Source of the DNA: an uncultured Verrucomicrobiae bacterium | GTDB lineage: Bacteria; Verrucomicrobiota; Verrucomicrobiia; Chthoniobacterales; Chthoniobacteraceae | Length of the DNA stretch: 64,000 nt | Assembly (NCBI GenBank): GCA_963823615.1 | Contig: CAWGMG010000017.1 | Location: forward strand, 52,730 to 116,729 | Direction: 5' to 3' | Shown: positions 1-64,000 of the stretch, in pieces | Numbering within the stretch: the stretch's first letter is position 1 | Layout of the letters: each line of letters opens with the position of its first letter | The notes under the pieces: generated by a model | Databases searched by the model: none | Seen by the model: the letters and a program-made list of their open reading frames with translations, nothing else | What the model was told of the DNA's origin: nothing | Position numbers and translations under genes: made by a program

Positions 1-188
1 CATCGACTAAAGCACGCCGACCGCTCACGCTCGGCTCTGAACAGATCGCGGGTAAGAGCCGGGCGCTGCTTCGAGCATGCCTGGTTTTCCCTCGCCTGCG
101 GTGCGCAACCGCCCCACAATCTCCGGATCGCAAGGTCCGTGCGACGCTCGTACGCTTCTTCGGTTCTCCCTCCCCCCTACCCGTCCCC

Positions 189-875
189 ATGAAACGCTCC
201 TCCCTCGCTCTGCGCCCCGTTGCCTTCACCTTGATCGAGCTGCTGACGGTCATCGCCATTATCGCGATCCTCATGGCGCTGCTCTTTCCGATGGTGGTCC
301 TCGTCATGGAAAATGCGCGCAAAGCCAAGGCGCGGCAGGATTGCCTGCATATCGTGCAAAGCGTGGAGGCCTTTCACACGGACTATGGGCAGTACCCGCG
401 GCTCGATCCATCGGCGGCGTCGCCGCTCGCGGAAACGACTGACGAGGCGGCCGGCGACGTGGCCGCCCAGATGGCGATCCGCAACTCGGCGCTCTTCAAT
501 ACACTGCGCGCCATCGATCGGACGCCCAACACGAACAACGCGCAGAACCCGAAGCGGCAGTCTTATTACCCCACGACCATCGCCAGCAACCCCGCCAAAC
601 CGAAAGACGGCTTCCTCGAGACCAGCGACAGCCCGACCGGCAACCAGGGGTCGCTCTACGATCCGTGGGGCTCGGAGTATAACATCGTCATCGACTCCAA
701 CGGCGACAACGTCATCGATACCAAGTATGAAGACTTCAGCCGCGAAAACGCGCCGCGTGTACCGGTCGGCGCCTTCTCGCTCGGCAAAGACAAACTGCCC
801 GGCAAGAACGGCAACTGGAGATTGAAGCAAGGGACCGACTTCTCCGATGATCGCACCTCCTGGATGAGCAACTGA
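189..875 (+). CDS. prepilin-type N-terminal cleavage/methylation domain protein (type II secretion pseudopilin-like)
   Basis: N-terminus MKRSSLALRPVAFTLIELLTVIAIIAILMALLFP has the class III signal motif FTLIELL plus a hydrophobic helix; protein family abundant in Verrucomicrobia/Planctomycetes. Confidence 0.8.
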   Translation: MKRSSLALRPVAFTLIELLTVIAIIAILMALLFPMVVLVMENARKAKARQDCLHIVQSVEAFHTDYGQYPRLDPSAASPLAETTDEAAGDVAAQMAIRNSALFNTLRAIDRTPNTNNAQNPKRQSYYPTTIASNPAKPKDGFLETSDSPTGNQGSLYDPWGSEYNIVIDSNGDNVIDTKYEDFSRENAPRVPVGAFSLGKDKLPGKNGNWRLKQGTDFSDDRTSWMSN

Positions 876-990
876 GATCGCGGCGCAGCCCGCGACGGCG
901 CCGGCGCTCGAGCGCTTCCGCAAACGAGTCTCCAGTTTTCCCTCGCGTGAATTCCCGCGTGGCTTACCATACGCGTTCCGACCCGGCCCC

Positions 991-3046
991 ATGCGACGCC
1001 TCCCCAAATCCGCGCGGCTCCATCATCTTCTCCTCATCGAGGATGAGCCCGTAATTGCGCAGTGGGTGGCGGATTTGCTCGCGGAGTTTCCCGGCGGCCG
1101 CTTCCTGCTCGCCGGCCACGCGGAGTCGCTGCAGGACGGCCTGGCCAAGCTCCAGACGGCGCAGTTCGACATGGTCCTGCTCGATCTCAATCTGCCGGAC
1201 AGCGGCGGCATCGAGACCTTTCTGCGCGTCCACAGCGAGGCGGCGCATCTGCCGATCATCGTGCTGAGCGGGCTCGAGGACGAGGAGCTGGCGACGAAGA
1301 TCGTCCACCTCGGCGCGCAGGAGTATCTCGTCAAGACGCGGCTCGATTCGCAGACGCTCCAGCGCGCGCTGCGTTACGCGATGGAGCGTTTCCACGCCGA
1401 GGCGGAGCTCGCGAATGAGCGCGACCTGCTCCAGACGCTGCTCGAGAACATCCCGGACCGCATCTATTTCAAGGACAAGCAGAGCCGCTTCACCCGCATC
1501 AACCAGGCGCTGAAGCAGCTCTTCCGCCTCTCGCGCGTCGGAAGAGGCGTACGGCAAAACCGACGCGGATTTTTATGGCGAAGAGCACGCGCGCCCCGCG
1601 CTGGAAGACGAGCTCCGGCTCATGCAGACCGGCGAGTCGATCATCAACAAAGTCGAGCGCGAGGTGACGCTGGAGGGGCGCATGTCCTGGTCGCTCACGA
1701 CCAAGCTCCCGCTGCGCGACCGCTCCGGCAAGATCGTCGGCACGTGCGGCATCTCGCGCGACATCACCGAGCTGAAGGAGATGCAGGAGCAGCTCTGGCA
1801 GGAGCGCAATCTCCTCCGGAGCGTCATCGACAACCTGCCCGATCACATTTTCCTCAAGGACATCCACGGGCGCTATCTGCTCGATAACGCCGCCCATCAG
1901 CGGTGGCTCGGGTTCAGCGAGATCGAGCAGGTCGTCGGGAAGACGGTCTACGATTTCTTCCCGGAGGAGCTGGCGCGCCGGCTCGCGGCCGATGACGCGG
2001 ACGTGCTCAACTCGGGGCAGCCGCTGGTCAATCACGAGGAAAAGCTGATGGCGCCGAATGGCGAGGAGCGCTGGGTCGTGACCTCGAAGGTGCCGTGGTA
2101 TGGCGAAGGGACCGACCCGCTCGGCCTCGTCTGCATCGCGCGCGATGTCACGCAGCACAAGGAGGCCGAGGCGAATTTGCGCAAGGTGAACGCCGAGCTG
2201 CGGCACAGCCGGGAGAAGACGCTCGTTGCCATGCAGCGCCTGCAGGTCGCGCACGAGGAGCTGCGCAGCGTGCAGTTGCAGCTCATCGAGGCGGAGAAAA
2301 TGAAATCGATCGGCCGGCTCGCCGCGGGCATCGCGCACGAGGTGAAGAACCCGCTCGCCATCCTCCGCATGGCCATCGATTACCTCGGCACGATCAAAGA
2401 CAAGGACGAGAACGTCCCCGCCGTGCTCGCCGAAATGACCGACGCCGTGCAGCGCGCCGATGTCGTGGTGCGCGGGCTGCTCGATTTCTCCGCGCCGACG
2501 CAGCTCGAGCTCTCGCCGATGGATCTCAACGCGATCATCGAGAGCGCGCTCACGATGGTGAAAGGCGAGATGGTCGGCGATTTCACCCTGCACCGGGAGC
2601 TGACGGCCGGGCTGCCGCTGCTGCCGATCGACGGCGCGAAAATCTCGCAGGTCTTCGTCAATCTCCTGACCAACGCGCTCCACGCGATGCACGGAAAAGG
2701 GATGCTCACCGTGCGCACTTATGCGCGGCAACTGACCGGCGTCGGCGCGAATATTTCCGGCAACCGCTCCGAGACTTTCCGCGTCGGCCAGCAGATCGTC
2801 GTGGCGGAGATCGACGACACAGGCGAGGGCATTCCGGAGGACAAACTGCCGAAGATTTTCGAGCCGTTCTACACGACGAAGCCGACCGGCAAGGGCACCG
2901 GCCTCGGCCTTTCCGTGGTGAAGACGATCATGGACCTGCACGGCGGCACCATCGATATTTTCAATCGTTCCGACGGCACCGGCGTGCGCGTGACGCTCAT
3001 GTTCCGCCCGAGCGGCGCGCCGGCTCCCGGTGAGTTGTCGACATAA
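991..3046 (+). CDS. hybrid response-regulator receiver / PAS / PAS sensor histidine kinase (REC-PAS-PAS-HisKA-HATPase_c), interrupted by apparent 1-nt frameshift near 1535-1545
   Basis: 991-frame: REC domain (LLIEDEP..DMVLLDLNLPDSGG..IIVLSG) then PAS (DRIYFKDKQSRFTRINQALKQLF). The reading frame continues in the 1622-frame (..EEAYGKTDADFYGEEHARPALEDELRLMQTGESIINKVERE). Later motifs: HEVKNPL (H-box) and ATP-binding G-boxes (GTGLGLS). Confidence 0.8.
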
Positions 3047-3078
3047 CGCCGGGGTTCTGCGTTGAATATTCGCCTCAC

Positions 3079-3450
3079 ATGGAATCCAAGACGAAAGTGC
3101 TCATTGTCGACGACGAATCCGGCTTCACCCGGCTGGTGAAGCTGACGCTCGAGCGCTCGGGCAACTACCAGGTGCGCGAGCAAAACGACGGCTCGCAAGC
3201 CTGGCTCACCGCGCGCGAGTTTCGCCCCGACATCATCTTTCTCGACGTCGTCATGCCGAAGGTCGACGGCGGCGAAGTCGCGCAGCAGATCCGCTCCGAC
3301 CCGCTGCTCGAGAACGTGCCGGTCATCTTCCTCACCGCCATCGTCTCGCAGAAAGAGTCGCACCACGAATTCGGCGGCTTCCCGTTCCTGGCCAAGCCGG
3401 TGAGCATCGACACGATCAAGAAAACGATCGCGGAGCATCTGGGGGGGTAG
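3079..3450 (+). CDS. single-domain response regulator (CheY-like receiver)
   Basis: KVLIVDDESGF..DIIFLDVVMPKVDGGEV..PVIFLTA shows the conserved Asp pocket and phospho-acceptor Asp. Confidence 0.85.
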   Translation: MESKTKVLIVDDESGFTRLVKLTLERSGNYQVREQNDGSQAWLTAREFRPDIIFLDVVMPKVDGGEVAQQIRSDPLLENVPVIFLTAIVSQKESHHEFGGFPFLAKPVSIDTIKKTIAEHLGG

Positions 3451-3464
3451 ACCCACCGAACTCT

Positions 3465-3737
3465 ATGAACACGCTGCGAACCTCTCTTTTCCTCCTGCTC
3501 GCGGTGAATCTCGCCGGCGCGCAGGCACCGGACAACGCCAACCCGCCGTCCGCGGCGCCGCCCGCGCAAAAGGAGATGGTGGATTGGATTGCGGCGACCG
3601 ACGCGCAGTGGCAGGCCGCTTTCAAGCGGGACGTCACCGACGTGCATGACGCCGAGGTCCCCAGCCTCAGGCGGCGGAATCTCACCGCTCGGAGGGGCCC
3701 TCGCACGCTTTTTGCCTGTGAATGTCGAAAGTTGTAA
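3465..3737 (+). CDS. hypothetical small secreted protein
   Basis: N-terminal signal-peptide-like MNTLRTSLFLLLAVNLAGAQA; no recognisable domain. Confidence 0.3.
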   Translation: MNTLRTSLFLLLAVNLAGAQAPDNANPPSAAPPAQKEMVDWIAATDAQWQAAFKRDVTDVHDAEVPSLRRRNLTARRGPRTLFACECRKL

Positions 3738-3899
3738 CTTACCCCTTTCCCCTCCCGAAAACCGGGATCTCGCGAATCGCCTGCCAATTTGTTGAGCCAA
3801 ACCAAACACACTACCGCCGGGACTCCAGCTAGCAAACTCCTTTTCACGCAAGCGACCGACATCCGCAAGGGCGTTACCACTCTTCTCGAAACGCGAAAG

Positions 3900-4658
3900 A
3901 TGTGGCTGGTTCCGGGGGATTTGAGCTGGTCGATCATCAGTTCTTTCACGTTGAGCAGTGAGGTCGAATGGAAGGAGTATCCGCTGGCGGAGTCATCCTT
4001 GAGAAATCGGATCAAGCTCCTGGAGGCGCAGGTCCGCGAGCCTACGGAGGTTGCCAGGATTGAGCTTCGCCTCTCAAATCGGCACGTGAACCGCTGGATC
4101 ACAACCAAGCCGGAGGAATGTGCTCGCGTCATCGATGAAATCAATCGTGATTATGCGCCGATCGCCGAACCGAACGAACGCTGCCAGTGGTACCTACTTC
4201 AGAGCGTCTTCCGACGGGAACTCATTCGAGGAAAGACTTCCTCCAAGGCAGTCCGTGATCAATTTGAACTATTCATGAATGACGATTCGGTGCCGCTCAA
4301 CGAGCGGATCGCTATGGTCGGAACAGTGGCGCGTGAGCTCTACACAGAGGGCGACGCGGTTCAGGCGGACAAGTACCTGTCAGATTTCGCTCAAAAGCAT
4401 CCTGAAGCTCTCACATCGCAAGCCTACTTGCACGCCTGGTTTTATGTTTCCTTGTTGGGAATCGGAGACCGGCGGAAGGCAAAGGATATTCTGGTGAAGA
4501 TCGTTCCCGCTGGGCTTGGTGCAGCGCAACTCCCCGCTACGGACCCAGCGTTCGCGATGAGCGACACATATTTTTCGGTCTTGGGATTGACGGACGACGA
4601 ACTTCGGCGACGCGCCTGGCTGGAAATGTCGAAGCGAAAGGCCGGAGCATTAAAATGA
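3900..4658 (+). CDS. hypothetical protein (first gene of low-GC island)
   Basis: ORF 3789..4658 with ATG at 3900; GC visibly lower than flanks; stop TGA overlaps next ATG (ATGA at 4655-4658), suggesting translational coupling. Confidence 0.4.
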   Translation: MWLVPGDLSWSIISSFTLSSEVEWKEYPLAESSLRNRIKLLEAQVREPTEVARIELRLSNRHVNRWITTKPEECARVIDEINRDYAPIAEPNERCQWYLLQSVFRRELIRGKTSSKAVRDQFELFMNDDSVPLNERIAMVGTVARELYTEGDAVQADKYLSDFAQKHPEALTSQAYLHAWFYVSLLGIGDRRKAKDILVKIVPAGLGAAQLPATDPAFAMSDTYFSVLGLTDDELRRRAWLEMSKRKAGALK

Positions 4659-5993
4659 AAGACATCAAACTGTTTCTAATGTTGCTGCTCGTGGCACCTG
4701 CGTCGCTCCTTGGCGGGACGTGGCTCTCCACAAAGACATTGAGTTGTTTCCGACGCAACCCTCCGGCGGCTGGTCCTTGACGCTGCCACCTAAAGGGGCG
4801 GCGGACTTCACGGTCGCATTCAAGCCGCTGAAAGTCAACGGCATCACCTACGTGTACAAGGACAAATCGGCCACGATCAAGATTACGGGTGACAATAAGG
4901 ATGTAATGTGGACAATGAGCAGTAATACGGCGGCAGCACTGCTCAATCCCAATTCGATCGCGGCGACGACCACAGCCGTCGTTACGGGGATCTGGGTGCC
5001 GGAGGGGGCGCGGGGCCGGGAGGCGGATCAGGGCCAAGCAGCATCACGGGTACAGCCACCGTCATCGGTGTCACACTTGACACCAAAGAGTGTGTTACTT
5101 GGCAAATCGATCCCAACGTGCAAAAAACGGACGGCAGTAGCGCCATCACGTACATCGCCACGGTCTACAAAGCCGATGGAACCGTGAAGGAAGATGCGCA
5201 ACTGACCTCGGTAGTCCCAATCGAGGTAAGATCGGAGTTCAATGGGCGTCCGCCACCTCCTTGGATTTCTAAATCGGACAGCCGAGCAAAGGGCGTAGCT
5301 TGGGGCGAAATCGTCTGTCCATTCCCGGCCTCTTCTAACGGAAAACTGCAACTAAGCTATGATGGGAAGACCTCCAATAGTCCATTACTTACGTTTATTC
5401 TTCCAGTGCAGATCTTATTTAAGACGAGCGGGACAATAATAAACGATCCGGAATACGTCGGGTATAAATACGCCGTGGTATATGGGCAGGGCGAGAACCT
5501 CGGGCCGTTGCCTATGGGGAGAGGGCGAGCCGAACACCCATCCTCTTACACCGCTCCGTTGATGGCCATGGCAAAGGTTCCGACTTTGCCAGGAATTAGC
5601 TTTCATTGGGTGCGACTTGTAACCCTAAGATCTTGGTTTTTTCAATTCGATCAGAACGGTAAATGCCAGGTGCTTTTCAGGACTGCTTTGAAGGGTCCTA
5701 CGCCGGACATTAATACGATGGAAGTCGTGCAGAATACGCCGAGTCCGCAGACTGGAAATATCTACATTTGGGATAACCCTGCAACGGACCCTTCTTACCA
5801 GCATCCCCCGGTGGGCGTGTACATTTACGAAAAGAAAAATTTCTACTATGCTGTGTACGACAATATAGCCACCCGGTTGCTTCCGCGGTGTTGTCGCAAA
5901 GCGCGTTCGTCCGTCGGATCGCCGGGACAGCGATCTTTACAAGCGATTATCAAGGCATCCAAAACCTCTTGCAGGTTGGAGAAGTTAGCATGA
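4655..5993 (+). CDS. hypothetical secreted protein, split over three frames (signal peptide 4655-4783; 4720-5187; 5118-5993)
   Basis: Signal peptide MKDIKLFLMLLLVAPASLLGG in frame 2 runs into the 4720 ORF and then the 5118 ORF; consistent with indel errors; low-GC island. Confidence 0.35.
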
Positions 5994-6069
5994 CAGTTAC
6001 CGACGCAGAGGTCAGGGCGCTGATCCCAGGCCAATATCAAATCGAGTATGAGCCGACGGCTAAATAATC

Positions 6070-6732
6070 ATGAATCTCCATAAAACTCCAATCACTGTAT
6101 TGCTTGCGCTTTCACTACTACTAGTTTCCCTAGCGAAATCGCAGTCGGTGATGGATCGGCCGGAGCCACTCGGAGCAGTCGTCAAAAACTGTCCGAACAT
6201 TGTCCTTTCGCGTGTTGTCGATGTCGGATTTGTCGATTTAACAAATTCGGGTGTAAGCGTCTTCGACAAGGTTAGCTTTGAGCGAATCCGAGATATGAAA
6301 GGCTCCAGTCCGTCAAAGTTCGATGCGAAGATCGTTGTACGCGCATACCTGAGCGGTCAAGTTGATGATGAACCGAAAGTGGGGAAAGACTACCTACTGC
6401 TGGGAGCATTCGACGGTGCGAACTCGAGTATTCGGAGCTTGATTGAGAGCACACCCGAAAATATTTCCGAGGTAAAACGTCTTCTTATCGACGCCGCGCC
6501 GCCGACGAGTCCTGTCCCCTCTACTCCCAAGGCAATCACCACTCCTACTCCGGAATCTGTCGAACCGCGCGCGCTTGTCCCGCCGGCTCCGGCGACACAA
6601 GTGCCTGTGACACCCGCGGCAACCCCGCGAGGCGTGTCACCGAGGAAGAACAATCTCGCGTGGCCGATTGCGGTGTTTATAGGGCTGGGCCTGTTGGTCG
6701 CATTCTATTTCCGACGGAGACGAACGTCGTAG
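6070..6732 (+). CDS. hypothetical secreted Pro/Thr-rich protein with C-terminal WP-TM-RRRR tail (PEP-CTERM-like sorting signal?)
   Basis: Signal peptide MNLHKTPITVLLALSLLLVSLAKSQS; linker PTSPVPSTPKAITTPTPESVEP..; C-terminus AWPIAVFIGLGLLVAFYFRRRRTS. Confidence 0.55.
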   Translation: MNLHKTPITVLLALSLLLVSLAKSQSVMDRPEPLGAVVKNCPNIVLSRVVDVGFVDLTNSGVSVFDKVSFERIRDMKGSSPSKFDAKIVVRAYLSGQVDDEPKVGKDYLLLGAFDGANSSIRSLIESTPENISEVKRLLIDAAPPTSPVPSTPKAITTPTPESVEPRALVPPAPATQVPVTPAATPRGVSPRKNNLAWPIAVFIGLGLLVAFYFRRRRTS

Positions 6733-6841
6733 GGGCGCATAGTCAGGAAAGTGGGGAGCAGGAGGCAAACGTTCACACAGCATAAGGGGCGGCATCGGGG
6801 TTCTGGAGGCGAATCGTGACCGTGTCCCAACGGACCTCCGG

Positions 6842-7315
6842 TCATGGCGCCACCCCTGAACGAACGGCGGACATCCTCCGTGCAATGCGCCAGCATCCAA
6901 AGACGCCGGCGGCGACGAGCAGGTAGCCGAGCCAGTCCATACCATAAAAGTCCGACGAGGTGCCGAGGAGGGTGGCGCGGTCCGGATGGCCGGGGATGGC
7001 GCGGACGGTGACGGGCGGCGGCGGTCCGCCATCCACCACTGGGGCGTGGAGCTCGTAGTAGTCGCGCTGCACCTCGAAGTATTTTTCGAGCGGCCCCGCC
7101 CCGCCTTCGTTCCAGCTCACGCGCAGGAGATAGCGCTTCGTGTCGTTGGCATCGCCCCGGCTGTCGACTTTGGCTTCCAGGATCGAGCCGGGGAAGGAGA
7201 CGCCGTGCTGCTCCATTTCCTGCCGGCGCAGCTTGGAATGCAGGCCGAGGGCGATGAAGACGAAGCCGCCGACGATGGCACAGAGGGCGAGCGTGTAGGG
7301 CTGTAGATTTTTCAT
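6842..7315 (-). CDS. hypothetical membrane protein (DUF3592-like topology)
   Basis: Likely start MKNLQPYTLALCAIVGGFVFIALGL (TM), then a beta-rich domain and a C-terminal TM (GYLLVAAGVFGCW). Confidence 0.5.
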   Translation of the reverse strand: MKNLQPYTLALCAIVGGFVFIALGLHSKLRRQEMEQHGVSFPGSILEAKVDSRGDANDTKRYLLRVSWNEGGAGPLEKYFEVQRDYYELHAPVVDGGPPPPVTVRAIPGHPDRATLLGTSSDFYGMDWLGYLLVAAGVFGCWRIARRMSAVRSGVAP

Positions 7316-7596
7316 GCGGGGGTCGCGCCGGCTCACGCAGAAAGCGCGAAATAGTCGCGCCCCGCGGCGGGCCGTCCGCCTTCTGGTATAGGTGGCGGTG
7401 CCGCTTTCCGGCAAGGGCAGGATCACGCCGGCTCCGCGCCGCCGCAGCCACCGCGCACTGCGGCTCCGCGCCCTTTACGCGCTGGAGCGTGCACCGGCCC
7501 TGCGTGCTCAAGCGCGTGCCGCTTGCGCACAAACGATTCCGCATTTTTTGACAATTCTCTGACATCACCTGACGCAGCCTGTGGCAGAGTTTCCTC

Positions 7597-8124
7597 ATGC
7601 GCGCTCCCCAATTTTTCACCCACGGTGTTTGTCTTCTCACATTCGCAGCCATCGGTCTCACAGAGGAGCCCGCACGCGAGGCAAAGGCGACCGGGCGGGA
7701 GGCGCCGCCCGCGCCGGCCGTGAGTGCTCCCAACGCCGCTCTCCTCGACGGATTGAGCGTGGCGGGCACGATGAAGCAGATCATCGGGAGCTTCGACACT
7801 TACGGAAATCCGAGCCCCGGCTGCACCTTCGAGCTCAGCTTCGCGAAGCTGCCGGAGAGGACGATCGACTTTACCCGGCCGGCGGATGCTCGCGGAGCTG
7901 ATCAGGGCCGCGCTTACGTCCCCGTGCGCACCCCCTTGGCCGTCGAGCTCGTGGATGGGAAACAGGGATTCATTCGCTTGGCTTCGCCCAACGACCAAAC
8001 CAAACTGACCATCGAGATCCACGCGAACGAATTCGCCAGGGGCGCCAAAGCGCGCATCTATTTCCTGGAGCTGAGCTACGGGAAGATCAGGTGCATGGCG
8101 GAGGCGGAGGGGGTGCTACAGTGA
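7597..8124 (+). CDS. hypothetical secreted protein
   Basis: Signal-peptide-like N-terminus MRAPQFFTHGVCLLTFAAIG; no recognisable domain. Confidence 0.4.
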   Translation: MRAPQFFTHGVCLLTFAAIGLTEEPAREAKATGREAPPAPAVSAPNAALLDGLSVAGTMKQIIGSFDTYGNPSPGCTFELSFAKLPERTIDFTRPADARGADQGRAYVPVRTPLAVELVDGKQGFIRLASPNDQTKLTIEIHANEFARGAKARIYFLELSYGKIRCMAEAEGVLQ

Positions 8125-8246
8125 GTGGTCCGCTCAGTCCCGTGAGCGGCCCGGGGTGCATGGCGGACACGGAGGGGTCCTTCAGTAGGCGTCGGGTCTA
8201 GGGTCGAAGGGGCCGCCAGCCGGCCCGGCGAAAAGATGGTGGAAGA

Positions 8247-8289
8247 AAAAAGTGAAACATCTTTCCGATAGGGGTTGTGAGATTCGGTG
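8247..8289 (+). repeat. 43-nt module X (aaaagtgaaacatctttccgataggggttgtgagattcggtg); second copy at 19564-19605
   Basis: About 38/43 identity between the two copies; each lies ~300-390 nt upstream of a ctctgagacc repeat start. Confidence 0.7.
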
Positions 8290-8552
8290 CTGGAATGGGA
8301 GGGATGAAACCACCGGCTCTCCTCGATACGATTGGGAAGGCACGCAGGTTTGGAGTCCCGGCTTCAGCCGGCCGGGCGATCGCATCGCGGAGGTTGTCCG
8401 AAGATCCCGGCGCTCTTCGGGTGCCACATCTCGCCGCCCGAAGGCGGGACTCCGAACCTGGCCGCGCTTCGTGGGAGACGCGAAACGTGGCACTTCGTCC
8501 CGAAAGTGCTGCGCCCCGTGGTGCCTCCCGAGCCGCACTCTTTGCGCACTCA

Positions 8553-8585
8553 CTCTGAGACCCCGTTGCAGAATGTGCAACATCC
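8553..8585 (+). repeat. terminal repeat module ctctgagaccccgTTGCAgaatgTGCAAcatcc containing a TTGCA-N5-TGCAA inverted repeat; reverse copy at 50155-50189
   Basis: About 28/33 identity to the rc of 50155-50189 (cctctgagacccctTTGCAaaatgTGCAAaattcc); perfect 5-bp half-sites. Confidence 0.7.
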
Positions 8586-8624
8586 ATCCACGCATCGCTC
8601 GGCGGGCGGCGGGCGGCTATCCAA

Positions 8625-8650
8625 GTCTGACAGGTCTGACAGGTCTGACG
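8625..8650 (+). repeat. 3x tandem 9-mer GTCTGACAG (inverse copy CCGTCAGAC x3 at 35529-35561)
   Basis: gtctgacaggtctgacaggtctgacg; ~410 nt upstream of the ECF sigma gene. Confidence 0.7.
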
Positions 8651-9059
8651 TGGGCAAATTTCGCCAGCCTCCGACTCCAAACCGGTGCAAATCTGTAACA
8701 AATTGTAACGAAACTCCGGATTCCGCCCACCTCGGGCCGTTCAATTGAACATTCGCCGGCCTGAGCTGTCTCACTTTCTGCGCCTTGAGCCCTCCGAAGG
8801 GGCGCTTCATCCCATGACGATTTTCCTCCTCTCTCTCGCGGCTCTTGGCGGGGCGCTTTGGCTTCGTGAACTCGCGGCGGCGCAATGTGCGGCGCTCGTG
8901 CGGGTCCGGGTGCGGCGCGGCCATTTTCGTTCCTTGAAATCATGAGCTCGGCGACCTCGATCTTTCCCCGGCGGAATGGGTGAAGCGTTCTTTCCCTGGG
9001 GCGCGGCGCCCGAAACAGCTTCCCCACCTGCCGTCGCGCCTGTTACGAAGCCGCGCACG

Positions 9060-9641
9060 ATGGAAGACGCCGGCCGCAAGCTCGACGACGCGCTCGTCGC
9101 CCGCACCCAGGCAGGCGACTCGGTGGCGTTCGATGAGCTCGTGGTGAAGTATTCGCCGCGCCTCTACGGCCTCGTCTACAACATGACCTCGAACCACGAG
9201 GACACGAACGACCTGCTGCAGGATGTCTGGGCCAAGGCGTATCGCTCGATCAAGGGCTTCCGCATGCAGTCGAGCTTCTACACGTGGCTGCACTCGATCG
9301 CCGTCAACATGACGATCAACTTCCTGAAGAAGCGCGGCCGCCGGCACTCGGTGAGCCTCGATGACGTCGAGAGCGGGGTGCAGAACGACAAGGAGTTTCT
9401 CGAGCTCACCGCGACCACGAATCCGGTGCGCGAGGCGGATCTCGGCGAGCTGCAAAAGCGGCTGAACGAGGCGATGCTCAAGCTCTCGGTCGATCACCGC
9501 GCGGTCGTCACCATGTTCGACATCCAGGGGATGCCGCACGCGGAGATCGCGAAGATTCTTGAAGGTGTCCGAGGGGACGGTCCGTTCGCGGCTGTTCTAC
9601 GCGCATCGGCAGTTGCAAAATTTCCTGACTGAGTTTCACTA
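9060..9641 (+). CDS. ECF-type RNA polymerase sigma-70 factor (frameshift near C-terminus ~9570)
   Basis: Region 2 (LVVKYSPRLYGLVYNMTSNHEDTNDLLQDVWAKAYRSI) and region 4 (DHRAVVTMFDIQGMPHAEIAKIL). After a 1-nt shift the frame ends ..TVRSRLFYAHRQLQNFLTEFH*. Confidence 0.85.
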
Positions 9642-9659
9642 GCCGACCTGTACCGCCTT

Positions 9660-10131
9660 ATGACTGAAGAACAACTAAGCGCCCTGCTGCGGCTGAAGCG
9701 CCACGAGCAGCCGCCCCCGGGCTATTTCGACGATCTGCTGCGCGCGGTGCATCGCCGCCAGCGCGAGGAGTTGCTCCAGCGCCCGCTGTGGCGCATCGCG
9801 CTCGAGCGGCTGCAGTGTTTCTTCGGCGAGGCAGCTCCTGGCGCCGGTCTCGTACGCCGGCGTGCTGGCGGCGGTGGCCGTGGCGGGGGTGTTCACGATC
9901 CAGTCGATGAATCCCACGAGCGCATTCCCCCGGACAGGGCGAAGTTGCGACGACGGCCGCGATGCCCAGGCCACCGGAGCATCCGGCGGACCGGGCGCTG
10001 ACGCTGCAACAGCGGCATGAGCCGCTCATTTCGCAGCAGCAATTGGACGCGCAGATCGGGTTTGCGTCGAACGCGCCCCGCTATGTCATCGATGCGCGGC
10101 CGGTGAGTTATGAGGCTCCGTCTTCGTTCTA
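9660..10131 (+). CDS. putative anti-sigma factor (frameshifted)
   Basis: Directly downstream of the ECF sigma; N-terminus MTEEQLSALLRLKRHEQPPPGYFDDLL typical of anti-sigma N-domains; a TM segment appears in a shifted frame (LLAPVSYAGVLAAVAVAGVF); stop overlaps the next gene start. Confidence 0.45.
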
Positions 10132-11187
10132 GAGGCGTCTGGCTGGCCGCCGGGCTGGCGGTGGGCGGGGCGACCGTGTGCGCCGAGCCGCCGGGGCCGG
10201 CCAATGTCTTCGACCTGCTGCAAAAACAGGTGCAGCAGGAGATGGACAAGTGCCGCGACGCGGTGGTGCGCATCGAGTCGATGGACGAGCACGGGAAAGT
10301 GGCCGGGACCGGTTTTTTCATCGATCCGAACGGGCTGCTCTACACCTCTTTCACAGTCGCCGGGGAATCGCGCGACATCTTCGCCCGCTGGGACGGCGCA
10401 CAAGTATCCCGCGCGCCGGCTGGCCGCGGATCGCCGCTGCGGCCTCGCCATTTTGAAGGTCGACGCGCAGACCGCGTTCGTGCCGATCGGCCGCTCGGCG
10501 ACGCTCTCGACGGGCTCGCCGTTGATGACGTGCGGCTACCCGATGGACTTCCCGCTCACGCCGAGCTTCGGCCTCCTCGGCGGCTTCGAGCGCAAATACA
10601 TGGACCGCTATTTTGCGACGACCCACTTGCGGGCGAATCTCTCCGTGCAGCGCGGGGAAGGCGGCGCGCCCTTGCTCAATATGCGCGGCGAGGCGGTCGG
10701 CATTTTGATCGCGAGCCTGGATCAAGGCGGCGCTTCGTTTGCGCTGCCGATGGAGGCGGCGGAAAAAGTGCGGCGCGACCTCGCGCGCTTCGGCAGAATC
10801 CGGCAGGCCTGGCTCGGCTTGCAGATGGAGACGGCGGAGCAACCGACGCTCGGCTCGACCGCGCTGGTGCAGGATCTTTTCCCCGATTCGCCCGCGCTGA
10901 AAGCGGGCATCCACGTGGGCGATTCGGTCCTCGAGATCGCCGGCCGCAAGATCGCGAGCCCGGAGGACATGATCGACGCCTCGTTTTTCCTGAGCGTGGA
11001 AGACGCCGCGCCGGTGCGGCTCGCGCGCGACGGCGCGGAGTTGACGGTGCAGGTTACGCCCGTCGACCCGCCGCGGCCGGCGGGGCCGCCGGCGGTCCTC
11101 GGCTCCACGACGCGATCCCGCGCCGGCCAAGCCGTTCGAGCTGGGGAGCGGAAAATAGCGGCTGAAAATCAAGGGAGTTCTCTTTGA
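10110..11187 (+). CDS. HtrA/DegP-like S1C fold protein with PDZ domain; catalytic triad residues substituted (H->F, D->G, S->G), putative pseudo-protease; frameshift ~10405
   Basis: GTGFFIDPNGLLYTSFTV (His position is F), GLAILKVDA (Asp position is G), RGEGGAPLLN versus canonical GNSGGPL (Ser position is G); PDZ motif GIHVGDSVLEIAGRKI. Confidence 0.7.
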
Positions 11188-11220
11188 CATGGAGCGAAAC
11201 GCCCGCCTAGCCTGCGCGCC

Positions 11221-12042
11221 ATGAGGATCCTCGTGAACCATGACGGGCAACAGCTTGGCCCTTACTCCCTGGAAGAAGTGCGCGCCGCGCTGCAGGCCGG
11301 CTCGCTGAATGCCGGCGATCTCGCGTGGGTGGAAGGGACGCCCTCGTGGGTGCCGCTCTCTCGATCGTGAATGCGCCGGACGGCGGCGCAGCTTTCGCCG
11401 CCGCGACCGCGCAGTACGCCTCAGCTGCCGTACCAGCAGGTGGGCGAAACCTCGGGTCTGGCGATCACGAGCCTGGTCCTGGGCATCGTCTGCGTACGTC
11501 CTCTTCTGCATCGGCTTCTTTTTCTCCATCCCCGCGATCATCTGCGGACACATCGCCCGGGCCAATGTACGCAACTCGCAAGGCCGGCTCAAGGGCGACG
11601 GGCTCGCGCTCGCCGGGCTGATTTGCGGTTATGTTCACCTGGCCATCTTTGTGCTGTTTATGGCCTTTGGCGCGGTGACTCCGGCCATCAGCGGAGCCTT
11701 CGAGAAGGGGCGCGAAACCAGCACGATGAACGACGCGAAGCAGATCAGCACGGCGTGCATTCGATACGCGAGCGATCACGACGGGAAGTATCCCGATTCG
11801 CTGGAAGAGCTTGCGGACAAACAGGGGCTCGATCGCAACGGTGCTGCAACGGCCCCGGCGGCGGCTGGTTTCGATTACTTCGGCAAAGGGAAAACCCAGG
11901 CGGGAATCACGCAGCCGGATCGACGACGGCGATCGTGGCGGCGAAGAACGCGAACCGCCAGGGCAAGCGGGTCGTCGGGTACGCCGATGGCCATGCCAGC
12001 CTGGACACGTTTACGCCGGAGGACGCGCAAACTCGGTCCCGA
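11221..12042 (+). CDS. DUF4339(GYF-like)/DUF4190 membrane protein with H-X9-DG-like C-terminus, split over three frames
   Basis: MRILVNHDGQQLGPYSLEEVRAALQAGSLNAGDLAWVEGTPSWVPLS; TM segments FCIGFFFSIPAIICGHIA, LICGYVHLAIFVLF; C-terminus VVGYADGHASLDTF. Confidence 0.5.
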
Positions 12043-12108
12043 ATGAGGATGGCGGCGTCCGCGGAGGAGGCCGCGCCCGATGGATGTGCACGCCTACTTT
12101 TCTTCCCA

Positions 12109-12900
12109 TGAAAATCCCCACCCTCCTCGCCGCCGCGCTCGCCCTTAGCACCGCCTCGCCGCTTCACGCTGCGATCAAGACGGAAGTCATCCCTTACGAA
12201 CAGGGAGGCACCAAGCTGGAAGGCTTCCTCGCGTACGACGACGCCAGTCGCAAAGCCGCGGCCTGGCGTGTTGCTGATCCACGACTGGATGGGCGTGGGC
12301 GACTACGCGAAGAGCCGCGCGAAGCAGTTGGCCGAGCTCGGCTACGTGGCCTTCGCGGCGGACATCTACGGCAAGGGCAACCAGCCCGCGGACCAGAAGG
12401 CCGCGGGCGCGCTCGCCGGCCAATACAAGGGCGACCGCGCGCTCTACCGCGCGCGGCTGAAGGCCGGGTACGATCAGCTCGCGGCGCGGAAGGAAGTCGC
12501 GCCGGGAGAGATCGCCGCGATCGGCTATTGCTTCGGCGGCACCGGCGTGCTGGAGCTCGCGCGGAGCGGTGCGAACCTCAAGGGCGTGGTCACTTTCCAC
12601 GGCGGTCTCGCCACGCCGACGCCCGAGGACGCGAAGAACATCAAGTGCCCCGTGCTCGTGCTGCACGGCGCGGACGATCCATTCGTGAAGCCGGCGGAGG
12701 TCGCGGCCTTCAAGGAGGAGATGGAGAAGGCGCACGTGAAATACGAGTTCGTCGCCTACCCCGGCGCCGTCCATTCCTTCACCCGCCCCGATGCGGGCAA
12801 CGACAACAGCAAAGGCGCCGCCTACAACGAAGCCGCCGACAAGCAATCGTGGGCGGCGATGCAGAAGTTCTTCAAGGAGATCTTCGGAGCGAAAGGGTGA
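12109..12900 (+). CDS. dienelactone hydrolase family protein (frameshift ~12262)
   Basis: Signal peptide MKIPTLLAAALALSTASPLHA; DLH motifs GVLLIHDWMGVGDYAK..IGYCFGG..VLVLHGADDPFV..AYPGAVHSF. Confidence 0.8.
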
Positions 12901-13400
12901 GCACCGCCGGCGCCCGGGCGGAAGAGCCGACCGAGTACGAAGCGGCGCCGCTGTGGCGCCGCTTTTCCGCATTTGCGGTCGACTACGCGCTGGTCATCCT
13001 GATCGTCGCGATTCCTTTCGTCCTCGTCTCCGGGAACCAGGCGCTGTTTCTCCTGCTCGTCACGCTCAACTTCGCCACGGCGCTGAGCTACCGCTTGTTC
13101 GGCGACGGAATTTTCCAAGGCGCCGCCTTGGGCAAACGGCTCTTCGGCATCTACGTGGTCGACGCGAAAACAAGGCAGCCCTGCTCGAAGAAACAGGCGC
13201 TGCTGCGTATGATCTACCAGTGGGTCCCGGTGTTTGCCGTCGTCGACGGCATCGTCTTGATTTGCGATGGCCTGCAGCGTTGGGGCGACCGAATCGCGGG
13301 CACTTACGTCCTGCTTCGCCATCCAAAACCACCTCCGCTGCCCAAGCAATTGCGCCCCGTCGACTTTGCGGCGATCCGGGCCTCGCTCAAGAAACCGTAG
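12897..13400 (+). CDS. RDD family membrane protein
   Basis: GTG start overlapping the upstream stop; RRFSAFAVDYALVILI..; Arg-Asp-Asp spacing and two TM helices. Confidence 0.65.
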   Translation: MSTAGARAEEPTEYEAAPLWRRFSAFAVDYALVILIVAIPFVLVSGNQALFLLLVTLNFATALSYRLFGDGIFQGAALGKRLFGIYVVDAKTRQPCSKKQALLRMIYQWVPVFAVVDGIVLICDGLQRWGDRIAGTYVLLRHPKPPPLPKQLRPVDFAAIRASLKKP

Positions 13401-13430
13401 CGCACGCGATCCGCGCCGCGCATCTTTCAG

Positions 13431-14694
13431 TTGAACCCACCGCCCATTCCGGGCATTGATAGCTGCACCCCACGGCCCGTGACCCCTCCTGCCCCCAGAA
13501 CGAGAAGCCATCTCGTCGCGTTTTCCCTCGCGTTCGCGATCGCGGCGACGTGCCTCACGCTGGCGCTCTCGGCGAGCGGCCGGCTCGAGCAACACTACAT
13601 CCACGCCCTGGCGCCGGAGGTCGCGGTGGAGGAGACGAAGGCGAAGCTCCTCGGCGTCGTCCTCCAGCGCGTGGCCTTTGCGCAGCCGGATCTCCTCGTC
13701 CTCTACGGCAGCTCCGAGCTGGTGAAGCCGATGGAGAACCGGCCGAGCGATTTCTTCGCGGATTACCCGACCGGGCTTCACCGTCTTCCCCGTCGGCAAG
13801 CCGGGCGCGACCTCGCTCACGGTGGCGCAGAAGCTCGGCGGCGTCGGCGGGACGCTGCGCGGGAAGAAGCTCGCGATCTCGCTCTCGCCCGGCTGGTTCT
13901 TCACCGAGGTCTTCGATCCCAAATACTACGAGGGGAATTTCTCCGAGAACCAGGTGATGCAGCTCGTCTATGGCAACGAGCTGAGCTGGGATCTGCGCCG
14001 GGATCTCGCGCGGCGCATGGTCGAATACCCGCGCACCCTCGACAACCGCCCGCTGCTCGATTTCTCGCTGCGCTGCCTCGCGTCGGAATCGGCGGTGGAT
14101 CATTTGCTCTTCTACGTCTCGCAGCCGCTCGGCCAGCTCAACCGCGCCATCTGCCTGGCGCAGGACCATCTCGAGGTGGCCATCCATATCCTGGAGGAGT
14201 ACGACACGCTCAAGGCGCGGCCGCGGCTGGAGCGCCGGGTCGTCTGGAACGACGTGCTGAAGCGGGCGGTGCGCTTCTCCAACAAGAACGCGGTGCAGAA
14301 CAAGCGCAACGAAGTGGTGCGCCGGCACCTGCCGCGGGCGTCGCGCGATCTCGCGTTCCGCAGCACGCTCGCCGCGGCGAAGGAGTGGACCGATTTCGAG
14401 CTGATGCTGCGGGTGCTGAAGGAGCTGGGCGCGAAGCCGCTGATCATGAGCATGCCGGTCGAGGACATCCGGCTGGAGGTCTACGGCATCTCGCCGGAGA
14501 CGCGCACGGCCTACAACGAGCGCCTCGTCGGCCTCACCGCCCGCTATCAATTTCCGCTCGTCGACTTTCACGAGTACCAGCGCGACCCATCCTTTCTGGT
14601 CGATTTCCTCGATCACTTGAGTGCCTCCGGCTGGCTTTACTATAACAAGGCGCTGGACGATTATTTCCACGACCGCCTGACGCAGGCGAACTGA
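13431..14694 (+). CDS. dltD: DltD-like protein (frameshift ~13785)
   Basis: N-terminal TM anchor; LVLYGSSELVKP (GSSE motif) in the 13431-frame continues in the 13822-frame; DltD-like C-terminal region (..LIMSMPVEDIRLEVYGISPETR..). Confidence 0.65.
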
Positions 14695-14707
14695 GCCCCC
14701 AATTTTT

Positions 14708-14953
14708 ATGACTGAAAACTCCGATAAGATCATGGACGTCCTCGCCAACGTCGCCGAAACCGATGAGGTCCGCACCAACCCCGACCTGGCGCTCTACGAC
14801 CTGCAAATCCTCGACTCGATGAAGACCGTCGAGCTGATGGTGGCGCTCTCGAGCGAAGTCGGGGTCAACGTCTCGCCGGCGGAATTCGAGCGCGAAAGCT
14901 GGGCCACCCCGGCCAAGCTCGTCGCCGATGTCCTGCACCGAATGGAGGCCTGA
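14708..14953 (+). CDS. dltC: D-alanyl/acyl carrier protein (DltC-like)
   Basis: 81 aa; LQILDSMKTVELMVALSSEV contains the phosphopantetheine-attachment Ser motif (DSM). Confidence 0.65.
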   Translation: MTENSDKIMDVLANVAETDEVRTNPDLALYDLQILDSMKTVELMVALSSEVGVNVSPAEFERESWATPAKLVADVLHRMEA

Positions 14954-14958
14954 TTCCT

Positions 14959-15111
14959 ATGCAAAAACGTGTCCTGACCTGGATGGAAGCGCACCCGAAG
15001 ACGCGGACGGTGCTGCTCACGCTCTACTATCTCGGCGTGATCGCGGGCCTCGTGGCGCTGTACGGCCGCGGGGATTTCTCGACGCCGGCGTTTGTGTATC
15101 AGGAGTTCTGA
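14959..15111 (+). CDS. dltX: DltX-like small membrane protein
   Basis: 50 aa, MQKRVLTWMEAHPKTRTVLLTLYYLGVIAGLVALYGRGDFSTPAFVYQEF; single TM plus C-terminal F-x-Y-x-x-F motif typical of DltX. Confidence 0.55.
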   Translation: MQKRVLTWMEAHPKTRTVLLTLYYLGVIAGLVALYGRGDFSTPAFVYQEF

Positions 15112-15518
15112 GGTGAGTGCTGGCCGCCTGGCGTCTGGCGCGGCAGTGCGTCGGAACGTGCCTGGCTTGTTGAAAGGTATCGCCATTGGGGTTGCGTCAA
15201 TGCTTCGTGCTCGGTGCGCCATTGTCGCCGGGCGGGCATCCGCGAACGCGTGCATCGCCGAAGGACAGGCGCGATGGATTGCGCGCTCATTCCGACGGAG
15301 ACGGACGTTCGAGGAAGTAGTCCACTTGCGCAGCAGGATGACCCGACAATTCTGCGTGACCAGTGGAGTCCCGGCAGCGGGCGATGAGTTCGCGCGCGGA
15401 CCGGTCGTGCAGGGCAGGACGATCTGGATCCGGCGCGACCGTTTCATCCACTGGGAAACCGCGCGCTGAGCGCAAGCTGTTGCTTCCCCTGGCGCCGAGC
15501 TTGGTGTATTCCACCCGG

Positions 15519-16774
15519 ATGCAGCTTCTTCCCGGTTTTCGTGAGTTCCCGCCCGCCGAGTGCGCGCGGCGCAATTACATCCTCTCGCGCTGGCGCGAGG
15601 TCGCGCGGCGCTACGGCTTCGTCGAGTTCGATGGCCCGATGCTGGAGCCGATCGAGCTCTACCAGAAAAAGAGCGGCGGCGAGCTCGTCGGGCAGCTCTT
15701 CGATTTCGTCGACAAGGGGAAGCGCCACGTCGCGCTGCGGCCCGGAGATGACGCCGACGCTCGCGCGCATGGTGGCGGCGCGGCACCGCGATTATCGCAA
15801 GCCGATGAAGTGGTTTTGCGTGCCGCCGTTCTTTCGCTACGAGAAACAGCAGCGCGGCCGGCTGCGCGAATTCTGGCAGTTGAATTGCGATCTCTTCGGC
15901 GACAACTCGCCCGCGCGCCGACGCGGAGATGCTCGCCGTCGTCATCGACATGCTGCGCGTGCTTCGGCTTCGGCGCCGCAGGACTTCGTCGTCCGCCTGA
16001 GCGACCGCGACGCGTGGGCGCGTTTCGCGGCGAAGCACGGCGTCGCGGCCGAGAAACTGCCCGAACTGCTCGCGGTGGTGGACAAGCTGGAGCGCACGAC
16101 GGCCTGAGGAGAGCGCGGAGAGGCTCGCCCCGTTCGGCCTGAGCCTGGACGAGGTGCGCGAGTTCATCGCGAATCCCGGTGATGAAACGCAGAAGCTCGA
16201 CGGCATTCGCGCCGACCTGCGCGCGCGCGGGCTGGAGGAATACGTGGAGGTCGATCTCACAATCGTGCGCGGGCTGGCTTACTACACCGGGCTCGTGTTC
16301 GAGGTGTTCGACCGCGCAAAAAACGAGCGCGCGCTCGCCGGCGGCGGCCGCTACGACCAGCTCATCTCCGTGATGAGCGAAGGCAAGGTCGACCTCCCCG
16401 CGCTCGGCTTCGGCATGGGCGACGTGGTGCTCGGCAACTTCATCGACGACCACCCCGGCGCGGCGGAGAAGATGAAGCAATGGATCGCCTCGCAACACGC
16501 CGCGGATGTCTTCGTCATCATCGCCAAAGAGGAGCGCCGGCCCGACGCGCTCGCGCTCGTGCAGACGCTGCGCGAAGCCGGCCAGCGCGTCGATTACGAG
16601 CTCGGCGCCGCGAAAGTCGGCAAGCAATTCCAGACCGCCGAGCACCTCGGCGCGCGCTTCGCGGTCGTCATCGGCGACGAATGGCCGCAGGTGAAGGTGA
16701 AGACGCTCGCGACGCGCGAGGAGCGGGTGGTGGGGGTGGGGGAGGTGGCGGGGGTGGTGGCGGGCGGGGAGTGA
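15519..16774 (+). CDS. hisS: histidine--tRNA ligase, fragmented across at least 3 frames by indels
   Basis: [38 protein letters not shown] | ..[53 protein letters not shown] | ..[30 protein letters not shown].. plus C-terminal anticodon-binding domain. Confidence 0.85.
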
Positions 16775-16779
16775 GTGAA

Positions 16780-16924
16780 CAGAGACAATCAGACAATCAG
16801 ACAATCAGACAATCAGAGTTCCTAGCAGACGCGCGTCGGAACGATGGGGTGAGTTCGGAATGAACGTCACGTGCGCTGCACTCGTGCGGCGCCCCATTCT
16901 GATTGTCTGATTGTCCGATTGTCT
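16780..16924. repeat. inverted arrays of octamer CAGACAAT (4x, 16780-16817) and ATTGTC(T/C)G (3x, 16899-16924) flanking ~80 nt; long hairpin/cruciform potential
   Basis: cagagacaatcagacaatcagacaatcagacaatcagag ... ctgattgtctgattgtccgattgtct; lies between the hisS stop and the trx start. Confidence 0.7.
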
Positions 16925-16942
16925 TCCGCCTCCCCCCCGCCC

Positions 16943-17440
16943 ATGCGCCTCCTCCTCCTCGCCACCGCCGGCGCGCTGCTCTGTCTCGTGCACGCGCGAC
17001 TCCAGCGGCCCTGAAAGCGCGCCTGCCGATCGGTCAGCCGCTCGACCTCAAGTTCACCGCCGTCGATCAGCGGAAAGTCGATGTCGCCGAGATGAAGGGC
17101 AAGGTGGTCCTGATCGACTTCTGGGCGACCTGGTGCCCGCCGTGCGTGGAGGAGGTTCCGCGGATCAAAGCCGCGTACGAAAAGCTCCATGCCCAAGGGC
17201 TTCGAGATCGTCGGCATCAGCCTCGATTCCGACCTGGCGCAACTCAACGCCTTCACGACCGCCCACAAGATGGAGTGGCCGGAATACTTCGACGGCAAAG
17301 GCCCTGAGAACCAGTTCTTCGTGAAGTTCGGCCTCCGGTCCATCCCCGCGATGTGGTTGATCGATAAGGACGGCAACTTGCAGGACACAGACGCGCGGGA
17401 GGACCTCGCCGGCAAGATTGAGAAGCTGCTGGCGAAGTAA
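16943..17440 (+). CDS. TlpA-like thioredoxin-fold thiol:disulfide oxidoreductase (two frameshifts)
   Basis: Signal MRLLLLATAGALLCLVHA; VVLIDFWATWCPPCVEEVP (CxxC); C-terminus GFEIVGISLDSD..GLRSIPAMWLIDKDGNL. Confidence 0.7.
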
Positions 17441-17550
17441 CGAAAAGGGGTATTTTGCTTTGCCTGCAACCAGCCCGCTGGCGACGAACTTCTTTCCGGG
17501 CCCCTGTAGCCGGCCTTGCCCGCGGCGGGCGGGCTGCTTACGTTCCCTGC

Positions 17551-17934
17551 ATGAAGAAGCTCCTCCTCTCACTCCTCGCCATCCTCTCCACCGCCATGCT
17601 CGCCTCCGCCGCCGACTCGCAAAACGTCACGCCCGATCAGGCGGAGAAGTTGTTGAAAGAGAAGAAGGACATCGTGGTGCTCGACGTGCGGACGCCGGAG
17701 GAATTCAAGGAAGGGCACATCGCCGGGGCAAAGAACGTCGACTTCCAATCGGATGATTTCAAGAAGCAGGTCGCGGCGCTCGACAAGTCGAAGACGTACC
17801 TCCTCCACTGCGCCGCCGGCGGCCGGAGCACGCGGGCGCTCAAGGTGCTCGACGAGGACAAGTTCAGCCACATCTATCACCTGAACGGCGGCTTCAACGC
17901 GTGGAAGGAAGCGGGCAAGCCGGTGGCGAAATAA
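17551..17934 (+). CDS. rhodanese-like domain protein (periplasmic)
   Basis: Signal MKKLLLSLLAILSTAMLASA; VVLDVRTPEEFKEGHIAGAKNVD..LLHCAAGGRSTRA with active-site Cys. Confidence 0.8.
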   Translation: MKKLLLSLLAILSTAMLASAADSQNVTPDQAEKLLKEKKDIVVLDVRTPEEFKEGHIAGAKNVDFQSDDFKKQVAALDKSKTYLLHCAAGGRSTRALKVLDEDKFSHIYHLNGGFNAWKEAGKPVAK

Positions 17935-17964
17935 GCCTCGCATCCCCTGCCCCGCTCCCGCGTT

Positions 17965-18450
17965 ATGCCAGGCTCCGAGGAAATCACGCCCGCCGAACGC
18001 CGCTTCGTGCAAGCCGCCGATGCGCTGCGCGAGCCGAACCCGTGGACCAACAACGAGTGGCTCTGCCGGCCCGATCTCGTCGCGGCGGAGAAACTCCTGC
18101 TGGTGCGCGCGAACATGGCGCCGGGACACTGCCACCCGTTCCACTTTCACCCGCATCGCGAGGAGATCATCCACGTCGTCTACGGGCGCGCGGAGCAGTG
18201 GGTCGGCGACGAATACCGCATCCTCTCAGCCGGCGAGATCGCGCACATTCCCGCCGGCGCGATTCACGGCACATACAACCCTTTCGCCGAGCCGCTGGTC
18301 TTCCTCGCGATCCTCTCGCCCGCGAAATTGCCCGACGACCTCGCCGCCGCGCTCGACCCGCACGATGTCGGGACCGAGGAGCCGTGGGCCACGCTGCGCG
18401 CCTCGCGCGGGTTGGTGCGGTGCCAGTGGGGCGCCGGGCAGGAGGCGTAG
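17965..18450 (+). CDS. cupin domain protein
   Basis: HCHPFHFHPHREEIIHVVYG..IPAGAIHG shows a cupin His cluster. Confidence 0.65.
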   Translation: MPGSEEITPAERRFVQAADALREPNPWTNNEWLCRPDLVAAEKLLLVRANMAPGHCHPFHFHPHREEIIHVVYGRAEQWVGDEYRILSAGEIAHIPAGAIHGTYNPFAEPLVFLAILSPAKLPDDLAAALDPHDVGTEEPWATLRASRGLVRCQWGAGQEA

Positions 18451-18534
18451 CGCGAGCAGAAGCGGCAACGCTCGTCTTGACTGAGCGCCTCGCGCGGATT
18501 TCTTCACCTTCCTTCCCGGCGTATCATTGCCCAG

Positions 18535-19350
18535 TCAGCGATCCCACGAGTCGTTGAGCGGTTCGCCGACGTGACAGATCGGGCCGGTTGGAGGAGGTCG
18601 AGGCATCAGGCGTCGGAGTTCGCCCCGCCAATCTTCTTTCCAATTCGACAGCCGTTCTCCAAGCGTCGGATCGAAGCGGAGATACATATCGAAACGATCC
18701 ATGTCATCGGCCAGCGTGCGAATGAGAAGACGATCGGGAGCGACGAATCGCATCTCCGAGCCTTCGGACAACTCGATTCCCAGCTCTCGTTTGAAAGCAC
18801 CTTCCAGCGCCTTCGCATCGTGGAAGGAGGCGAGCGGCGATTGGGGGTGAATGGTCAAAGTGCGCTCGACGAATGGGCCGAGGAAGCGCTCGCTCACAAA
18901 ATAAAGAGTGTGGCCCGACTGACAACGCACAGGGCCGCAGCCCGAGAGAGTGCCGATGTAACGGGCGGCGTCGCTCACCGGAACATTCGTCAGGCTGATG
19001 GTGATGCGCGCGTCGGGATCGACCGGCGGCGGCACGCCGGCGAGCCCTCGGCCGGCCGCACCTGGCGATCTGCGAACAAAGCACGGCGGAGGATCAGGTT
19101 GTGTCCAGAGGGCGAAGTGCAAGTGCGCCGTTTCCGGGCGGTTCGCCAAGCCTTGATTCAACACGGCAATCGCCTCCGGCAGAGTGGCCTCGCGCAGCTT
19201 GAGTTTCGGGAGCACCGGGAGGCCGAGGCAGTGTTGAACTTTTGCGTCGATCGGGCCGGCCGTCGTAGGGGTGGCGACTCGAATCAGCGGGATCGCGACG
19301 CCGAGCGCCACGATGGCTAAAAACAGAGGTTGGACGAGGAAGCGCCGCAT
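18535..19350 (-). CDS. hypothetical secreted protein
   Basis: Signal MRRFLVQPLFLAIVALGVAIPLI; no known domain recognised. Confidence 0.45.
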   Translation of the reverse strand: MRRFLVQPLFLAIVALGVAIPLIRVATPTTAGPIDAKVQHCLGLPVLPKLKLREATLPEAIAVLNQGLANRPETAHLHFALWTQPDPPPCFVRRSPGAAGRGLAGVPPPVDPDARITISLTNVPVSDAARYIGTLSGCGPVRCQSGHTLYFVSERFLGPFVERTLTIHPQSPLASFHDAKALEGAFKRELGIELSEGSEMRFVAPDRLLIRTLADDMDRFDMYLRFDPTLGERLSNWKEDWRGELRRLMPRPPPTGPICHVGEPLNDSWDR

Positions 19351-19956
19351 GGCTGGGGATAGCCAGGAAAAGCCTACTTTCGCGAGGCGAATTGAGCCAG
19401 CCCAAATAACCCTTCGTGCGGCTTCCGAAGCGGCAGAGAACCGGCCGCAGGCAAGGTGCGGTTACCTGCATGAGGACCGCCGCGTGCGGGTGGCGGCTGA
19501 TGGCAGGGCTGCGAAGACCGCGCCCGCTCAGGCGTGACCCTGATTGCGAGCCGCCGGACGAAATAAAAGTGAAACACTTTTCCAATAGGAGTTGTGAGAA
19601 TCGGTGATTGAATCTTGGGGTGCTCACCGTGCCCTCATCCTCCCGGCAGGCTCAGAACCTCTGGCCCACCGCGGCAGCTGCGCAGTCGCCAAAGGCCCCT
19701 GAGCTTGCCGGCTGGGGAGTGCGTGCGCGGCCGCGCGGCCATGAATGCCGGGGGCCGAACCAGGGCCACGATCGATCGCAAACCGCTCCTGCCCGCGCAA
19801 GCGGCGGAGCACGCCAAACTCCACGCTGCTTCACGTGGTCCGCACAGTCCTCTGTGCGGTCGCCGCTTTCCGGGAAGATCGTCAGTGGCCGCGTTCGTTG
19901 TCTCTCGTTTGAAGCGGCTTCCCATAAAGCCGCGAAAGTCACGCTCGCCCACGCTT

Positions 19957-20590
19957 CCTCTGAGACCGATTCCCGAAATTCCCGAAATGCGCCCCCCACC
20001 ACTCAGCCGACGGCGTAAACTGTGCAAGCCTTCCCGAAACTCACCGCGCCTGCGTTTTTCCTCTGAGACCGATTCCCGTAATTCCCGAAATGCACCCACT
20101 CCCACCCGCTCAGCCGCGGCGAAAACCGTGCAATCCTTCCCGAAACTCCGCCGCGCCCGCGCTTTTCCTCTGAGACCGTTTCCCGTAATTCCCGAAATGC
20201 ACCCACTCCCACCCGCTCAGCCGCGGCGAAAACCGTGCAATCCTTCCCGAAACTCCGCCGCGCCCCGCGTTTCTCCTCTGAGACCGATTCCCGTAATTCC
20301 CGAAATGCACCCACTCCCACCACTCAGCCGGTGGCGAAAACCGTGCAATCCTTCCCGAAACTCCGCCGCGCCCCGCGTTTCTCCTCTGAGACCGATTCCC
20401 GTAATTCCCGAAATTCACCCGCTCCCACCACTCAGCCGGCGGCGAAAACCGTGCAATCCTTCCCGAAAATCCGCCGCGCCCGCGTTTTTCCTCTGAGACC
20501 GATTCCCGAAATTCCCGAAATTCACCCACTCCCACCATTCAGCCGGCGGCGAAAACCGTGCAATCCTTCCCGAAACTCGCCGGGCCAAAC
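19957..20590 (+). repeat. tandem array, 6 units of ~103-109 bp (unit starts ~19957, 20060, 20167, 20275, 20383, 20490)
   Basis: Unit cctctgagaccgattcccgtaattcccgaaatgcacccactcccacc..gcgaaaaccgtgcaatccttcccgaaactccgccgcgcc.. repeated with few substitutions; unit lengths are not multiples of 3. Confidence 0.9.
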
Positions 20591-20717
20591 CCGGTTGCCA
20601 ACCGCCTGTGATGCGGTAAAGTGCCCGCGCCCTTCAAGACACGCTTTCCTTCGACGTATTTTGCTAAGGCGCAACGCGTTCCCCGATTGACCTTCTGTAG
20701 AAAACACCCAGTCCCCC

Positions 20718-22352
20718 GTGTTCTCCAAAGCCTCCTTCTTTCTCGTCGGTTTCCTCGCGCTGGCCGGTCTGGCGCGGGCGGATGAGCCGCTGCATGTGCG
20801 CGTCGATCAGCTCATCGAAAAGCAGGCCGAGGGGCAGCCGATCGCGCCGCTCGCCGGCGACGCGGAGTTCCTGCGGCGGGTCTATCTCGATTTCGCCGGA
20901 GACCTTCCCACCGCGGCGGAGGCGCGCGCTTTCCTCGATGACCAGGCGCCGGACAAACGCGAGCAATTGCTCACGAAACTCCAGGCGGCCCCGCGCTTCG
21001 CGGAGCGACTGGCCGATGCGCTGAATGTGATGCTGATGGAGCGCCGCGGTGAGGACGCCGCGTGGCGCAAGTATCTCCAGGATTCGTGCACAGCGGGCAA
21101 GCCGTGGGATGTGATGGCAAAGGAGATGCTCGCCCCGGATTACGCAAATTCCGAGCTGAAGGGCGCCGGCTATTTCACCGTGCGCCGGCTGGAGAAGGTC
21201 GGGCAGCAGACAACGGATTATCCCGGCCTGACGCGCGATGCGGGGCGGATGTTTCTCGGCGTCGATCTCCAGTGCTGCCAGTGCCACAATCACCTCACGG
21301 TCAAGAGCTACAAGCAGGTCGATTTCAATGGGCTGTTCGTCGCCTTTCAAAACATCAAGCTCGAGGGCGCGGAGGGCAAGGCCATGAAGGTCCGCGAAGC
21401 GCCGCTGATGGCGAAGTACGATTTCGTCTCGGTGCTGACCAAAGTCGCCGGCCAGACCGGGCCGCGCATCCCCTTCGGCGAGGAGATCGAGATTCCCGAT
21501 CCGAAGTCCGACGACTACTGGGAAGTGAAGCCCGACCCGAAGAAGAAGGAGGTCGGAGTGGCGAAGTTCAGCCCGCTGAAGGAGATCGCCCAGCGCATCG
21601 CGACGAAGGAAAATCCGTGGTTCGTGAAGAACATCGCCAATCGCATGTGGTGGCTGCTCATGGGCCGCGGCATCGTGGAGCCGCTGGATTTGCATAACCC
21701 TGCCAATCCGCCCTCGCATCCCGAGTTGCTCGATCTCCTCGCCCAGGAAATGGCCGCGCACGATCTCAGCCTGCAATGGCTGCTCAAGGAGCTGTCGCTC
21801 ACGAAGACTTATCAAAGGACGAGCGTTCTGCCGGAGCCGGAGGCCCTGAGCTTGTCGAAGGGGGGCAAGGCGCCGCCGGAAAACCTGTTCCTGGTCGCCA
21901 AGGAGCGCCCGCTCTCGTCGGAGCAATTGGTCCGCGCGTTCCTGCGCGCCACCGGCGAGTACGACGCGGCGGCCGTGGCCGATGCGCCGAAGGGCCACGC
22001 GCTGGCGGATTTCGACAAGGCGTTTCGCGGCGCGTTTGCCAATGCACCCAAGGAGCCGGAGTTGACGGTGAACCCGACGCTCAAGTCCGCGCTTTTCCTG
22101 CGCAACAGCGACCTCGTTCTCTCCACCGTCAAGCCCGAGCATGGCAACCTCGTCGAACGGCTCGTCGCGGTCACTGACCCGAAGGCGCTCGCCGAGGAGC
22201 TGTATCTAACCATCCTCACGCGCCTGCCCACCGCGGAGGAAACGGCGGAGGTCAGCGTGTGGATCGAAAAGCATGCGTCCGATCGCCCGAAGGCGGTGGG
22301 TCATTATGCATGGGCTCTGCTGAGCTCTGAAGAATTTTTCTCCAATCATTAA
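20718..22352 (+). CDS. DUF1549/DUF1553 (PSCyt-type) domain protein
   Basis: Signal MFSKASFFLVGFLALAGLARA; CCQCHNHLT motif; typical partner of DUF1501 in PVC genomes. Confidence 0.85.
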   Translation: MFSKASFFLVGFLALAGLARADEPLHVRVDQLIEKQAEGQPIAPLAGDAEFLRRVYLDFAGDLPTAAEARAFLDDQAPDKREQLLTKLQAAPRFAERLADALNVMLMERRGEDAAWRKYLQDSCTAGKPWDVMAKEMLAPDYANSELKGAGYFTVRRLEKVGQQTTDYPGLTRDAGRMFLGVDLQCCQCHNHLTVKSYKQVDFNGLFVAFQNIKLEGAEGKAMKVREAPLMAKYDFVSVLTKVAGQTGPRIPFGEEIEIPDPKSDDYWEVKPDPKKKEVGVAKFSPLKEIAQRIATKENPWFVKNIANRMWWLLMGRGIVEPLDLHNPANPPSHPELLDLLAQEMAAHDLSLQWLLKELSLTKTYQRTSVLPEPEALSLSKGGKAPPENLFLVAKERPLSSEQLVRAFLRATGEYDAAAVADAPKGHALADFDKAFRGAFANAPKEPELTVNPTLKSALFLRNSDLVLSTVKPEHGNLVERLVAVTDPKALAEELYLTILTRLPTAEETAEVSVWIEKHASDRPKAVGHYAWALLSSEEFFSNH

Positions 22353-22370
22353 ACTCAATCGGTCCAGCCT

Positions 22371-23654
22371 ATGTCGAATCCTCTCTGCACTCCACAGGAC
22401 CACATCCTCTCGCGCCGGCGCTTCCTCGGTCTCGGCGCGGGCGCGATGGCGGCCGGCGCGTTTGGCGGCCTCCTCTCCGCCCGGGCCGGCGAAGCGCTGA
22501 AGAAGAAGGAAAAGCAGGTCCTCTTCGTCTGGCTCGATGGCGGGATGAGCCAGCTCGAAAGCTGGGACCCGAAGCCGAACACGAAGTTTGGCGGCCCCTT
22601 CCGCACCATCCCGACGAACGTGACCGGCGTGCATTTGTCGGAGCTGATGCCGCGTCTCGCGAAGCAGATGGACAAGCTCTGTGTCGTGCGCAGCGTGAGC
22701 ACGCAGGACAACGCCCACTCCTCCGGCATCGAGCGCATCCAGCGCGGCGACCCGAAGACCCGCGGCGTCCCCTACCCTTACTTCGGCTCCGCCGTGGCGA
22801 AGCTCCTCGGGCCGTGCGAAAGCCATCTGCCGCCATATGTCTGGATCAAGCCCGGCGGCGGCGGTTTCCGCCCGGAAGACGGCGGTTTTCTCGGGCCGAA
22901 ATACGGCTCGCTCGCCTTTGGCGACGGACTTCCGCCGGATGATCTGCTGCGCAATCCGACGCTGACCGCGGAGGAGGACGACGAGCGCAACGAGCTCCGC
23001 GCGAAGCTGAACGAGCGCTTCGTCGCGCGCCGGCCGACGAACTATACCGAGGCGAACAGCCACGTCTTCGACACCGCGCGCGAGCTCATGAAACGCGCCG
23101 ACATTTTCGACCAATCCAAGGTCTCGGCCAAGGACCAGGAGCGCTACGGCCAACACGACCTCGGCCGGCACATGCTCTGCGCGCGCCGCATGCTGGAGTC
23201 GGGCGTCCGCTTTGTGAAAGTCACCAGCTACGGCTGGGACACGCACGGCGACAACTTCAACGCGCACGCCTCGCTGATGCCGAAGTTCGACCAATCGTTC
23301 AGCTCCATTCTCGAGGACCTCGCCGCGACCGGGCAGCTCGACCATACGCTCGTTATTGCGATGAGCGAATTTGGCCGCACGCCGCAGGTCAATGGGCACG
23401 CGGGCCGCGACCATTGGCCGGAAGCGTGGTCGATCGCGATGGCGGGTTGCGGCATTAGCAAAGGCGTCGTCGTCGGCGCCACGAACGAGACGGGGACCTA
23501 TGTGAAGGACAGCGGCTATGACATCGGCAGCCTCTTCCACACCTGGTTTAACGCGCTCGGGATCGACTCCGTGAAGGAGGAATACGACAACAAAGGCCAG
23601 CCGCTCCCCATCGCGCACGAAGATATGAAACCCATCAAGGAGGCCCTCGCGTGA
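22371..23654 (+). CDS. DUF1501 family protein with twin-arginine signal
   Basis: RRRFLGLGAGAMAAGAF (TAT motif); FVWLDGGMSQLESWDPKP..; sulfatase-like fold family. Confidence 0.85.
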   Translation: MSNPLCTPQDHILSRRRFLGLGAGAMAAGAFGGLLSARAGEALKKKEKQVLFVWLDGGMSQLESWDPKPNTKFGGPFRTIPTNVTGVHLSELMPRLAKQMDKLCVVRSVSTQDNAHSSGIERIQRGDPKTRGVPYPYFGSAVAKLLGPCESHLPPYVWIKPGGGGFRPEDGGFLGPKYGSLAFGDGLPPDDLLRNPTLTAEEDDERNELRAKLNERFVARRPTNYTEANSHVFDTARELMKRADIFDQSKVSAKDQERYGQHDLGRHMLCARRMLESGVRFVKVTSYGWDTHGDNFNAHASLMPKFDQSFSSILEDLAATGQLDHTLVIAMSEFGRTPQVNGHAGRDHWPEAWSIAMAGCGISKGVVVGATNETGTYVKDSGYDIGSLFHTWFNALGIDSVKEEYDNKGQPLPIAHEDMKPIKEALA

Positions 23655-24745
23655 ACGCCCTCAAGCCACTCCACGTCGCGCCCGGCGCCTGCCAGCTCAC
23701 GTGCGCCCGCTTCAGTCCCGATGGCGCGATGGTCGCCGCCGGCGCGGTCGATGGCGGCGTCCAGCGCTGGAAGCTCGAGAACAAAAAGCTCGAGCCGCTC
23801 CCGCCGCTCACCGGCCATCAGGGCTACCTCAGCAGCCTCGCGTTTCACCCGAAAGAGCCGTGGCTTTTCACCGCCGATTCGTGGGGCCGGCTGCGCTGCC
23901 AGACCTTCACCGAGGACGCGCCGCCGGTCCTCTGGGAAAACGCCGCGGCGCACGACGGCTGGCTGCGGCAGATCGCGCTTTCGCCCGATGGCGCGCAGCT
24001 CGCCACCTGCGGGCGCGATCAAGCGGTCCGCGTCTGGACGGCGCAAGGCAAGCCGGTCGCGGAGTTCAAGCACGACGACGACGTCTTCGTGCTCACCTTC
24101 ACGCCCGATGGCCAGGCGATCGTCTTCGGCGATCAGCACGGCCACGTGCTGCAATGGGACCTCACGACGAAGAAAATCACCCGCACTTTCGACGCGACCT
24201 CCATGTACAAGATGGACCGCATGCAGGATTTGTGCGGCCTGCGCGTGCTCACTTTCTCGAACGACGGCAAGCTCCTCCTGGTCGCCGGCTGCACGCCGAA
24301 CAGCGGCGCGACGACGCAAAGCGTGCCGACGTGTCTCGCGTTCGATTTCGCGACCGGCAAACTCAAGCACACGTTCAATTACGGCACGCCCAAGGACGGT
24401 GCGATCGAGGACGCGCTGGTCCATCCGAATGGCTACGTGCTGGCCGCAACGAGCGGCAACCCCGGCACCGGCCGCGTGCTCCGGTTCAAGGCCGAGGAGA
24501 AAACCGCCTTCGACGACACGATCTCGCTCGCCAATTGCCAGGCCGTCTCGCTCCACCCCGACGGACAGCATTTCATCGTCGTCTCGACCAACTCCGGCAG
24601 CGGCAACGGCCGGCCGAAAACGGCGGACGGCAGCTACCCGACGAACATCTCCCCAGTGAACCTCTTCTTCCTCCCGGAAGAAGCGAAGGCCGTGGAAAAA
24701 GGCCCGAACCTCGACGCGGTGATCGACGCGAAGCTGCCGAAATAG
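23651..24745 (+). CDS. WD40/beta-propeller repeat protein
   Basis: Repeated ..DG..LA.G..DG.V..W.. units; GTG start overlaps the DUF1501 stop (operon). Confidence 0.7.
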   Translation: MNALKPLHVAPGACQLTCARFSPDGAMVAAGAVDGGVQRWKLENKKLEPLPPLTGHQGYLSSLAFHPKEPWLFTADSWGRLRCQTFTEDAPPVLWENAAAHDGWLRQIALSPDGAQLATCGRDQAVRVWTAQGKPVAEFKHDDDVFVLTFTPDGQAIVFGDQHGHVLQWDLTTKKITRTFDATSMYKMDRMQDLCGLRVLTFSNDGKLLLVAGCTPNSGATTQSVPTCLAFDFATGKLKHTFNYGTPKDGAIEDALVHPNGYVLAATSGNPGTGRVLRFKAEEKTAFDDTISLANCQAVSLHPDGQHFIVVSTNSGSGNGRPKTADGSYPTNISPVNLFFLPEEAKAVEKGPNLDAVIDAKLPK

Positions 24746-24828
24746 CTTCCGCCGAAGGCTGTCCGTCCCTGGCACCGACAGCGCGGTGCGCTCCGTTAGC
24801 GAGCCCCGGCACGACGATCGGTGCTACT

Positions 24829-24882
24829 CCCAGCCCCTCCCTCCAAACCGGACGGCGGTTTTCCCGCATCCCGCTTTCCAGT
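24829..24882 (-). mobile_element. group II intron domain V/VI-like remnant (~55 nt)
   Basis: cccagcccctccctccaaaccggacggcggttttcccgcatcccgctttccag aligns to 50471-50522 of the intact intron (..caaaccggacaggcggttttcccgcatccggctttccgag). Confidence 0.5.
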
Positions 24883-24964
24883 CAGCACGCCTCGACGACA
24901 GATTCCCTCGACGCGACCGGCGAACCGTAAGCGATCGAACCCATGGGCGCTTCCCGCGATGATT

Positions 24965-25396
24965 TCACAAGTATCCGCGCACGCCGCATCTCTTCGGCTC
25001 GCGCGGGACGGACGATGACAAGCACTTGGGCCGGCGCGCGTCGCAGGCTTTCATCGCCGATCCGTCGCTCATCGTGGAGGAGAAGATCGATGGCACCAAT
25101 GTGTGATGGCCGCCTTTCTCCAAAGGCTCGCGACCCTCCACCTGCGCCAGAAAAAACCGTTCGCCGATCAGCGGGCCGGCCACGGCCAGCACCGCCGGCA
25201 GACGACACACCGCCTGCACCTTGGGGTCGAGATCCAACCACGAATGGCGCCAGTCCAGACCGCGCGGCACCGGCCATTGGTCCGAAGGTTTCACGCCCGC
25301 CTCGAACGCCGCGCGCAGCTCGTCCAGCCATCCCGCCGGGATCGCGCCCCGGAGCAGAGCGAAGCCGTCTCGCTGGAGTTGGGGGAAGTCAGTCAT
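24965..25396 (-). pseudogene. phytanoyl-CoA dioxygenase (PhyH) family, N-terminal fragment only
   Basis: MTDFPQLQRDGFALLRGAIPAGWLDELRAAFE.. is PhyH-like; the ORF ends after ~90 conserved aa and no C-terminal His/Asp motifs appear in any frame. Confidence 0.4.
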
Positions 25397-25536
25397 GGAA
25401 GTCCGCGTTCATGGGACCATTGAAGACAAGGGCCGGAGCGGAAAGCAATCGGCCGCGGGCCGCCGGGTCTCCGCGCGTTTTGCCTTCAAGCTCGGCGTTC
25501 CGGTGTGACACGGCCGCGGGAATCCGCCGCTTCGAG

Positions 25537-28500
25537 CTACCGGCGCGGTGCAGGCCGGAGCGACAGCGATTCGTTCTCGGAGCGCAGCTCGACGGCGTCC
25601 GGTGGCGGCACGGTCCTCCGATCATACGGCCAAGGCGTGGAAAACAACACGGAGGGTGTGGGCAGGAAGCGCGGCGGCTGCGAGGGCGGGTAGGACTGAT
25701 AGAACGGCGTCGCCGCGCGGAACGGGCGGACGCGGTCGCGCTCGCCTCTGGGATAATCCATGGAGCTCGGCTGATAGCTTCTCGTTTCCGGCGTGCACGA
25801 GCGAATCACCATGTTCAGCAGGATGACGCCGAAGAAGATCCAGCGTCCGATGGACAGGGGACCCATGGATTTGCCGCCCCCCGGCTGGCGAATCCAGCTC
25901 GACCGGTACCGCTCGCCGGCGAGCTGCGCCATCAGCCCGACGGCCCGCCGGGTCACCGGCTTGAGCAGCCCGCCGTGCAGATAATTGGCGGTGGGGGATT
26001 GGTTGAGCCGAGCGATGCGGTTGCGCAACTCCGCGGGCCGGCCCGCGGCGGGCGTCCGGTGGACCGAGAGCCCGGCATTCACGACCTCGCGCAGCGCATC
26101 GTAGAACGCGCCGTCGCCGCCGAATTGCGCCGCGCTGGCGAAGCTTGCCGCGTCGTCGAAACGCTGCGCCAGGAGCGCGTCGGAGGCCATCCACAGCTGG
26201 TGGTGGCGCGTCGTGTGATCCGGCGGTTCGGCGAGCGCGCGCCGGCTGGCGGCCACGCCTTCCGGCACGCGTCCCAGTCGCCGGAGCACGACCGCCACGT
26301 TCAACAAAATCCACGGCGGAATCGACGGGCGCCGCTCCCACTCGCGGAACCAGGCGGCCGCTTCCTTGTTCTGATTGAGCTGCACCAGGATCGCGCCGGC
26401 CTGGCCCCAGAGCTCCGTGTCGGCGCGCAGGGCCGGGCCGGAGGCACGCAGCAGCCACCGCAGCTCGTCGAGTTTGCGGTGCTTCGCGAGGCGCTCGAGG
26501 TAGGCGAGGTGCGCGCGCTGGCCGACGGGCGTGGTGAACCCCAGGAACGCCAGCGCGCGATAGGTGCGCGTGCCGCCGCGCTCGCCGACGAGTTCGCCGA
26601 AGAGCCCACCCGCCGCGGGCGAGGCGCCTTCCTCGGTCAGCCACGAGGCCAGCCGCTTTTCGAGCTCCTGCCGCTGGCCGGCGGCGAGGAGCGCCTGCCC
26701 GGCCGCCGCGACCGCGGAGCCGTCTTCGTCGCGAGTGAGGCAGAGCTGCCGCATCGTTTCGAGCGCCTCCGGGAACTCGCGCCGGGCGAGGTGGAGCCGG
26801 ACCTCGCCACCGACGGTCGTGGCGCCGGGGAGGTGCAACTTCATGCGCGCGAGCACTTCCGCGGCCTCGTCGAAGCGCCCGGCCTTGAGGTGCTGCTCGA
26901 AGAGATTGTGCGAGGCGAAGCCGTAGGAGGGATCGAGCTCCATCGCGCGGCGCAGAAACGGGAGCGCCTCCTCCGCGCGATTCGCACGCAGCAGCAGGCT
27001 GGCGCGCCAGCCCAGGGGAATGGCGCTTTGGGGAGCGAGCCGGCAGAGTTGTTCCGTCGCCTCGAGCGCCCCGGGGAAGTTCTCCAACTGCGACTCCCAC
27101 TCGACCAGCCGATGCCAGCCCCAGGTGAAATCCGGCTCGTCGCGCAGCAGCGCGCGCATCGCGGTGACGGCGCCGTGGAGATCGCCCCGCTCGGCGTCGA
27201 CCCAGACCCGGCGGCCGCGCAAGGCGACGGGAAGCTGGTCCGCGGGCCATGCCGCCGGAGCGCAGGCCGCGGCCGCCTCCTCCCAGCGGCCGGCGCCGGC
27301 CAGCAGCAACGCGCGGCCGTCGTGGGCATCGCCAAACCGCGGATTTAGCGCCAGCGCGCGATCGATGGCCCCGAGGCGTGCCGGGAGATCGGTGACGGGA
27401 AGGCATTCCGCGAGGCGCAGCCAGGATTGCGGCTCGGCGGGCCGCAGCTCCGTGAGCGAACGGGCGCATTGCAACGCGCGGCCCTCCAAGCCTGGGCGTT
27501 GCGAGAAGCGGCGCAGCAGATCCCAGCCGGCCTCGTGCCCCGGCTCCAGCCGCAGCGCGCGCTCGGCGGCTTCCGCGGCGGCCTCGGCACGGCCGCGTTT
27601 GTCGAGCAGCGCCGCCAGGTGCGTGTGATTCTCGGGATCGAGCGGCGCCGCGGCGATCGCCACCTCGAGCACGCGCTGCGCCTCGTCGAGATCATCCCCG
27701 CGCTCGTGGGCGGTCGCAAGCGCGCGGGCTGCTTCGCCGCAGGCCGGCTGCAGGACGAGCGCGCGGCGCAGCGGCCGGATCTGCTCCACGCGTTCGCCGC
27801 GCGCCACGTGGACGCGGGCCAGGTTCAGCCAGAGCGGCACGAGCAGCGGGAAACGCTCGGTCGCCTCGGTCGCGAGGGTCAGCGCCTCGTCGAGCTGCCC
27901 CATGGCGGTGAGCTGTTGCACCGTCGCCGACCACGCGTGCCACAGGTCGGGACGCGCGGCGAGCGCCTCGCGCAGTCCGGCCAGCAGCTCCGGCGGCTCG
28001 AGAATCGGGAAGGCCAGATTGCGATAAGAGAGCAGGCCGTCGCCCAGCACCACCTGGCGAATGAGCTCCTGGCGAATGAAGGCGATCGACTCCCGGCGCT
28101 CGCCAAAGCTCTCGCTCGCCGTCAGCAGCTCAACCATGGCCGGCGTGTGATCGACCGAGAGCCGCAGCCCTTCGCGCGCCGCCTCCCGCGCCGCGGGGAG
28201 ATCGCCCGCGAGCCGCGCGAGCAGCGCGCGGATGGCGCAGTTGATCGGTTCGCTTCGCTCCAGGGCCTCGGCCCGCGCCAACTGTTCGCGCGCCTCCGGC
28301 AGGTGCCGCTGATCGGCCAGCGTGAGCGCCAGTTCGCGCCGCGCCCAAGCGTCGTCCGGATTCATCGCCAACAGCGCCTCGACCGACTCCTGCAGCGCCG
28401 CCGCGCCGCTCGCCCGCGCCGATTCCACCGCCAGCCGGCGCAACCCCAGGTGATGCGGGAAGCGCTCGATCTGCGCGGCCAGGTGCGCGTTGGCGGCTTC

Positions 28501-30867
28501 GCGTCCCGCGGTCTCCGCGGTCAGGCGCCCCACGCAGTTGTGCGCATCCATCGCCAGCGGCTCGGCGGCCAGCACCTCGCCCCAGAGCGCGAGCGCCTCG
28601 CGCAGATCGCAGCGATAATCGGCCAGCGTGGCGGCGGCCCGCAGCCACGCGGCGCCCGCGGATCGCTCCTTCGCCTGGGCCAGCAATCCGGCGGCGCGGT
28701 CAAAATCGCCGAAGCGGCCAAACGCGTCGGCCGCGAACAGCAGCAGATCTCCATCCGCGGGGCGCAAGGTGAGCGCGTGTTCGAGCCGCGCAAAGGCCTC
28801 GGGGTGCCGGTCGAGCACGCTCAGCGCCCAGAAAAGCACCCGCGCCGGTTGGGCGGAGAGCGCCGCGTTTTGCTCGAAGCGCTGCGTGAGCAACTCCACC
28901 ACGCGGTCGGCCTCGCGCAGATGCCGCGCGGCCATGAGATACGCCCTGGCGAAACCGTCCACCTTGTCGCGCAGGCAGGCCGCGTGCCGGTAAAGCTGCG
29001 TGGCCACGGCGAACTCCCGGCCCGCCCAGCGCAGATCGCCGAGCGCCGCGAGATTGGCAGCGTCCAGCGCCTGCGCGCGCACGCTGCGCGTCAGCCAGCG
29101 CAAGGCACGGCCCTGTTCGCGCGCGTCCTTCGCCAGGTGCTGCCCCCATTCCCGCCAGAAGGCCGGCTCCGGCCCCTGCGCGAGCTCCCGCAGAAACGCC
29201 TCGGCTTCCGGCGCGTGCCCGAGCTCGCGGAGGAGGGCAAGCTTCGGATACTGCAGGTGGCCCGCCGTGGGGAAGCGCTCCAGCAGCGCCTCGAGCGCCC
29301 GCAAGCCGCGCGCGTGATCCGCATCGTACGCAGCCAGCACCCGCTCCGCCTCGAGCGCGAGCCGATGGCCGGGCGAGCCGGTGTGCAATTCACCGAGCAC
29401 CCGTTCCGCGTCGGCCCGCCGATGCTCATGCAGCGCGCGGCGCACCTGGAAATAGCGGTCGTATTCGGCGGCGTCCGGCAACTCCAGCCCCTCCAGTCGC
29501 GCCGCGTCCGCCACCGGCAGCAGCACCATGCCGCGCGGGCCGCTGGAGGCGTAACGCTCCAGCAGCAGCTCCGCAAAAGCCTCGCCATTCGTTCGCTCAA
29601 ACGGATCGCGGATGAGCAAAGTCCCGCGGGCGCGGTCGTACCCGATGACGGCCTGGAGGTGCGCGCTTTGCGTCTCCAGCGTCACCATGGTGAAGGGCAG
29701 GCCGCGATCGAGCAGCGCGAGCGCCGCGTCCCAGGTGACGCGAAATTCGCGCACGGCCCAGCCGTTCTGCTGGAGCCATGCGCGCTCTTCGTGATCCGGC
29801 GTGCCGTCGTAGCAGATGAGGCGCGCCAGCGAGAGGTGATCGATGGGCGCCCCGAGGAAGATGCTGAGCGCGCTGAGCGTCGCCGGCGCGCACGTCATGT
29901 GATGCTGGCGCACAAAGGGGACGGGCAACAGCACACGGCCCGTCTGCGCGGGCGCGCCATTCGCCGCGGTCAGGCGCTCGTGGAGCCTGGCGAAGAAGGG
30001 CGTCCCCGCCTTGGCCGCCGCTTCCGCCGCCGCTGCCACGTCGCCACAGGCATAGTGCGCATCGGACATGCGCCCGTGCCACCACGCGCTGACCTCCTGT
30101 TCCATGAGCGGCGAGAGATCGGCGCAAAGCTGGTAACTTTTCAGCGCGCCGGGGTGGTCGCCGAGCTCCGCCTGCAGGGTCGCCAGGGTTGCGGCGAAGA
30201 CGGCGCATTCCGTGTGCTGGAGCGCCTCCTGGAGCAGCGCCACCGCGTCGTGATCGCGTCCGAGCAGCGGGAGCACCTCGGCGGCGGCGCAGACCGCGCC
30301 ACGAAACCACGGTTGCAAACGCAGGCCCTCCTCGGCCGCGGCCAGCGCCTGCGGGTAGCGGTCGCGCGCCTTCAGCAACTCGGAGCGCAGCACCCACGGC
30401 CACGGGCGGGGCTCCGCATGGATCTCCCCCGCGCGGTCGAGATGTCGCTCGGCCTCGTCAAAATCACGAAACAGGGTGAGCACGGCGCACCGGGCCAGCT
30501 CCAGGTCCGCGCGCTCCTCGTCGGTCGCATTGGGGAACGCCGGCCGGAGCTCGAGAAAATCCCAGGCGCCGCGTGGCCCGCGCTCCCGCAGCAAAGCGTA
30601 CGCCCGGAAGTACGCCGCCGCGGCGCTCGTGCGATCCTCGCGCCATGCGCGCTGGTGCAGCCGCCGCGCCGTCCGCGGCGCGCCGATGTTCGAAGCCAGA
30701 CGGCCGGCGACCAGGGCGGCGGCCGTGCCCGACCACGCCTCCAGCGGCGCGACCTCCAAAGCGCGCCGGTGCGCCTGCAGGAGAAGCCCTCGATCGTAGA
30801 GCGCTTCCACCGCAGCCACATCCGCCATCGAAACCGTCACACACGCGCGCGCTGGGGAAGCAAGCAT
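25537..30867 (-). CDS. giant TPR-repeat protein with embedded papain-fold C39-like peptidase domain and C-terminal TM segment
   Basis: Dozens of TPR-like helical repeats; peptidase region VPFVRQHHMTCAPATLSALSIF..TQSAHLQAVIGYD (Cys..His); C-terminal WIFFGVILLNMVI. Confidence 0.65.
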   Translation of the reverse strand: MLASPARACVTVSMADVAAVEALYDRGLLLQAHRRALEVAPLEAWSGTAAALVAGRLASNIGAPRTARRLHQRAWREDRTSAAAAYFRAYALLRERGPRGAWDFLELRPAFPNATDEERADLELARCAVLTLFRDFDEAERHLDRAGEIHAEPRPWPWVLRSELLKARDRYPQALAAAEEGLRLQPWFRGAVCAAAEVLPLLGRDHDAVALLQEALQHTECAVFAATLATLQAELGDHPGALKSYQLCADLSPLMEQEVSAWWHGRMSDAHYACGDVAAAAEAAAKAGTPFFARLHERLTAANGAPAQTGRVLLPVPFVRQHHMTCAPATLSALSIFLGAPIDHLSLARLICYDGTPDHEERAWLQQNGWAVREFRVTWDAALALLDRGLPFTMVTLETQSAHLQAVIGYDRARGTLLIRDPFERTNGEAFAELLLERYASSGPRGMVLLPVADAARLEGLELPDAAEYDRYFQVRRALHEHRRADAERVLGELHTGSPGHRLALEAERVLAAYDADHARGLRALEALLERFPTAGHLQYPKLALLRELGHAPEAEAFLRELAQGPEPAFWREWGQHLAKDAREQGRALRWLTRSVRAQALDAANLAALGDLRWAGREFAVATQLYRHAACLRDKVDGFARAYLMAARHLREADRVVELLTQRFEQNAALSAQPARVLFWALSVLDRHPEAFARLEHALTLRPADGDLLLFAADAFGRFGDFDRAAGLLAQAKERSAGAAWLRAAATLADYRCDLREALALWGEVLAAEPLAMDAHNCVGRLTAETAGREAANAHLAAQIERFPHHLGLRRLAVESARASGAAALQESVEALLAMNPDDAWARRELALTLADQRHLPEAREQLARAEALERSEPINCAIRALLARLAGDLPAAREAAREGLRLSVDHTPAMVELLTASESFGERRESIAFIRQELIRQVVLGDGLLSYRNLAFPILEPPELLAGLREALAARPDLWHAWSATVQQLTAMGQLDEALTLATEATERFPLLVPLWLNLARVHVARGERVEQIRPLRRALVLQPACGEAARALATAHERGDDLDEAQRVLEVAIAAAPLDPENHTHLAALLDKRGRAEAAAEAAERALRLEPGHEAGWDLLRRFSQRPGLEGRALQCARSLTELRPAEPQSWLRLAECLPVTDLPARLGAIDRALALNPRFGDAHDGRALLLAGAGRWEEAAAACAPAAWPADQLPVALRGRRVWVDAERGDLHGAVTAMRALLRDEPDFTWGWHRLVEWESQLENFPGALEATEQLCRLAPQSAIPLGWRASLLLRANRAEEALPFLRRAMELDPSYGFASHNLFEQHLKAGRFDEAAEVLARMKLHLPGATTVGGEVRLHLARREFPEALETMRQLCLTRDEDGSAVAAAGQALLAAGQRQELEKRLASWLTEEGASPAAGGLFGELVGERGGTRTYRALAFLGFTTPVGQRAHLAYLERLAKHRKLDELRWLLRASGPALRADTELWGQAGAILVQLNQNKEAAAWFREWERRPSIPPWILLNVAVVLRRLGRVPEGVAASRRALAEPPDHTTRHHQLWMASDALLAQRFDDAASFASAAQFGGDGAFYDALREVVNAGLSVHRTPAAGRPAELRNRIARLNQSPTANYLHGGLLKPVTRRAVGLMAQLAGERYRSSWIRQPGGGKSMGPLSIGRWIFFGVILLNMVIRSCTPETRSYQPSSMDYPRGERDRVRPFRAATPFYQSYPPSQPPRFLPTPSVLFSTPWPYDRRTVPPPDAVELRSENESLSLRPAPRR

Positions 30868-30997
30868 CCGCTATGAGAGCATAAAAGCTCTTCCGCGCAA
30901 CGTGTGTCTGGGCGTTGGCGGATCGAGCGTTTTCTCCGCTGCGGCGAGTGAGAGTGCTCAACTCGCGCGCCGGTATTCCTGGCTGGCTAATGGCCTG

Positions 30998-33004
30998 TTA
31001 CACCTTTTTCTCCAGCCCCGCGGCGGTGGCGCGAGCGCCTTCCTTGGCGATCTTTTCCAGGGTCTCCACGCCTTGCGGCGCTTCGCTGATTTCGAAGCCG
31101 CCCTTTTCCGCGACGAGCATGCTCAGCAATGTTTGCAGCAAACTCGATTTCTCGCCCTGGCCGTCCGCGCCGGCAATGAACAGGCGCTCCGGCACGAGCG
31201 GTTGCTTGGAGTTGGCGAGGCGCTCCGAGAGATCGCGCAGCGCGTAGAGGCGGGGATCGCCGTACGCTTTGATCTTCTGGAGCGAGACGGTCGCCTCGGC
31301 CATGCCGACTTGCGTGATTTTCGAGGACTCGCCTTCGCCTTCCAGCTTGAGCGCGCGCGCCCGGCCTTCCGCGATGGTGATGTCGCGCTTGGCCACGCGT
31401 TGCGCCTCGGCCAGCAAGGCGTCGGCGCGGTTGCCCGCCACGTCGATCTCGATGCGCGATTGCGTGAGCTCGGCTTGTTTGCCGGCGGTTGCGCGCGCTT
31501 CTTCCAGCGCCTTCAGGTGGACCGCCGCCTCCTGCTGCTTCGCATAGGTTTCGCGCTGCTCTTCCGCCAGCCGGCGCGTGCGGAGTTGATCGAACAATTT
31601 CTCGATCGGGTCATTCGCCGGATCTTTGACGGACGATTCGGGCCGGCCGATTAACACGGCGACGCAATTTATATCGAATTCCTGGAAACGCCGTCCGAGC
31701 TCGACGGTCGCCAGGCGCTGGATCTCTTCGCGTTTGGTGAGTAGATCGAGCATGCGCGAGCTTTGCGCCACGTCGCGGAAGTACGCAGTTAGGATCGGGT
31801 CGAGCGTTTGCGTGATCAGCCGTTTGACATCGCCGAAGCGCTGCACGACCGACGGCGCTTTTTGATAGTCGATATGCAGCACCAGCGAGAGCGGGAGCAG
31901 CGGCTCATAGCCGTCCGCGGTGATGATCTCGATCGTAGCCAGCGCGTCGTCATACTGATGACTCTCGCTTTGCCCGGTGATCCAGCGCAGGACGAAGTTC
32001 ACCGTCGGCACGAGCTCGATCTTAACGGCATAAGGATTGAGCGCATACTTGCCGGGCGTCAGCGCGCGTTTCCACACGCCTTTTTCGCCGGTGCTCACTT
32101 GCTCGCCATAGCGGAAGCCTTCGCCCGTCGTGTCGGTGCCGAGCGAACCGTAGTAAGAGACGACCACGCCGACATAGCCAATCGGGATCAGCGTCTTGGT
32201 GCCGAACTCGACGGTGGCAAACCAGCGGTTAATGAAGAACGTGCCGTCCGTCAGCACCTGGAGCTGCCGGCCGCGGCAACCGCCATGCGCCAGGAAGGTC
32301 TCTGGGTTCTGGAAGTAATTGTGATCCATCGCGATTTCCGGGGCGATGATTTCGCCGGCGGGAATCGTCGGGCCATCATGCACCGAGACGACACCGATGC
32401 GGTCGACCATCACGCCGTCCTTATCCGGCCCGGTGGTGATGACGACCGGCCGATAGCCGTTGACCGCCGACAGCTCCGACTGCCATTTCTGATAAGTGGA
32501 GTTTTCCTCCATACTATAGATTTGGGTCTCGGTTAACACGACGAACAGCGAGGTGTTAATGGCATAAACACCTTCGCGCAGGATGGCGCGCTGGCGGCCG
32601 CGCTGCCCGCCATTGGCGAGGAAGGTTTCCGCTTCCTGGAAGTAGTTGCAGTCGACCGTGCGGCCGAGCGTTTGCGTCGGCTCGAGCGGAGCGCCACCGC
32701 GCGCATAGACATAACCGATCCGGCCTTCCGCGACGGTGATCAGCGCGGTGCGATGAATCCTATACTGCCACGGGAAGAGGCCGAAATGCAGGCCGCCGCG
32801 GAGCAGCCGCGCCTGGAAGCCGGCCTCGCCCTGGGAGGCGATGATGCGGCCTTCGGCGAGCGACCCTCGAGAGCTCCAGAGCTTCTCGATGACGCCGACG
32901 CGGCTGTGTGGAATATAGACGACGCCGAGGACCCGAGGCAAAAAGAAGGCCAGGGCGGCGAGGGCGGCGATGAGGATTGCCCACAAGATTTGCGAGGTGG
33001 ACAT
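30998..33004 (-). CDS. flotillin / SPFH (band 7) family protein
   Basis: N-terminal TM, SPFH domain, then long Ala/Glu-rich coiled coil (..AEEQRETYAKQQEAAVHLKALEEARATAGKQAELTQSRIEIDVAGNRA..). Confidence 0.85.
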   Translation of the reverse strand: MSTSQILWAILIAALAALAFFLPRVLGVVYIPHSRVGVIEKLWSSRGSLAEGRIIASQGEAGFQARLLRGGLHFGLFPWQYRIHRTALITVAEGRIGYVYARGGAPLEPTQTLGRTVDCNYFQEAETFLANGGQRGRQRAILREGVYAINTSLFVVLTETQIYSMEENSTYQKWQSELSAVNGYRPVVITTGPDKDGVMVDRIGVVSVHDGPTIPAGEIIAPEIAMDHNYFQNPETFLAHGGCRGRQLQVLTDGTFFINRWFATVEFGTKTLIPIGYVGVVVSYYGSLGTDTTGEGFRYGEQVSTGEKGVWKRALTPGKYALNPYAVKIELVPTVNFVLRWITGQSESHQYDDALATIEIITADGYEPLLPLSLVLHIDYQKAPSVVQRFGDVKRLITQTLDPILTAYFRDVAQSSRMLDLLTKREEIQRLATVELGRRFQEFDINCVAVLIGRPESSVKDPANDPIEKLFDQLRTRRLAEEQRETYAKQQEAAVHLKALEEARATAGKQAELTQSRIEIDVAGNRADALLAEAQRVAKRDITIAEGRARALKLEGEGESSKITQVGMAEATVSLQKIKAYGDPRLYALRDLSERLANSKQPLVPERLFIAGADGQGEKSSLLQTLLSMLVAEKGGFEISEAPQGVETLEKIAKEGARATAAGLEKKV

Positions 33005-33325
33005 AGTTGGTGGTTCTAATTAGCTAACTGTTTGTTTGGTAACCGGCAGGGTGGAGCTCAGGCTCACGATGAGTGAGAGAGCCGCGTCACCGTTGGCATC
33101 ACGGCAGCGCGTCCGGGGGCCGGTGAGCCCCGAGAGGGTTTTCAGTCAGCGCGCGACCGGCGCGTGAAATGCGGCGAGCGCCGCGGGCATGAAAAGGGTG
33201 GAATCAAAGACAGCCGATCGGGCCATCTCACACGCGAACATGGAATCGTTCACAAGAGAAGCCTGCGGCGGGGAAACAAACATGTCAAGCGGGATCGGGA
33301 TGAGTGCGCACCGCCCGCATTCGGA

Positions 33326-35476
33326 TCACTTCCCGCCAAAGAACCGCTTGAAGGACTTGAAGATGCTCTCGACCACCGGCTTGGCGCGCGGCGTGTCGTC
33401 GCCGGCGAGGACGCTGCCGCTGTGTTTGCCGCACTCGCCCTTGGGCACGCACGAGGCGGGGAGGTCGATGAAGTAGCTGGTCCCGGCGCGCTCGCACCCG
33501 GTGGTCGCGAGGCCGTTGCTGACGGCGCAGACGGCGAGGTGTTGCAGCGGCATGGTGGGGAGCAGCAGTTCGGCTGGGTACCGCTTCGGCGCGGCGGCCA
33601 TCACATCGACCCAAATGGGCAGCGCGAGCGCGGAGCCGTACCCTTTGGCGATGATCGTCTTCGGGGCGTCGAGACCGACCCAGACGCCGCACGTGAGCGA
33701 GCTCGTGTAGCCGATGAACCACGCGTCCTTGAAGTCGTTCGTCGTCCCGGTCTTGCCGGCGGCGGCCCCCGGCTTGGTCCAGCCGAGCGTCTTCGCGGTG
33801 GAGGCGGTGCCGCGTTCCATGACCTTCATCAGGCTGCTCGTGATGAGCCAGCTCACGCCCGGGTCGAGTGCGTTCGTCTTCTCGTGCGAGGCTTGGTAAA
33901 GCGTGTCGCCGGCCGCGTCGTCGATGCGCTCGACGATGAAACTCTGCCGCCGCACTCCGGCATTCGGCAGGATGGTGTAGGCGGCGGTCATCGCCGTCAG
34001 GTTCGCCTCGAAGGTGCCGAGAAAGACCGCGGGCTGTTTCGGGATTTCGCCCAGGCCGACGGTCGCGGCGAGTTTGGTCACGTCGTCGAGACCGGCCATC
34101 TGCCCCACGCGGACGCTCATCGTGTTGCGGGATTGAATGAGCCCCTCCTCCGCATGCAGAATGCCCTTGTTGGTGCCGTCGGAGTTGTCGGGCGTCCAGT
34201 TCGGCGCGCCGCGGACTTCGCCCGGCCGGATCGGTCCGTCGTCGACGTAGCCGCCGGGGAGGAGGCCGTGGCGATACGCGGCGGCGTAGACAAACGGCTT
34301 GAAGGTCGAGCCGACCTGGCGCCCGCCCTGGAGCGCGCGATTGAATTTGCTCTCGGCGTAACTCCGCCCGCCGACGAGCGCGCGGATCGCGCCGTGCCGG
34401 TTGTCGATGACCACCGCCGCGCCCTGTAAATACGGGGTTTTCGCCTCGTCCTCGCGCTGCTGGTCGGTGAAGTCGGCGCGCCGCGGATGGTTGTAGCCCG
34501 GTCGCGCCTCGACCTTCTTCAGCTCCGCCTCGACGGCCTGCTCCGCGGCCTTTTGCAAGGTGGGATCGATCGTGGTGTAGACCTTGAGCCCGCCCTGCGC
34601 GCGCTGGTCGTCGGAGAGGATCGTGTTGAGATCGCGGACGACGGCGGCCATCGCGTAGTTGTCCTGCGCCTGCAGCGGGTGGCGCTTGGAAATGAGGAGC
34701 TTGGCCTCCTTTGCCGTGGCGGCCTGCGCGGCGGTGATGCGCTTGAGGCTGACCATGCGGTCGAGCACGCTGTCGCGCGCGCGCGTGGCGCGTTCCGGAT
34801 AGAGGATGGGCGAGGAAAAGGTCGGCGCGCGGATGATGCCGGCGATCATCGCGGCCTCGCCCAGCGTCAGGTCCTTCGCGGACTTGCGGAAATAAGCGCG
34901 GCTCGCCGCCTCGATCCCGTACACGCCGGTGCCGAAGTAGATGCGATTGACGTAGAACTCGAGGATCTCGTCCTTCTTGAACCGCTGCTCGATCCGCATC
35001 GCCATGAACGCCTCGAGCAGCTTGCGATGCAGGCTCTTGCGCTGGCCGATGTTCTCAAACGAGTTGCGCGCCAACTGCTGCGTGAGCGTGCTCGCCCCCT
35101 GCGCCGCCGAGCCGGCGGTGAGGTTGCGCAAGACCGCGCGCGCGATGCCGAGCGGGTCGATGCCGCGATGCGAGTAGAAGCGCGTATCCTCCCGCGCGAG
35201 CAGCGCCTCGGTGAAGTTCTTCGAGACTTCGCTGAGCGGCACGTAGATGCGATTTTCGCCCTGGAGCCGACTGTATTCCCGGCCGTCCATGTCGTAGACG
35301 GTCGAGCGCGAGGGCATCTCCTTCACCGCCTGGAGGTCGAACGTCGAGGCGAGGATCGCGTAGACGACGCAGACCGTCCCGACGACGAGAAACACGACGA
35401 GCGCCGTCCACAAAAGCACGCGCCGCAGCCAGGAGCGGGGTGGCGGAGCTTTGCGGTTGGGTGTGGGTCTGGGCAC
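33326..35476 (-). CDS. class A penicillin-binding protein (PBP1A; transglycosylase + transpeptidase)
   Basis: GT51 motifs REDTRFYSHRGIDPLGIARA, STLTQQLARN, RKLLEAFMAMRIEQRFKKDEILEFYVNRIYFG; transpeptidase STFKPF. Confidence 0.9.
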   Translation of the reverse strand: MPRPTPNRKAPPPRSWLRRVLLWTALVVFLVVGTVCVVYAILASTFDLQAVKEMPSRSTVYDMDGREYSRLQGENRIYVPLSEVSKNFTEALLAREDTRFYSHRGIDPLGIARAVLRNLTAGSAAQGASTLTQQLARNSFENIGQRKSLHRKLLEAFMAMRIEQRFKKDEILEFYVNRIYFGTGVYGIEAASRAYFRKSAKDLTLGEAAMIAGIIRAPTFSSPILYPERATRARDSVLDRMVSLKRITAAQAATAKEAKLLISKRHPLQAQDNYAMAAVVRDLNTILSDDQRAQGGLKVYTTIDPTLQKAAEQAVEAELKKVEARPGYNHPRRADFTDQQREDEAKTPYLQGAAVVIDNRHGAIRALVGGRSYAESKFNRALQGGRQVGSTFKPFVYAAAYRHGLLPGGYVDDGPIRPGEVRGAPNWTPDNSDGTNKGILHAEEGLIQSRNTMSVRVGQMAGLDDVTKLAATVGLGEIPKQPAVFLGTFEANLTAMTAAYTILPNAGVRRQSFIVERIDDAAGDTLYQASHEKTNALDPGVSWLITSSLMKVMERGTASTAKTLGWTKPGAAAGKTGTTNDFKDAWFIGYTSSLTCGVWVGLDAPKTIIAKGYGSALALPIWVDVMAAAPKRYPAELLLPTMPLQHLAVCAVSNGLATTGCERAGTSYFIDLPASCVPKGECGKHSGSVLAGDDTPRAKPVVESIFKSFKRFFGGK

Positions 35477-35528
35477 GGGTGGGTCTGTTTTGCAGGGCGG
35501 CGCCGCGCTGGTCGAGCGAAGAGACGGC

Positions 35529-35561
35529 CGTCGGACCCGTCAGACCCGTCAGACCCGTCGG
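35529..35561. repeat. 3x tandem 9-mer CCGTCAGAC (rc GTCTGACGG), in the intergenic region upstream of the PBP1A start
   Basis: cggacccgtcagacccgtcagacccgtcggac; same motif family as 8625-8650. Confidence 0.65.
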
Positions 35562-35566
35562 ACTCC

Positions 35567-36232
35567 TCAGAGCAAGTCCGGGCGCACGCGGCGCGTTTTC
35601 TCCAGCGCCTGCCGGCGGCGCCATTCGGCGATCGCCGCATGGTTGCCGGACATCAGGATGTCCGGGACGCGCCAGCCGCGAAATTCCACCGGGCGCGTGT
35701 AGTGCGGCGCTTCGAGCGAGCCGGCGGCGAACGACTCCTCCCGGTTCGACAGCTCGTTCCCAAGCACTCCGGGGATGAGCCGCACCACGCAATCGACGAA
35801 GATGAGCGCCGCGATCGCGCCATTCGTCAGGACGTAGTCGCCGATGGAAATCTCGTCATCGACCAGATGCTCGAGCACCCGCTGGTCGATCCCTTCATAG
35901 TGCCCGCAAAGGATGACCAAGTGTGTTTCGGACACGAACTGTTGGGCCAGCGCATGCGAGAGCGTCCGCCCGCCCGGCGACATGAGCACCACGCGGCTCG
36001 CCGGCGTCCGCAGCGCCTCGACCGCGGCGAAGATCGGCTCGCATTTCATCACCATCCCCTGCCCGCCGCCGTACGGCGTGTCGTCGGTGGTGCGGTGCTT
36101 GTCCGTCGCCCAGTCGCGGATGTTATGCGAGTGAAACTCCACGAGCCCCGCCGCCTGCGCGCGCTTCATCATACTCTCCTCGAGCGCGGACTCGGTGATC
36201 TTCGGGAAGAGGCTGAGGATGTCGATACGCAT
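35567..36232 (-). CDS. trmD: tRNA (guanine37-N1)-methyltransferase
   Basis: MRIDILSLFPKI..ILCGHYEGIDQRV..SIGDYVLTNGAIAALIFVD. Confidence 0.9.
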   Translation of the reverse strand: MRIDILSLFPKITESALEESMMKRAQAAGLVEFHSHNIRDWATDKHRTTDDTPYGGGQGMVMKCEPIFAAVEALRTPASRVVLMSPGGRTLSHALAQQFVSETHLVILCGHYEGIDQRVLEHLVDDEISIGDYVLTNGAIAALIFVDCVVRLIPGVLGNELSNREESFAAGSLEAPHYTRPVEFRGWRVPDILMSGNHAAIAEWRRRQALEKTRRVRPDLL

Positions 36233-36238
36233 CGGCCG

Positions 36239-37789
36239 TTATTTCCCCGGCATCGGTTCCAGGAAAAAGACGGCTTTCAGCTTGTCGCTCATCTTTTCCG
36301 GCGTCACCAAGTCCAGCCCATTGCTGTCGTTCACCACCAAGTGGAAACGGTAGTGATTCTCCGCCGAGAGGGAGTTTCCCTGCGTCCCCGCCAGGGGTTG
36401 TTGCACGAAGAAGAGGCAGTCACCGTTGATCCCTTTCACCGTGTGCAACCGAAATTTTTCGTGCCGGAGGTAAAAGCCTGGCTTGGCGACCGACTCGAAG
36501 GCGATCGTCCCAAAAAGTGTTCCCCGACCGACTTTGAACTGACCCTTCGCGGGCTCATACTTGGCGATCGCCGGATCGGTCTCACCGAGGACGATGCATT
36601 CCGCGCCGCCCCTGGCGGTTGCGATGCGAATGGTCTTGCCGATGAAGGGCGCCGACAAGGCCTGGAAGTCGACCACGAGCGAAGGGTCCACTTTCTTTGG
36701 GAGCAGGTCCGCTTTGGTCACGGTATACATCACGTAGTTGGCTCGCCCGGTGTCGTCTTTCAGGGTGCTCCGGATCGGCAGGCCGCCGTGGTAAGCCGGG
36801 GTGAGGGCGGCCGCCTTTTTGATCTTATCCACGTATTCCTGACTGTCCGGCGCCTCCTCCACGGGCTGCTGCTCCTTCGCCTTCCCGGTGTCCCACCATT
36901 TATCCGCGGCGGCCGGCAGGTAGGACTTCCAGGCCGGCGAGGTGTCGAACAGGAACTCGCCCGTGGGTGCGAGACAGGAAATCCAAATGCTGTTGAGATC
37001 GAAACGGTCGTGACTGACCACGGCGATCACGTCGCCTTCTTTGAGGGTGATCCGCGCTTTGCTGGCGGTGTCGCGCGTGACGCGCGGGAGAATCTCCTTG
37101 TTGTTGAGGTAGACCGACAAGCCGTTGTTGCCCGAGGCGTAGATGTCCGCCTTGTCGACCGGGCGGGCGAAAGGCGCAATCGTCATGCCGGTTTTCACCG
37201 CCGCCGGAGCGACCGCTGGAGCGACCGCCGAGGGGGCCGGGGCGGGCTCCGGTGACGCTGCGGCGGCCTCCGCGCTGAACGCATTGATGCGGGCTCGCAC
37301 CACCTGGGCCTCGTCGAGTTTCAACCCGCGCGTCAGCTCCTTCTCGAGCGCCCGCAGGCTGGCGAGGTACGAGGCATCGAGTGGCGCCAGCGCGGTCGAG
37401 CGGATCTTCGTCAGCCGCGCCGCCTCGGCTCGCCAGAAAGCGCGCAGCTTCACCACGCCGGCGTGAAGCCCCAGCTCATCCTGGGCCGGCACGTTATTCT
37501 CTGCCAAGAAGCGTTTGCTTTCGGTTTGATACGCCAGCGTCTCATCGAGCTCGCCTTGAGCCACCGCCTTCTTCATCGCCGTTTCCAGGGTCAACCGATA
37601 CGAGTCGTTGAGCCGCTGGAGACCCGCCAGCAGGGGCGCATCGAGCTTCTCGCTCACCTCCTTCGCGTGCGCCGTCTCGAGGCGTTCCAAGCTGGGAGCC
37701 GCAGCGCCGGCCGGTGTCTCGGCGGAAAGCGGCAGCGCGGTCAAAAAGAGCGCAACGAAGAGGCGCGAAAGCAGCGGGGGAAAGTGCAT
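36239..37789 (-). CDS. hypothetical secreted protein
   Basis: Likely start MHFPPLLSRLFVALFLTALPLSA (signal); 6-nt gap to trmD (operon); no confident domain. Confidence 0.55.
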   Translation of the reverse strand: MHFPPLLSRLFVALFLTALPLSAETPAGAAAPSLERLETAHAKEVSEKLDAPLLAGLQRLNDSYRLTLETAMKKAVAQGELDETLAYQTESKRFLAENNVPAQDELGLHAGVVKLRAFWRAEAARLTKIRSTALAPLDASYLASLRALEKELTRGLKLDEAQVVRARINAFSAEAAAASPEPAPAPSAVAPAVAPAAVKTGMTIAPFARPVDKADIYASGNNGLSVYLNNKEILPRVTRDTASKARITLKEGDVIAVVSHDRFDLNSIWISCLAPTGEFLFDTSPAWKSYLPAAADKWWDTGKAKEQQPVEEAPDSQEYVDKIKKAAALTPAYHGGLPIRSTLKDDTGRANYVMYTVTKADLLPKKVDPSLVVDFQALSAPFIGKTIRIATARGGAECIVLGETDPAIAKYEPAKGQFKVGRGTLFGTIAFESVAKPGFYLRHEKFRLHTVKGINGDCLFFVQQPLAGTQGNSLSAENHYRFHLVVNDSNGLDLVTPEKMSDKLKAVFFLEPMPGK

Positions 37790-37866
37790 GGCGTGAGGCC
37801 GGGAAGTTGAACACCGTACGCGCCCAACGCGAGACGTTTCCGGCGGCTTGATCTCTGAGCGCAGGC

Positions 37867-39069
37867 TCAGAACGTCTCCTTGACCTTCCCGCGCGGCGCG
37901 GTGCGCATCTCCTCTTTCGCCGCTTCCACTTTCTCCGCATTCTGGTTGCAGAGCAGCAGGCCGCTGAGCCCGGCGGGCTGATAATAGCGCAGGATGAACT
38001 TCTTTTTCTCCAGCGACCCTTCCAGCTCGAAACGGCTCGGCGGCTTCCCGAAGTCGCCGACGAAGTTGAAATGCAGATCGAGCGCGCGCGCCTCGGCGCT
38101 CGGCACGTACTCGTACTTCAGCCGCTTCTTGCCGGTCATGTTGATGCCCGCGAGCCGGCCTTGCGCCATGGCGGCTTCCCAGTACTCGAACCGCCGGATC
38201 CCGCCGAAAATCCTGCACGGGTAGGCCGCCACGTCGCCGGCCGCGTAGATCCCTTTTTCGTCAGTCTCGAGGTGCTCATTGACCGGCGTGCCGTACGGAT
38301 AGGCGAGCGGCGTCCCCTGCACCAGCGCGAGATTCGGCTCGCACCCGATGGCGACGATCGCGAGCTCGGCGGGAAAACGCTGGCCGCTCTTCGTCTGGAT
38401 GTTCTTGAGGACGGTGCGCCCCTCGAAGCCGTTCACCGTTTCGCCAAGCTGCAGCTTTACGCCGCGCTCGGCGAATTGCTTGGTGATGAACTCGCCCGTC
38501 GCGGGGTCGACCTTCTTGTCCCAGAGCGTCTTGCCGCGGTGCAGCAGCGTGAGCTTGATCCGCGGCCGCGTGATGAGAAGCGTCGCCGCCTCCGCCGCCA
38601 GAAATCCGCCGCCGACGATGACGACATCGCGCTCGAGATCGAGCATCTCGCGCAGCGCCAGCACGTCGCGCATCGTGCGCAGATAGATGACATTGCCGAG
38701 GTTGTTCCCGGCGACGGTCGGCTTGCGGGCGCGCGCGCCCATGGCGAGGCACGCCTTGCGAAACTCGACCGCCTGCCCATTCCCGAGCACCGCCAGCCGG
38801 CGCTCGATGTTGAACTGGGTGACGAACGTGTCGAGCCGCAGATCGACGCGGTTTTTCTCAAACCACGCCGCGTCGTGTTGCAGCAGCTTCTCCGGGACGA
38901 GCGGCTTGCCGTCCAGGCCGTGCTGGAAGAGAAGCGGCCGATGGTAAGGGGCGTAGCCCTCGTTCCCCACGAGCATGATGCTCCCTTTCGGGTCGTGCTC
39001 GCGGATGCCTTCGCACACGCTGGCACCAGCCACGCCTGCGCCGACAATCAGGTAATCACGCCGAATCAT
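37867..39069 (-). CDS. FAD-dependent pyridine nucleotide-disulfide oxidoreductase (AIF/ferredoxin-reductase-like)
   Basis: YLIVGAGVAGASVCEGI (FAD GxGxxG), VVIVGGGFLAAEAA (NAD GxGxxA), YAAGDVAAY. Confidence 0.8.
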   Translation of the reverse strand: MIRRDYLIVGAGVAGASVCEGIREHDPKGSIMLVGNEGYAPYHRPLLFQHGLDGKPLVPEKLLQHDAAWFEKNRVDLRLDTFVTQFNIERRLAVLGNGQAVEFRKACLAMGARARKPTVAGNNLGNVIYLRTMRDVLALREMLDLERDVVIVGGGFLAAEAATLLITRPRIKLTLLHRGKTLWDKKVDPATGEFITKQFAERGVKLQLGETVNGFEGRTVLKNIQTKSGQRFPAELAIVAIGCEPNLALVQGTPLAYPYGTPVNEHLETDEKGIYAAGDVAAYPCRIFGGIRRFEYWEAAMAQGRLAGINMTGKKRLKYEYVPSAEARALDLHFNFVGDFGKPPSRFELEGSLEKKKFILRYYQPAGLSGLLLCNQNAEKVEAAKEEMRTAPRGKVKETF

Positions 39070-39184
39070 ATTTGGGGGGTACAAGGAACATCGTGTCAGA
39101 ACTTCGCGCCGGGTGGAGAAAAAAAAGGACGAGCGCGGGAAAGCCGTGCGGTTGACGCGCGTCACAAGGGAATCGAACGCGGAG

Positions 39185-39284
39185 CCATCCTCTTTCTCAT
39201 CATCCTCATCTTCATCCCCATCAGTCTTCTCTCATTCTGGCAGAGTCAGGAGAGCTGTGGGCTGGGGATGAAGATGATGATCTA
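39185..39284 (-). other. conserved ~100-nt leader-like element, copy 1 (copy 2 at 60080-60179), immediately 5' of a minus-strand gene
   Basis: catcctcttYctcWtcatcMYcatcttcatcccMatc ... aggagag(c/a)tgtgggctggggatga(a/t)gatga is shared by both copies; perfect 15-bp stem tcatcttcatcccca/tggggatgaagatga; minus-strand Met-rich micro-ORF MGMKMRMMRKRM. Confidence 0.5.
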
Positions 39285-39431
39285 ACCAAACAACGAACAT
39301 CTTTTCGACGATCTTCGCGCACACCCTGACGGCGCGCGCCCGCGGGCGGTGGCGCGGAGCAGCGCGAAGCGCACCCCAATCGGCTCCTGAGCCTTGCGAA
39401 GCGCCGGGCTTCCGCTACGGTCCACCTTCCT

Positions 39432-39885
39432 ATGGATTTCCAGGCCCGCATCGACGAAGACCTCAAGAGCGCGATGAAAGCGCGCGAAACGGAGCGGCTC
39501 GGCGTGCTGCGGATGCTCAAGAGTTCGCTCAAGCTGGCCTCGATCGAGCAAGGCGGCGCGGAGGCCCGGCTCGATGACGCCGCCGCGCTGGCGGTCGTGC
39601 GCAAGGAGTTGAAGAAGCGCCAGGACTCGATCGAGGGCTTCGAAAAAGGGAATCGTCCCGAGCTCGCGGCGAAAGAAAAAGCCGAGGCGGAATTTCTGCA
39701 AGTCTACCTGCCGCAAGGCGATGAGCGCCGAGGAACTGGCGGCGCTCGTCGACGCCGCGATCGCCGAAGCCGGCGCGACCTCGAAAGCGCAGATGGGCGC
39801 CGTCATGAAGCTGGCCACGCAAAAAGCCGCCGGCCGCGCCGATGGCAAAGCGCTCAGTGCCGCCGTCGCCGCCAAGCTCCGCTGA
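39432..39885 (+). CDS. GatB/YqeY domain protein (frameshift ~39715)
   Basis: MDFQARIDEDLKSAMKARETERLGVLRMLKSSLK..; C-terminus ..MGAVMKLATQKAAGRADGKALSAAVAAKLR in a shifted frame. Confidence 0.7.
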
Positions 39886-39925
39886 CTGCCGTCTTCACTT
39901 CGTCATTCGTCATTCGTCATTCCCC

Positions 39926-40642
39926 ATGGTCTCCGCCCTCATCGTCGCCGCCGGCAGCTCCCGCCGCATGGGCTTCGACAAGCTCTTCGCGCCGCTCGCG
40001 GGCAAGCCCGTGCTGTGGCATTCCATCAAGGCTTTCAGCGACGCGGCGGAGATCCACGAGATCATCGTCGTGACGAAGGAAGACCAGGTCCCGGAGGTGC
40101 AGGCGCTGGTCGCGAAAGGGAAATTCGCCAAGGTGACGAAGGTGCTCCCCGGCGGCGACGAGCGGCACGAATCGGTCTGGATCGGCTTGCAGCAAATCGA
40201 GAGCAAGGGGAGCGAATTCGTCGCCATCCACGATGGCGCGCGGCCGCTCGTGACGCCGGAATTGATCAGCCGCTGCATCGCCCGCGCGCGCGAAGTCGGC
40301 GCCGCCGGCGTCGCTTCGCCGATCCCCGATACGGTCAAGCGCGCCACGCCCGAGGAGATGGTCACCGAGAGCGTCGATCGCTCGGGGCTCTGGGCGATGC
40401 AGACGCCGCAAATCTTCGCGAGCGGGCTCATCATGCAGGCCTACGCGGCCATCATGTCGAAGCACGAGATGGTGACCGACGAGATCTCCGCGGTCCAGAA
40501 GCTCGGCAAGCGCATCGCGCTCCTGCGCAACGACGACTGGAACTTCAAAATCACCTTCCCGCAGGATTTCGAGCTGGCCGAACACGTCCTCTCGCTGCGC
40601 AGCAAACGATCCTTGAATCCCCCCGTGCCGGCGGCGCCGTGA
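39926..40642 (+). CDS. ispD: 2-C-methyl-D-erythritol 4-phosphate cytidylyltransferase
   Basis: MVSALIVAAGSSRRMGFDKLF..VAIHDGARPLV..WAMQTPQIF. Confidence 0.85.
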   Translation: MVSALIVAAGSSRRMGFDKLFAPLAGKPVLWHSIKAFSDAAEIHEIIVVTKEDQVPEVQALVAKGKFAKVTKVLPGGDERHESVWIGLQQIESKGSEFVAIHDGARPLVTPELISRCIARAREVGAAGVASPIPDTVKRATPEEMVTESVDRSGLWAMQTPQIFASGLIMQAYAAIMSKHEMVTDEISAVQKLGKRIALLRNDDWNFKITFPQDFELAEHVLSLRSKRSLNPPVPAAP

Positions 40643-40714
40643 AGGCTCTGTTATTCGGCGCTCCCTAACAAAACCCCCGCCCGCCGCTTACTGTTACTGC
40701 TTACAACTTCCTGA

Positions 40715-41983
40715 ATGACCGCCTACCGTCTCACCCGCCTGCCCAACGGCATCCGCATCGCCTCGTACGAGATGCCGCACATGCGCAGTGTGACGACGGG
40801 AATCTGGGTCGGCATCGGCGGGCGGCACGAGAAGCTGGCGGAATGCGGCATGTCGCATTTCATCGAGCATCTGCTCTTCAAGGGGACCGCGCGGCGCAGC
40901 GCCCGGCAGATCACCGAGTCGGTCGAAGGGCTGGGCGGCTATCTCAACGCCTACACCACCGAGGACCACACCTGCTACTACTCGCGCGCCGCCGCGCGGC
41001 ATCTGCCGCGGCTCGCCGATGTCCTCTGCGACATGTTCGTGAACTCGGAGTTCGCGGCGGACGAGATCGACCGCGAGCGCGAAGTCATCCGCGAAGAAAT
41101 CCTGTCGTACCGCGATCAGCCGGAGCAGCACGCCTCGGACTTGCTCACGGAGACGATGTGGCCGCGGCACCCGCTCGGCCGCCCGCTCACCGGCACGCTG
41201 GAGTCGATCAGCCGCTTTCGCCGGCCGGAGCTGAAGCGCTTCGTGCACGAGCATTACAACGGCACGAACACCATCGTCGCCGTCGCGGGACCGGTGAGCC
41301 ATGAAGAAGTCGTGCGGCTTTTTGCCCCGACGCTCGGCAAGCTCCCGGCGGGAAAGAAGCCGCCCTTCACGCACATCCGCGCCACCACGCGCAACAACGT
41401 GAGCGTCAAAGCGTTCCCGCAGGAGACGGAGCAGATGCACCTCGCGATGGGTTTCCACGCCTTTGGCCGGCGCGACGATCGCCGCTACGCGCTGCGGCTG
41501 CTCAGCGTGCTGCTCGGCGAAAACATGAGCTCGCGCCTCTTCCAGACGCTGCGCGAACGCCACGGCTACTGCTACTCCGTGCAGACGAGCATCGTCACGC
41601 TCGACGACACCGGCGCCATCCAAATCTGCGCCGGCCTCGACCCGACCAAGCTGCGCAAGGCGCTCGGCATGATCTTGAAAGAGCTCGAGCGCATCTGCCA
41701 CGCCAAGCCCTCCGCGCGCGAGCTGAAGAAAGCGCGCGACTACACCATCGGCCAGACCTCGATGGGCCTCGAGAGCACGACCAACCAGATGATGTGGATG
41801 GGCGAATCGCTCCTCGGCTACGGCAAGATCCTCGACCCCGGCGAGCTGGAGAAAAAAGTCATGGCCGTCGAGCCCGAGCACGTGCAGGACGTCGCCTGCC
41901 ACTGCCTCAGCCGCGGCCGCCTCGGCGTGGCGGTCGTCGGGCCGGTGAAGCAGGACGAAGTGACCGCGTGGCTGCACGCGTAG
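40715..41983 (+). CDS. M16 family zinc metallopeptidase (pitrilysin-like)
   Basis: Inverted zinc-binding motif HFIEHLLFKGT (HxxEH) ... EDHTCYY. Confidence 0.85.
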   Translation: MTAYRLTRLPNGIRIASYEMPHMRSVTTGIWVGIGGRHEKLAECGMSHFIEHLLFKGTARRSARQITESVEGLGGYLNAYTTEDHTCYYSRAAARHLPRLADVLCDMFVNSEFAADEIDREREVIREEILSYRDQPEQHASDLLTETMWPRHPLGRPLTGTLESISRFRRPELKRFVHEHYNGTNTIVAVAGPVSHEEVVRLFAPTLGKLPAGKKPPFTHIRATTRNNVSVKAFPQETEQMHLAMGFHAFGRRDDRRYALRLLSVLLGENMSSRLFQTLRERHGYCYSVQTSIVTLDDTGAIQICAGLDPTKLRKALGMILKELERICHAKPSARELKKARDYTIGQTSMGLESTTNQMMWMGESLLGYGKILDPGELEKKVMAVEPEHVQDVACHCLSRGRLGVAVVGPVKQDEVTAWLHA

Positions 41984-42017
41984 CAAACGCCGCGGACCTT
42001 CGCCTGAAAAGTTCGGG

Positions 42018-42984
42018 TTATTTCCCACCCGCGGCTTTCTGGGATCGCAGGGTCAAGCAAACCTCGCTGGTCGCCAGTTCGGTGGAGAGGGTGTCGGTCC
42101 AGGAGCCATCGGGCTGTTGTTGCGCGAGCAGGTTCTCACGGGCGGCGGCTTGCCAGCGAGGCCAGGTCTCGCCGCCGACCATGCGCAACGCCTGACCCGC
42201 GTAGTAGTGCCCGTGGAAGTAAAAGGCGCTCTTCTGCGGCTCGGCGCCGGGGTGCCGGCAGGTAGGCCATGAGGTAGTCGGTGGCGCGGGCGGTGTCTGG
42301 CCGGCGGGCGGGGTCGGTCCACGCGCTGGTGGCCAGGGCCGCGGCGCAGGCGGCGGCGGAGCGCGGGAAGGCGCTCGTGCCGGGGGCCGTGTAACCGAAT
42401 CCGCCATCGGCGTTCTGGCACGTTTGGAGGAAGCCGACGCCGCTGCCGAAGGTCGCGGCCGGCACCGCGAGGCCGGCGTTGCGCGCGGCGGCGAGGGCCA
42501 TCAGCTCACAACTCGTGACGGAGGTGTCGCTGTCGCCGGGAGCGGGAGCGTAGCGCCAGCCGCCGGCGATCCCCTGGCTCTTCACAATGAGCTCGACGGC
42601 TTTCGCCAGTTTCTCCCGCACGTCGGACTGCGGGTTGGCTTGCAGGTAAGTGGCGAGAAAGAGCGTGGCGTACCCGTGGTCGTACATCGAGCCCTTGCGT
42701 TCGCCGTGCCCGGCGAAATAGCCCTGCTCATTTTGCGTTGAGAGGAGGAAGGTGGCGGCCTGCTTCACGCGGCCGGCGTTTGCCTCATCGCCCATGAGCG
42801 CCAGTCCCGAGAGGCTGGTCACGCCGACGCTCCCGCGGAACTGGCCCGTGCCGACGGAGCCGTCCTCCTGTTGCTGCGCGGCGAGGTAGGCGAGACCGCG
42901 GGTGACGGCCAGCGCGGCTTTGTCCTGGTCGGCGGCGTGCGCCAGGGGCGAGAGGGTGAGAGCGAGGATGAAGAGATGTTTCAT
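42018..42984 (-). CDS. prenyltransferase/squalene-oxidase repeat protein (frameshift ~42270)
   Basis: Signal MKHLFILALTLSPLAHA; repeated ..Q..DGS/GGW.. alpha-alpha toroid repeats (QQQEDGSVG, QNEQGYFAG, QGIAGGWRY, QNADGGFGY, QQQPDGSW). Confidence 0.6.
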
Positions 42985-43031
42985 GGCGGGTTTGGGTTGA
43001 GGTATCGCTATCGTCTAACTGGGAGCCGTGA

Positions 43032-46000
43032 TCACTCATCCGCGAGCGCACGGATTTGCGCTACCTTGGCCCTAGCTAACTCGAGTCGCCTCGGCTTCGC
43101 CAGGTCCTTGGGTAGCTTGCTGAAACTCACGTGCGCGAATGGCGCGACGGCCGGGTTGGTCGTGGCGGCCAGGAAGGCGGTGAAGGCTTTCCACTCGGCA
43201 TCGGTCGGATCGCCGACGCTGCTTTCGAAGTAGGCTGTGTCGTGCTTGGTCCGCGCTTCGATCTGGATGACGGAGCGCAGTTCATTTTGCGCGGCGCGGC
43301 GTTGCGCGGGGGTGAGGCTGAAAGCGACGCCGCCGGTGAGGGTGTTGATGAGGGACTTTCGGCCGCTGTGCAACTCGGTGACGCGGCGCAGCGCGCGCGC
43401 ATAGTGTTCCAGCGCCGCCGAGAAATCACCGGGCGTGCCGAGCCGGCGCAGGACGGAGGCGGCCAGCAGTTTCTCCGAGCCGTTGGTTAGATACTCGGCT
43501 ACCGCGGGCGACGCGGCGGGGTCGCCGATTTGCGCCAACGCGAGGAGCGCCGTGCGTTGCGCCTCGACGTTTTGTTCCCGCAAGCCTTGCTCGACGAGCG
43601 GGCGGTGCGGCTTGCTCTTGGCGAGTCCGAGGACGCGGTAGCCAATAATGCGCTGCACATCCAAGTCGCTCTGCGCCATCTGCACGCCGAGCGGGACGAA
43701 GCCGGCGTCCATGAATGGCCCCGCGGCCTCGACGACGGCGTTGAGCGTGTCGATATCGGAGACTTTGTTCCAGTTGTCGAGCGCGACGCGGAGCACCGTC
43801 TGGGCGCTCTCCGAGTCGATCATATTGTCGCGGGCGCTGCGGAGACGCTTCGCTAATTCAGGACCGGCGAGGCTCGCGGCTTCCAGCATGAGATCGGTCG
43901 GGAGGACCTTCTTCGGATCGAGCGCGCGCTTCTGCGCCGTCTTCGTGGAGAGCGCGTCGGAGCCCTTCGCGAGGTGAGTGAGACACGACGCGAGGATGCG
44001 CGGCCACTCGGGCGATTCCCAATACGGCAGCACTCCTTTCGCCGGTTCACCGTGCGGATTTGCCAGCACGACGATGACCCGGCCCGCGCCGTAGCTGCCG
44101 CGGACAATGGCCGGATGCCCGCCCGCCGTCGCCAATACCTCGGCGCCTTCTTTCACCGGCGATTGATCCACCTGCAACGCCGAGCCGGCACGCGCCCAGT
44201 CGACCTTGGAAAAGAAGCCGCTGTTCACCGCCTCGAGCGGCATTCCCGCGGGATCGATCGCAAGGTTGCCGGGTTTGGTAACGTGCACGGGCAGCACCTC
44301 GGCCAGCGCGGTATTGCGATCGGCTCCTTGCGACAAGTTGAACCAGCCGCCCATCACCAGGAGACCGCCGCCAGCGCGCACAAAATCGGCAATCATCGTC
44401 CGTCGCGCCACGCCGAGGTCCGCCGCCTGGACGTTGTCTAAGACGATGACATCATTTTCAAATAGCTGATCGTATGTTTCAGGAAAGTCCTCCATCGAAC
44501 CGGCCGGCCCAAGCCGGAAGCCGACCCGATCCACCCACGATTGCGAGTAGTTCCCGCCGCCGGCCAGTTGCAGCGCGATGTCGACCGGGTTCAGCCAGGC
44601 GAACGCTCCGCGCGCATGGTGAACATCGACGATGCCGTTGCGGTGAAGCTCCAGATTCGCGGGGCGCACGAAGTTCTTCAGATGCGCCAGCGCCTCGGCG
44701 TCGGCATTGTATTCACGATCGAAGTCCGCGTGCGGCGGCTTCGCGCTGGCCGCGGCGGCGCCGGTGCCGATGCCAGCGGCGGCTTTGTCGGCGGCGAGCT
44801 TGGCGTCGTGTTCTTTCTTCAGCGCCACATTAGCCAACTCCCTGGTCGCGTCCTCGACCGGCGTGGTCAATGGATAAAGCGGTTGGGTCGGCGATTCGAA
44901 TTCCAACGCCACGATGCTCCACATCTTAACCGTCGGAATGGTGATGGTCGCCGTGCCGGCATCGACCGTGGCCTCGAGCAATTCGTGGCCTTCGGTCAGG
45001 TCCGGCGAGACATGGAAGGCGCGAGTTAGCTTGGCGCCGGCGGGAAGGTTTGCATGCACGACGACCTTCTCGAGCGCGGTCGGGGGCGGCTGCACGCGTT
45101 GGGCGAAGTTGCGGTAGCCGGGCAGGTTCAGCACGTTCAGCAAGACCTGCTGGCGGCCATCGGGCAGCTTGCGCAGCCATGCGCTTTGGTCCCACCAGAG
45201 CGCGGTATTTGCGGCGGCGCCGGCCGGCGGCGTGACTTGAAAATGATCCGCGGCTTTGGCGATGAGGGCGGTGTCATCCCAGACGAACGCGGAGTAACGG
45301 GTGAGAAATTTCGGCAGTGGACCGAACGCATAATCGCCAGGCGAGGTTAAATAAGTATAGCGCTGGCCCGCGGCGAGGCCGCAGAGGACATTCCACGTCA
45401 CGTCCTGTTTACTCCCCATATCGAAAGTGATGAAGAGCGGGAGTCCGCCAATGCGCTTCTCGTAATTGGCCTCGCGGCAAAGCCCCTCATAGAAATTGCG
45501 CATGGAGCCGTCGGTCCAGCGGCTGTGGCCGCGGACGGATTCATCCATGATCAGGCCGTGGTCGCGCGCGATCTCGTGAAAATCGCTCTGGTCCGGCGGC
45601 AGGAACATCGGCGAGCCGCAGTTGGCAAACGCTGAGTTATAGCCATGCACAAAACCGGGCCGCTGCGCGTTGATGCGGTCGATACAGCGGCGCTGGTTTT
45701 CGACAAAATGCCCGTCCCAGCGGACGCCGTCCCAGCCGAACATCTCCGCGCTCCGCACGAGCTCATCGGCGCCGAAGTCGACGGCGGGATCGTAATTAAA
45801 GCGTGTCCAGAGGCTGGCCCAGTGCCGCCAGCCGCCGTCGCTCGGGCGGTTGAAGTTATAGTCATTTTCCAGCATCCGCTCGAGCAGGAACGTGCTGAAT
45901 TTCTCCGTTGCCGGCCCGGTCGCGAAGGAGTGGCCGAAAAACTCCGGATGCCGCTGGTAAGTGAGAAACCCGGCGATCCCCGCGCCGCACGCCTTGCCAT

Positions 46001-47210
46001 ACGTGATCGCCTTCACTCCGTGGCGGTGGGCGGTGGCGATCTGCAATTTCATGCCGCTCACGCTGCCGGGATATTGCGTCTGCCCGGAGACAAACTCCTC
46101 GGTCTTCGGAGTTAAGTCGGAGTAATCGCACGGCGCCCAGGCGAAGCACTCGAAGTAGTTCGCGTATTGCTTTTGGTTGCCGGCCATCACGGCCTCCGCC
46201 TTTTCGGGCGTTAGCTCACGCGTGCTTTGGCCGACGTTCCGACCGGTGATCCCGACGCGATAGACGTTCGCGCTCACACCGAAATACTCGCTGGAGGAAT
46301 GAATGACCTCGTTTGCGCTACCAATCAAAGAGCAACGCAGCTCATGGCCAAACTCGTCAGCGCCCAGCTTAAATGAAAAGGCGATTTCTTTCTTTTCGCC
46401 CGCCATAAGTTGAACGCTTGATGTATAGACTTCCTTCGCGCTGTCCAACTCCGTGATGACCTCCGCGCGGAACGTCAACACCCCACCCGCCGCGCCGGCC
46501 AGCAGCTCGGCTTTCGCACTCACTTGCTCGTTCGGCACGTAGTGGACCTTGTCGACGCTGACCCTCCCCACCGCCACCGGCGCCGGCCGGAGCAGCGTCA
46601 GCTCCACGCGATCGCACGCCACGCGCAGATCGCTTGGCGTAAAGGAGTCCGCGCTCTTGGCCCCCTCGAGCAACTCGGAAAGCTCGTCGCGCGAGGCGTC
46701 GGCTTTCTTCTTTTTGCCGCTCGTGCTCTCGTCGATATCGACCGCGGCGGCGACCCCTTTCTCCGCCTCGCCGGGGCTGGCGCGCATCTGATCGAAACCG
46801 CTCTTGCCCGCCGCATCCAGCGTGATGGAAACCTTGCCGCCCGGATGGAAAAACCGAAGCGGGAACGGGTGAAAACCGGGCTGCGAGTCGAGCTGCGCCT
46901 GGTCGATCACCCGCTCCGCGCCGTCCGCCTTGAACGTGATCGCCAGCGTGTGCAGCAGCGAGGCGGGCACCGCTTCCACCCACGCGGTGGCCAGGTAGTC
47001 ACCTGCGGGCAGTGCATGGCCAAAGTCGAACACGCGCCCGCCCGCCGGCAGCAGGGCGATGACGCAGCGCTTGCCCGAAGCGCGGCTGTCCGCGTACGCC
47101 GTCGCGGCCTTCGGCTTGAAGTCCTCCGCTTCGAGAATCTGCGCTTTCTCCGCGGCAGCGAGGCGCCCGCTGGTGGCGCTCAGCATCAGCAAAACGGCGA
47201 GCGCGCGCAT
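43032..47210 (-). CDS. large secreted multidomain protein (glycoside-hydrolase-like region, GATase1/ThuA-like domain, C-terminal HEAT repeats)
   Basis: Signal MRALAVLLMLSATSGRLAAA; VIVLDNVQAADLG..AGGGLLVMGGW (class-I amidotransferase-like); HEAT-like ..LLALAQIGDPAASPAVAEYL.. Confidence 0.55.
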   Translation of the reverse strand: MRALAVLLMLSATSGRLAAAEKAQILEAEDFKPKAATAYADSRASGKRCVIALLPAGGRVFDFGHALPAGDYLATAWVEAVPASLLHTLAITFKADGAERVIDQAQLDSQPGFHPFPLRFFHPGGKVSITLDAAGKSGFDQMRASPGEAEKGVAAAVDIDESTSGKKKKADASRDELSELLEGAKSADSFTPSDLRVACDRVELTLLRPAPVAVGRVSVDKVHYVPNEQVSAKAELLAGAAGGVLTFRAEVITELDSAKEVYTSSVQLMAGEKKEIAFSFKLGADEFGHELRCSLIGSANEVIHSSSEYFGVSANVYRVGITGRNVGQSTRELTPEKAEAVMAGNQKQYANYFECFAWAPCDYSDLTPKTEEFVSGQTQYPGSVSGMKLQIATAHRHGVKAITYGKACGAGIAGFLTYQRHPEFFGHSFATGPATEKFSTFLLERMLENDYNFNRPSDGGWRHWASLWTRFNYDPAVDFGADELVRSAEMFGWDGVRWDGHFVENQRRCIDRINAQRPGFVHGYNSAFANCGSPMFLPPDQSDFHEIARDHGLIMDESVRGHSRWTDGSMRNFYEGLCREANYEKRIGGLPLFITFDMGSKQDVTWNVLCGLAAGQRYTYLTSPGDYAFGPLPKFLTRYSAFVWDDTALIAKAADHFQVTPPAGAAANTALWWDQSAWLRKLPDGRQQVLLNVLNLPGYRNFAQRVQPPPTALEKVVVHANLPAGAKLTRAFHVSPDLTEGHELLEATVDAGTATITIPTVKMWSIVALEFESPTQPLYPLTTPVEDATRELANVALKKEHDAKLAADKAAAGIGTGAAAASAKPPHADFDREYNADAEALAHLKNFVRPANLELHRNGIVDVHHARGAFAWLNPVDIALQLAGGGNYSQSWVDRVGFRLGPAGSMEDFPETYDQLFENDVIVLDNVQAADLGVARRTMIADFVRAGGGLLVMGGWFNLSQGADRNTALAEVLPVHVTKPGNLAIDPAGMPLEAVNSGFFSKVDWARAGSALQVDQSPVKEGAEVLATAGGHPAIVRGSYGAGRVIVVLANPHGEPAKGVLPYWESPEWPRILASCLTHLAKGSDALSTKTAQKRALDPKKVLPTDLMLEAASLAGPELAKRLRSARDNMIDSESAQTVLRVALDNWNKVSDIDTLNAVVEAAGPFMDAGFVPLGVQMAQSDLDVQRIIGYRVLGLAKSKPHRPLVEQGLREQNVEAQRTALLALAQIGDPAASPAVAEYLTNGSEKLLAASVLRRLGTPGDFSAALEHYARALRRVTELHSGRKSLINTLTGGVAFSLTPAQRRAAQNELRSVIQIEARTKHDTAYFESSVGDPTDAEWKAFTAFLAATTNPAVAPFAHVSFSKLPKDLAKPRRLELARAKVAQIRALADE

Positions 47211-47330
47211 CGAAAACGCGATGCTTCGAGACAAGGATGATGCGTGAAAACCAGGGGGCGTGGTCATGGATAGATAGGCGGCGGGCTGCGTTTATCTTAG
47301 CCGTATCTCTGCAAGACGCGCGCCTCTCCG

Positions 47331-47483
47331 GATGGGTAGCACAGGCGTCCCGCCTGTTCGGCTCGGCGTCCCGCCGAGTCGTCGACACGGCGCGTAGCAT
47401 TCACCAAATGGTGAGGACGAGCGCTTCGCGAGCCGCCGGGCGGGACGCCCGCCGGAACAGGCGGGACGCCTGTGCTACCCATC
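47331..47483. repeat. 153-bp nested palindromic element (29-bp perfect inverted repeat arms plus inner inverted repeats)
   Basis: gatgggtagcacaggcgtcccgcctgttc ... gaacaggcgggacgcctgtgctacccatc; inner ggcgtcccgcc/ggcgggacgcc and caccaaatggtg. Confidence 0.75.
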
Positions 47484-47559
47484 GTAGAGCCACGCGCGTT
47501 TTGCATAGTGCTTGGAAAAGCATGTCGAGCGTCAGAGCCGGCGGACTGGGCGAGCCTCC

Positions 47560-50067
47560 TCACATCTCTTCCGACTCCAGATCGACCAGGATTTCGCGCG
47601 GCTTGGCGCCTTCGCCGGGGCCGACGTAGCCGCGCATTTCCATGATGTCGAGGATGCGCGCGGCGCGCGTGTAGCCGAGCCGCAGCCGGCGCTGGAAGAG
47701 CGAGGTCGAGGCCTTCTTTTCCTGGCGCATGACCTCGTAGCATTTCTCCACGAGCTCCTCGTCCTCGGCGCTGACTTCCTCCTCTTCGTCCTCGCCGTCG
47801 CCTTCGAGCTTCTGATGGATGGCGCTCTCGAACTGCGGCTCGCCTTGCGCGGAAGCGTGCTCGACGACGCGGCGGACTTCGTCGTCGGAGACGAGCACGC
47901 CTTGCGCGCGGACCATGCGCGAGGTGCCCGGCGGCCGGTAGAGCATGTCGCCCATGCCGAGGAGCCGCTCGGCGCCGTTTTCATCGAGAATGACGCGCGA
48001 ATCGAGCGCCGACGCGACCTGGAAGGCGATGCGGCACGGGACGTTCGCCTTGATGACGCCGGTGATGACATCGGCGCGCGGCGTCTGCGTGGCGATGATC
48101 ATGTGGATGCCGGCGGCGCGCGCCTTTTGCGTGATGCGCGCGATGGCGCTCTCCACGTCGGCCGGCGCGGTCTGCATGAGGTCCGCCAACTCGTCGACGA
48201 TGATGACGATGTACGGCATCTGGTCGGGGACGATGAGGTCCATCTCGCGCGAGTTGCGCTGCTTGCCCATGTTCGTCACGCGCTCCTCGGAGGTGAGCGT
48301 CTCGGGGTCGACCGGCGCGGGTTCCACCGCCGGCGCGAGCGGGTCGAGCAGCGAGTCGTCGAAAAGCGCGGCCTGGCCCTTCTCGGCATCGAGCTCCTTT
48401 TGCGTCTTCGTCTTCGGCCGCGCGTTGAAGCCGCCGATATTGCGCACGCCCGTCTTGGCGAAAATGGCGTAGCGCTTTTCCATTTCATCGACCGCCCACT
48501 TCAGCGCGAGCAGCACCTTCTTCGGATCGGTGACGACCGGCACCACGAGGTGCGGCAGCGTATTGTACATCTGCATTTCGACCACCTTCGGGTCGATCAT
48601 GATGAAGCGCAGATCCTTCGGCGTGAACCGGTAGAGAATGGAGGAGATGATCGAGTTGATGCAGACGCTCTTGCCCGAGCCGGTGGTGCCGGCGACCAGG
48701 CCGTGCGGCATCGCGGCGAGATCGGCGATGATCGTCTTGCCGTAGACGTCCTTGCCGAGCGCGATCGGGATTTTGCACTTGGTCGAGTGAAATTCCTCGC
48801 TCTCCAGCAGCTCGCGAAAGGCGACCTTCTGCTTCTTGCAGGTTGGCGATCTCGATGCCGACGGTGTCCTTGCCGGGGATCGGCGCGAGGATGTTGATCC
48901 GCTCGGCGCGGGTGGCGCGCGCGATGTCGCGCTCGAGCGCGGTGATGCGATCGACGCGGACGCCCTTCGCCGGGTAGACCTCGTAGCGCGTGATGGTCGG
49001 GCCGCGCGTGATGTCGCCCGCGCGAGACCTCGATGCCAAACTGCGCGAGCGTCTCGATGATGACGACCTGCAGCGCCTTCAGCTCCTCCGGGATCGGCCG
49101 CCTGCCGGCTCGCGAGATCGAGCGGGTCGAGCAGATCGAACGACGGCATGCACGTAGTTCTCGCAGTCGACGCTCGCGAGGGTCGGGCGTCTCCTCGGGC
49201 TTCTCGCGCTTGATCCGCGGGAGCGGCGGCACGCTGGCATCGAAGATGACCGGCTCCGGCCGCGCCGGCTCGAGCGGGCTCCGCCGGTGCGTCGACCGGC
49301 GCGGGGATGACGAGCGTCTCCGCCTCGGCCTCGGGCGAACCGACGCGCACGGTGTTTTTCTTGAGCCGCTCCTTCGCTTCCTTCGCCGTCGGCGGCGTCA
49401 GCGCGCGCAGCTTCAGCGCCTCCTCCCTCGCCTTCGCCGCCGCGCGGGCTTCGCGCCAGGCGTGGACGCGCTCCGGCACGCTGCCGGCATACGCCAGGCT
49501 GCGCCGCAGGAGCGACACGGGCTGCAAGCCGGTCAGCAGCACGAGGCTGATGACGTAGAGCAGCGTGCAAATGATGAGCCCGCCGATGTGGCCGACGACC
49601 GCGTGCAGGAAATCGCCCGCGATCCATTTCCCGAGCCACCCGCCCTCGCCCGGCAGCCCGAGCCGGCGCGCATCGAGCACCGACCACGGCAGCAGATGGA
49701 GCAGGCAGGCGCCCGCGACGACGAAGACCGCCGCCCAGACCGCGCGCATGGAGAGCCGGAGGCTCGGCGAGAGCAGCTTGGCCCCGCCGCACCCGAGCAG
49801 GATCGCGGTGAAGAGATAAGAGGCCGCCCCGAGCAGCGAATACGACAGGCAGGCCATGATGGCCCCGAACGGCCCGATGAAGTTGCTGGAAACCCGCGCC
49901 GACCGCGCCACCGAGGCGAGCGGGAACCACGTGGGGACATCGTTCGGGGCGTAAGAGACGAGCGAGAGGAAGAGGAGGGTCCCGATGCCGAGCAGCACCA
50001 GGGCGACGACTTCGCTGTAGATGTGGTGCTCGCGGATGCGGGCGAGAGAGGTCTTGGAGGTCGCCAT
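47560..50067 (-). CDS. ftsK: DNA translocase FtsK/SpoIIIE (multiple internal frameshifts ~48480-49060)
   Basis: N-terminal TMs MATSKTSLARIREHHIYSEVVALVLLGIGTLLFL..; Walker A LVAGTTGSGKSVCIN; ..MIIATQTPRADVITG..; gamma domain RRLRLGYTRAARILDIME; middle part spread over 3 frames. Confidence 0.85.
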   Translation of the reverse strand: MATSKTSLARIREHHIYSEVVALVLLGIGTLLFLSLVSYAPNDVPTWFPLASVARSARVSSNFIGPFGAIMACLSYSLLGAASYLFTAILLGCGGAKLLSPSLRLSMRAVWAAVFVVAGACLLHLLPWSVLDARRLGLPGEGGWLGKWIAGDFLHAVVGHIGGLIICTLLYVISLVLLTGLQPVSLLRRSLAYAGSVPERVHAWREARAAAKAREEALKLRALTPPTAKEAKERLKKNTVRVGSPEAEAETLVIPAPVDAPAEPARAGAAGAGHLRCQRAAAPADQAREARGDARPSRASTARTTCMPSFDLLDPLDLASRQAADPGGAEGAAGRHHRDARAVWHRGLARATSRAARPSRATRSTRRRASASIASPRSSATSRAPPAPSGSTSSRRSPARTPSASRSPTCKKQKVAFRELLESEEFHSTKCKIPIALGKDVYGKTIIADLAAMPHGLVAGTTGSGKSVCINSIISSILYRFTPKDLRFIMIDPKVVEMQMYNTLPHLVVPVVTDPKKVLLALKWAVDEMEKRYAIFAKTGVRNIGGFNARPKTKTQKELDAEKGQAALFDDSLLDPLAPAVEPAPVDPETLTSEERVTNMGKQRNSREMDLIVPDQMPYIVIIVDELADLMQTAPADVESAIARITQKARAAGIHMIIATQTPRADVITGVIKANVPCRIAFQVASALDSRVILDENGAERLLGMGDMLYRPPGTSRMVRAQGVLVSDDEVRRVVEHASAQGEPQFESAIHQKLEGDGEDEEEEVSAEDEELVEKCYEVMRQEKKASTSLFQRRLRLGYTRAARILDIMEMRGYVGPGEGAKPREILVDLESEEM

Positions 50068-50180
50068 ACGTGTCTTCGGCGGGGAGTTATTCACAATTGT
50101 GAGCGAGGTTGGCGAGCAGGAAGCGCGAGACAGAAATGCCGCCGGCGGCTGAGGGGAATTTTGCACATTTTGCAAAGGGG

Positions 50181-50414
50181 TCTCAGAGGAAGAGCGGGCG
50201 CCGTGGCGCCGGAGGCCCTGAGCGTGGCGAAGGTGCCGCAGGCCCTGAGCCGGTCGAAGGGTTTCGGGAAGGTTTGCGCAGTTTCGCGGGACGCTGGACG
50301 AGGCATTTCGGGAATTTCGGGAATCGCGCTCAGAGTAAGTGAAGGAGCCGGCGAGAGGAGGCTGAGGCGAGGTTTCGGGAAGGAATGCGCAGTTTTCACG
50401 GGAGTGGCTGGGCG
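50181..50414 (-). repeat. tandem repeat array (same family as 19957-20590, inverse orientation), part 1: ~2 units ending at the intron 3' junction
   Basis: rc units ..cgaaatgcctcgYccagc..gaaaactgcgcattccttcccgaaac..; terminal palindrome module at 50155-50189. Confidence 0.85.
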
Positions 50415-52498
50415 AGGCATTTCGGTAGAGTAGGCGGGAAGCGACGGATTGAGAGGCACACGGCCAATGACCGTCTGCTTCCCGCCCCTCATCAAACCGG
50501 ACAGGCGGTTTTCCCGCATCCGGCTTTCCGAGTTCCATTCTCGAAAAGCGCTGTCTCATGTGCATGGGGTCGGCATTTTGTAGAGCCCGTATTGCGTGAA
50601 GAGTTCCCGATTTGCCCAGCGTTTGTATTTGCCACAGGGATTGCCGTGCTTGCGCCATAACCACTGCCGGAGGCGGTGGGCCACGAAGGTATTCAGTTGC
50701 CCGAAGCTCCGATGGTACTGGGCGAGGGCAAAGAAATTGCCCCAGCCACGGGTCACTTGGTTGATTTCACGCACGACTTCCTCGGTCGCTCTCCACACGG
50801 AGCGCGCGTGGGTTAGCTCGCGCACCCGGTCGCGGAGCGCCTGCCCCTCGGCGGGCTCGGGGCCTTGAGCTTGTCGAAACGGCTCCGCTTCCGGGCTGGG
50901 CTCGATGTGCACGTACGCCGTCTTCTTCTTGGATTGTTGCCAGCGGAAGCTGAAGCCGAGGAACTCAAAACCGCTTTCACGGCTCTGGAGCACTTCGGTT
51001 TTCTTCTCGTTGAGGGCCAGGCCGCGGCTTTGCAGCCAGCGGGCCAGCCGCTCCTTCATGCCCGCTCCTTGCCCGGTTCCGCAGAGGATGACCAGATCGT
51101 CCGCAAAGCGGACCATCCACGGCTTTTGCCGGCACTGTTCATTGACCCCTTCATCCAGCGGATGCAGGTAAATGTTGGCCAGCAGGGGCGAGATGACGCC
51201 TCCCTGCGGTGCGCCGCAGGGGTTGGCCTTCATCTTCCGCCCGCCGCCTTTCTCCTCCTCCATCACCGGGGCGCGCAGCCATCCTTTGATGAGCTGGAGG
51301 ATCGTCCCGTCCCTCACCCGCCGCGCCACCAGCCGCAGCAGTTTCCCGTGCGGGATCGTGTCGAAGTACTGCGCCAGATCGGCGTCCACTACCGAGGAGG
51401 CGGAGGGGACAAGGGAGGTTGCAGGGCGGGCGAGCCCTTCGGTGCGGCCACTGCGCAGCCCCTGCCGGATCGCCTCCACCGCCCCGTGCGCTCCACGCCC
51501 GGGCCGATAGCCGAAGGAGAGCGGATGGAAGTCCGCCTCGAAAATCGGCATCAGCACCAAGGACACGGCCATCTGCACCACGCGATCCTTCACCGTCGGG
51601 ATGCCCAACCGGCGCACCCCTCCATCGGGCTTCGCGATCTCCGCCCGGAGCACTGGCGCCGGCCGGTACGTCTTGGCGCGCAACTCCTCCCGCAGCGCCT
51701 CCAGCCACGCCACTTCCTTTTCCTGATCTGCCGCAAGGTCCGCAATCTCCACTCCAGCAACCCCCGCGACCCCGCCATGGGCCTTCACGCGCCGCCACGC
51801 TGTCTCCAGCACATCGGCGCGCTGCACCTCTCCATACAGACTCCAGAACCGGGAGCCCGGACTGGACTTCGCTTTCCGATACAGCGTGATTTGCAACTGC
51901 CGAACCTTTTTGGGTGCTGGTAGCTCCTGCGAGCCGTCACCACGGCTCGCCCGGGACCCTGCCGCCACTTGTCCCGTGCGCCGCCGCCTCGGTCCTTCGT
52001 TGCGCTTCACTTCTGCGGAACAAGTGGCGTCCCTTTGCTCCCCCATGTTTTCTCCGAACCAGAGGTCCAGCATGGGATCAACGCTACTACGAACGCCTCC
52101 GACTTCTGCCGTGGCCGCACGGCCTCCCTCTTTCGGAGAGGTTGGGCCGCTTGTTGAGTCAGGTTTACTCGCCATGGCAGATCTCCCCGTTTACCCGCAC
52201 ATCACTTCGCGACATGTCGTCCACGCCGACCCCGCCGGTCTAATATCCCCACCCGCGACGGTTGGTCTGGGTGCGGACTCTTCGGCCTTCGCCCAAATTC
52301 CAGGGGCTCGGCTGCCGGGAGTATCCTTTCGAGGCTCATTTATGTGGTTCATATGGTTATTACGACCTGCCGGTTCGACTCCATGCCTGCTCCCCACCCC
52401 GCCTCGCGGCGACGCAGTTGGCACGGTCTTCGGTGCTGAACCGTCTAAGTGCACCGGCGGGACTTGCACCCGCGTTGATGTGCGCTTTGCGGGCGCAC
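50415..52498 (-). mobile_element. group II intron (2084 nt) with intact RT/maturase ORF
   Basis: 5' end GUGCGCCCG (rc of 52490-52498); domain V aaGCCGGAugCGGgaaaaCCGccugUCCGGuu (rc of 50481-50516); domain VI GGGCGGGAAGC..GCUUCCCGCC then ..uacucuac 3' end at 50415; IEP ORF lies between. Confidence 0.85.
50556..52175 (-). CDS. group II intron-encoded reverse transcriptase/maturase (true start probably at an internal Met, ~52046-52073)
   Basis: RT0-RT7 motifs: ..VLETAWRRVKAHGGVAGVAGV.., IAKPDGGVRRLGIPTVKDRVVQ, FADDLVIL (YADD variant); maturase/X domain; C-terminus GNPCGKYKRWANREL. Confidence 0.85.
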   Translation of the reverse strand: MASKPDSTSGPTSPKEGGRAATAEVGGVRSSVDPMLDLWFGENMGEQRDATCSAEVKRNEGPRRRRTGQVAAGSRASRGDGSQELPAPKKVRQLQITLYRKAKSSPGSRFWSLYGEVQRADVLETAWRRVKAHGGVAGVAGVEIADLAADQEKEVAWLEALREELRAKTYRPAPVLRAEIAKPDGGVRRLGIPTVKDRVVQMAVSLVLMPIFEADFHPLSFGYRPGRGAHGAVEAIRQGLRSGRTEGLARPATSLVPSASSVVDADLAQYFDTIPHGKLLRLVARRVRDGTILQLIKGWLRAPVMEEEKGGGRKMKANPCGAPQGGVISPLLANIYLHPLDEGVNEQCRQKPWMVRFADDLVILCGTGQGAGMKERLARWLQSRGLALNEKKTEVLQSRESGFEFLGFSFRWQQSKKKTAYVHIEPSPEAEPFRQAQGPEPAEGQALRDRVRELTHARSVWRATEEVVREINQVTRGWGNFFALAQYHRSFGQLNTFVAHRLRQWLWRKHGNPCGKYKRWANRELFTQYGLYKMPTPCT

Positions 52499-53210
52499 GG
52501 AATTACGGGAATCGGTCTCAGAGTAAATGAGGGAGCCGGGTGAGCCGGAGGCCCTGAACCTGTCGAAGGGTTTCGGGAAGGAACGCGCAGTTTTCGCGGG
52601 ACGCGTGGGCGTGAATTTCGGTAATTTCGGGAATCGCGTTCAGAGTAAATGAGGGAGCCGGTGAGCCGGAGGCCCTGAGCCTGTCGAAGGGTTTCGGGAA
52701 GGATTGCGCAGTTTCGCGGGACGCGTGGGCGTGAATTTCGGTAATTTCGGGAATCGCGTTCAGAGTAAATGAGGGAGCCGGTGAGCCGGAGGCCCTGAGC
52801 CTGTCGAAGGGTTTCGGGAAGGTTTGCGCAGTTTTCGCGGGACGCGTGGGCGTGAATTTCGGTAATTTCGGGAATCGGGCTCAGAGTAAATGAGGGAGCC
52901 GGTGAGCCGGAGGCCGTGAGCCTGTCGAAGGGTTTCGGGAAGGTTTGCGCAGTTTTCGCCGGTTCCGGTCGTCCCATTCTTCCCCTGCTTCCCGTCCCCG
53001 CGCCCGGTCCGCGACCAATTTCGGTAATTATGGGAATCACCCTCAGAGCGAATGAGCAGATACGGAGGGTAGTTTCGGAACAGATTGCGCAGTTTCGCGG
53101 GAAAGATGGCAGCGCGAGTTTCGGTAAGTGTGGGAATCGCCCTGAGAGTGAATGAAGGACGCGGAGTGGCATTTCGGGAAGGATTGCGCGGTTTCGCGAG
53201 ACGGCGGCCC
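52499..53210 (-). repeat. tandem repeat array part 2: ~4 near-identical 120-121 bp units (starts 52499, ~52613, ~52733, ~52854) then ~2-3 degenerate units
   Basis: Unit gaatttcggtaatttcgggaatcgcgttcagagtaaatgagggagccggtgagccggaggccctgagcctgtcgaagggtttcgggaagg(a/t)ttgcgcagttt(t)cgcgggacgcgtgggcgt. Confidence 0.9.
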
Positions 53211-53685
53211 GCGGATGCGGGAATGTGGCAAGCGGTTCGACCGATCGTGCGGCACAAGCGGTGCCCTCCCGGGAACGCCAATCTCGCGATTGGCGCAGCT
53301 GGCGGTTCACGCAGCTGGCGGTTCAAGGAGTCGGGGCGCCCTCGCCCCGAGTTTCTGGCCCGCGCCGCGCTGCGGGCCGCGGCGGCCGCGACTCGCCAGC
53401 GGAAGATTGGCGTTCCGAGGGGGCGCCTTGCGCAGCGCGCGCCCGACCCGCGGCGGCAGTGACACCGCTGGGTCGGAGACGGGGGTGAAGTGGCGAGCGG
53501 CCCAATGCGCATTCCGCCATGCTACCACAGGTTCTCGAATTCTGTGTTCCATACACGAAGATGTTGTGAGCGCCTGCGTGGGAGCCAATTTTTGCCTACT
53601 CGAGACTCGCGTCATCGTCGTGTTCCACAACTACTCTCACGTTTTCGACATTTTCGGCAAGCGGCTCCGTGAAGGGCCCCACAAA

Positions 53686-53773
53686 GGGTGGAACCGCCAA
53701 GACGCCAAGGCGCCAGGAAAAGCTGATGGATCGTGGTCTTCCTTGGCGTCTTGGCGTCCTGGCGGTTCCACCC
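53686..53773. repeat. ~32-bp imperfect inverted repeat (about 29/32 pairing) with 23-nt loop; strong hairpin
   Basis: gggtggaaccgccaagacgccaaggcgccagg ... ccttggcgtcttggcgtcctggcggttccaccc. Confidence 0.7.
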
Positions 53774-53962
53774 TTTTGATTCCGGCTCTGTCGGGGTTAG
53801 GCATCTCGGTGCAGCGACCTGAACAGCCAACGAAATGACTCGAATTGAAACGAATGGTTTGCAGCCTTCCGTATTCGATTCAATTCGGCGTGATTCGTTG
53901 GCCCTCGCGCTTGCCTTCACTGGCAGACTCAGGCTCAATCCCAGCCACCTCCGGGACCGCTC

Positions 53963-56928
53963 ATGGCATATCGTTTCGATGTCGCATTCTCCTTCGCCGG
54001 CCCTCACCGCGAGAAGGTGCGGGCCATCGCCGAGCTTGTCGCGGCGAAGCTCGGGAAGAAGCGCGTTTTCTTCGACGAGTGGTACCGAGCGGAAATCCTC
54101 GGGGGGAATATGCGCGTGCTGCTCCAGCGTATCTATGGAGAGAAAAGTCTCATGGTTGTCGCGGATCTTTCGCAAGACTACGCCGATCGGCCTTGGAGTC
54201 AGGGCGAAAGCGAGGCCATCGATGCTCTGCGGATGCGAATCGACTCGGCGCGCGACGAGACCGCGCGCCTGCGGGTGTTCATCGTGCGCTTCGGTCCCGG
54301 CGAGGTGCCTGGCGTCTTGGAAAACACCGGCTGGCTCGATGGCGCAGCCCTCTCCGTGGAAGAAATCGCCGGCGCGATTTTGGAGCGACTCGACCTGCTC
54401 AATGAACGCATGGGCGAAAGCGCCACCCCTGCCCCGCCACCGCCGGTCCCCTTGGCTCCCTCTCTTCCAGCGTCCCCCTCTTCCGCTCCGCCGATCCTCT
54501 TCTTTCACCCCGCTACCAACGACGCCCTCTACTCCCGGCGCGAGCGCGAGTTGGACTGGCTCGACGAGTGCGCGAAAAATCCCGCAATCCGCATCGCCAC
54601 CGTCACCGGCGTCGGTGGGCTGGGGAAGACCTCGCTCGTCGGGCATTGGATCGAGAAGGCGCGCGGCTGGCAGCATCGCGCCTTTCACGGCGTGTTCTTC
54701 TACAGCTTCTATTCCGATCGCGACCCGAAGCATTTCTTCGCGGCGTTCCTCCAATTCGTCTGCGAGCAGGAGAAGATCGAGGCCCTTCCTCCGGATCGTC
54801 CGCTCCATCATCTTGCGGCCGCAGCGGTGCGCAAGTGGTGCTACCTCGTGGTGCTCGATCGGCTCGAGGTGCTCCAGCACGACGAAAGCGATCCGCACTA
54901 CGGCTGGATCAACGACGGCGCGCTCAATGAATTCGTCGCGCGCGCCGGGGCGGCGGGGCCTTCGCTGCTCGTGCTCACCAGCCGCTTCCCCTTCCCGGAA
55001 GTCACGCGCGAGCATCCCGAGGCCGCCCGCGCGTGCGAGCTGCCCCTGCTTACCGACGACGAAGGCGCCGACCTGCTCGCCCATTGCGGTCTCGACGGCG
55101 GGCGGGAGAAGCTGCGCGGCTACAGCCATCAATTTGGCGGGCATCCGCTCGCGCTGCGGCTCTTTGCCGGCGCGTGCCTCGCGCAGCCCTTCGATGAACC
55201 GGAGACGGTGAGCCGGCACTTGCTCGCGGCAGGTGCGGAGGCGGGCGAAGAGGACGCGCATCGCCGGCAGTTCCGCAAGCTGCTGCTCTGGCTGCAAAAG
55301 AAACTCCCCGTAGAAAAGCGCCGACTGCTCCAGCTCGTCGCGCTCTTTCGCGAGCCGGTGCCCACAGCCACGCTCGCCGCGCTCGCCACGGGGCTCGATG
55401 CGATGAAGGCGGACTTCGGCGATTGCGACGCTGCGCGTCTCCTTTTCCTCCTTGATGCCCTGGTGCGTGATCAGTTTACTCCAGCGCGAGGAAGCGCCCG
55501 GCAGCGACACCGCCCGCTGGGCGGCGCATCCCATTGTGCGCGAGGTCTTCCGCGTCGAGGCACTGGCGTCTGGCGACACGGTCGCGCAGCAGTTTGCCGG
55601 GATCGTCGCGGGAAAGGGGGCGGGCCGCGCGCCCCGGAGCGTGGCGGAATTGCAGCCGATTCTGGAGGCGATCGAGTTGCTCCTCGCTGCGGGGGATTTC
55701 AAGTCGGCCGATGAGGTGTATCGCGGGCGGTTGGAGAATGGTGACGTATTCAAATGGATTCCCGCCCCGCATGAGGGGCTGCATTGCGCGCGGGGATTCA
55801 TCGAGCCGCAGGAACGTCGCGCAACGCTGGAGCAATTGGTCGGGCGGGAAGCGACAGCGCGCTACTTCAACGCTGTGGCGGGTCTTGGAAGCATTGTTGG
55901 CGAAATGGACCGGGTGGAGAGCCTGTATATTGAAATGCGCTACCTCTACACGGTCGAGTGCAATTGGAACGCCATCTCCGGTAGTTTCCAAAGCCTCGCG
56001 GCGGTTCAAACACTTCGCGGGATGCTGCGAGAGGCGGTCGCGCGCGCGAACGAGGCTCTCGCTTTTTGCGGGATCCAAGCAGTGAGGACATCTTGGAACG
56101 TCCCGCCCCTCCATCCAACGGACAAGCTGAACATTTTGATCGATAAAGATTTAAACTGCACTTCCCTCGCATACCGGGCAAACGCGCTTTCACTCGCGGG
56201 GGAATTGCCCGCCGCCGGTCGTGACTTTGCTTCGTCCGATACGCTCCAGCGCTTGGGTCACCGCGAAAACGTCGCACTTCACTCGCTCCGGGGCATCCAG
56301 TGGTGCCGCCATTGTCTGCGCCTCGGCGAGGCGGACGGCGCCCGCCGCCTCGCTGAGGCAAATTGGAGCGATCTGCGCGCGGAATCAATGGACCGCCGAC
56401 CTCGCCGCGTGCGACCTCCTCCTCGGTGAACTCGATTTCGCAGCGGGCGACCGCGATTCCGCCGAACAACGAATCGGCGCGGCCGTGCGGATCTTTCGCG
56501 AGGCCCGGCAGGGGATGGACCTCCCTGACGCGCTGCTCGCGCAGGCGCGGCTGCGGGGGAGCATTGAGGATTGCGAAGAGGCGCTGCGGCTCGCGGCCCG
56601 GAGCGGCTTTGCGCTGAAGCAGTGCGACGCCCTGAATCTCCGCGCCCGTCTCCGGCGTGAGGCCGGCCAGCCCGCCGACGCCGCCAAGGATGCCCGCGAC
56701 GCGCTCGATATCGCCGAGCGGTGCGGCTACTACTGGGGCCGGCATGAAGCCTTGCGCCAGCTTCGCGATGTCGCGAAGGCGCTCGGGAATCGCGCGGATG
56801 AGAGGCATTGGGACGAAGCCGAAAAGGCGCTGGCTGCGCGCATGAAGCCGGAGGTCGAAGAGGCGCTGCGGATCAATCGCGAGCACGATGCGGAAATGGA
56901 GCGGCTTTACGGAAGGCCGAAGCCGTAG
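53963..56928 (+). CDS. TIR - NB-ARC (STAND P-loop NTPase) - TPR protein, NLR-like; split over 3 frames (shifts ~55440 and ~56250)
   Basis: TIR: FDVAFSFAGPHREKVRAIAELVAAKL..VFFDEW..SLMVVADLSQDYADRPWSQGESEAI (conserved Glu present). P-loop IATVTGVGGLGKTSLV; hhhhD LVVLDRLE; LLVLTSRF; C-terminal TPR-like repeats to ..ERLYGRPKP. Confidence 0.7.
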
Positions 56929-57223
56929 CATAGGCAACCCTGGACCAAATGCGGACCGGTCGCTGCAATGGCGCCCACTCTATGTCAACAATTTGGGTTC
57001 GGCCATCGGCGCATCCAGGTAGCCCTGCCCGCGCCGGCACGGGCGACGTGACGATTCACGTGCTGTAACTCCGGAGCTTGGCGCCGCTCGCTTCCGCACC
57101 AACGCCCGGGAGGGGTGCGCCAGGCGGTGGAAAGGGCGGAGTTGTCATCGCGCACGGGGCGGCTCAGACTCATCGCGGTTCCCTGGGGGCACATCGGGGT
57201 CAGGCGACATTTCTTGACAGACC

Positions 57224-57229
57224 GGGCGG
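57224..57229 (+). promoter_or_regulatory. TTGACA -35-like hexamer ~30 nt upstream of transposase ATG (duplicated at 58809-58814)
   Basis: gggcacatcggggtcaggcgacatttcTTGACAgaccgggcgggttttcgtgaaatcgtcgcATG; whole ~75-nt block duplicated at 58775-58846. Confidence 0.35.
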
Positions 57230-57248
57230 GTTTTCGTGAAATCGTCGC

Positions 57249-58337
57249 ATGCCTCGCAGCTTGCGCATCCAGTACCCCGGCGCGTTTTATCACGTCATGG
57301 CGCGGGGCAATGGACGGGCGGATATCTTTCGCGGCGATGCGGACCGGACGCTTTTTCTCCGCACGCTCGGCGAAGCCTGTGGGCGGACCGGCTGGCGCGT
57401 GCACGCCTGGGTGCTGATGCGCAATCACTACCATGTGGTGCTGGAAACGCCGGAGCCGAATCTGGTCGAGGGGATGCAGTGGCTGCAGAATGCTTACACG
57501 CGGCGCTTCAACACGCGGCACCGCGGCTGGGGCCGGTTATTCGGCGACCGCTACAAGGCGGTGCCCGTGGAGGGGGAAGGGTACTACTACGAGACGCTGC
57601 TGAAATCGCGGGCGCATCACGCGCGCAGTCCGAATACCGTGGAGGGGGAAGGGTACTACTACGAGACGCTGCTGGATTACGTCCACCTGAACCCGGCGCG
57701 CGCGGGGTTGATTCCGATGGCCAGCGGCGGAAGTCTGCGCGACTACCCGTGGAGCAGCGTGGCGGCCGGATACGCGCTGCCGCCGGGGCGCCGGGCGAAA
57801 TGGCTCGCGGTGGAGGACGGCCTGGCGAGCTTTGGCTGCGGCGATACGGCGGCTGGCCGCCGCAGTTTTGTCGCGCGGCTCGATGTGCGCGCTCTGGAGG
57901 AGCCGCGAGCCAAGACGGGCTTGCCGGCGCTCGATCCGGAGCGTGACCGGCGGAGGAGCACGCTGGCGGACGGCTGGTACTGGGGGAGCCAAGCCTTCGC
58001 GGAGCGTCTGCTGGCGCTGGGGGAAGCAGTGATCGGACGTCCCGGGCACCGATCCGCGCGGAGTACGCAGGAGAAGCGCGCGCATGGCGAACTGGTCGCC
58101 CGCGAGCTACTCGAGGAAGGGCTCCGCCGGGCGAAGCTGACCCGTGAAGAGCTCCCCGCTCTTCCTGGGAGCGATCTGCGCAAAGTGGCGCTCGCCAGCG
58201 CGATCTGGGAGCAAACCATTGTGAGCATGGCATGGCTGGCGGAGCATCTGGCGATGCGGAGCGCGGCCAATGCGAGCCAGCAAATTCGCCGCTACCGGCT
58301 GGCCCAGGCCAAGCCGCTGTCAAGAAATGTCGCCTGA
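57249..58337 (+). CDS. IS200/IS605-family Y1 (HUH) transposase, RAYT-like N-domain fused to DnaA-C-terminal-like HTH domain
   Basis: AFYHVMARGNGRADIF..HAWVLMRNHYHVVLETPEPNLVEGMQWLQNAYTRRFN (HuH = HYH; catalytic Tyr in NAYTRRFN); C-terminus SDLRKVALASAIWEQTIVSMAWLAEHLAMRSAANASQQIRRYR resembles DnaA domain IV; internal 36-bp perfect direct repeat 57567-57602 / 57639-57674. Confidence 0.75.
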   Translation: MPRSLRIQYPGAFYHVMARGNGRADIFRGDADRTLFLRTLGEACGRTGWRVHAWVLMRNHYHVVLETPEPNLVEGMQWLQNAYTRRFNTRHRGWGRLFGDRYKAVPVEGEGYYYETLLKSRAHHARSPNTVEGEGYYYETLLDYVHLNPARAGLIPMASGGSLRDYPWSSVAAGYALPPGRRAKWLAVEDGLASFGCGDTAAGRRSFVARLDVRALEEPRAKTGLPALDPERDRRRSTLADGWYWGSQAFAERLLALGEAVIGRPGHRSARSTQEKRAHGELVARELLEEGLRRAKLTREELPALPGSDLRKVALASAIWEQTIVSMAWLAEHLAMRSAANASQQIRRYRLAQAKPLSRNVA

Positions 58338-58481
58338 CCCCTATGTTTAAGTGACCCCTATGTTTAAGTTCCCATCTCGCTATTTAAAACACCCGATGTC
58401 TGGCTCGTCGCCGGCGTCGCTTATGGTATCGCGACAGGTGAGAACGACGCTTTTACGGGCGAGGCATTATCAAAGCCATTT

Positions 58482-58673
58482 TTGCTGCCTTCGATCCCTG
58501 GAATAGCAGCCCCAGCTCAGAATGCGACGCCCCCAGAGACTCCACGATCAAGCCTATCGGCAGTCGGAACACCCGCTTCCATCGTTAAAGACCAAACGCG
58601 TAAGTGGCCGTGGGTGGTTGGAATACTCGGCTTGCTATCGCTCTTCGCGCTGGCTCTGAGACGCCGCGCCTAG
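58482..58673 (+). CDS. small secreted protein with PEP-CTERM-like tail (WPW-TM-RRR)
   Basis: ..KWPWVVGILGLLSLFALALRRRA*; lies in a locally AT-richer stretch. Confidence 0.3.
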   Translation: MLPSIPGIAAPAQNATPPETPRSSLSAVGTPASIVKDQTRKWPWVVGILGLLSLFALALRRRA

Positions 58674-58715
58674 CGTCGGCACGCACCCGGCCGGCCGTTT
58701 CCATATTACTGGGGG

Positions 58716-58797
58716 GCACATGGGGGTCAGCACATGGGGGTCAGCACATGGGGGTCAGCACATGGGGGTCAGCACATGGGTCAGCACATGGGGGTCA
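58716..58797 (+). repeat. tandem 14-bp repeat cacatgggggtcag x~6, an amplification of a unit present once at 57199-57212
   Basis: cacatgggggtcagcacatgggggtcagcacatgggggtcagcacatgggggtcagcacatgggtcagcacatgggggtcag. Confidence 0.85.
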
Positions 58798-58843
58798 GGC
58801 GACATTTCTTGACAGGCCGGGTGGGTTTTCGTGAAATCGTCGC

Positions 58844-58905
58844 ATGCCTCGCAGCTTGCGCATCCAGTACGCCGGCGCGTTTTATCACGTCATGGCGCGG
58901 GGCAC
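58844..58905 (+). pseudogene. truncated duplicate of the transposase 5' end (first ~20 codons plus promoter block)
   Basis: MPRSLRIQYAGAFYHVMARG identical/near-identical to 57249-57308, then diverges into the antisense 3' end of the HK gene. Confidence 0.6.
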
Positions 58906-58949
58906 TGCCTCGACACCTACTCGTAAACTCAGCCGCGGGCGCGCCCGGT

Positions 58950-60065
58950 CTACACGGCCGCGGCTGCGTACGGCGGCAACCGGAACCAGAAACACGCGCC
59001 GCCCGTCGGGCTGGGCCGGTAGCCGATCGTGCCGCCCCAGCGCTCGACGGTGATGCGGCAGAAGTAGAGGCCGAGGCCGGCTTTGCCGCGGATGCCGCCG
59101 GCGCTGGGCGCGAGCTTTTTGAAGAGATGCGGGAGCGCGGACTCGGGGACGCCGCGGCCGGAATCCATGACGGCGGCTTCGATCAGCTCGCCTTCGCGGC
59201 GCAGTTGGATGACGAGCTCGGTGCGCGGCGGGACGTGGCGCAGGGCGTTTTCGAGGAGGTTGGCGAAGATGCGCTCGAGGCGGGTCGTCTCGGCGGCGAC
59301 GAGGCAGGGGGCGCCGAGCGAGGGGTCGACGACGAGCCGCGTGGTGATCTCGTGGCGCCGGCAGGCGATGGTGACCTGGTCGAGCGCGGATTGCGCGACG
59401 GCGCGCAGGTCGGGCGCGGTCTCGGGCGTGAGGGTGAGCGATTCCAGCGCGGCGGCCTCGGCGGAGAAGACCTCGAGGATTTGCTGGATGAGGGTCCGCT
59501 GGCGGCGCGCCGCGTCGCCGGCCATCTCGACCATGCGCGTGATGCCGGGCGAGAGCGCCTGGGTTTGCAGAATGTCGAGCAGCCCGCTCATGCCGGCGAG
59601 CGGGTTCGCGAGGTCGTGAACGATGCAATGGACGAGCACTTCTTTTTTCTCGATCTCGCGGGCGAGCGCCTCGTGCTCGAGCACGGCGTGGCGCGCGGGA
59701 TTGAGGATCAGGAACTGGCGCGTGTGCTCTTCGTCGACGCGGTTGACGAGGAGGAATTGCTCGCCGTCGCGGGCGAGCGCCACGGCGGCGAAGTGCGAGC
59801 TGGAAAGCGCCGTCTCGGTCCAGATGCCGGAGTGGATGGTGCCATCGCGCCCGGCGGTCCAGAAGGCCTCCGCTTCCTCCATGAACTGGCTGAGGAAATG
59901 GGAGCGCTTTCCGACGACGAAGACCTGCGGGACCAGGGTGCTGGTGACGAGCGGCTCGCACCAGAGCGGCACGGGATAGAGCGCCTCGAACAGGCCGGCG
60001 GCGGTGCGGCGAAAGGCCATGCTCTCCAGCGCGGAGAGGAGTTGCTCGAGGGTGGAGGGCGTCAT
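58950..60065 (-). CDS. sensor histidine kinase (cytoplasmic sensory domain - HisKA - HATPase_c)
   Basis: H-box VHCIVHDLANPLAGMSG; N-box RIFANLLENALRH; G-boxes DSGRGVP and GLGLYFCRITVERWGG. Confidence 0.85.
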   Translation of the reverse strand: MTPSTLEQLLSALESMAFRRTAAGLFEALYPVPLWCEPLVTSTLVPQVFVVGKRSHFLSQFMEEAEAFWTAGRDGTIHSGIWTETALSSSHFAAVALARDGEQFLLVNRVDEEHTRQFLILNPARHAVLEHEALAREIEKKEVLVHCIVHDLANPLAGMSGLLDILQTQALSPGITRMVEMAGDAARRQRTLIQQILEVFSAEAAALESLTLTPETAPDLRAVAQSALDQVTIACRRHEITTRLVVDPSLGAPCLVAAETTRLERIFANLLENALRHVPPRTELVIQLRREGELIEAAVMDSGRGVPESALPHLFKKLAPSAGGIRGKAGLGLYFCRITVERWGGTIGYRPSPTGGACFWFRLPPYAAAAV

Positions 60066-60079
60066 TGGGGGTGGTGGCT

Positions 60080-60179
60080 CATCCTCTTCCTCTTCATCAC
60101 CATCTTCATCCCAATCGTTCTGTTTTCATTCATCCGGGTGGGAGCAAGGAGAGATGTGGGCTGGGGATGATGATGAACC
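60080..60179 (-). other. conserved ~100-nt leader-like element, copy 2; abuts the HK start codon; minus-strand micro-ORF ..IGMKMVMKRKRMSHHPQ* whose stop overlaps the HK ATG (ATGA)
   Basis: See copy 1 at 39185-39284; a third partial copy of the purine-rich arm (atgaagatgatgaggatgg) at 60376-60394 on the + strand. Confidence 0.5.
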
Positions 60180-60219
60180 GGAATTATGCAATTGGCGCGC
60201 GCGCGATGCCCGTAACACA

Positions 60220-60338
60220 GGCTTCCAGCCTGTGCGGCTCGCGGGCTTCCAGCCCGTCGAAGGAACTCACCGGTCGCTGAGTCCGGCGGCGGCGGCTTCG
60301 GCAGGCTGGAAGCCCGCCGGACGCACAGGCTGGAAGCC
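60220..60338. promoter_or_regulatory. four copies of 11-bp near-palindrome GGCTTCCAGCC (2 direct at 60220 and 60244; 2 inverted at 60304 and 60328) upstream of the HK gene
   Basis: caggcttccagcctg .. gggcttccagccc .. aggctggaagccc .. aggctggaagccc. Confidence 0.45.
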
Positions 60339-60429
60339 CGGGTTACGATGGCGCCGCGTCCCTCGATTTGCATACATGAAGATGATGAGGATGGCTTCGT
60401 GTTCACGCGCAATGTGATCCGTCGCGGCA

Positions 60430-60945
60430 TCAGGGGCGGGGCCGCACCAGTTGCGCGGCGGGCTTGGCCAGCGTCAGCTCCGCGAGCGCCTGAAAACCGG
60501 TGGGGACTTGCGCGCCGGTCTTCGCGCTGGTCCGGAAAGACGCCAGACCCTCGGGCACGGCAAGCTCCGCCTCGGAGCCTTCCACGAACAGATCGCATTT
60601 ATTGAAGAGGACGATCGACGGGACTTTTCCCATGGTCTCCTCGATCCGCCGGCGCAGCCCGAGCGCGACCTCGAGCGTGCCGTGCCGCGTGATGTCGACG
60701 ACGTAAACCAGGCCGTGGGCGCCGGCGAGGTATGAGAGTTGCACCGAGTGAAAGGCGTCCTCTCCCGCGAGATCCCAAAGGATGAGCGAGACCCCGCCAG
60801 CGCTGGTTTCAACGACGGCGGTGTCGATCTTGACGCCGACCGTGGTGAGGTAGCGATCCGTGAAGACCCCTTTGCAAAAGCGATGCACGAGGCTCGTCTT
60901 GCCGACGGCGAACGCTCCGATCATGCATATTTTTCGCTGTTCCAT
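60430..60945 (-). CDS. Ras-like small GTPase
   Basis: G1 GAFAVGKTS, G3 WDLAGE, G4 NKCDL, G5 SAK. Confidence 0.8.
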   Translation of the reverse strand: MEQRKICMIGAFAVGKTSLVHRFCKGVFTDRYLTTVGVKIDTAVVETSAGGVSLILWDLAGEDAFHSVQLSYLAGAHGLVYVVDITRHGTLEVALGLRRRIEETMGKVPSIVLFNKCDLFVEGSEAELAVPEGLASFRTSAKTGAQVPTGFQALAELTLAKPAAQLVRPRP

Positions 60946-60951
60946 GGGCCG

Positions 60952-62025
60952 TCATAAATCGCCGCGGCGGCGCACAATGTCGCGGTCCAGCGAATGGAAT
61001 TCCGCGAGCCGCAGGTGGAGCTTCTCCTCCGGCAGCGCGAGCTGCCGCGCCAGGTCCACCGGGTCATCGGAGAGCGGGTCGCGCATTCCGTCGACATAGA
61101 AATGCGAGCCGTCGACGCGCGTCTGCATGACGACAATCCCCGGGCGGCTCCGCAGCGCCTGCTCGAGCCGCCCCCAGCGGTGGTGATTCCATAGGGTGAA
61201 CGCGGCCCACCACAGGAGGAGTGCGGCGACCACACCGCCGACGATGTGAAACGGCGTGATGCCGCCCTTCTTTTTCGGCGGCTGCTCCTGCCGCTGCTCC
61301 TGGAGGCAGCCTTTCATCAGCTCGGCGCAGGAGCGGAAGCTCTCGGGCGACGTCTCCTGCTGCGCGAGCGCCTTCAGGTGATCCTGGTGAATCGCGGCGA
61401 CAGTTTCATGGATGACCTCGCGGTACTGCTGCGGCGGATTGCCGCGAATCTCCGCCGCGAGCACCGCTTCCGGACCTGATTCGATCCAGAGCGTGGCGTC
61501 GTCGATCGTTACCGAGCCGATCTCTTTTTCCGTGGTGCGAAAAGCGTCGCGCATGAAGTCCTGGATCGCGGTCAGCATGGCCGAGATCGCCTGGCTGTTC
61601 TCCGCCTTCGCGGGATCGAGCGCGACGTGCTGCAAGAGGAGGCCGCTCTTTTTCTCGATGAGAAAGACCTGCTCGACGCGGTAGACCAGCGTGCGAATGA
61701 GGACGACCTCGGCGAGCGTTTTGCCGGTGCGCTTCGCCTCCAGCCGCCAGCGGATGCTCTGCGGCGAGAGGCTGTGCTCGACGGTCTCGTTGAGCGACTG
61801 GATCATCTTCTCCAGCGCGTGCGCGATGGAGCGGCGCACGATGCCGCCGATGATGGGGAAGAGCGACTCGGTGAGGATGCCGGGGTTCAGCTCGATCGAG
61901 TGCCGGATCGTGCGCTCAGTCACCGGGGTCATCGCCCGCACGAGCTTCTCGTCGACGTACGCCTCGTCCAGGCCGCCCGGCAGCGGACTGGCGGCGGGCT
62001 CGGGAACGGCTCCGGGTTGGGTCAT
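60952..62025 (-). CDS. hypothetical membrane protein (operon partner of the small GTPase)
   Basis: Central TM ITPFHIVGGVVAALLLWWAAFTLW; 6-nt gap to the GTPase gene; no confident domain. Confidence 0.5.
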   Translation of the reverse strand: MTQPGAVPEPAASPLPGGLDEAYVDEKLVRAMTPVTERTIRHSIELNPGILTESLFPIIGGIVRRSIAHALEKMIQSLNETVEHSLSPQSIRWRLEAKRTGKTLAEVVLIRTLVYRVEQVFLIEKKSGLLLQHVALDPAKAENSQAISAMLTAIQDFMRDAFRTTEKEIGSVTIDDATLWIESGPEAVLAAEIRGNPPQQYREVIHETVAAIHQDHLKALAQQETSPESFRSCAELMKGCLQEQRQEQPPKKKGGITPFHIVGGVVAALLLWWAAFTLWNHHRWGRLEQALRSRPGIVVMQTRVDGSHFYVDGMRDPLSDDPVDLARQLALPEEKLHLRLAEFHSLDRDIVRRRGDL

Positions 62026-62041
62026 GAAAAAACCGGCGTGC

Positions 62042-62602
62042 TTAGGCGGACGGCTGCGATGGGCGGCGCAGGCGGCCCGCCATCTCGGTGAAGAGCTCGC
62101 TCAGCGCATCGCGCTCCGCGACCACGCCGGTGAGTTGGCGGAGTCGCTCGTCGAGCCGGGCCGCCAGCGCCTCGCGCTCCTGGCGCGCCGTGTCGTGCGC
62201 GGCCTGATGCTGCGCCGCGTGCTCGCGCAACTGCGTCTCCAATTCACGGGCGCGCGCCTCGGAGCGCTCGTTGGCCTCGGCGAGCTGACGCGTGAGGTTC
62301 TCCACCGTCGCGCGCAGCGCCTGGGTCGCCTGCGCCTCCGCGGCGCGCGCCGTTCGCTCGGCCTCCAGCTGCTCGCCGAGTTGCCGGAGCAGCGCCGAGG
62401 ATTGCTCGGCCAGATTCCGGAAACGGTCTTCGATCTCCTGCCGCAGCCGCTCATGGTCGCCGGCGGCCTGCCGCTCCAGCAGGGCAAACCGATGGTCGTA
62501 TTCGCGCATCTGCCCGCCGAACAGAATGTCGCGGATCTGGTCGACATTCCCCTCGGGTCGAGAGTGGTCTCCAGGACTGGGATTGATCGGAAGCATGTTC
62601 AT
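62042..62602 (-). CDS. coiled-coil protein (first gene of GTPase operon)
   Basis: Likely start MNMLPINPSP..; long Ala/Glu/Arg/Gln-rich heptad region (..LRQLGEQLEAERTARAAEAQATQALRATVENLTRQLAEANERSEARARELETQLREH..). Confidence 0.45.
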   Translation of the reverse strand: MNMLPINPSPGDHSRPEGNVDQIRDILFGGQMREYDHRFALLERQAAGDHERLRQEIEDRFRNLAEQSSALLRQLGEQLEAERTARAAEAQATQALRATVENLTRQLAEANERSEARARELETQLREHAAQHQAAHDTARQEREALAARLDERLRQLTGVVAERDALSELFTEMAGRLRRPSQPSA

Positions 62603-62785
62603 GGTGGAGCGATTTAGCGGAATGCGGCGGAGAAGCTCAAGATATATGGGCGTCCAGCAGCGAATCGCGGCCCGCGGAGTTCGTCGTTCCGCCTCCAGGC
62701 ACCGAAAGGCGGGACGACGAACCTCATTGGGCACTCCATTACTCCGCGCCTTGTCACCGCGTCCCGTCTCCCTCACTCTCCCGCC

Positions 62786-63978
62786 ATGCAAAAAAAGCGC
62801 GTCCTCATCCTCTCCACCAGCGCGGGCGCGGGCCATGTGCGGGCCGGCGCGGCGCTGGAGAAGGCGTTCGCGGCGGATGACCGCGTGGAGAAGGTGGTCC
62901 ACGAGGACGCGCTGAAGTACACGAACAAGCTCTTCCGCGACTTCTACTCGACGCTCTATATCAAGCTCGTGCACAACGCGCCGGGGCTGCTCGGCTACTT
63001 CTACAGGGCGAGCGATGAGCCGTGGAAAAACGAGACGGTCGCGCCAGCAGTTCGACCGGCTGAACACGCGCGCGCTCATCAAGTTCATCCGCGAGTTCGA
63101 TCCGGACATCACCGTCTGCACGCACTTCATGCCGGCGGGGATCATCTCGCACCTCATCGAGACCGAGGATCTGCGCGGCGCAGCTCTCGATCGTCGTCAC
63201 CGATTTCGACTGCCACGCGATGTGGCTTTCGCGCATTTTTCACCGCTACTTCGTGGCGATCGAGGAGACGAAGGTCGCACCTCGAGGCGCTCGGTCTGCC
63301 GGGCGATCGCATCACGGTTTCCGGCATCCCGATCGACCCGGTCTTCGCGGAGCCGGTGGATCGCGCGGCGGTGCGGCAGAGCTTCGGCCTGCAACCGGAT
63401 CTGCCGACGCTGCTGCTCTCCGCGGGCGCGCTCGGCGTCGCGCCGGCGGAGCTCATCGTGCAGCGGCTCGAGGAAGGACTGCACCGGGACGTGCAGACGA
63501 TCGTCGTCTGCGGGCGCGAACGAGGAGCTGCGCGAGCAGGTGCTGAAACAGGTCGAGGGGACATCCGCGCTTCTGCGTGCTCGGCTTCACCGACCGCATG
63601 CCGAGCTCATGAAAATCAGCGATCTTGTTCATCGGCAAACCCGGCGGCCTGACGACTTCCGAAGCGCTGGCCTGCGGGCTGCCGCTGGCCATCATCCAGC
63701 CGATTCCCGGGCAGGAGGAGCGCAACAGCGATCACCTGCTGGAGGAAGGGATCGCGATCAAATGCAACGAGCTGACGACGCTCGCCTACAAGATCGACCG
63801 GCTGCTCGGCGACCCGGCGCGGCTGGCCGCGATGCGGCGCAACGCGCCTCGCCCTGGGCCGCCCGCACGCGGCGCGCACGGTGGTGGAGACGCTGCTCGA
63901 CCGACGATCTCCCCGCGCTCGTCCTGACGACGAGCAGCGCGAGGCGATGACGCAGATCGCCGCGCCGCTGAAGGCATG
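62786..63978 (+). CDS. diacylglycerol glycosyltransferase of the MGDG-synthase/UgtP (GT28) family; at least 4 frameshifts
   Basis: MQKKRVLILSTSAGAGHVRAGAALEKAF; ..FDPDITVCTHFMPAG..; ..VSGIPIDPVFAEP..; ..VVCGRNEELREQ..; ..KPGGLTTSEALACGLPLAIIQPIPGQEERNSDHLLEEGIAI. Confidence 0.7.
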
Positions 63979-64000
63979 AGCGCGCGAGCCGTTCCTCTGG

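Follow-up and report, generated by a model that had tools for sequence, protein, structure and literature searches.

The Correia (CREE, Neisseria) and ERIC (enterobacteria) MITEs are ~100-200 bp long, have no transposase coding, carry long inverted-repeat arms that fold into a hairpin once transcribed, and occur in many intergenic copies, often just 5' of genes, which differ in presence or absence between close relatives (PMC10969869). Short target duplications and a tendency to nest and cluster with other repeats are further traits of these elements (PMC10969869). We found these traits, including an apparent duplication at the one insertion that could be tested, in a sequence that occurs twice in a 64,000-nt stretch of DNA (the window) from an uncultured bacterium of the Chthoniobacteraceae. 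Unlike those of Correia and ERIC, the arms of this element are strand-asymmetric (one without G, the other without C), 3-nt periodic and of microsatellite-like length; the extremes of the inserted block lack clear terminal inverted repeats, no sigma-70-like promoter was found in the element, and no partner insertion sequence is known.

REPINs, doublets of REP sequences mobilized by RAYT tyrosine transposases, also consist of two inverted half-units around a spacer and form a hairpin of at least ~100 nt (PMC3116915, PMC3337134, PMC3733652). As with REPINs, isolated half-copies of our element occur, a weak strand bias in its mismatches would fit recognition of single-stranded DNA, and an IS200-like Y1 (HUH) transposase gene lies ~1.7 kb from one copy. 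It differs in that the element half is not itself a short GC-rich palindrome, and in that the copy 2 insertion appears to have a target duplication, whereas Y1 transposition makes none. REP and REPIN sequences are GC-rich palindromes of 20-40 bp in which a conserved tetranucleotide, GTAG (or CGTC), tags one end (PMC3733652), and such a tag is absent from the ends of the element.

Rickettsia palindromic elements (RPEs), like other MITEs that give rise to in-frame fusions, are ~150-bp palindromes through which ribosomes may read (PMC10969869). Comparable cases here are locus L002 (external loci are numbered L001 onwards), where an arm encodes the N-terminus (MKMKMKMRRKS) of a lipoprotein signal peptide and supplies its start codons, and L003, where the frame of the downstream gene is open through part of the hairpin (the ORF starts at GTG 4743). 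Unlike RPEs, no copy of our element was found within a conserved coding region; all are between genes or at gene starts. Finally, the trp, his, leu and thr attenuators resemble the element in having a short ORF rich in a few amino acids beside a hairpin upstream of a gene. In contrast to these attenuators, the element has no terminator/antiterminator pair or U-run, is not conserved with its gene, has its ORF on both strands and adjoins downstream genes unrelated to Met/Lys/Arg metabolism.

We consider it probable that both window sequences are copies of an undescribed, non-autonomous, MITE- or REPIN-like palindromic interspersed repeat found mainly in Chthoniobacteraceae (Verrucomicrobiota). 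MITEs are smaller than ~600 bp and carry no transposase gene; here the units are 100-160 bp and composites at most ~500 bp, with no gene-like ORF. The inverted-repeat arms expected of MITEs are represented by stems of 15-34 bp, and there are multiple dispersed copies with presence/absence polymorphism among relatives. An autonomous element with matching ends was not seen in the ~230 kb of sequence fetched, and our literature search found no such repeat described for Chthoniobacter or Verrucomicrobia.

Anatomy of the two copies and of the family

Copy 1 (39185-39284) and copy 2 (60080-60179) were found to share ~80% column identity in the window alignment, with both arms conserved (repeat family D19). 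An earlier note on this DNA had described two conserved copies of ~100 nt with hairpin potential, and our analysis reproduces this, with a long hairpin in each. The mutual complementarity of the arms and the perfect 15-bp stem that it reported for copy 1 are confirmed (39206-39220 pairs with 39263-39277), and the variability of the loop is likewise borne out, the central sequence being unlike from copy to copy. The 16-mer TGTGGGCTGGGGATGA is exact at both sites, as compared with a shuffle expectation of 0.54 matches at up to three mismatches. On the plus strand, copy 1 comprises a left arm without G, built of CTC/TTC/ATC triplets and ending in CATCTTCATCCCCATC (39186-39222), a central loop that differs among copies (39223-39247) and whose pyrimidine-rich left half can pair with the GGAGAG side, and a conserved core with the right arm (AGGAGAGCTGTGGGCTGGGGATGAAGATGATGATC; 39248-39282). 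The corresponding plus-strand parts of copy 2 are the left arm (60080-60116) and the conserved core with the proximal right arm (AGGAGAGATGTGGGCTGGGGATGATGATGA; 60147-60176); this copy reaches well past the ~100 nt first noticed, and the inserted block of which it is part extends over 60066-60423.

The element as a family is a long imperfect palindrome with a full unit of ~120-160 bp. Its left arm (plus strand) is devoid of G and consists of (CTC/TTC/ATC)n triplets, its centre is a variable 40-70 nt, and at the right a core, GAGAG-NN-GTGGGCTGGGG, stands just before the right arm, which is the complement of the left, (GAT/GAA/GAG)n, terminating in ...GAGGAWGR. Each strand thus reads outward as GGGGATGAAGATGA...GAGGAWGR, one frame of which encodes M-K-M-M-(K/R)n-M. 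Arm length changes in hexamer steps, (CTCTTC)n in L001 and (GAGGAT)n in L003, in the manner of a microsatellite. The outer arms vary among copies, yet complementarity within each copy is kept: there is a perfect stem of 34 bp in L006, L009 and L002 have different arms, and every full copy has a stem of 15-34 bp. Hairpin energies across copies range from -33 to -94 kcal/mol. The arm termini (...GAGGAWGR / ACTCTTCC...) have ~50% GC and are not self-palindromic. An arm ending GAGGATGGCTYCG is common to the copy 2 distal arm, the copy 1 left arm and L001, and a close variant, GAGGAGGATGGCTTCG, ends the distal arm of L007. Half copies and composite copies also occur.

Sites with and without the element

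Copy 2 lies on the kinase side of a Roc/Ras-family small GTPase gene (60430-60945, minus strand; Ras, E = 8e-26) and immediately upstream of a histidine-kinase gene (HisKA + HATPase_c; 58950-60065, minus strand). The kinase start that the earlier note had placed at 60065 agrees with orthologues of identical length (371 aa). Kinase orthologues on L016, L017 and L018 have 94, 88 and 87% protein identity, respectively; an exact look-up of the window kinase protein returned no record. In all three orthologous loci the GTPase stop overlaps the kinase start with no spacer (TGATG; TAATG in L017), and by BLAST the flanking segments are 2-17 nt apart as against ~370 nt in the window. This comparison of aligned junctions shows that the window carries a 358-bp insertion at the GTPase-kinase junction (60066-60423, plus strand); a single insertion is a far likelier event than a precise deletion in each of three lineages independently. 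The inserted block contains copy 2, a nested block and the distal arm, with short segments at its ends. The empty-site evidence comes from this one site.

The junctions on the minus strand of the window read ...TGATGCCGC|GACGG... and ...CCCCCA|ATGACGC CCTCC, and the empty site in L016 reads TGATGCCGCCCTCC. The alignment suggests that 7 bp of target sequence, the kinase start codon among them, were duplicated. Its left copy, ATGCCGC (60424-60430, minus strand), is the ancestral kinase start and still overlaps the GTPase stop (TGATG), and its right copy, ATGACGC (60059-60065, minus strand), now provides the kinase start codon; the two flanks match over 7 bp with one mismatch (strictly 3 bp) in a single empty-site comparison. 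A consistent target duplication was not seen around the other full copies (L006, L009, L002), and the terminal 10-30 nt on the two sides of the inserted block (TGGGGGTGGTGG... and ...CAATGTGATCCGTC) do not form inverted repeats with each other. Two other loci were tried as a second empty site and set aside: L009, at grpE-dnaJ, was unusable due to contig frameshifts, and the sole close homologue of L003 belongs to the same population and has its composite too.

The right arm of copy 2 is split by a nested, REP-like inverted-repeat block of 199 bp composed of GGCTTCCAGCC hairpins (60177-60375, plus strand), which has a self inverted match of 76% over 139 nt and is bordered on both sides by ATGA, a possible 4-bp duplication. 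The earlier note had interpreted a purine tract at 60376-60394 as a third copy of the arm. The tract exists, but it is the outer half of the copy 2 right arm rather than a third copy, because joining the two halves restores pairing with the entire left arm: once the nested block is removed, the distal right arm (ATGAAGATGATGAGGATGGCTTCG; 60376-60399, plus strand) continues the proximal one and pairs with the distal left arm, and the folding energy of the joined arms on the plus strand moves from -39.7 to -57.4 kcal/mol. The GGCTTCCAGCC hairpins form a second, REP-like repeat family, some of whose members adjoin CGTC or GTAA; relatives are present at 47329-47480 of the window and at L001 1433-1584, L005 1191-1398 and L019 25-40. 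Nesting of repeats is typical of clustered MITE/REP regions (PMC10969869).

Copy 1 has an FAD/NAD(P)-binding oxidoreductase gene to its left (37867-39069, minus strand) and a YqeY-like gene to its right (ORF as listed, 39432-40073, plus strand), and is therefore in a divergent intergenic region. Here too the start given by the earlier note, 39069 on the minus strand, agrees with orthologues of identical length (400 aa). Alignment with L019, L024 and L025 indicated that the proximal upstream region (39070-39124, minus strand) is the only intergenic part common to the orthologues; the sequence beyond a T-run, with copy 1 in it, is specific to the lineage. The upstream region of L024 and L025 (96% protein and 92% nucleotide identity) lacks copy 1, and its similarity to the window ends at the T-run ~55 nt upstream of the ATG with unrelated sequence beyond. 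No element is present upstream of the oxidoreductase in L020 and L021 (79% protein identity) or in L022 and L023 (75%), whose upstream neighbours differ from those of the window. L019 (93%) was left unscored, as its contig stops after 98 nt, possibly inside a purine arm. The window oxidoreductase is 96% identical to the protein of MAG DASYIS01, which indicates that the window derives from a close relative of that MAG.

Joined to the right arm of copy 1 is an extension, TAACCAAACAACGAACATCTTTTCGACGATCTTCGCGC... (39283-39375, plus strand), which has 75% identity over 129 nt between the window and L005. The same junction between right arm and extension recurs in L003, L005 and L007, three copies from another genome, so that the extension is part of a composite or nested repeat rather than gene-specific sequence. 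In L003 and L007 the right arm is interrupted where copy 2 has its GGCTTCCAGCC block, but by another structured block of ~330 bp, and the sequence that follows the copy 1 right arm (39283-~39375) corresponds to the first ~40-95 nt of this block type. The ~330-bp block occupies L003 4722-5048 and L007 5612-5938 (MAG DASYIS01), and L009 100-240 holds the terminal part of one like it. Within the block are CCGTCCCGGAGGGACGG hairpins as well as long inverted repeats (ATTAGCCGGTGGTGCAGCGAG...). It represents a third interspersed repeat family, which moves as a composite with the palindromic element. We also considered whether the extension, read as MKMIITTNNEHVFDD..., was a conserved protein N-terminus, and rejected this reading on account of an in-frame TAA in the window copy and substitutions that are non-synonymous.

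Further copies and neighbouring repeats

External copies were sought in three collections by exact match to a 20-mer from the right-hand core, and as all of them were found with this one 20-mer, the invariance of the core, the excess of right halves and the copy counts are biased. About ten further copies were detected in all, most of them in one sister Chthoniobacteraceae MAG. The one-genome-per-species collection (185,579 species) contained eight loci with the 20-mer: six in this MAG (DASYIS01), one complete copy from a contig assigned to a Solirubrobacterales bin, and a chance coding match. JGI metagenomes provided three more copies of the element, from soil, in addition to chance matches. 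Viral contigs, searched with the 20-mer and a two-arm gapped pattern, gave chance matches only, one on a low-GC papillomavirus-like contig and the other on the same contig as L011. A core profile run with nhmmer against all 229 kb of fetched sequence yielded no extra diverged copies. L004, L010, L011, L013 and L014, which have the 20-mer or most of it without the remaining element, were taken as chance or coding matches.

The earlier note had proposed that the copies precede genes as leaders, and the wider search contradicts this, in that the neighbours of further copies are unrelated and some copies are at gene 3' ends, a distribution of the kind that the note itself had named as refuting its idea. 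L012 adjoins carB; L006 adjoins rpmI-rplT and an ABC ATPase; L009 is between grpE and dnaJ; L002 is between glycosyltransferase and lipoprotein genes; L003 adjoins an S9 peptidase; and L007 adjoins a transporter and a DUF7133 protein. Gene 3' ends are abutted by the right end of L009, which is at the grpE stop, by L015 and by the distal arm of L003. By contrast, the alternative that the earlier note had mentioned, a small repeat, is supported by the dispersal of the copies and by their presence or absence among relatives.

L002 is on contig CAVUUS010000003.1 (1.98 Mb, 64-67% GC), binned as Solirubrobacterales (Actinomycetota), where the full copy is ~400 nt from the contig end; either this contig has been misbinned or mislabelled, or the range of the element extends beyond Chthoniobacteraceae. 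In this copy (L002 1-361, minus strand) the left arm, read as its reverse complement, begins the lipoprotein signal peptide (...FRGVALALTLVLAAC|QK). Immediately before the element is ATGAACCACCGGAGCGCTCGGCCGCAAAAT, which if joined to the downstream sequence would read MNHRSARPQNFRGVALALT..., so that it may be the displaced original start of the lipoprotein. Contigs end inside the element or inside nested repeats at L001, L008, L015, L019 and L028, and these repeats therefore probably break short-read assemblies of this lineage.

Other repeats are present in the window. The Y1 transposase gene mentioned above (57249-58337, plus strand; 362 aa; Pfam Y1_Tnp, E = 4e-9) has its 5' end and ~60 nt of upstream sequence duplicated downstream at 96% identity (57189-57312; 58716-58797; 58784-58907), and five tandem copies of GCACATGGGGGTCA precede this downstream duplicate. 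The GCACATGGGGGTCA unit contains a GGGGWSAS motif that has been reported from repeats flanking RAYT-like 'TIRYT' genes (PMC3733652). A link between this gene and the palindromic element was considered and rejected, because the gene is flanked by the unrelated GCACATGGGGGTCA repeats and the duplicated 5' end and not by the element. REP and REPIN sequences border a RAYT gene in inverted orientation. Two tandem arrays with periods of 107-108 and 120-121 nt occur at 19955-20586 and 52500-52960 (also 50156-50404 and 53026-53203); they have a common unit, ATTTCGGGAATCG..CTCAGAG..GAGCCGGAGGCCCTGAGCC.., in opposite orientations, and one adjoins a minus-strand match to Rfam RF00029, a group II intron domain (50425-50528). 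The arrays themselves had no Rfam match.

Alternative functions, mobility and significance

We weighed the mobile-repeat reading against explanations in which the element serves gene expression. The earlier note favoured a leader-peptide attenuator or riboregulatory 5' leader, in which translation of a Met/Lys/Arg micro-ORF would control the hairpin and hence expression. The minus-strand micro-ORFs that it described are indeed present, as is the ATGA with which that of copy 2 ends over the kinase start; both window copies are 5' of minus-strand genes, and several external copies are 0-130 nt upstream of a start codon. Against this, the element is missing at orthologous positions of both the kinase (87-94% protein identity) and the oxidoreductase (75-96%), the genes that adjoin it have nothing in common functionally, and the length and sequence of the micro-ORF and its distance from the gene vary widely (0 to ~95 nt, with an in-frame fusion in L002); neither micro-ORF length nor stop position is conserved among copies. 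The micro-ORF is found on both strands simply because the element is palindromic: its arms read outward as ATG/AAG/AGG on either strand, so micro-ORFs follow from arm composition. Furthermore, no convincing terminator-like structure with a U-run was seen on either strand, which leaves an attenuator with nothing to act on; the single terminator-like match (60067-60086, plus strand), which falls in the left terminal segment and the first part of the left arm, is weak and within shuffle expectation. The micro-ORFs are not amino-acid-sensing leader peptides, and with the element absent at the orthologues and no terminator in place we regard regulation by such a leader as extremely improbable.

Very unlikely, in our judgement, is a small structured RNA family, a trans-acting sRNA or cis-antisense RNA made from the plus strand, with the CU-rich left arm or the GUGGGCUGGGG core as the functional part. 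Both window copies share a conserved core that is asymmetric, and in four of five same-direction gene pairs the core is antisense to the operon; the plus strand folds somewhat better than the minus strand in 7/10 constructs (-57.4 versus -37.8 kcal/mol for the joined copy 2 arms, -93.6 versus -80.1 kcal/mol for L006), and T.G mismatches in the arms outnumber C.A mismatches by 25 to 14. This strand bias, however, is not significant (~p = 0.1), comes from non-independent copies and fits recognition of single-stranded DNA by a transposase equally well. A sigma-70 promoter scan gave no match, and Rfam 15 returned no family at gathering score in the whole window and nothing relevant at E <= 10 in 39050-39450; the best matches were plant and animal miRNA hairpins (E > 0.05, at most 25 bits versus the 70-96 required), which are spurious. 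The covariation analysis that the earlier note had recommended (RNAalifold, nine copies) did not favour an RNA either: the covariation term was ~0 because the pairs of the inner stem are invariant, and the consensus structure contains no compensatory changes. Microsatellite-like variable arms and nested insertions would also be unusual for a functional sRNA. The strand asymmetry nevertheless leaves some room for strand-specific selection at the level of RNA or single-stranded DNA.

Translation across the insert was a further consideration. A 122-codon stop-free 'bridge' ORF (60062-60430, minus strand) spans the whole of the copy 2 insert, including the nested block. Its first codon, the ancestral ATG, overlaps the GTPase stop, its terminal TGA overlaps the kinase ATG, and the micro-ORF of copy 2, ..IGMKMVMKRKRMSHHPQ*, is its tail. 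The other five frames are closed, shuffled sequences keep this frame open in ~2.5% of cases, and the single mismatch in the target (C to A) creates the terminal TGA. The bridge ORF may preserve translational coupling. These findings, together with arms that have no stop codons in 5/6 frames and AUG-rich tracts that face outward, could indicate a spacer beneficial to the host, transparent to translation, whose stop-free arms and outward AUG tracts keep operons coupled. Similar ORFs occur in L009, starting right after the grpE stop and ending 34 nt before the dnaJ ATG, and in L002, starting 11 nt after the upstream stop and ending 16 nt before the lipoprotein ATG, and full copies have 1-3 open frames versus 0.5-1.7 in shuffles. 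The pattern was noticed post hoc in three cases, however, two of them (L009 and L002) on contigs with frameshift errors; L003 and L007 lack a bridge from the upstream stop, the codon-position GC of the bridge ORF (0.56/0.59/0.66) is not gene-like, and the open frames are mostly due to arm composition. We therefore consider a spacer maintained for the benefit of the host unlikely. A related proposal, that the element itself is built for ribosome crossing, such that it can enter a coupled operon junction and still pass ribosomes downstream, here by means of the bridge ORF, seems to us rather unlikely. The open frames suggest that a capacity to be read through by ribosomes may be the reason why operons tolerate the element.

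Returning to a non-autonomous mobile repeat, the sequence comparisons show that copies have inserted into intergenic DNA and operon junctions; copy 2, judging from its empty sites, entered the overlapping stop/start of the GTPase-kinase operon with apparent duplication of the 7-bp target, and the REP-like inverted-repeat block was inserted later into its right arm. Movement would have been catalysed by a putative transposase supplied in trans. By analogy with Correia and ERIC elements, a co-transcribed element would place a long hairpin (-33 to -94 kcal/mol) in the mRNA, which would be expected to affect how the message is processed, or its stability, and how the gene that follows is translated.

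For annotation of Chthoniobacteraceae genomes and MAGs, these results mean that the hairpins and their Met/Lys/Arg micro-ORFs should not be called leaders, sRNAs or small proteins. Copy 2 provides a clean natural case of a stop/start overlap split by a repeat, and is suited to tests of translational coupling. The family as a whole is a verrucomicrobial addition to the small set of bacterial palindromic mobile repeats, with arms that are unusual in being strand-asymmetric, triplet-periodic and length-variable.

Follow-up and report, generated by a model that had tools for sequence, protein, structure and literature searches.

Architecture of the region upstream of ftsK

We analyzed a 64-kb stretch of a Chthoniobacteraceae (Verrucomicrobiota) genome, hereafter called the window, together with a handful of related contigs. 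The Pfam matches listed in Table 1 confirmed the ftsK assignment made in a first-pass annotation of the same DNA. The gene on the far side (53963-55714), which that annotation had called TIR-NB-ARC, gave only weak matches to TIR_2, NACHT, and AAA_16 (E ~1e-3, below the Pfam cut-offs). The two genes are apparently divergent, and the intergenic region between them contains, starting from ftsK, a conserved block, a tandem repeat array interrupted by a group II intron, a second conserved block, and a long inverted repeat. This inverted repeat corresponds to the strong hairpin that had already been noticed beyond the far end of the array; it sits between the distal conserved block and the TIR/STAND-like gene, and in the orthologous locus L107 the corresponding position holds a long inverted repeat that differs from it.

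Table 1. Positions of the repeat arrays, the intron, and the associated features in the window
Feature	Position	Strand	Details
Sister array	19955-20586	+	6 units; period 107; 93% matches
Sigma-70-like promoter	20595-20622	+	TTGCCA-16-TAAAGT; immediately downstream of the sister array's last unit
ftsK CDS	47560-50067	-	835 aa; ATG at 50067; Pfam FtsK_4TM, FtsK_SpoIIIE, FtsK_gamma
ftsK-proximal conserved block	50068-50124	-	GCTTCCTGCTCGCCA at 50110-50124; ATTGTGAATAACTC at 50084-50097
Last, variant module A	50155-50188	-	CTCTGAGACCCCTTTGCAAAATGTGCAAAATTCC
Proximal minisatellite part	50155-50424	-	3' part of unit 6, from CGAAATGCC; unit 7, 50397-50287; unit 8, 50286-50155
Group II intron	50425-52498	-	2,074 nt; starts GTGCG at 52498; ends ...CTAC at 50425
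Intron-encoded protein	50556-52046	-	496 aa, intact; RT and maturase (X) domains
Domain I hairpin with exon-binding loop	52291-52306	-	CCCC-TGGAATTT-GGGC; GGAATT predicted to pair with the 5' exon
Distal minisatellite part	52499-53196	-	unit 1, 53196-53098; unit 2, 53097-52958; units 3-5, 52957-52596; 5' part of unit 6, 52595-52499
Distal conserved block	53507-53579	-	ACGCAGGCGCTCACAAC...GTATGGAACACAGAATTCGAGAACCTGTGGTAGCATGGCGGAATGCGC; conserved in the window, L107, and L108
Long inverted repeat	53683-53776		arms 53683-53720 and 53739-53776; 38 nt, 89% complementary; 18-nt loop

The interval 50181-53210 had been read as a single tandem array. Tandem units were indeed present far beyond chance, but the array is not continuous: 2,074 of the 3,030 bases, or two thirds of the interval, belong to a group II intron inside unit 6 that had gone unrecorded. 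The repeat proper, which makes up about one third of the interval, consists of 53196-52499 and 50424-50155 on the minus strand and comprises eight units (~0.96 kb) in the same orientation as ftsK, with a unit length of 99-140 nt once the intron is removed. TRF reported a period of 121 (3.8 copies, 96% matches, 52501-52959) and a period of 100 (1.8 copies, 79% matches, 53019-53198); if the source contig derives from short reads, the assembly may have collapsed some of the near-identical 121-nt units. In an identity matrix, units 3-5 reached 95-97%, unit 6 87-88%, and unit 7 81-82%, and units 1, 2, and 8 showed 56-72% identity to every other unit. The homogeneous center with degenerate edges described earlier was thus borne out, and this arrangement fits recent unequal exchange or slippage.

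The ftsK-proximal end of the array had been singled out as a distinct terminal module ~90 nt from the ftsK start. Its distance was reproduced (88 nt from the ATG), but the module is a variant of the module A described below, in which TTCCC is changed to TTGCA or GTGCA. Such variants also occur in the orthologous arrays, at ~5482-5520, 5720-5755, and 5872-5905 in L107 and at 944-975 in L108.

An interspersed family of bipartite repeats

Each repeat unit consists of module B (GAAAACYGYGCAATCCTTCCCGAAAC) and module A (CATTTACTCTGAnnnCGATTCCCRWAATTCCCGAAAT), in this order, each followed by a variable spacer. We found 11 matches to module A (0.00 expected) and 14 matches to module B (0.18 expected) in the window, all confined to the ftsK-upstream array and a sister array 30 kb apart. 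The 9-mer TTCCCGAAA, which forms three direct repeats per unit, occurred 26 times (0.63 expected), always within these two arrays. All the modules share one orientation. Outside the window, members of the family were found at L063, L113-L118, and L125, and the alternation of A and B with variable spacing was common to L063, L107, L108, L115, L116, L118, and L125, the spacer from module to module ranging from 7 to 155 nt. Judging from these contigs, the arrays lie in intergenic DNA of one sub-clade of the Chthoniobacteraceae.

Across loci and across genomes, modules A and B were much more strongly conserved than the spacers, and they are AT-richer than the genome (GC 0.49 vs 0.65). Because the modules are conserved while the spacers drift, some constraint is implied, and a purely neutral minisatellite does not explain the pattern. 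Candidates for such a constraint include the binding of a protein, a role at the RNA level, a need for the modules in spreading, and homogenization between copies.

The sister array points to a gene at 20718 annotated by Pfam as DUF1549/DUF1553 and, like the ftsK-upstream array, lies in an apparently divergent intergenic region, bounded on its other side by a minus-strand ORF starting at 19350. This ORF has no Pfam match and was assigned only on the basis of its codon bias and signal-peptide-like N-terminus. A promoter scan at the sister array found one sigma-70-like promoter (0.2 expected), for which the orthologous locus L125 has TTGCAA-16-TAAACT, with the hexamers retained and the spacer changed. 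The copy number in front of this gene is six units in the window, one in an orthologue with 93% protein identity, and zero in an orthologue with 72%. Together with the identity pattern of the ftsK-upstream units, the difference between six units and one at the orthologous locus agrees with the earlier suggestion of active homogenization; the arrays expand and contract quickly, most probably by unequal recombination or replication slippage. With head-to-tail units at several loci and a copy number that varies between close relatives, the family has the properties of a MIRU-like interspersed minisatellite or VNTR.

A group II intron with module A as its probable homing site

By its sequence features, the segment at 50425-52498 appears to be a complete group II intron with an intact RT/maturase. 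Domain V/VI gave a full-length model match to Rfam RF00029 (47.3 bits, gathering threshold 40; 50425-50528, minus strand). D1-D4 (52220-52466) matched RF02005 (group-II-D1D4-6) over model positions 1-225 of 225 with an E value of 1e-11, scoring 47.2 bits against a gathering threshold of 49, and this near-threshold match is the sole indication of the intron class. The encoded protein showed Pfam matches to RVT_1 (E 5e-30) and GIIM (E 3e-15), with FADD as RT motif 5 (~51092-51107), and no endonuclease domain was found in its 496 residues. Among database proteins, P0121 (496 aa) matches it at 100% identity, and P0122-P0129 and P0184 at 78-89%; the nearest solved structures are those of the group IIC-type RTs 7uim and 6ar1.

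The intron interrupts module A of unit 6 between GATTCCCGTAATTCC and CGAAATGCC, and in silico excision rebuilds a perfect, complete module A. The intron occupies the same nucleotide at seven loci with unrelated flanks (the window and L113-L118), sharing the junction ...CGATTCCC(A/G)TAATTCC-intron-CGAAA..., so that all seven copies seen of the close intron lineage sit in the repeat at one nucleotide. In the window, the domain I loop GGAATT is the complement of the final 6 nt of the 5' exon (AATTCC), and the relatives at L115, L116, and L118 have the loop GGAATTA opposite TAATTCC. The L119 intron, whose protein shows 69% identity, carries a compensated stem (GCGG/CCGC) and the loop GTCAAG, which matches CTTGAC in its own, different 5' exon. 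The shared insertion point and these matches between loop and exon indicate that module A is probably the homing site of this endonuclease-less intron lineage. No terminator-like hairpin was found directly before the insertion site. Empty sites are present in the orthologous arrays of L107 and L108, which have no intron, and 5-7 apparently perfect homing sites are unoccupied in the window (array 1 and the unit at 50305-50341), suggesting that the intron may be barely mobile.

Relationship of the arrays to ftsK and other downstream genes

The ftsK orthologues in L107 and L108 (80-82% identity) are preceded by an intron-free array at the same place with different unit numbers. All three orthologues with 57-58% identity, those of Chthoniobacter flavus and two other relatives, lack an array, and their upstream regions span only ~80-200 nt. 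The possibility that the array influences ftsK expression, for which the first-pass annotation had proposed a comparison of orthologous upstream regions, therefore received no comparative support, the array being either variable (80-82% relatives) or absent (57-58% relatives). Leaving phenotype aside, absence or variability among relatives is an outcome that the annotation itself had listed as refuting its idea. The array is probably dispensable for ftsK and would have no essential role; a regulatory effect on ftsK is unproven and would be at most modulatory.

The ftsK start codon and first codons are conserved in L107 and L108, and between the array and the ATG, the block GCTTCCTGCTCGCCA..ATTGTGAATAACTC..CCGAAGA.A.GTATG is kept in all three array-bearing orthologues (the window, L107, and L108), although the sequence flanking it is not. 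The block contains a putative promoter-like arrangement, TCGCCA-16/17-TGT-GAATAA, followed by a short 5' UTR. Because no canonical sigma-70 promoter was called for ftsK in the consensus scan, we can only infer a proximal ftsK promoter, and the block at 50068-50124 is the more likely site of this promoter and the 5' UTR. The distal conserved block, which is non-coding and unique in the window and showed no stable RNA fold (z = +1.0), holds an extended -10-like motif (TGGTAGCAT, 53519-53527) pointing through the array toward ftsK and is a putative promoter. Extended -10-like motifs were present upstream of both window arrays.

The gene downstream of the array could be read at four independent loci. 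At three of them, the array is directed toward a gene start at a distance of ~90-130 nt, namely that of ftsK, of the DUF1549 gene, and of an NMT1-family gene in L114, which hints at a promoter-related role; at the fourth, L118, it faces the 3' end of a convergent gene. The units could be upstream activating or operator sites, the number of which tunes adjacent promoters including that of ftsK, and the TTCCCGAAA repeats would then be bound by a DNA-binding protein or form bent, AT-richer DNA. The retention of the modules amid drifting spacers, their low GC content, the co-orientation at three of four loci, the apparently divergent setting of both window arrays, and the distance of 18-40 nt from the ends of the arrays to the promoter-like or conserved proximal blocks downstream are all consistent with such a cis-regulatory array. 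However, the 64 kb contains no isolated copy of the 9-mer outside the arrays, which is unlike a regulon operator, the downstream genes are unrelated in function, and one array faces a convergent gene. Moreover, the unit number falls from six to one to zero before orthologous genes, most ftsK orthologues have no array, and the ftsK-upstream array tolerates a 2-kb intron. Taking these points together, we regard a cis-regulatory array as unlikely.

RNA-level properties of the repeats

The arrays were judged to be non-coding because neither period, 121 or 107 nt, is divisible by 3. Over 23 units, no stable or conserved RNA fold was found on either strand, with a mean folding z-score of 0.02 for the sense strand and -0.37 for the antisense strand; on the sense strand, the 100-122-nt units, with one exception, had folding energies of -12 to -29 kcal/mol, and the 162-nt unit had -49 kcal/mol. 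The repeat had no Rfam match, even at E values up to 5. A scan of 49900-54000 detected no promoter-like sites (0.5 expected), hence none per unit, and one terminator-like site (4.4 expected), which is within the intron and not inside any repeat unit. The sense strand was rich in C, with a C/G ratio of 1.9-2.3 in both window arrays and L107, and the ratio in the modules was ~2.0-3.0 at all loci except L063 (1.43); the spacers of L063, L108, and L116 were not C-rich (C/G ~1). The plus-strand GC skew was +0.3 over the repeat parts only.

This composition raises the question of a role in a transcribed leader, in which the array would be transcribed from ~53519-53527 and its C-rich, G-poor, unstructured RNA would attenuate read-through into ftsK, acting either as a zone of Rho loading or insulation or as a platform to which proteins bind. 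Besides the C/G ratios and the skew limited to the repeat parts, the very weak sense folding with z near 0, the extended -10-like motifs upstream of both arrays, and the sense-oriented intron, which requires such a transcript, agree with this idea. Nevertheless, efficient Rho termination in units 1-5 would deprive the intron in unit 6 of transcription, the sister array is located upstream of a well-conserved promoter and not in its leader, and the spacers at three loci are not C-rich, making such a leader improbable.

In Nostoc, the NsiR1 array of tandem sRNA genes lies upstream of hetF, and each unit has its own promoter, conserved hairpin, and terminator. The present units of ~100-120 nt are likewise arranged in tandem immediately in front of a protein gene and in its orientation, and several GGGAA/AGGA motifs per unit can be read from the antisense sequence, as might be expected of NsiR1-like small-RNA genes or a CsrB-like sponge RNA with, for example, antisense GGA protein-binding motifs. 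In contrast to NsiR1, no unit promoter, hairpin, or terminator was found in our scans, neither strand had a stable or conserved fold, the spacing of the modules varies from 7 to 155 nt, and Rfam gave no match; tandem small RNAs are thus very unlikely, and a structured leader or riboswitch was rejected on the same promoter, terminator, folding, and Rfam results.

Several known repeat types were also tried and rejected. A MIRU-type repeat with an ORF in each unit conflicts with the two periods and with the apparently divergent intergenic location of the arrays, and REP/BIME-type palindromic repeats conflict with the single orientation of the modules and the lack of excess folding energy on either strand. 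A CRISPR array was excluded by the two alternating modules, the gaps of 7-155 nt, and the repetition of whole units, including the "spacers", at 95-97% identity; no cas genes were noticed among the ORFs examined.

Discussion

An assembly artefact, in which the array length or the intron position would stem from mis-joined repeat reads in a metagenome-assembled genome, might be suspected from the near identity of units 3-5, from the ~2-kb contigs carrying intron relatives, which are typical of assembly-breaking repeats, and from the common 5' flank and differing 3' flanks of L119-L121, but it is hardly credible with two exact intron-exon junctions that rebuild a full module A, variants of unit 6's own on both sides of the intron, and the identical insertion point found independently in six other contigs, and the assembly risk is real only for the copy number of units 3-5.

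We consider it probable that two elements are superimposed upstream of ftsK, namely, a hypervariable interspersed minisatellite and a dedicated group II intron that uses it as a homing site. The intron has probably entered unit 6 through base pairing of the domain I loop GGAATT with the AATTCC that closes the 5' exon, and it would integrate between ...AATTCC and CGAAA..., always in the sense orientation of the array. Expression of ftsK would most likely be driven by its own conserved proximal block (50068-50124). The distal promoter-like block (~53519-53527) may read through the array, and this read-through would supply the sense transcript that the intron requires for splicing and mobility.

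A bolder proposal is that the minisatellite and the intron are a co-evolving pair, with the retroelement creating and maintaining its own interspersed target family. The arrays would then serve as many harmless, sense-transcribed landing pads, where the RT would co-convert the flanking exon during retrohoming and the intron would subsequently be lost by recombination between neighboring units, so that module A, and hence whole units, would be seeded and homogenized at new loci. We give this proposal little credence; if true, it would account for the conserved modules with drifting spacers and for the occurrence, as observed so far, of the repeat and the intron sub-lineage in the same narrow set of Chthoniobacteraceae-like contigs.

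The minisatellite with its homing intron can be compared with several known systems. MIRU/VNTR loci of mycobacteria consist of 40-120 bp head-to-tail units at many intergenic loci, usually oriented like the adjacent genes and differing in copy number among close relatives; within operons, they contain small ORFs overlapping the stop and start codons on either side. The present arrays resemble them in their head-to-tail intergenic arrangement at many loci, gene-like orientation, and variable copy number among relatives, but differ in lying in apparently divergent regions upstream of promoters and in having bipartite units with spacers of free length and periods indivisible by 3. The BOX elements of pneumococci (boxA-boxB(n)-boxC) and the BIMEs of E. 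coli (REP arrays) are intergenic mosaics of short conserved modules, one of which can amplify in tandem, and at most a modulatory function is known for them. Their modules, BOX as well as REP, form palindromes or hairpins and, in BIMEs, alternate in orientation. The family described here is also an intergenic mosaic of short modules and a landing site for a mobile element, whereas modules A and B are asymmetric, keep one orientation, and have no hairpin potential. REP sequences are targets of mobile elements, and in Pseudomonas putida KT2440, two of the nine group II intron copies listed in a table are REP-associated (PMC1525189). By comparison, seven of the seven copies of the close intron lineage here lie in the repeat, at one nucleotide.

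The intron can also be set beside endonuclease-less introns with other targets. Class C (IIC) introns insert downstream of terminator hairpins or into the attC sites of integrons, and RmInt1 targets ISRm2011-2. The present intron shares with them the lack of an endonuclease domain, a harmless multi-copy target, and short exon-binding pairings, and its nearest solved RTs are of the IIC type; its target, however, is a tandem minisatellite module, not a stem-loop or an insertion sequence, and the pairing is 6-7 nt (GGAATT[A/T]).

For annotation, these results mean that an apparent 3-kb array before an essential gene is a short, probably dispensable minisatellite plus a presumably mobile intron, and the regulatory connection with ftsK that such an array suggests should not be passed on. 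The intron offers a clean example of a group II lineage specialized on one repeat module, with an exon-binding loop that co-varies with its target, and the system may be useful for studying how introns lacking an endonuclease choose their targets. A multi-copy, non-genic target would provide the intron with a natural safe haven. The interspersed repeat family is previously undescribed in the Chthoniobacteraceae, abundant yet poorly studied soil Verrucomicrobiota, and the system could reveal the ways in which tandem repeats and retroelements remodel intergenic DNA and cause metagenome assemblies to break.

Composition of the region upstream of ftsK

Direct reading of the sequence and Tandem Repeats Finder confined the true tandem repeats to the two ends of 50181-53210, an interval that the first-pass annotation had described as one array. 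A group II intron, which landed in one repeat unit, makes up 68% of it. Without the intron, the array consists of eight units extending from 53196 to 50155 on the minus strand, co-directional with ftsK, and the copy number of the near-identical units is possibly under-assembled. In each unit, module B (GAAAACYGYGCAATCCTTCCCGAAAC) comes first and module A (CATTTACTCTGAnnnCGATTCCCRWAATTCCCGAAAT) second, each with a spacer after it. Units 3-5 were 95-97% identical to one another, unit 6, which hosts the intron, was 87-88% identical to units 3-5, and the value for unit 7 was 81-82%; units 1, 2, and 8 shared 56-72% identity with all others. The earlier description of a homogeneous center with degenerate edges is thus correct for the repeat proper. 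The element at 50155-50188, previously regarded as a distinct terminal module, is present but represents a variant of module A, the final one of the array, with TTGCA/GTGCA in place of TTCCC, and the same variants were found in the orthologous arrays of L107 and L108, two contigs with close ftsK orthologues.

Modules A and B matched the window 11 and 14 times (0.00 and 0.18 expected, respectively), and the 9-mer TTCCCGAAA occurred 26 times (0.63 expected). All of these copies within the 64 kb, the extent of the source genome covered, fall within the ftsK array or a sister array located before a DUF1549/DUF1553 gene. The sister array occupies 19955-20586 (+) with six units of period 107, and one degenerate unit flanks it at 19918-19942. 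GC content is lower in the modules than in the genome (0.49 vs 0.65), and their array strand is C-rich and G-poor (C/G about 2), a bias that the spacers share in some arrays only.

Coordinates of features in the window and, where indicated, in related contigs
Feature	Position	Description
Tandem repeat	52501-52959	period 121, 3.8 copies, 96% matches (Tandem Repeats Finder)
Tandem repeat	53019-53198	period 100, 79% matches (Tandem Repeats Finder)
Short stretch bearing repeats	50200-50424	
Group II intron	52498 (GTGCG) to 50425 (...CTAC)	minus strand, 2,074 nt
Proximal block	50068-50124	between array and ATG; GCTTCCTGCTCGCCA ... ATTGTGAATAACTC ... CCGAAGA.A.GTATG
Distal block	53507-53579	about 75 nt; holds extended -10-like TGGTAGCAT, directed through array
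Putative sister-array promoter	20595-20622	sigma-70-like TTGCCA-16-TAAAGT, directly after last unit
Spacer motif CCCTTCGACAGGCTCAGGGC/GCCCTGAGCCTGTCGAAGGG	50200-50260, 52540-52580 and repeats of these; L063 7440-7462; L108 1030-1050	

Several other small elements accompany the arrays. The motif CCCTTCGACAGGCTCAGGGC and its complement GCCCTGAGCCTGTCGAAGGG recur in spacers of different arrays and genomes, and two further hairpin-like elements, GGAAGCGACGGCGCGCTTCC and CAGACGGCCCACAGGGCCGTGGCTACAACCGG, recur in related contigs. Between the distal block and the ftsK array lies an inverted repeat on GGAACGCCAATCT...AGATTGGCGTTCC (53265-53284 / 53404-53423); its GGGAACGCCAATCTCCCGATTGGCG motif, which recurs at the equivalent place in L108 (about 600-650), may represent a further family of small palindromic repeats. 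Intergenic DNA in this clade resembles a patchwork to which several families of small repeats contribute. Unrelated short tandem repeats are found at 58716-58798 (GCACATGGGGGTCA, 6.1 copies) and 58335-58369 (TGACCCCTATGTTTAAG, 2.1 copies), whose units have the reverse-complementary core TGACCCC / GGGGTCA in common.

The intron and its target site

By most of the defining features examined, the inserted element is a group II intron. Rfam placed domains V/VI (RF00029) at 50425-50528 on the minus strand with 47.3 bits (gathering threshold 40), and a more permissive search recovered D1-D4 (RF02005) in full length at 52220-52466 with 47.2 bits (E 1e-11), below the gathering threshold of 49. The intact ORF between the two matches encodes a protein of 496 aa with RVT_1 and group II maturase domains, in which a domain search found no endonuclease domain. 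This protein is 78-89% identical to many database proteins, and the closest solved structures are those of group IIC-type enzymes; its RT motif 5 reads FADD, not YADD. When the intron was excised in silico, GATTCCCGTAATTCC was joined to CGAAATGCC and a complete repeat module was restored. The window intron is about 133 nt longer than its closest relatives in L115, L116, and L118 (2,074 vs 1,939-1,941 nt), and in the alignment the sequences diverge beyond roughly intron nt 500, close to where the ORF starts.

Proteins 80-89% identical to the intron-encoded protein were found on short contigs. In every readable one (L113-L118), the insertion nucleotide in module A was identical (...CGATTCCC(A/G)TAATTCC / intron / CGAAA...), while the surroundings were unrelated and more A/B units often lay downstream, giving seven independent insertion sites with that of the window. 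A domain-I hairpin at 52291-52306 presents a loop, GGAATT(T/A), that complements the final 6-7 nt of the 5' exon. A related intron with a 69%-identical protein has compensatory changes in the stem, the loop GTCAAG, and a different target containing CTTGAC. Taken together, the seven sites at the same nucleotide, the loop-exon complementarity, and the compensated relative indicate that target choice is RNA-guided and that this intron sub-lineage is specialized on module A. The pairing loop may be either EBS1 or EBS2, internal direct repeats being present in module A as well as in the related intron's target. The three contigs that carry the related intron (L119-L121) have an identical 300-nt 5' flank and three different 3' flanks, which points either to chimeric assembly at a repeated element or to multiple copies lying downstream of a segment that was duplicated.

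The pairing site in units 1-5 of the ftsK array reads AATTAC or CTTAC instead of AATTCC, which would weaken pairing with the intron. Unit 7 and the six units of the sister array appear to be good target sites and carry no intron: the preferred target AATTCC/CGAAAT is found in 6/6 sister units, and sister units 2-5 are identical to the occupied site over GATTCCCGTAATTCC/CGAAATGC except for a single substitution, G(A>T)TTCCC, in unit 3.

Distribution and turnover of the repeat family

By its FtsK protein, the window belongs to Chthoniobacteraceae (Verrucomicrobiota). L107 and L108, metagenome contigs whose FtsK is 80-82% identical to that of the window, have an intron-free A/B array of the same type directly upstream of ftsK, with different unit numbers and unrelated spacers. 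In three more distant orthologues (57-58% identity), among them that of Chthoniobacter flavus, the upstream region spans only about 80-200 nt and contains no modules. Similarly, the array before the DUF1549/DUF1553 gene has six units in the window, one in the 93%-identical orthologue (with a 12-nt deletion in module B), and none at 72%. Additional arrays were found in L063, a contig of a Chthoniobacteraceae MAG, and in short soil-metagenome contigs. The repeat family is thus interspersed, restricted to a narrow clade, and subject to fast turnover. A module A scan of genome contigs gave nearly exclusively chance single matches, L063 being the only true relative among the matches listed; two scans of metagenome contigs returned 0 and 1 loci and a scan of viral contigs returned 0. 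No earlier account of the repeat family turned up in the literature searched.

Promoters, neighboring genes, and possible roles of the array

Besides the modules, the three ftsK orthologues (window, L107, and L108) retain a proximal and a distal block. The latter is unique to the ftsK locus and showed no RNA fold (z = +1.0). In the 93% orthologue, the hexamers of the putative sister-array promoter are kept and its spacer is changed. These positions suggest that the promoters of the downstream genes adjoin the arrays rather than lie inside them, and transcription from a putative distal promoter may also run through the ftsK array. The extended -10-like TTGTGAGAAT occurs at 19592-19601 (+), some 350 nt ahead of the sister array, at about 7128-7137 of L063, upstream of the array there in a similar sequence context, and at 22-31 of L125, the locus of the 93% orthologue.

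The ftsK array occupies what appears to be a divergent intergenic region, with ftsK on one side and a gene at 53963-55714 (+) on the other. The TIR-STAND (TIR-NB-ARC) label previously given to this gene is plausible but not firmly established, all Pfam matches being sub-threshold (TIR_2, E 8e-4; NACHT, 7e-4; AAA_16, 6e-4; ATPase_2, 5e-4). A TIR-domain gene is also located near ftsK in the distant relative L112. A further inverted repeat, whose 28-nt arms show 75% complementarity, occupies 53828-53900, shortly before the start of this gene at 53963.

The first-pass annotation proposed that the array could influence ftsK expression. In relatives the array is missing or varies, which counts against this proposal, and a conserved promoter-proximal block lies downstream of the array; a necessary role in ftsK expression is therefore unlikely. 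Two rival readings of low probability are that the array is a modulatory upstream element or that it acts at the RNA level in Rho loading or as an insulator. Both draw on the better conservation of modules A and B than of the spacers and on the orientation of the arrays, which aim at a nearby gene start in three of four loci, the array in the remaining one (L118) being directed at a convergent gene. The same two observations would accommodate a more speculative scenario as well: retrohoming with co-conversion of flanking sequence would spread and homogenize the modules.

Other readings of the units were rejected. A single folded RNA, or a promoter made of A plus B, is disfavored because the gap between the modules ranges from 7 to 155 nt. 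For 23 units from all loci, folding did not exceed that of dinucleotide-shuffled sequences on either strand (mean z 0.02 and -0.37), the repeat units had no Rfam match, the intron being the sole Rfam find in the region, and no tRNA or tmRNA was found in the window. A consensus scan detected neither sigma-70-like promoters nor intrinsic terminators within the units, and module A, judged by eye from its sequence, fits the sigma-54, ECF-type, and Bacteroidetes-type promoter consensus poorly. TTGTGARAAT was not enriched in the window (5 found vs 2.35 expected), with the same figures for the TTGTGAGAAT motif. A regulon operator is opposed by the 9-mer TTCCCGAAA, which has no single sites outside the arrays. 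The sequence TGCGCAAT in module B raised the possibility of a XerCD/dif-like site by ftsK, which was dropped as no XerD-arm-like half was seen on reading the sequence and the sister array has no connection with ftsK. A CRISPR-like array was rejected on the alternation of two modules and the duplication of entire units, and a coding repeat on the variable spacers and periods of 107 and 121 nt, indivisible by 3.

Discussion

The best-supported interpretation is that the array belongs to a hypervariable interspersed minisatellite whose many copies give a dedicated group II intron a harmless site for homing. As a repeat, it resembles MIRU/VNTR minisatellites and the modular interspersed repeats BOX and BIME, but it lacks the small ORFs within operons specific to MIRU and the palindromes of REP. 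As an intron, its partner resembles bacterial introns with dedicated non-genic targets: IIC introns target terminators or attC sites, and RmInt1 targets an insertion sequence. A partial association with REP is described for introns of P. putida (PMC1525189). The repeat and the intron are thus each of a known kind, and what is noteworthy is that a minisatellite module is paired with an intron dedicated to it.

Follow-up and report, generated by a model that had tools for sequence, protein, structure and literature searches.

A group II intron without an endonuclease domain, inserted in Box A of an intergenic repeat in a verrucomicrobial genome

Within the 64,000-nucleotide stretch of DNA analysed here, referred to as the window and derived from a soil Verrucomicrobium, an array of intergenic repeats upstream of ftsK is interrupted by a group II intron (Table 1); the ATG of ftsK, on the same strand, follows after 357 nt. 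The original prediction had described a complete intron sitting inside one repeat unit, which is upheld by the boundaries, by domains I to VI and by the way in which the flanks reconstitute a unit. Its start coordinate of 50415 was placed 10 nt too far, as the intron ends at 50425 and the 3' exon begins at 50424. The minus-strand termini that it named, GUGCGCCCG at 52498 (5') and ..CCUACUCUAC at 50425 (3'), are correct. Both a full-length alignment with related introns and the reconstitution of the repeat unit agree with these boundaries, and the ends follow the GUGYG / AY pattern, with GUGCG at the 5' end and ..CUAC at 50425, both of which are invariant in relatives.

Table 1. Coordinates of the intron, its parts and its target sites in the window.
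Feature	Position	Strand	Basis
Complete group II intron, 2074 nt	50425..52498	-	5' GUGCG, 3' ..CUCUAC
5' splice-site consensus GUGCG	52494..52498	-	sequence; invariant in 12 aligned relatives
Domain I (DI), intron nt 6-314, closing stem CCCGCAAAGCGCACAUCA / AGUGAUGUGCGGGUAAACGGGG	52185..52493	-	RNAalifold and Rfam RF02005
EBS1 (GGAAUU), terminal loop of DI d3-type hairpin	52296..52301	-	hypervariable hexamer, covariation
EBS3 (G)	52227	-	alignment column covaries with first 3'-exon base
[quoted passage not shown]
Domain III, overlaps N-terminal part of ORF	52024..52100	-	alifold covariation
IEP, 539 aa, RT motifs 0-7 (FADD), X/maturase, no D/En	50556..52175	-	Pfam, homologs
Insertion 1, 48 nt, PRRRRTGQVAAGSRAS, in-frame	51945..51992	-	absent from 9 relatives, present in L057
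Insertion 2, 45 nt, GLARPATSLVPSASS, just before RT motif 3	51393..51437	-	among relatives only in L057/P0006
Insertion 3, 39 nt, PFRQAQGPEPAEG, between RT and X	50844..50882	-	only in window and L178/P0064
Domain V, AGC triad and 2-nt bulge	50494..50526	-	RF00029 alignment, MFE fold
Domain VI, bulged branch-point A at 50431	50428..50490	-	centroid fold, z = -5.9
5' exon, 5' part of Box A of occupied unit (CTCTGAGACCGATTCCCGTAATTCC)	52499..52523	-	flank joining
3' exon, rest of occupied unit (CGAAATGC..Box B..)	50336..50424	-	flank joining
Unoccupied matching site GAAATTCC^CGAAATGC, unit downstream of occupied one	50303..50318	-	site scan
Array 1, six 107-nt units, each with unoccupied AATTCC^C	19955..20586	+	repeat and site scan
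Array 2 upstream units, 121 nt x 3.8, Box A = AATTAC^C	52501..52959	-	repeat and site scan

Removal of the intron restores one repeat unit (..GATTCCCGTAATTCC^CGAAATGC.., where the caret marks the insertion point), and the joined flanks read CTCTGAGACCGATTCCCGTAATTCC|CGAAATGC.., which is the intact unit that had been claimed. Within this unit, IBS1 is AATTCC at 52499-52504 (-) and IBS3 is the C at 50424. The predicted spliced exon junction is CCCGTAATTCC|CGAAATGC.

The original prediction was staked in part on folding beyond domain V. Compensatory changes are found at 19 of the 86 pairs of domain I (RNAalifold, 12 introns) and at 23 of the 58 pairs of domains II and III among related introns (alifold), including changes in the domain II stem in relatives L019, L024 and L045. 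Domain I aligns over the entire length of the Rfam model group-II-D1D4-6 (RF02005; model positions 1-225 of 225, E 1.6e-11) with 47.2 bits, 1.8 bits short of the gathering score of 49; the Rfam 15 paper does not state which class this model represents. The canonical domain V and the domain VI hairpin that had been named are recovered by Rfam Intron_gpII (RF00029, domains V-VI) at 50425-50528 (-), where the score of 47.3 bits exceeds the gathering score of 40 (E 3.6e-6). The 2-nt bulge of domain V is CU in the MFE fold, and the putative branch-point A50431, bulged in the centroid fold, lies at position -7 from the 3' splice site. In the alignment of relatives, the ribozyme of the window copy departs from no conserved or paired position. 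Judged from these alignments and folds, the element at 50425-52498 (-) is a bacterial group II intron in essentially intact form, with a six-domain ribozyme of IIB-like build. Elsewhere in the window there is a second, relic domain V of 57-68 nt, which has no IEP remnant beside it; apart from this relic, no second intron was found in the window.

The IEP is the 539-aa RT/maturase that had been predicted, with FADD at the corresponding RT motif. Pfam assigns residues 180-409 to RVT_1 (E 5e-30) and residues 445-521 to GIIM (E 3e-15), and the protein ends 18 aa past this X domain (521/539). No HNH/En family was reported by the Pfam search of the 539 residues. Homologs are ~495 aa long and start from the same ATG. 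The IEP aligns with solved group II RTs, and its identity to plasmid-borne IEPs of whatever kind does not exceed 41%. An undisrupted reading frame was the other point on which the prediction depended, and the ORF is indeed open over 539 codons, with a dN/dS of ~0.18-0.20 for the RT-X part relative to related proteins.

Recognition of the target can be read from comparison of the relatives. The EBS1 hexamer is hypervariable inside an otherwise conserved stretch and coincides with a loop left unpaired in the Rfam model. In the window, EBS1 GGAAUU pairs with IBS1 AATTCC at 6/6 positions, and when eight different EBS1 hexamers are compared (that of the window and seven others), each intron's own 5' exon is matched at 6/6 positions in most and at least 4/6 in all. 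The base at the EBS3 column combines with the first base of the 3' exon as G with C, U with A, or A with U, and L045 has G:U. Exceptions to EBS3-IBS3 pairing were seen in only 2 of the 21 MAG copies listed, and the relationship holds across lineages with a readable 3' boundary. Immediately 5' of EBS1 stands an invariant U that shows no covariation, which is consistent with EBS3-IBS3 rather than delta-delta' recognition. Target recognition by the predicted EBS1 and EBS3 pairings is demonstrated through this covariation, and the defined homing site that had been proposed is further borne out by sub-lineage insertions at the same box elsewhere. Pairing through both EBS1 and EBS2 had been envisaged, of which only the EBS1 part was recovered: EBS2-IBS2 pairing was not found, as positions -7 to -30 are without information in 20 sister-intron sites, and the alignments of relatives show no DI loop that is both variable and complementary to the region from -7 to -20. 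Among the 20 copies of this sister intron, target conservation is confined to -6..+1. For the intron family, 6+1 base pairs seem to suffice, and neither EBS2 nor a DNA stem-loop seems to be required.

The Box A consensus is CTCTGAnnnCGATTCCCnTAATTCC^CGAAATKC, and in the host clade the repeat is found upstream of genes, either as a single unit or in tandem. It is an intergenic repeat that is able to amplify in tandem. A comparison of the repeat array with Rfam returned nothing at E<=1 save one chance miRNA match, no sigma-70-like promoter was found in the repeat units, and a terminator scan revealed no terminator-like sites within the arrays. Box A does not occur in the ~0.44 Mb surrounding those sister introns whose EBS1 differs, nor in unrelated metagenome contigs totalling 0.73 Mb. 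Array 1 lies upstream of a PSCyt2/PSD1 gene, in the same orientation as the gene. The same empty site had been ascribed to all six of its units; AATTCC^C is indeed kept in 6/6, but the 16-mer is exact in only 3, the other 3 being 1-2 bases different. An empty site had also been ascribed to the units neighbouring the intron, which is accurate for the downstream unit but not for the three upstream units, which mismatch EBS1 because their Box A reads AATTAC^C. The arrays of the window contain 7 unoccupied matching sites.

Introns of the same sub-lineage occur on at least 12 contigs of other samples. Nucleotide identity is 83-86% for introns on other contigs, all of which have EBS1 GGAATT. The 5' junction CGATTCCCATAATTCC| is present in L179-L182, L184 and L185, and the 3' junction |CGAAAT.. 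in L055, L057, L178-L181, L184 and L185; L183 reads |CGAAACCC, and its flank diverges after CGAAA. Box A is present in 7/7 readable 5' flanks (window included) and in 9/10 3' flanks, L183 being the divergent one. An identical IEP is found between different flanks in L180, L181 and L182, and empty Box A units adjoin occupied ones in L057, L179, L180 and L181. At the level of sequence comparison, insertion into Box A is demonstrated by its independent repetition in other samples and by the coexisting empty sites. A search of metagenome contigs with the 15-mer junction AATTCCGTGCGCCCG gave 120 chance matches and 0 introns.

A relative, L044 from Chthoniobacter flavus, has 70% protein identity over residues 357-535 and 87% identity in DV-DVI, and is the C. 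flavus fragment NZ_ABVL01000056.1 6159-5518C of a table published in 2013. In that table, the Ellin428 fragment is listed as 'Unclassified' (Toro and Martinez-Abarca 2013, Table S2; PMC3552965) and is tabulated with class F / g1-g4 varieties; ORFs near 500 aa in ~2 kb introns occur in neighbouring entries, e.g., My.va.I1 (PMC3552965). The Ellin428 intron resembles the window copy in its lineage and in having RT-X without En. Its entry comprises only a 3' fragment (V, VI), for which no target site, EBS/IBS or class is given, whereas the window copy is full length and has a defined homing box and extra mini-insertions. Placed by its homology, the window intron is a member of a Chthoniobacterales-centred, En-less lineage that was left unclassified in the 2013 survey. 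Literature searches on Chthoniobacter or Verrucomicrobia gave no main-text mention of these introns.

The oddest feature of the intron is its unexplained mini-insertions of 27-48 nt. Relative to its closest relatives, the ORF is longer by three insertions (48, 45 and 39 nt), all in frame, which the original prediction had not noticed. The first is the 45-nt module in inverted and diverged form, the second falls at a gap in the alignment of solved RTs, directly ahead of the strand with the catalytic Asp in RT motif 3, and the third carries the TTCGACAAGCTCAAGGCC module, which recurs in the arrays and at 21842-21859. The C-rich module of 44-48 nt (GGCTCGCCCGCCCWGCRRCCTCCCTTGTCCCYTCCGCCTCCTCGG) occupies five positions, in both orientations, in intron copies of the sub-lineage, and an identical 44-mer is found in two samples at different positions. 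A 44-nt insertion lies where the ORF of L178 is called as two genes, and in L057 the module is inside DI, adjoining EBS3. Host genes contain in-frame insertions of another module, TTCGACARGCTCARGGCC, which is 27-39 nt long. The 45-nt module has no significant match in the non-intron part of the window (62 kb), where its scores are no better than those of shuffles, and no matches in Rfam or in a plasmid collection. Its six-frame peptides, compared with 5.8 billion proteins, gave 39 word-sharing candidates, none of them at E<=10. A derivation from the 3'-exon spacer was set aside, the by-eye resemblance not being significant. The 44-48-nt module might be an undescribed tiny insertion element, or a templated insertion on the intron (e.g., by RT template switching at the RNA/cDNA stage), but we regard this proposal as quite unlikely. 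If true, the two modules together would be a sign that these bacteria have a source of short in-frame insertions that has gone unrecognised.

Very probably, the complete explanation is the one proposed, in which the intron homed into Box A of the repeat through EBS1/EBS3 pairing. It would have reached the site by retrohoming, with reverse splicing into DNA, and priming might have been provided by replication-fork strands because the IEP has no En domain. Pairing of EBS1 GGAAUU with AATTCC and of the EBS3 G with the next C would set the insertion heptamer, which is part of the conserved Box A, and because the Box A repeat lies singly or in tandem upstream of genes, many non-coding landing sites would be on offer. 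The intron would then be co-transcribed with ftsK and spliced, and the window copy might still be active. There is an appreciable possibility, short of a likelihood, that this real group II intron is instead a decayed, immobile relic with a crippled protein, and that its site is the fossil of past homing. The three ORF insertions fit such a fate, particularly the one right before the catalytic-Asp strand, as do the changes Y108S and D140A, which are private to the window copy or common with only one sibling, at sites invariant in the other aligned relatives; D140A hits a GxDG motif that two aligned solved RTs also keep. Also, relatives with the same module are visibly broken (the split ORF of L178 and the DI of L057), and the lone domain V relic indicates that intron decay occurs in this genome. 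Decay of the window copy may have begun, its protein having acquired three short in-frame insertions and two private substitutions where residues are conserved. However, the insertions keep the frame, the ribozyme is intact at conserved and paired positions, and insertions 2 and 3, common to L057 and L178, respectively, lie in ORF segments that are still open. Furthermore, the same insertions recur in near-identical siblings of the IEP (1-2 aa different, 99.6-99.8% identical), located on two further long contigs, and therefore copying likely took place after the insertions arose.

Two further alternatives concern the target. It is rather unlikely that repeat-specific homing is absent altogether, such that only 7 bases are recognised and the arrays simply hold most AATTCCC sequences in GC-rich genomes. 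The target information of the 20-copy sister intron, whose copies occupy many unrelated contexts, and the missing EBS2-IBS2 pairing would both fit such a reading, as would the 11 free AATTCCC heptamers of the window (~4 expected from base composition), 7 of which are in arrays. Nevertheless, Box A recurs in the readable flanks as counted above, and if 7/11 heptamers are in arrays, the chance that all seven sites would fall there is ~0.04 by our own calculation. Because 4 of the 11 free heptamers lie outside arrays, a preference for the Box A context, over and above the 7 bases, is suggested, albeit unproven; the practical result is the same either way, with the repeat as the landing site. A class C (IIC) intron recognising a DNA stem-loop (terminator or attC) is highly improbable. 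Class C introns share with the window intron the lack of En and EBS2, recurrent intergenic insertion motifs and the most similar solved RTs (188 and 174 bits for IIC RTs, compared to 116 bits for a IIB RT), but the PDB holds no class D/E/F RTs, and this likeness is therefore uninformative. The C. flavus relative stands among varieties that are unclassified or related to class F (PMC3552965). The best D1-D4 model is subfamily 6, different from that of class C, domain V has an AGC triad, and EBS1 pairs over a full 6 bp. In addition, the 45 nt upstream of the sub-lineage sites are less structured than background (-5 to -11 versus -12.5 kcal/mol), as are the 20 sister sites (-8.2 versus a background of -10.9 kcal/mol). 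A IIC-type stem-loop target was rejected on the basis of this folding and of the terminator scan, which found no such site in the arrays.

Homing into Box A through EBS1/EBS3 pairing, the preferred explanation, bears comparison with known systems. RmInt1 uses EBS1, EBS2 and EBS3 over a longer target, whereas the window lineage has 6+1 conserved bases, no detectable EBS2, and a target that is a short intergenic repeat and not an IS. This class D, En-minus intron of Sinorhizobium meliloti homes into ISRm2011-2 (PMC1802570; PMC4424553). The likeness lies in an En-minus RT/maturase intron that retrohomes into a repeated, non-essential element and is present in many copies per genome. The nested introns of Methanosarcina acetivorans likewise persist by way of a repeated, non-coding 'perpetual homing site' (PMC4424553), but that site is inside other introns, whereas here it is a tandem-amplifying intergenic repeat of the host.

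For this little-studied Verrucomicrobia lineage of En-less group II introns, there are now nucleotide-exact boundaries, EBS1/EBS3 positions, and both occupied and empty sites in one genome. The target appears very small at 6+1 bp, and close relatives show natural retargeting via EBS1 changes; both points are relevant to target switching by introns and to the design of compact targetrons. Current understanding is not overturned, and the element is a well-defined but ordinary case of introns choosing harmless repeated sites. For an intron, an intergenic repeat that amplifies in tandem can be a safe harbour that is renewable.

The repetitive array upstream of ftsK is interrupted by a group II intron of 2074 nt, and both the observation and the interpretation in the original prediction are upheld overall, with small corrections. 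The lower boundary had been placed at 50415, overshooting by 10 nt: the 3′ exon already begins at 50424, where it reads CGAAATGC. Domains V and VI (DV, DVI) yield the sole RNA hit at gathering level when the whole window is compared with Rfam, and a fold of the 3′ 136 nt (z-score -5.9) places the customary 2-nt bulge in the DV hairpin and extends DVI into a long helix, with one A (50431) bulged in the centroid structure 7 nt from the splice site. According to RNAalifold analysis of 12 diverse 5′ regions, DI is closed by nt 6-23/293-314, with compensatory changes at 19 of 86 pairs, and 23 of 58 pairs in DII and DIII are compensated in a second alignment. At relaxed Rfam thresholds, the group-II-D1D4-6 model also aligns over its full length, slightly below its gathering score. 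This alignment and the covariation of DI-DIII thus speak against the proposed refuting case, in which no part other than DV adopts a group II fold. A lone DV-like relic of another group II intron, 84% identical to this DV over 57 nt, lies elsewhere in the window, and no RT remnant was found near it.

Coordinates of the intron, its protein, the repeat arrays and the inserted modules (window positions unless a related contig, L057 or L178, is named)
Feature	Position	Strand	Remarks
Array 1	19955-20586	+	six 107-nt units; upstream of PSCyt2/PSD1 gene, co-oriented
PSCyt2/PSD1 gene	20718-22352	+
Second module in PSCyt2/PSD1 gene	21836-21862		27-nt in-frame insertion
Second module, antisense	21842-21859
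DV-like relic	24811-24878	-	25.8 bits on Rfam RF00029, under gathering score
Array 2	about 50200-53200	-	intron-interrupted; upstream of ftsK, co-oriented
Second module, 27-nt tandem	50208-50260
Intron	50425-52498	-	GUGCGCCCG start (52498), ..CCUACUCUAC end (50425)
Domains V-VI	50425-50528	-	Rfam Intron_gpII, 47.3 bits; gathering score 40
RT/maturase (IEP) ORF	50556-52175	-	539 aa; RVT_1 E 5e-30, GIIM E 3e-15
ins3	50844-50882	-	39 nt in-frame, between RT and X
ins2	51393-51437	-	45 nt in-frame, directly ahead of catalytic-Asp strand, RT motif 3
ins1	51945-51992	-	48 nt in-frame
DIII	52024-52100	-
DII	52106-52180	-
group-II-D1D4-6 match	52220-52466	-	E 1.6e-11, 47.2 bits; gathering score 49
C-rich module, window	51393-51437, 51945-51992
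C-rich module, L057	177-222, 1095-1140		and two more copies
C-rich module, L178	465-509

The RVT_1 and GIIM matches bear out the proposed RT/maturase ORF with its FADD active site and maturase domain. FADD is shared with the closest relatives, and slightly more distant ones carry YADD. The protein ends 18 residues past the maturase domain and therefore has no D/En domain; the whole intron family is endonuclease-less, a category that includes C, D, E, F and related varieties (PMC4424553). Solved structures place the IEP closest to IIC RTs, in a PDB that holds no class D, E or F proteins, and even the most similar plasmid-borne IEPs do not exceed 41% identity. A Chthoniobacter flavus intron fragment (L044) shows 70% protein identity and is exactly the one listed as "Unclassified" among new En-minus varieties (Toro and Martinez-Abarca 2013, PMC3552965).

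The DII basal stem holds the conserved AUG (52173-52175) in its 5′ strand, and the ORF therefore spans DII and DIII. Indels in this stretch are mostly multiples of three, the exception being one relative (L045) that has also lost the ATG there. The N-terminal 60-90 residues look as if they are shaped by RNA constraint rather than protein constraint, since dN/dS is about 0.6-1.9 in the DII-DIII stretch versus 0.18-0.20 in the RT-X part. Sequestration of the start codon in the DII stem could also regulate translation. Because ORFs of ~500 aa within introns of ~2 kb are listed for neighboring varieties (PMC3552965, Table S2), an ORF running through DII and DIII is not regarded as new.

The comparisons drew on 54 related loci in species-representative genomes, mostly Verrucomicrobia, including about 20 copies from one MAG and several from C. 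flavus Ellin428. The DI alignment contains one hypervariable hexamer amid an otherwise invariant stretch, and this hexamer, EBS1, complements the last six 5′-exon bases. The EBS1 pairing with the 5′ exon (..cgtaattcc), which the original prediction had advised looking for, is thereby confirmed for the window (GGAATT with AATTCC), and other introns match their own exons: CAAGAG with CTCTTG in the MAG intron (L001 family), ACAGAA with TTCTGT (L020), CATAGC with GCTATG (L022), CAGTTC with GGACTG (L019) and CAATTG with CAGTTG (L036). The L028 pair, CGATAG with CTATTG, was read separately from junctions and the DI alignment, outside the main tabulation. Complementarity is 6/6 in most introns and 4-5 in a few copies. 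Another alignment column (window G52227) changes in step with the 3′-exon base at +1, as G-C, U-A or A-U in every lineage listed, with a G:U pair in L045 and exceptions in only two of 21 listed MAG copies; this pairing is EBS3-IBS3, in the IIB/IIC mode.

The structural proximity to IIC RTs raises the question of a IIC intron, an identity that was rejected. Flanks upstream of insertion sites have less structure than background and the arrays hold no terminator-like sites, and IIC-style stem-loop targeting is therefore excluded. EBS2-IBS2 pairing is not evident, since no loop complementary to -7..-20 was found, and in 20 MAG copies target information is limited to -6..+1.

Removing the intron in silico restores one repeat unit, just as had been described from the flanking exons. 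Units run from Box A (CTCTGAnnnCGATTCCCnTAATTCC^CGAAATKC, where ^ is the insertion point) through a variable spacer and Box B (..GAAAACYGYGCAAnCCTTCCCGAAAC) to a second spacer, and the likely ftsK ATG at 50067 is 357 nt from the intron 3′ end. Array 1 accounts for six of the eleven free AATTCC^C heptamers in the window, the unit directly downstream of the occupied one (50303-50318) for one more, and four lie elsewhere. Empty target sites had also been claimed for neighboring units, which is only partly right; the downstream unit qualifies, but on the upstream side of the intron three units have AATTAC^C and so mismatch IBS1 at -2. Array 1 is a recent tandem amplification, because the orthologous region of a close relative with 93% identity in the PSD1 protein (L187 300-400) has a single Box A unit, with the site CATTCC^C.

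In all four judgeable contexts (both window arrays, L178 about 1700-1830 and L187 318-570), Box A lies upstream of and co-oriented with the next gene, namely ftsK, a PSD1 operon (twice) or an NMT1-like binding protein. Box A also holds two direct heptads, ATTCCCG-nA-ATTCCCG, and might act as a promoter or an operator. Both arrays are oriented towards a cumulative GC skew minimum near 30-32 kb. GC reaches 0.72-0.74 at 26-30 kb (26000-30000), a peak over very long ORFs of 1776 aa (-) and 1149 aa (+). Divergent from ftsK across array 2, the gene at 53963-55714(+) has weak TIR_2, NACHT and AAA_16 Pfam matches and may encode a defense- or signaling-type STAND NTPase. Two further short tandem repeats, with no relation to the arrays, occur at 58716-58798 (14-nt unit x 6.1, GCACATGGGGGTCA) and 58335-58369 (17-nt unit x 2.1).

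A search for further copies, as the original prediction had advised, revealed occupied and empty Box A side by side on other contigs, which independently corroborates the homing site. Contigs encoding the closest IEPs, 12 or more in number and drawn from JGI, ENA and Logan assemblies, carry introns with 83-86% nucleotide identity, all having EBS1 GGAATT and EBS3 G. The 5′ junction reads ..CGATTCCCATAATTCC in L179, L180, L181, L182, L184 and L185, and 3′ exons begin CGAAATTC, CGAAATGC or CGAAATTG, with L183 differing (CGAAACCC). An identical IEP occurs in L180, L181 and L182, each with different flanks, and two IEP copies differing from the window protein by 1-2 residues are on other long contigs (616 kb, 238 kb). 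Two occupied boxes lie 165 nt apart in L185 (1888-2053), and in L057, L179, L180 and L181 an empty Box A follows downstream of an occupied one, no more than a few hundred nt away. No Box A turned up in the roughly 0.44 Mb surrounding sister introns that carry a different EBS1, or in 0.73 Mb of unrelated metagenome contigs; thus, the intron sub-lineage and the repeat travel together. Elsewhere among the relatives, two sister introns are arranged head to tail (L002 3679-7556), an 83-nt palindromic insertion lies within DI (L028 3650-3732), and the intron 5′ end is duplicated over 9 nt at the L024 and L025 5′ junctions.

Relative to related IEPs, the window protein carries three in-frame insertions (ins1-ins3). 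Two substitutions, S108 and A140, replace the Y and D of the other aligned relatives; the D is part of the GxDG motif, conserved too in two aligned solved RTs, and sibling copies keep one or the other ancestral residue. No ribozyme defects were seen. The architecture is thus almost certainly intact, but given these insertions and substitutions, the odds that this copy is currently mobile would seem even at best.

The insertions belong to small modules. One, represented by ins2, is a C-rich module of 44-48 nt (GGCTCGCCCGCCC..CTTGTCCC..CCGCCTCCTCGG), whose copies in the window, L057 and L178 introns occupy five distinct positions and include both orientations. One copy adjoins EBS3 within DI, another accompanies a split ORF call, and an identical 44-mer sits at different positions in two samples. 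No copy was found elsewhere in the window, no match exists in Rfam or the plasmid collection, and its six-frame translations are virtually absent among 5.8 billion proteins. It shows no terminal inverted repeats, hairpin or clear target duplication. Of 120 homologous IEPs, only the window, L057 and L178 copies and one unrelated case have internal insertions that reach 8 aa or more. The second module (27-39 nt, containing TTCGACARGCTCARGGCC) includes ins3, recurs in array-2 units, and forms an in-frame insertion in two proteins, the IEP and PSCyt2/PSD1. In the latter it adds PEALSLSKG, missing from 11/11 aligned PSD1 homologs, including one 93% identical. Two arms of this module form an inverted pair in L187 (61-148).

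Among known systems, the intron resembles RmInt1-type elements in homing into a repeated element, and its behavior recalls the idea of a "perpetual homing site", although its recognized target is much shorter. Overall, the element adds a new, well-characterizable example to an already known type of mobile element.

Follow-up and report, generated by a model that had tools for sequence, protein, structure and literature searches.

Three overlapping open reading frames (ORFs) on the + strand, each in a different frame (53963-55714, 55452-56429, and 56221-56928), lie within the 64,000-nucleotide stretch of DNA analyzed here, the whole of which is referred to as the window. A preliminary description had read them as one candidate defense gene, encoding a TIR - NB-ARC - TPR protein of the STAND class and split by indel errors. 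The locus thus raises two questions: whether the three ORFs constitute a single gene whose frame breaks are artifacts, and whether its product is an immune receptor.

Reconstruction of the gene and nature of the frame breaks

Three intact homologs of approximately 1,000 aa (P0002, P0003, and P0004) aligned collinearly across all three frames by tblastn, with 60 to 77% identity. Deletion of one base at each break site yielded a 987-aa ORF with zero internal stops, which shares 75% identity over its full length with P0002, an intact 1,015-aa protein from Prosthecobacter. High-GC DNA yields many long spurious ORFs, and 71 ORFs with a length of 50 aa or more are present across 10 kb here; even so, the reading of the three ORFs as separate genes, or as chance ORFs of a GC-rich region, is refuted by the collinear tblastn matches, the alignment of locus DNA, and the restored ORF, and we assign it a probability close to nil. 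The split into three frames was therefore described correctly, and all of the motifs quoted in that description were located in the corrected product: FSFAGPHR (aa 9 to 16), RPWSQGESE (aa 76 to 84), and the three NTPase motifs GVGGLGKTS, LVVLDRLE, and LVLTSR. The coordinates of the gene, its domains, and the surrounding features are given in Table 1.

Table 1. Features of the TIR-STAND locus and its surroundings (positions are those of the window)
Feature	Position	Strand	Remarks
Intron_gpII	50425-50528	-	Rfam
Group II intron ORF (RVT_1 + GIIM)	50556-52175	-	
Upstream hairpin, inverted repeat with 38-nt arms	53683-53776		187 nt before start codon
Whole TIR-STAND-TPR-like gene	53963-56928	+	Stop codon 56926-56928; from ORFs, collinear tblastn, and corrected ORF
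TIR domain	53963-54427	+	aa 1 to ~155; E82 codon 54206-54208
Pro/Ser-rich flexible linker, TIR to NTPase	54422-54493	+	aa 154-177
STAND NTPase (NBD, helical ARC-like domain, winged helix)	54494-55643	+	aa ~178-560
Walker A, GVGGLGKTS	54608-54634	+	aa 216-224
Walker B, LVVLDRLE	54845-54868	+	aa 295-302
Sensor-1, LVLTSR	54968-54985	+	aa 336-341
GxP motif, GGHPLAL	55136-55156	+	aa 392-398
Frameshift 1	55473-55478	+	+1 insertion (CAGTTTAC; relatives one base shorter); frame of 53963 to frame of 55452
MHD-like motif, AHP	55521-55550	+	aa 521-523
Alpha-helical TPR-like repeat domain, putative sensor	55644-56925	+	aa ~561-987
Hypervariable patch in repeat region	55854-56303	+	aa 631-780; conservation profile
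Frameshift 2	56361-56366	+	+1 insertion (AATTGGAG versus AATCGA-G); to frame of 56221
Y1_Tnp	57249-58337	+	

DNA alignment traced the breaks to two +1 insertions in the window gene, both missing from four homologous loci (L001, L003, L004, and L005). At the first site (~55475) the window reads GATCAGTTTACTCCAG where the relatives read GATCA-CCTGCTCCAG, and at the second (~56363) it reads AATTGGAGCGATCTG where they read AATCGA-GCCATCTG. As a GC3 frame plot was too noisy for frameshift mapping, a self-trained codon-usage Viterbi path was used instead; it changes frame at 55477 and 56383 in the gene and also recovers the frame switches in ftsK and hisS. Both of the latter genes are split over three frames in the same window, ftsK by three breaks and hisS at no fewer than two sites, and in dltD-like, DLH-like, and htrA-like genes the cut falls at an ORF edge. 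As nearby essential genes are broken likewise, the two frame breaks have the appearance of indel errors of the assembly; they are most likely single-base insertions introduced by the assembly and not real inactivation, and the earlier suspicion of indel errors is strengthened accordingly. The breaks belong to the deposited assembly, since the NCBI/ENA record is of a truncated 583-aa product (P0001). A 23-mer from the strain-specific variable region had no exact match in JGI metagenome contigs, and this search thus supplied no second, independent assembly of that population for comparison at the insertions. Programmed frameshifting or phase variation was rejected because the sites are neither slippery nor long homopolymers (TTT; A3/T2/G2), because the relatives keep their frame at both, and because housekeeping genes are equally broken.

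The presence of the breaks in a deposited assembly, with two independent ones falling within 3 kb in a gene surrounded by mobile elements, could also be explained by a true pseudogene, in which two real +1 insertions abolished the function of a once-working TIR-STAND gene; the cost of keeping an NADase receptor prone to autoimmunity is one conceivable cause. Two close relatives in other assemblies are likewise broken, although elsewhere in the gene (L003 has lost 10 nt, and L004 carries a +1 in an A7 run). We nevertheless regard a pseudogene as unlikely, given that the density of breaks in the essential genes of the same window (three in ftsK and at least two in hisS) is similar or higher. Moreover, once the two bases are removed the gene shows no stops and no deletions and retains all of the family-invariant residues (among them E82 and those of Walker A, Walker B, sensor-1, and GxP), while identity to the intact homologs is even along its length except in a patch that is variable across the family.

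Domains of the encoded protein

The N-terminal region has a flavodoxin-like TIR fold. Its residue E82 is invariant among 50 family sequences; in alignment it falls on the Glu of the WCVRE motif of RPS4, which places it at the Glu of the W-x-x-x-E motif in the alpha-C helix, in agreement with the conserved Glu claimed at the catalytic position. This alpha-C-helix Glu is catalytic in plant TIRs. The Pfam model TIR_2 (PF13676) scored 20.3 bits on the window protein, below its gathering cutoff of 28, and matched 11 of 16 family members at an E value of ≤0.01 (best, 6.6e-7). The segment that joins the TIR domain to the NTPase is the family's lowest-conservation stretch, and its equivalent in the AlphaFold model of P0002 (residues 170 to 194) has a pLDDT below 50.

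Downstream of the linker, the motifs of an AP-ATPase/NB-ARC module are found in order (Walker A, Walker B, sensor-1 TxR, GxP, and a winged-helix MHD-like His), and the structure model shows an NBD, a helical domain, and a WHD. The invariant residues G216, G218, G219, G221, K222, T223, D299, T339, S340, R341, and G393 are all present in the window copy. Matches to Pfam models were subthreshold, with NB-ARC (PF00931) at 17.2 bits (gathering cutoff, 23.5) and NACHT (PF05729) at 19.4 to 20 bits (cutoff, 26.7), and AAA_16, ATPase_2, and nSTAND1 also fell below threshold; at the sequence level the NTPase thus matches the NACHT and NB-ARC models about equally. When the family profile was compared with PDB sequences, the NTPase region matched only NB-ARC proteins, namely 9h2l (5.6e-7), NRC2, and Sr35. 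A fold search with the nucleotide-binding oligomerization module (NOD) returned 6mfv (1e-11), Apaf-1 (1.8e-8), CED-4, Avs3 (8dgc; 7e-7), and plant NLRs (NRC proteins and ZAR1). The first NACHT structure in that search, NLRP9, stood at rank 44, and membership of the bacterial NACHT (bNACHT) proteins was rejected on this ranking and on the subthreshold NACHT score. The NTPase is predicted to lie nearer to Apaf-1, CED-4, and plant NLRs, a supported placement that comes from the profile-to-PDB and fold comparisons only, and the P-loop NB-ARC module of the preliminary description is upheld by its motifs as well as by these matches.

The C-terminal repeats were modeled in P0002 as all-helical over residues 582 to 1007 with a pLDDT above 90. 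TPR_12 scored 19.7 bits on the window protein, below its cutoff, and the family profile matched the TPRs of kinesin light chain at 9e-11, so that the description of this region as TPR-like holds. The conservation profile shows that the C-terminal end of the domain is conserved. The proposed order of TIR, NB-ARC, and TPR is supported by the family profiles, by structure modeling, and by the fold searches. The Pfam check suggested for these domains, in which a lack of significant TIR or NB-ARC hits was to count as refutation, was answered in part: TIR_2 and NB-ARC stay below their gathering scores on the window protein itself, and the family profiles and folds support the domains. Because the Pfam matches are subthreshold and PADLOC returned nothing, the case for the domains is built on profile and fold evidence.

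Genomic context, relatives, and predicted role

The gene sits in a stretch rich in mobile elements, as previously described, with the group II intron, the Y1 transposase, and duplicated fragments all recovered, the last together with tandem repeats. The strong upstream hairpin was also found; its arms are 89% complementary, with a fold energy of -79.8 kcal/mol (z = -9.9), and it may represent a terminator or what remains of a mobile element. A repeated REP-like element was rejected for this hairpin, as it occurs once in the window. Promoters and terminators sought around the gene did not exceed the shuffled expectation. The gene's own neighborhood consists of mobile elements and housekeeping genes and is not a defense island: no known defense genes were found there or around P0002 (L001), and no conserved adjoining partner gene was seen in two neighborhoods (the window and L001/L002).

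Relatives of the protein carry other effectors on the same chassis of NOD and sensor, with TIR replaced by SIR2_2 in P0069 to P0072, P0076, and P0078 and by SEFIR in P0073 and P0075, while P0080 has a Metallophos domain at its C terminus. The SIR2_2-NOD-TPR proteins P0069 to P0072 share 33 to 36% identity with the window protein over 75 to 79% of its length. Most of the 228 cluster representatives identified at an E value of ≤1e-30 align from the NOD onward only and have another N terminus of approximately 320 aa. The SIR2 end of the homolog at L010 matches LmuA, ThsA, and Dsr1, a gene neighboring the homolog at L019 matches ZorD/DpdE, and large proteins bearing ThsB-like TIR domains are clustered at L018.

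Taken together, the product is probably an NLR-like, single-chain STAND immune receptor comprising a TIR domain, an Apaf-1/NB-ARC-type module, and a TPR-like sensor, encoded by a verrucomicrobial gene whose breaks are assembly errors. Its role in defense is suggested by its architecture and its relatives. TIR domains are found among the Avs proteins, and E. coli is protected by "TIR-II" systems, in which TIR is combined with TPR and in some cases also with an ATPase (PMC11350192). In prokaryotes, 589 STAND clades have been distinguished, of which 198 are defense associated; most of the 198 have TPR-like sensors (PMC13581612). A preprint that scanned bacterial genomes for TIR signaling set Avs TIR domains aside among likely NAD+-depleting effectors (10.64898/2025.12.03.692087). 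A mechanism can be proposed on the model of Avs proteins, plant TNLs, and SARM1. At rest, the sensor and an ADP-bound NOD would hold the protein monomeric; binding of a protein from a phage or another invader to the variable patch of the repeats would then permit nucleotide exchange and oligomerization. Oligomerization would gather the TIR domains into composite NADase sites around E82, and destruction of NAD+ would stop growth of the infected cell (abortive infection). As no conserved partner gene was seen, direct NAD+ depletion appears likelier than production of a signaling nucleotide for a second protein.

The defense-system check proposed at the outset came back empty: searches of PADLOC-DB v2 (Avs1 to Avs5, ThsB, and other models) gave no match at an E value of ≤0.1 for the three ORF pieces and none for P0002, and NCBIfam had no match for the gene or P0002. 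Some STAND-TPR proteins, MalT and AfsR among them, regulate transcription, and TIR domains can also serve as scaffolds or produce signaling nucleotides. Instead of being an antiphage receptor, the window protein might function as a switch of the MalT/AfsR type or as a TIR scaffold in cell-cell or stress signaling, with its TIR domain as an interaction module or signaling-nucleotide producer. The lack of a PADLOC match and of a defense island around the window gene and L001 fits such a role, as do the best fold match, 6mfv, a STAND-TPR protein without an assigned role, and the AfsR/SARP and BTAD regulators with NB-ARC and TPR among the distant profile matches. We consider a regulatory function rather improbable, however, since the window protein has no DNA-binding domain, the domains swapped at the N terminus (TIR, SIR2, and SEFIR) are death or immune effectors, the Glu shared with RPS4 is invariant in the family, and relatives adjoin defense genes or bear defense-type SIR2 ends; nor was a conserved adjacent signal-receiving gene seen in the window or L001.

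A further reading we hold to be doubtful. In it, the N-terminal module would be a distinct TIR clade, undetected by all PADLOC TIR models and subthreshold in Pfam, with its own invariant set (FSFAG-x-x-R, D38, Y58, S62, E82, and R142), shuffled in Verrucomicrobiota, Acidobacteriota, and Planctomycetota onto many different C-terminal chassis. Joined to the NOD and the hypervariable TPR-like sensor, the module may mark an Avs-type family that is as yet uncharacterized, which could recognize a phage component and could yield a product other than plain NAD+ hydrolysis, and the breaks in three independent assemblies might be due in part to the repeated, genuine loss of function of a costly receptor.

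TIR-STAND receptors correspond in bacteria to the TNLs of plants and the NLRs of animals, and each new clade of them adds a sensor of unassigned specificity and a TIR variant of unassigned product. The present clade comes from little-studied Verrucomicrobiota of soil and freshwater and is missed by PADLOC models, and therefore marks a gap in such databases. The more useful practical result is a caution: probable single-base indel errors occur across the window, ftsK and hisS included, so that calls of "split ORF" or "pseudogene" made on it should be distrusted until the consensus has been corrected.

Comparison with known systems

A Thoeris system (ThsB + ThsA) was rejected, as the TIR domain forms one protein with a STAND NTPase, no ThsB model of PADLOC matched, and the neighbors are the Y1 transposase and repeats. 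Apaf-1, CED-4, and the archaeal STAND-TPR protein PH0952 (6mfv) provide the best structural matches to the NOD, and 6mfv shares the arrangement of NOD and TPR; they are structural relatives only. Their effector is CARD or none, and the sensors differ too, that of Apaf-1 being WD40. Plant TNLs (RPS4, RPP1, and ROQ1) resemble the window protein in the order of TIR and NB-ARC-type NOD, in the W-x-x-x-E Glu in the same helix motif, and in the GxP (GGHPLAL) and MHD-like (AHP) motifs, and plant NLRs supply the sole NTPase matches of the profile-to-PDB search. However, TNLs have an LRR and C-JID where the window protein has all-helical TPR-like repeats, identity is only approximately 12 to 20%, and the window protein is bacterial, with no EDS1-type pathway and NAD+ depletion as its likely output.

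Among bacterial systems, the SIR2-STAND proteins (Avs5; P0069 to P0072) differ in their N-terminal effector, although P0069 to P0072 have the NOD and sensor of the window protein. SIR2 and TIR are both NAD+-consuming effectors. The SIR2 relatives have no Avs5 model match, the L010 homolog matching only the three proteins named above and only via its SIR2 end. TIR-II of E. coli is, by description, also a single-protein system of TIR and TPR, approximately 30% of its members having an ATPase as well, and its phage protection depends on the TIR active site (PMC11350192). Its host belongs to a phylum other than that of the window protein.

Avs (AVAST) proteins are reportedly antiviral STAND NTPases, as Gao et al. 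are said to have described in 2020 and 2022. The group has since been expanded to Avs7 to Avs21, with ~198 defense-associated clades (PMC13581612). No PADLOC model of Avs1 to Avs5 matches the window protein, and Apaf-1 and plant NB-ARC are nearer to its NOD than any of the tested Avs proteins. It is nonetheless Avs-like in the broad sense, being one large protein with an N-terminal effector, a STAND NTPase, and a C-terminal TPR-like sensor, with an interchangeable effector (TIR or SIR2) on a conserved chassis, a patchy phylum distribution among the matches listed, and Avs3 among its fold matches. Our verdict is that the window protein is an Avs-like TIR-STAND protein and belongs to an already known kind.

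A single gene in three reading frames

Three overlapping plus-strand ORFs, each in its own frame, were listed within positions 53963 to 56928 of the window. When the first ORF was searched against a database, its exact 583-amino-acid product was recovered from NCBI/ENA (P0001), and thus the two breaks belong to the deposited assembly. The same search identified intact homologues of approximately 1,000 amino acids in Verrucomicrobiota-type genomes and metagenomes. Of the full-length homologues, the closest is P0002, a 1,015-amino-acid Prosthecobacter protein named "toll/interleukin-1 receptor domain-containing protein" by NCBI. Using tblastn against the window, it was found that P0002 and two further proteins (P0003 and P0004) cross all three frames collinearly. 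A DNA alignment with four homologous loci revealed one base more in the window than in the relatives at each break, with GATCAGTTTACTCCAG against GATCA-CCTGCTCCAG near 55475 and AATTGGAGCGATCTG against AATCGA-GCCATCTG near 56363. Removing one base per site gave a 987-amino-acid ORF without an internal stop, sharing 75% identity with P0002 from residues 3 to 986. This confirmed that 53963-56928 is a single gene, broken twice, as the preliminary description of an ORF split into three frames had it.

Other genes in the window are broken similarly. In ftsK, the 4TM, FtsK_SpoIIIE, and gamma domains share the frame of one minus-strand ORF (47560-50664), the second half of FtsK_alpha lies in a different frame (ORF 48485-49039), and the preceding piece is in a third, a split that suggests assembly indel errors. 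The histidyl-tRNA synthetase gene hisS (15468-16771, plus strand) consists of three pieces in three different frames. Pfam matches of the DltD-like, dienelactone-hydrolase-like, and HtrA-like genes (10131-14694, plus strand) begin abruptly at the ORF edge, and in two of them, the DltD-like and HtrA-like genes, the absent N-terminal piece is visible in an adjacent frame. A window-trained Viterbi path based on codon usage picked up the points where the target gene, ftsK, and hisS change frame, together with many more same-strand switches in the window, including between 9.8 and 18.4 kb. Essential genes cannot all have decayed into pseudogenes, and single-base indel errors must therefore be frequent in the window; the parts examined contained at least 10 confirmed cases. 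Of all the results, this indel-riddled consensus carries the most practical weight.

Two breaks in a 3-kb gene fit that background, and indel errors had been proposed as their cause from the outset. The alternative is a true pseudogene, inactivated by real breaks; two close relatives from other assemblies (loci L004 and L003) are likewise frame-broken, elsewhere in the gene. However, ftsK and hisS are broken in the same way, and the corrected target protein retains every family-invariant residue. Because the window is rich in indels and these residues are intact, assembly error is, on sequence grounds, rated far above a true pseudogene.

Coordinates of features in the window, in the corrected 987-amino-acid protein (aa or residues), and in two homologous loci
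Feature	Coordinates	Strand	Remark
HtrA-like gene	10204-11187	+	Pfam match begins at ORF edge
Dienelactone-hydrolase-like gene	12268-12900	+	Pfam match begins at ORF edge
DltD-like gene	13822-14694	+	Pfam match begins at ORF edge
hisS piece 1	15468-15740	+	tRNA-synt_His profile positions 1-68
hisS piece 2	15739-15900	+	tRNA-synt_His profile positions 69-120
hisS piece 3	16106-16771	+	tRNA-synt_His profile positions 231-302 and anticodon-binding domain
ftsK breaks	near 48838, 49024, 49279	-	Three frames within ~450 nt
~120-nt tandem repeats	50156-50404 and 52501-53203		2 to 3 units to one side of the intron, ~6 to the other
Group II intron	50425-52480	-	Within ~120-nt tandem repeat array
Intron domain V/VI	50425-50528	-	
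Intron RT/maturase ORF	50556-52175	-	
Target gene ORF 1	53963-55714	+	First frame
Target gene ORF 2	55452-56429	+	Second frame
Target gene ORF 3	56221-56928	+	Third frame
30-nt inverted repeats around Y1 gene	57191-57220 and 58317-58346		
Y1 (IS200-like) transposase gene	57249-58337		
TIR_2 (Pfam)	aa 7-126		20.3 bits vs cut-off 28; below threshold (window protein alone)
NACHT (Pfam)	within aa 181-404		20 bits vs cut-off 26.7; below threshold (window protein alone)
NB-ARC (Pfam)	within aa 181-404		17.2 bits vs cut-off 23.5; below threshold (window protein alone)
AAA_16, ATPase_2, nSTAND1 (Pfam)	within aa 181-404		All below threshold (window protein alone)
Walker A	residues 216-224		GVGGLGKTS
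Walker B	residues 295-302		LVVLDRLE
Sensor-1	residues 336-341		LVLTSR
GxP	residues 392-398		GGHPLAL
MHD-like	residues 521-523		AHP
TPR_12 (Pfam)	third ORF		19.7 bits vs cut-off 30.1; below threshold
L004 frame break	L004:1590-1710		+1 in A7 run
L003 frame break	L003:2190-2300		10-nt deletion directly past PILFFHP

Domain composition and predicted fold

The TIR and NB-ARC assignments stand narrowly as HMM matches, as Pfam scores were all subthreshold, whereas the family evidence was stronger. In a 50-sequence alignment, residues A8, S10, A12, R16, V19, A23, D38, Y58, S62, E82, L89, and R142 of the N-terminal module are invariant. Its AlphaFold model (pLDDT 87.8, pTM 0.79) matched almost exclusively TIR domains in Foldseek, with AbTir-3AD at the top (3.4e-5), followed by MyD88, TRAM, SPARTA TIR-APAZ, RPS4, RUN1, SpbK, and RPP1. 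A TIR-only profile compared against all PDB sequences found only plant TIR domains (RPS4 at 2.6e-4); its segment YadreWcqaEaraI aligned with YTESVWCVRELEKI of RPS4, placing E82 opposite the RPS4 Glu, which is catalytic in plant TIR NADases. Both the TIR fold and the conserved Glu at the catalytic position, noted in the preliminary description, are thereby upheld.

Five NTPase motifs occur in order and are invariant or almost so across 16 full-length relatives. Against PDB sequences, the NTPase region of the family profile matched NB-ARC proteins only, led by the wheat G10 resistosome (9h2l, 5.6e-7) and then NRC2, Sr35, NRC3, and MLA13. The full-length model of P0002 (pLDDT 87.5, pTM 0.77) comprises a TIR domain (10-168), a disordered linker (170-194), a nucleotide-binding domain, helical domain, and winged helix up to approximately residue 557, and a C-terminal part of approximately 420 residues of helical repeats. 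In the fold search, this model came closest to the archaeal STAND-TPR protein 6mfv (1e-11), Apaf-1 (1.8e-8), and CED-4; other top matches included Avs3 (7e-7) and plant NLRs such as NRC2/3/4 and ZAR1. Given the matches to 6mfv, Apaf-1, and plant NLRs, with the highest-ranked NACHT protein (NLRP9) only at rank 44, the modeled NTPase is a divergent STAND module closest to the AP-ATPase/NB-ARC clade, in agreement with the P-loop NB-ARC module first described. The equally weak NACHT matches are probably due to the LDGLE consensus of Walker B.

C-terminal TPR-like repeats, likewise predicted, were recovered with the family profile, which matched kinesin light chain TPRs at 9e-11, and in the fold search, which found APC/C TPR subunits and LGN. 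Within the folded protein, conservation is lowest at residues 631 to 780 (0.36 to 0.45 mean pairwise identity) and highest over the final 120 residues (0.7 to 0.8). Such a pattern would be expected for a ligand-binding patch under diversifying pressure.

Genomic setting and relatives

The mobile-element-rich setting and upstream hairpin previously described were all found. One flank carries ftsK, a group II intron inside a 120-nt repeat array, and a strong hairpin, and the opposite flank carries a histidine kinase gene and a Y1 transposase gene bordered by 30-nt inverted repeats. The Y1 gene contains a perfect 38-nt direct repeat (57565 and 57637, 72 nt apart) that duplicates 24 codons, and its 5' end recurs as a 124-nt copy with 96% identity at 58784-58907, preceded by five units of the 14-nt tandem repeat GCACATGGGGGTCA (58716-58797). 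Another large inverted repeat, its 52-nt arms 87% complementary and separated by 33 nt, is located downstream of the histidine kinase gene (60211-60347). Composition is approximately 65% GC except at 26000-31000 (72 to 75%, with a 1,776-amino-acid minus-strand ORF at 25537-30867) and 4000-7000 (52 to 57%).

No known defense gene was found around the target gene in the window, and neither PADLOC, a check suggested in the preliminary description, nor NCBIfam gave a match for the target protein. The P0002 locus (L001) is likewise bordered by housekeeping genes, and comparison of these two loci identified no conserved partner gene.

A profile search identified the same chassis of STAND NTPase module (NOD) plus repeat sensor with a SIR2_2 end (P0069 to P0072, at 33 to 36% identity and 75 to 79% coverage to the query, P0076, and P0078), with SEFIR (P0073 and P0075), and with a C-terminal metallophosphoesterase (P0080). 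An exhaustive phmmer search with P0002 returned 228 cluster representatives at an E value of ≤1e-30, the majority being approximately 1,100 amino acids long, with alignments starting at the NOD and a different N terminus of approximately 320 residues. The TIR module occurs on other partners, including proteins of approximately 400 amino acids and an LRR-nSTAND1 protein (P0077). The TIR domains of the L003 and L004 proteins form a distinct subtype (49 to 67% identity versus 67 to 74% for the remaining protein), a pattern suggesting exchange of the N-terminal module.

Distribution of the family is patchy, including Chthoniobacteraceae, Prosthecobacter, Myxococcota, a "Kuenenia" MAG, Acetobacteraceae, Sedimentisphaerales, and cyanobacteria. 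PADLOC showed defense links in three distant loci: the L010 homologue has a SIR2 end with matches to LmuA, ThsA, and Dsr1; a gene adjoining the L019 homologue matches ZorD/DpdE; and L018 holds clustered large proteins with ThsB-like TIR domains. In the last, from a Nitrospirae MAG (L018:4834-21925), a distant NOD-sensor homologue sits amid three further large genes whose N termini are ThsB-like TIR domains, apparently a cluster of paralogues that contain TIR domains.

Proposed mechanism and known systems

If the protein acts as Avs proteins, plant TNL resistosomes, and SARM1 do, the repeat domain would bind an invader protein, the NOD would exchange nucleotide and oligomerize, the TIR domains would cluster into active NADase sites around E82, and infection would be aborted through NAD+ loss. 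Neither of the two neighborhoods examined has an adjacent receiver gene, which favors NAD+ depletion over second-messenger signaling as the likely output. TIR domains are found in Avs proteins, and protection of E. coli by the "TIR-II" system, TIR+TPR(+ATPase), needs the TIR active site (PMC11350192). In a scan of bacterial genomes for TIR signaling systems, a preprint set Avs TIR domains aside among likely NAD+-depleting effectors (10.64898/2025.12.03.692087), and a 2026 survey found 198 of 589 prokaryotic STAND clades to be defense associated, most with TPR-like sensors (PMC13581612). This literature supports the general scheme.

Comparative genomics reportedly revealed this architecture as early as 2004, when Leipe, Koonin, and Aravind described the STAND superfamily; the one new point here is that PADLOC's defense-system models miss this clade and its TIR variant. 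The target protein is no member of Avs1-5 by those models, falls outside bNACHT by score and by fold, and is no component of Thoeris. As it is without an LRR, it is not a plant TNL, but it shares the TIR-NB-ARC front half of one and would work like an Avs-type receptor.
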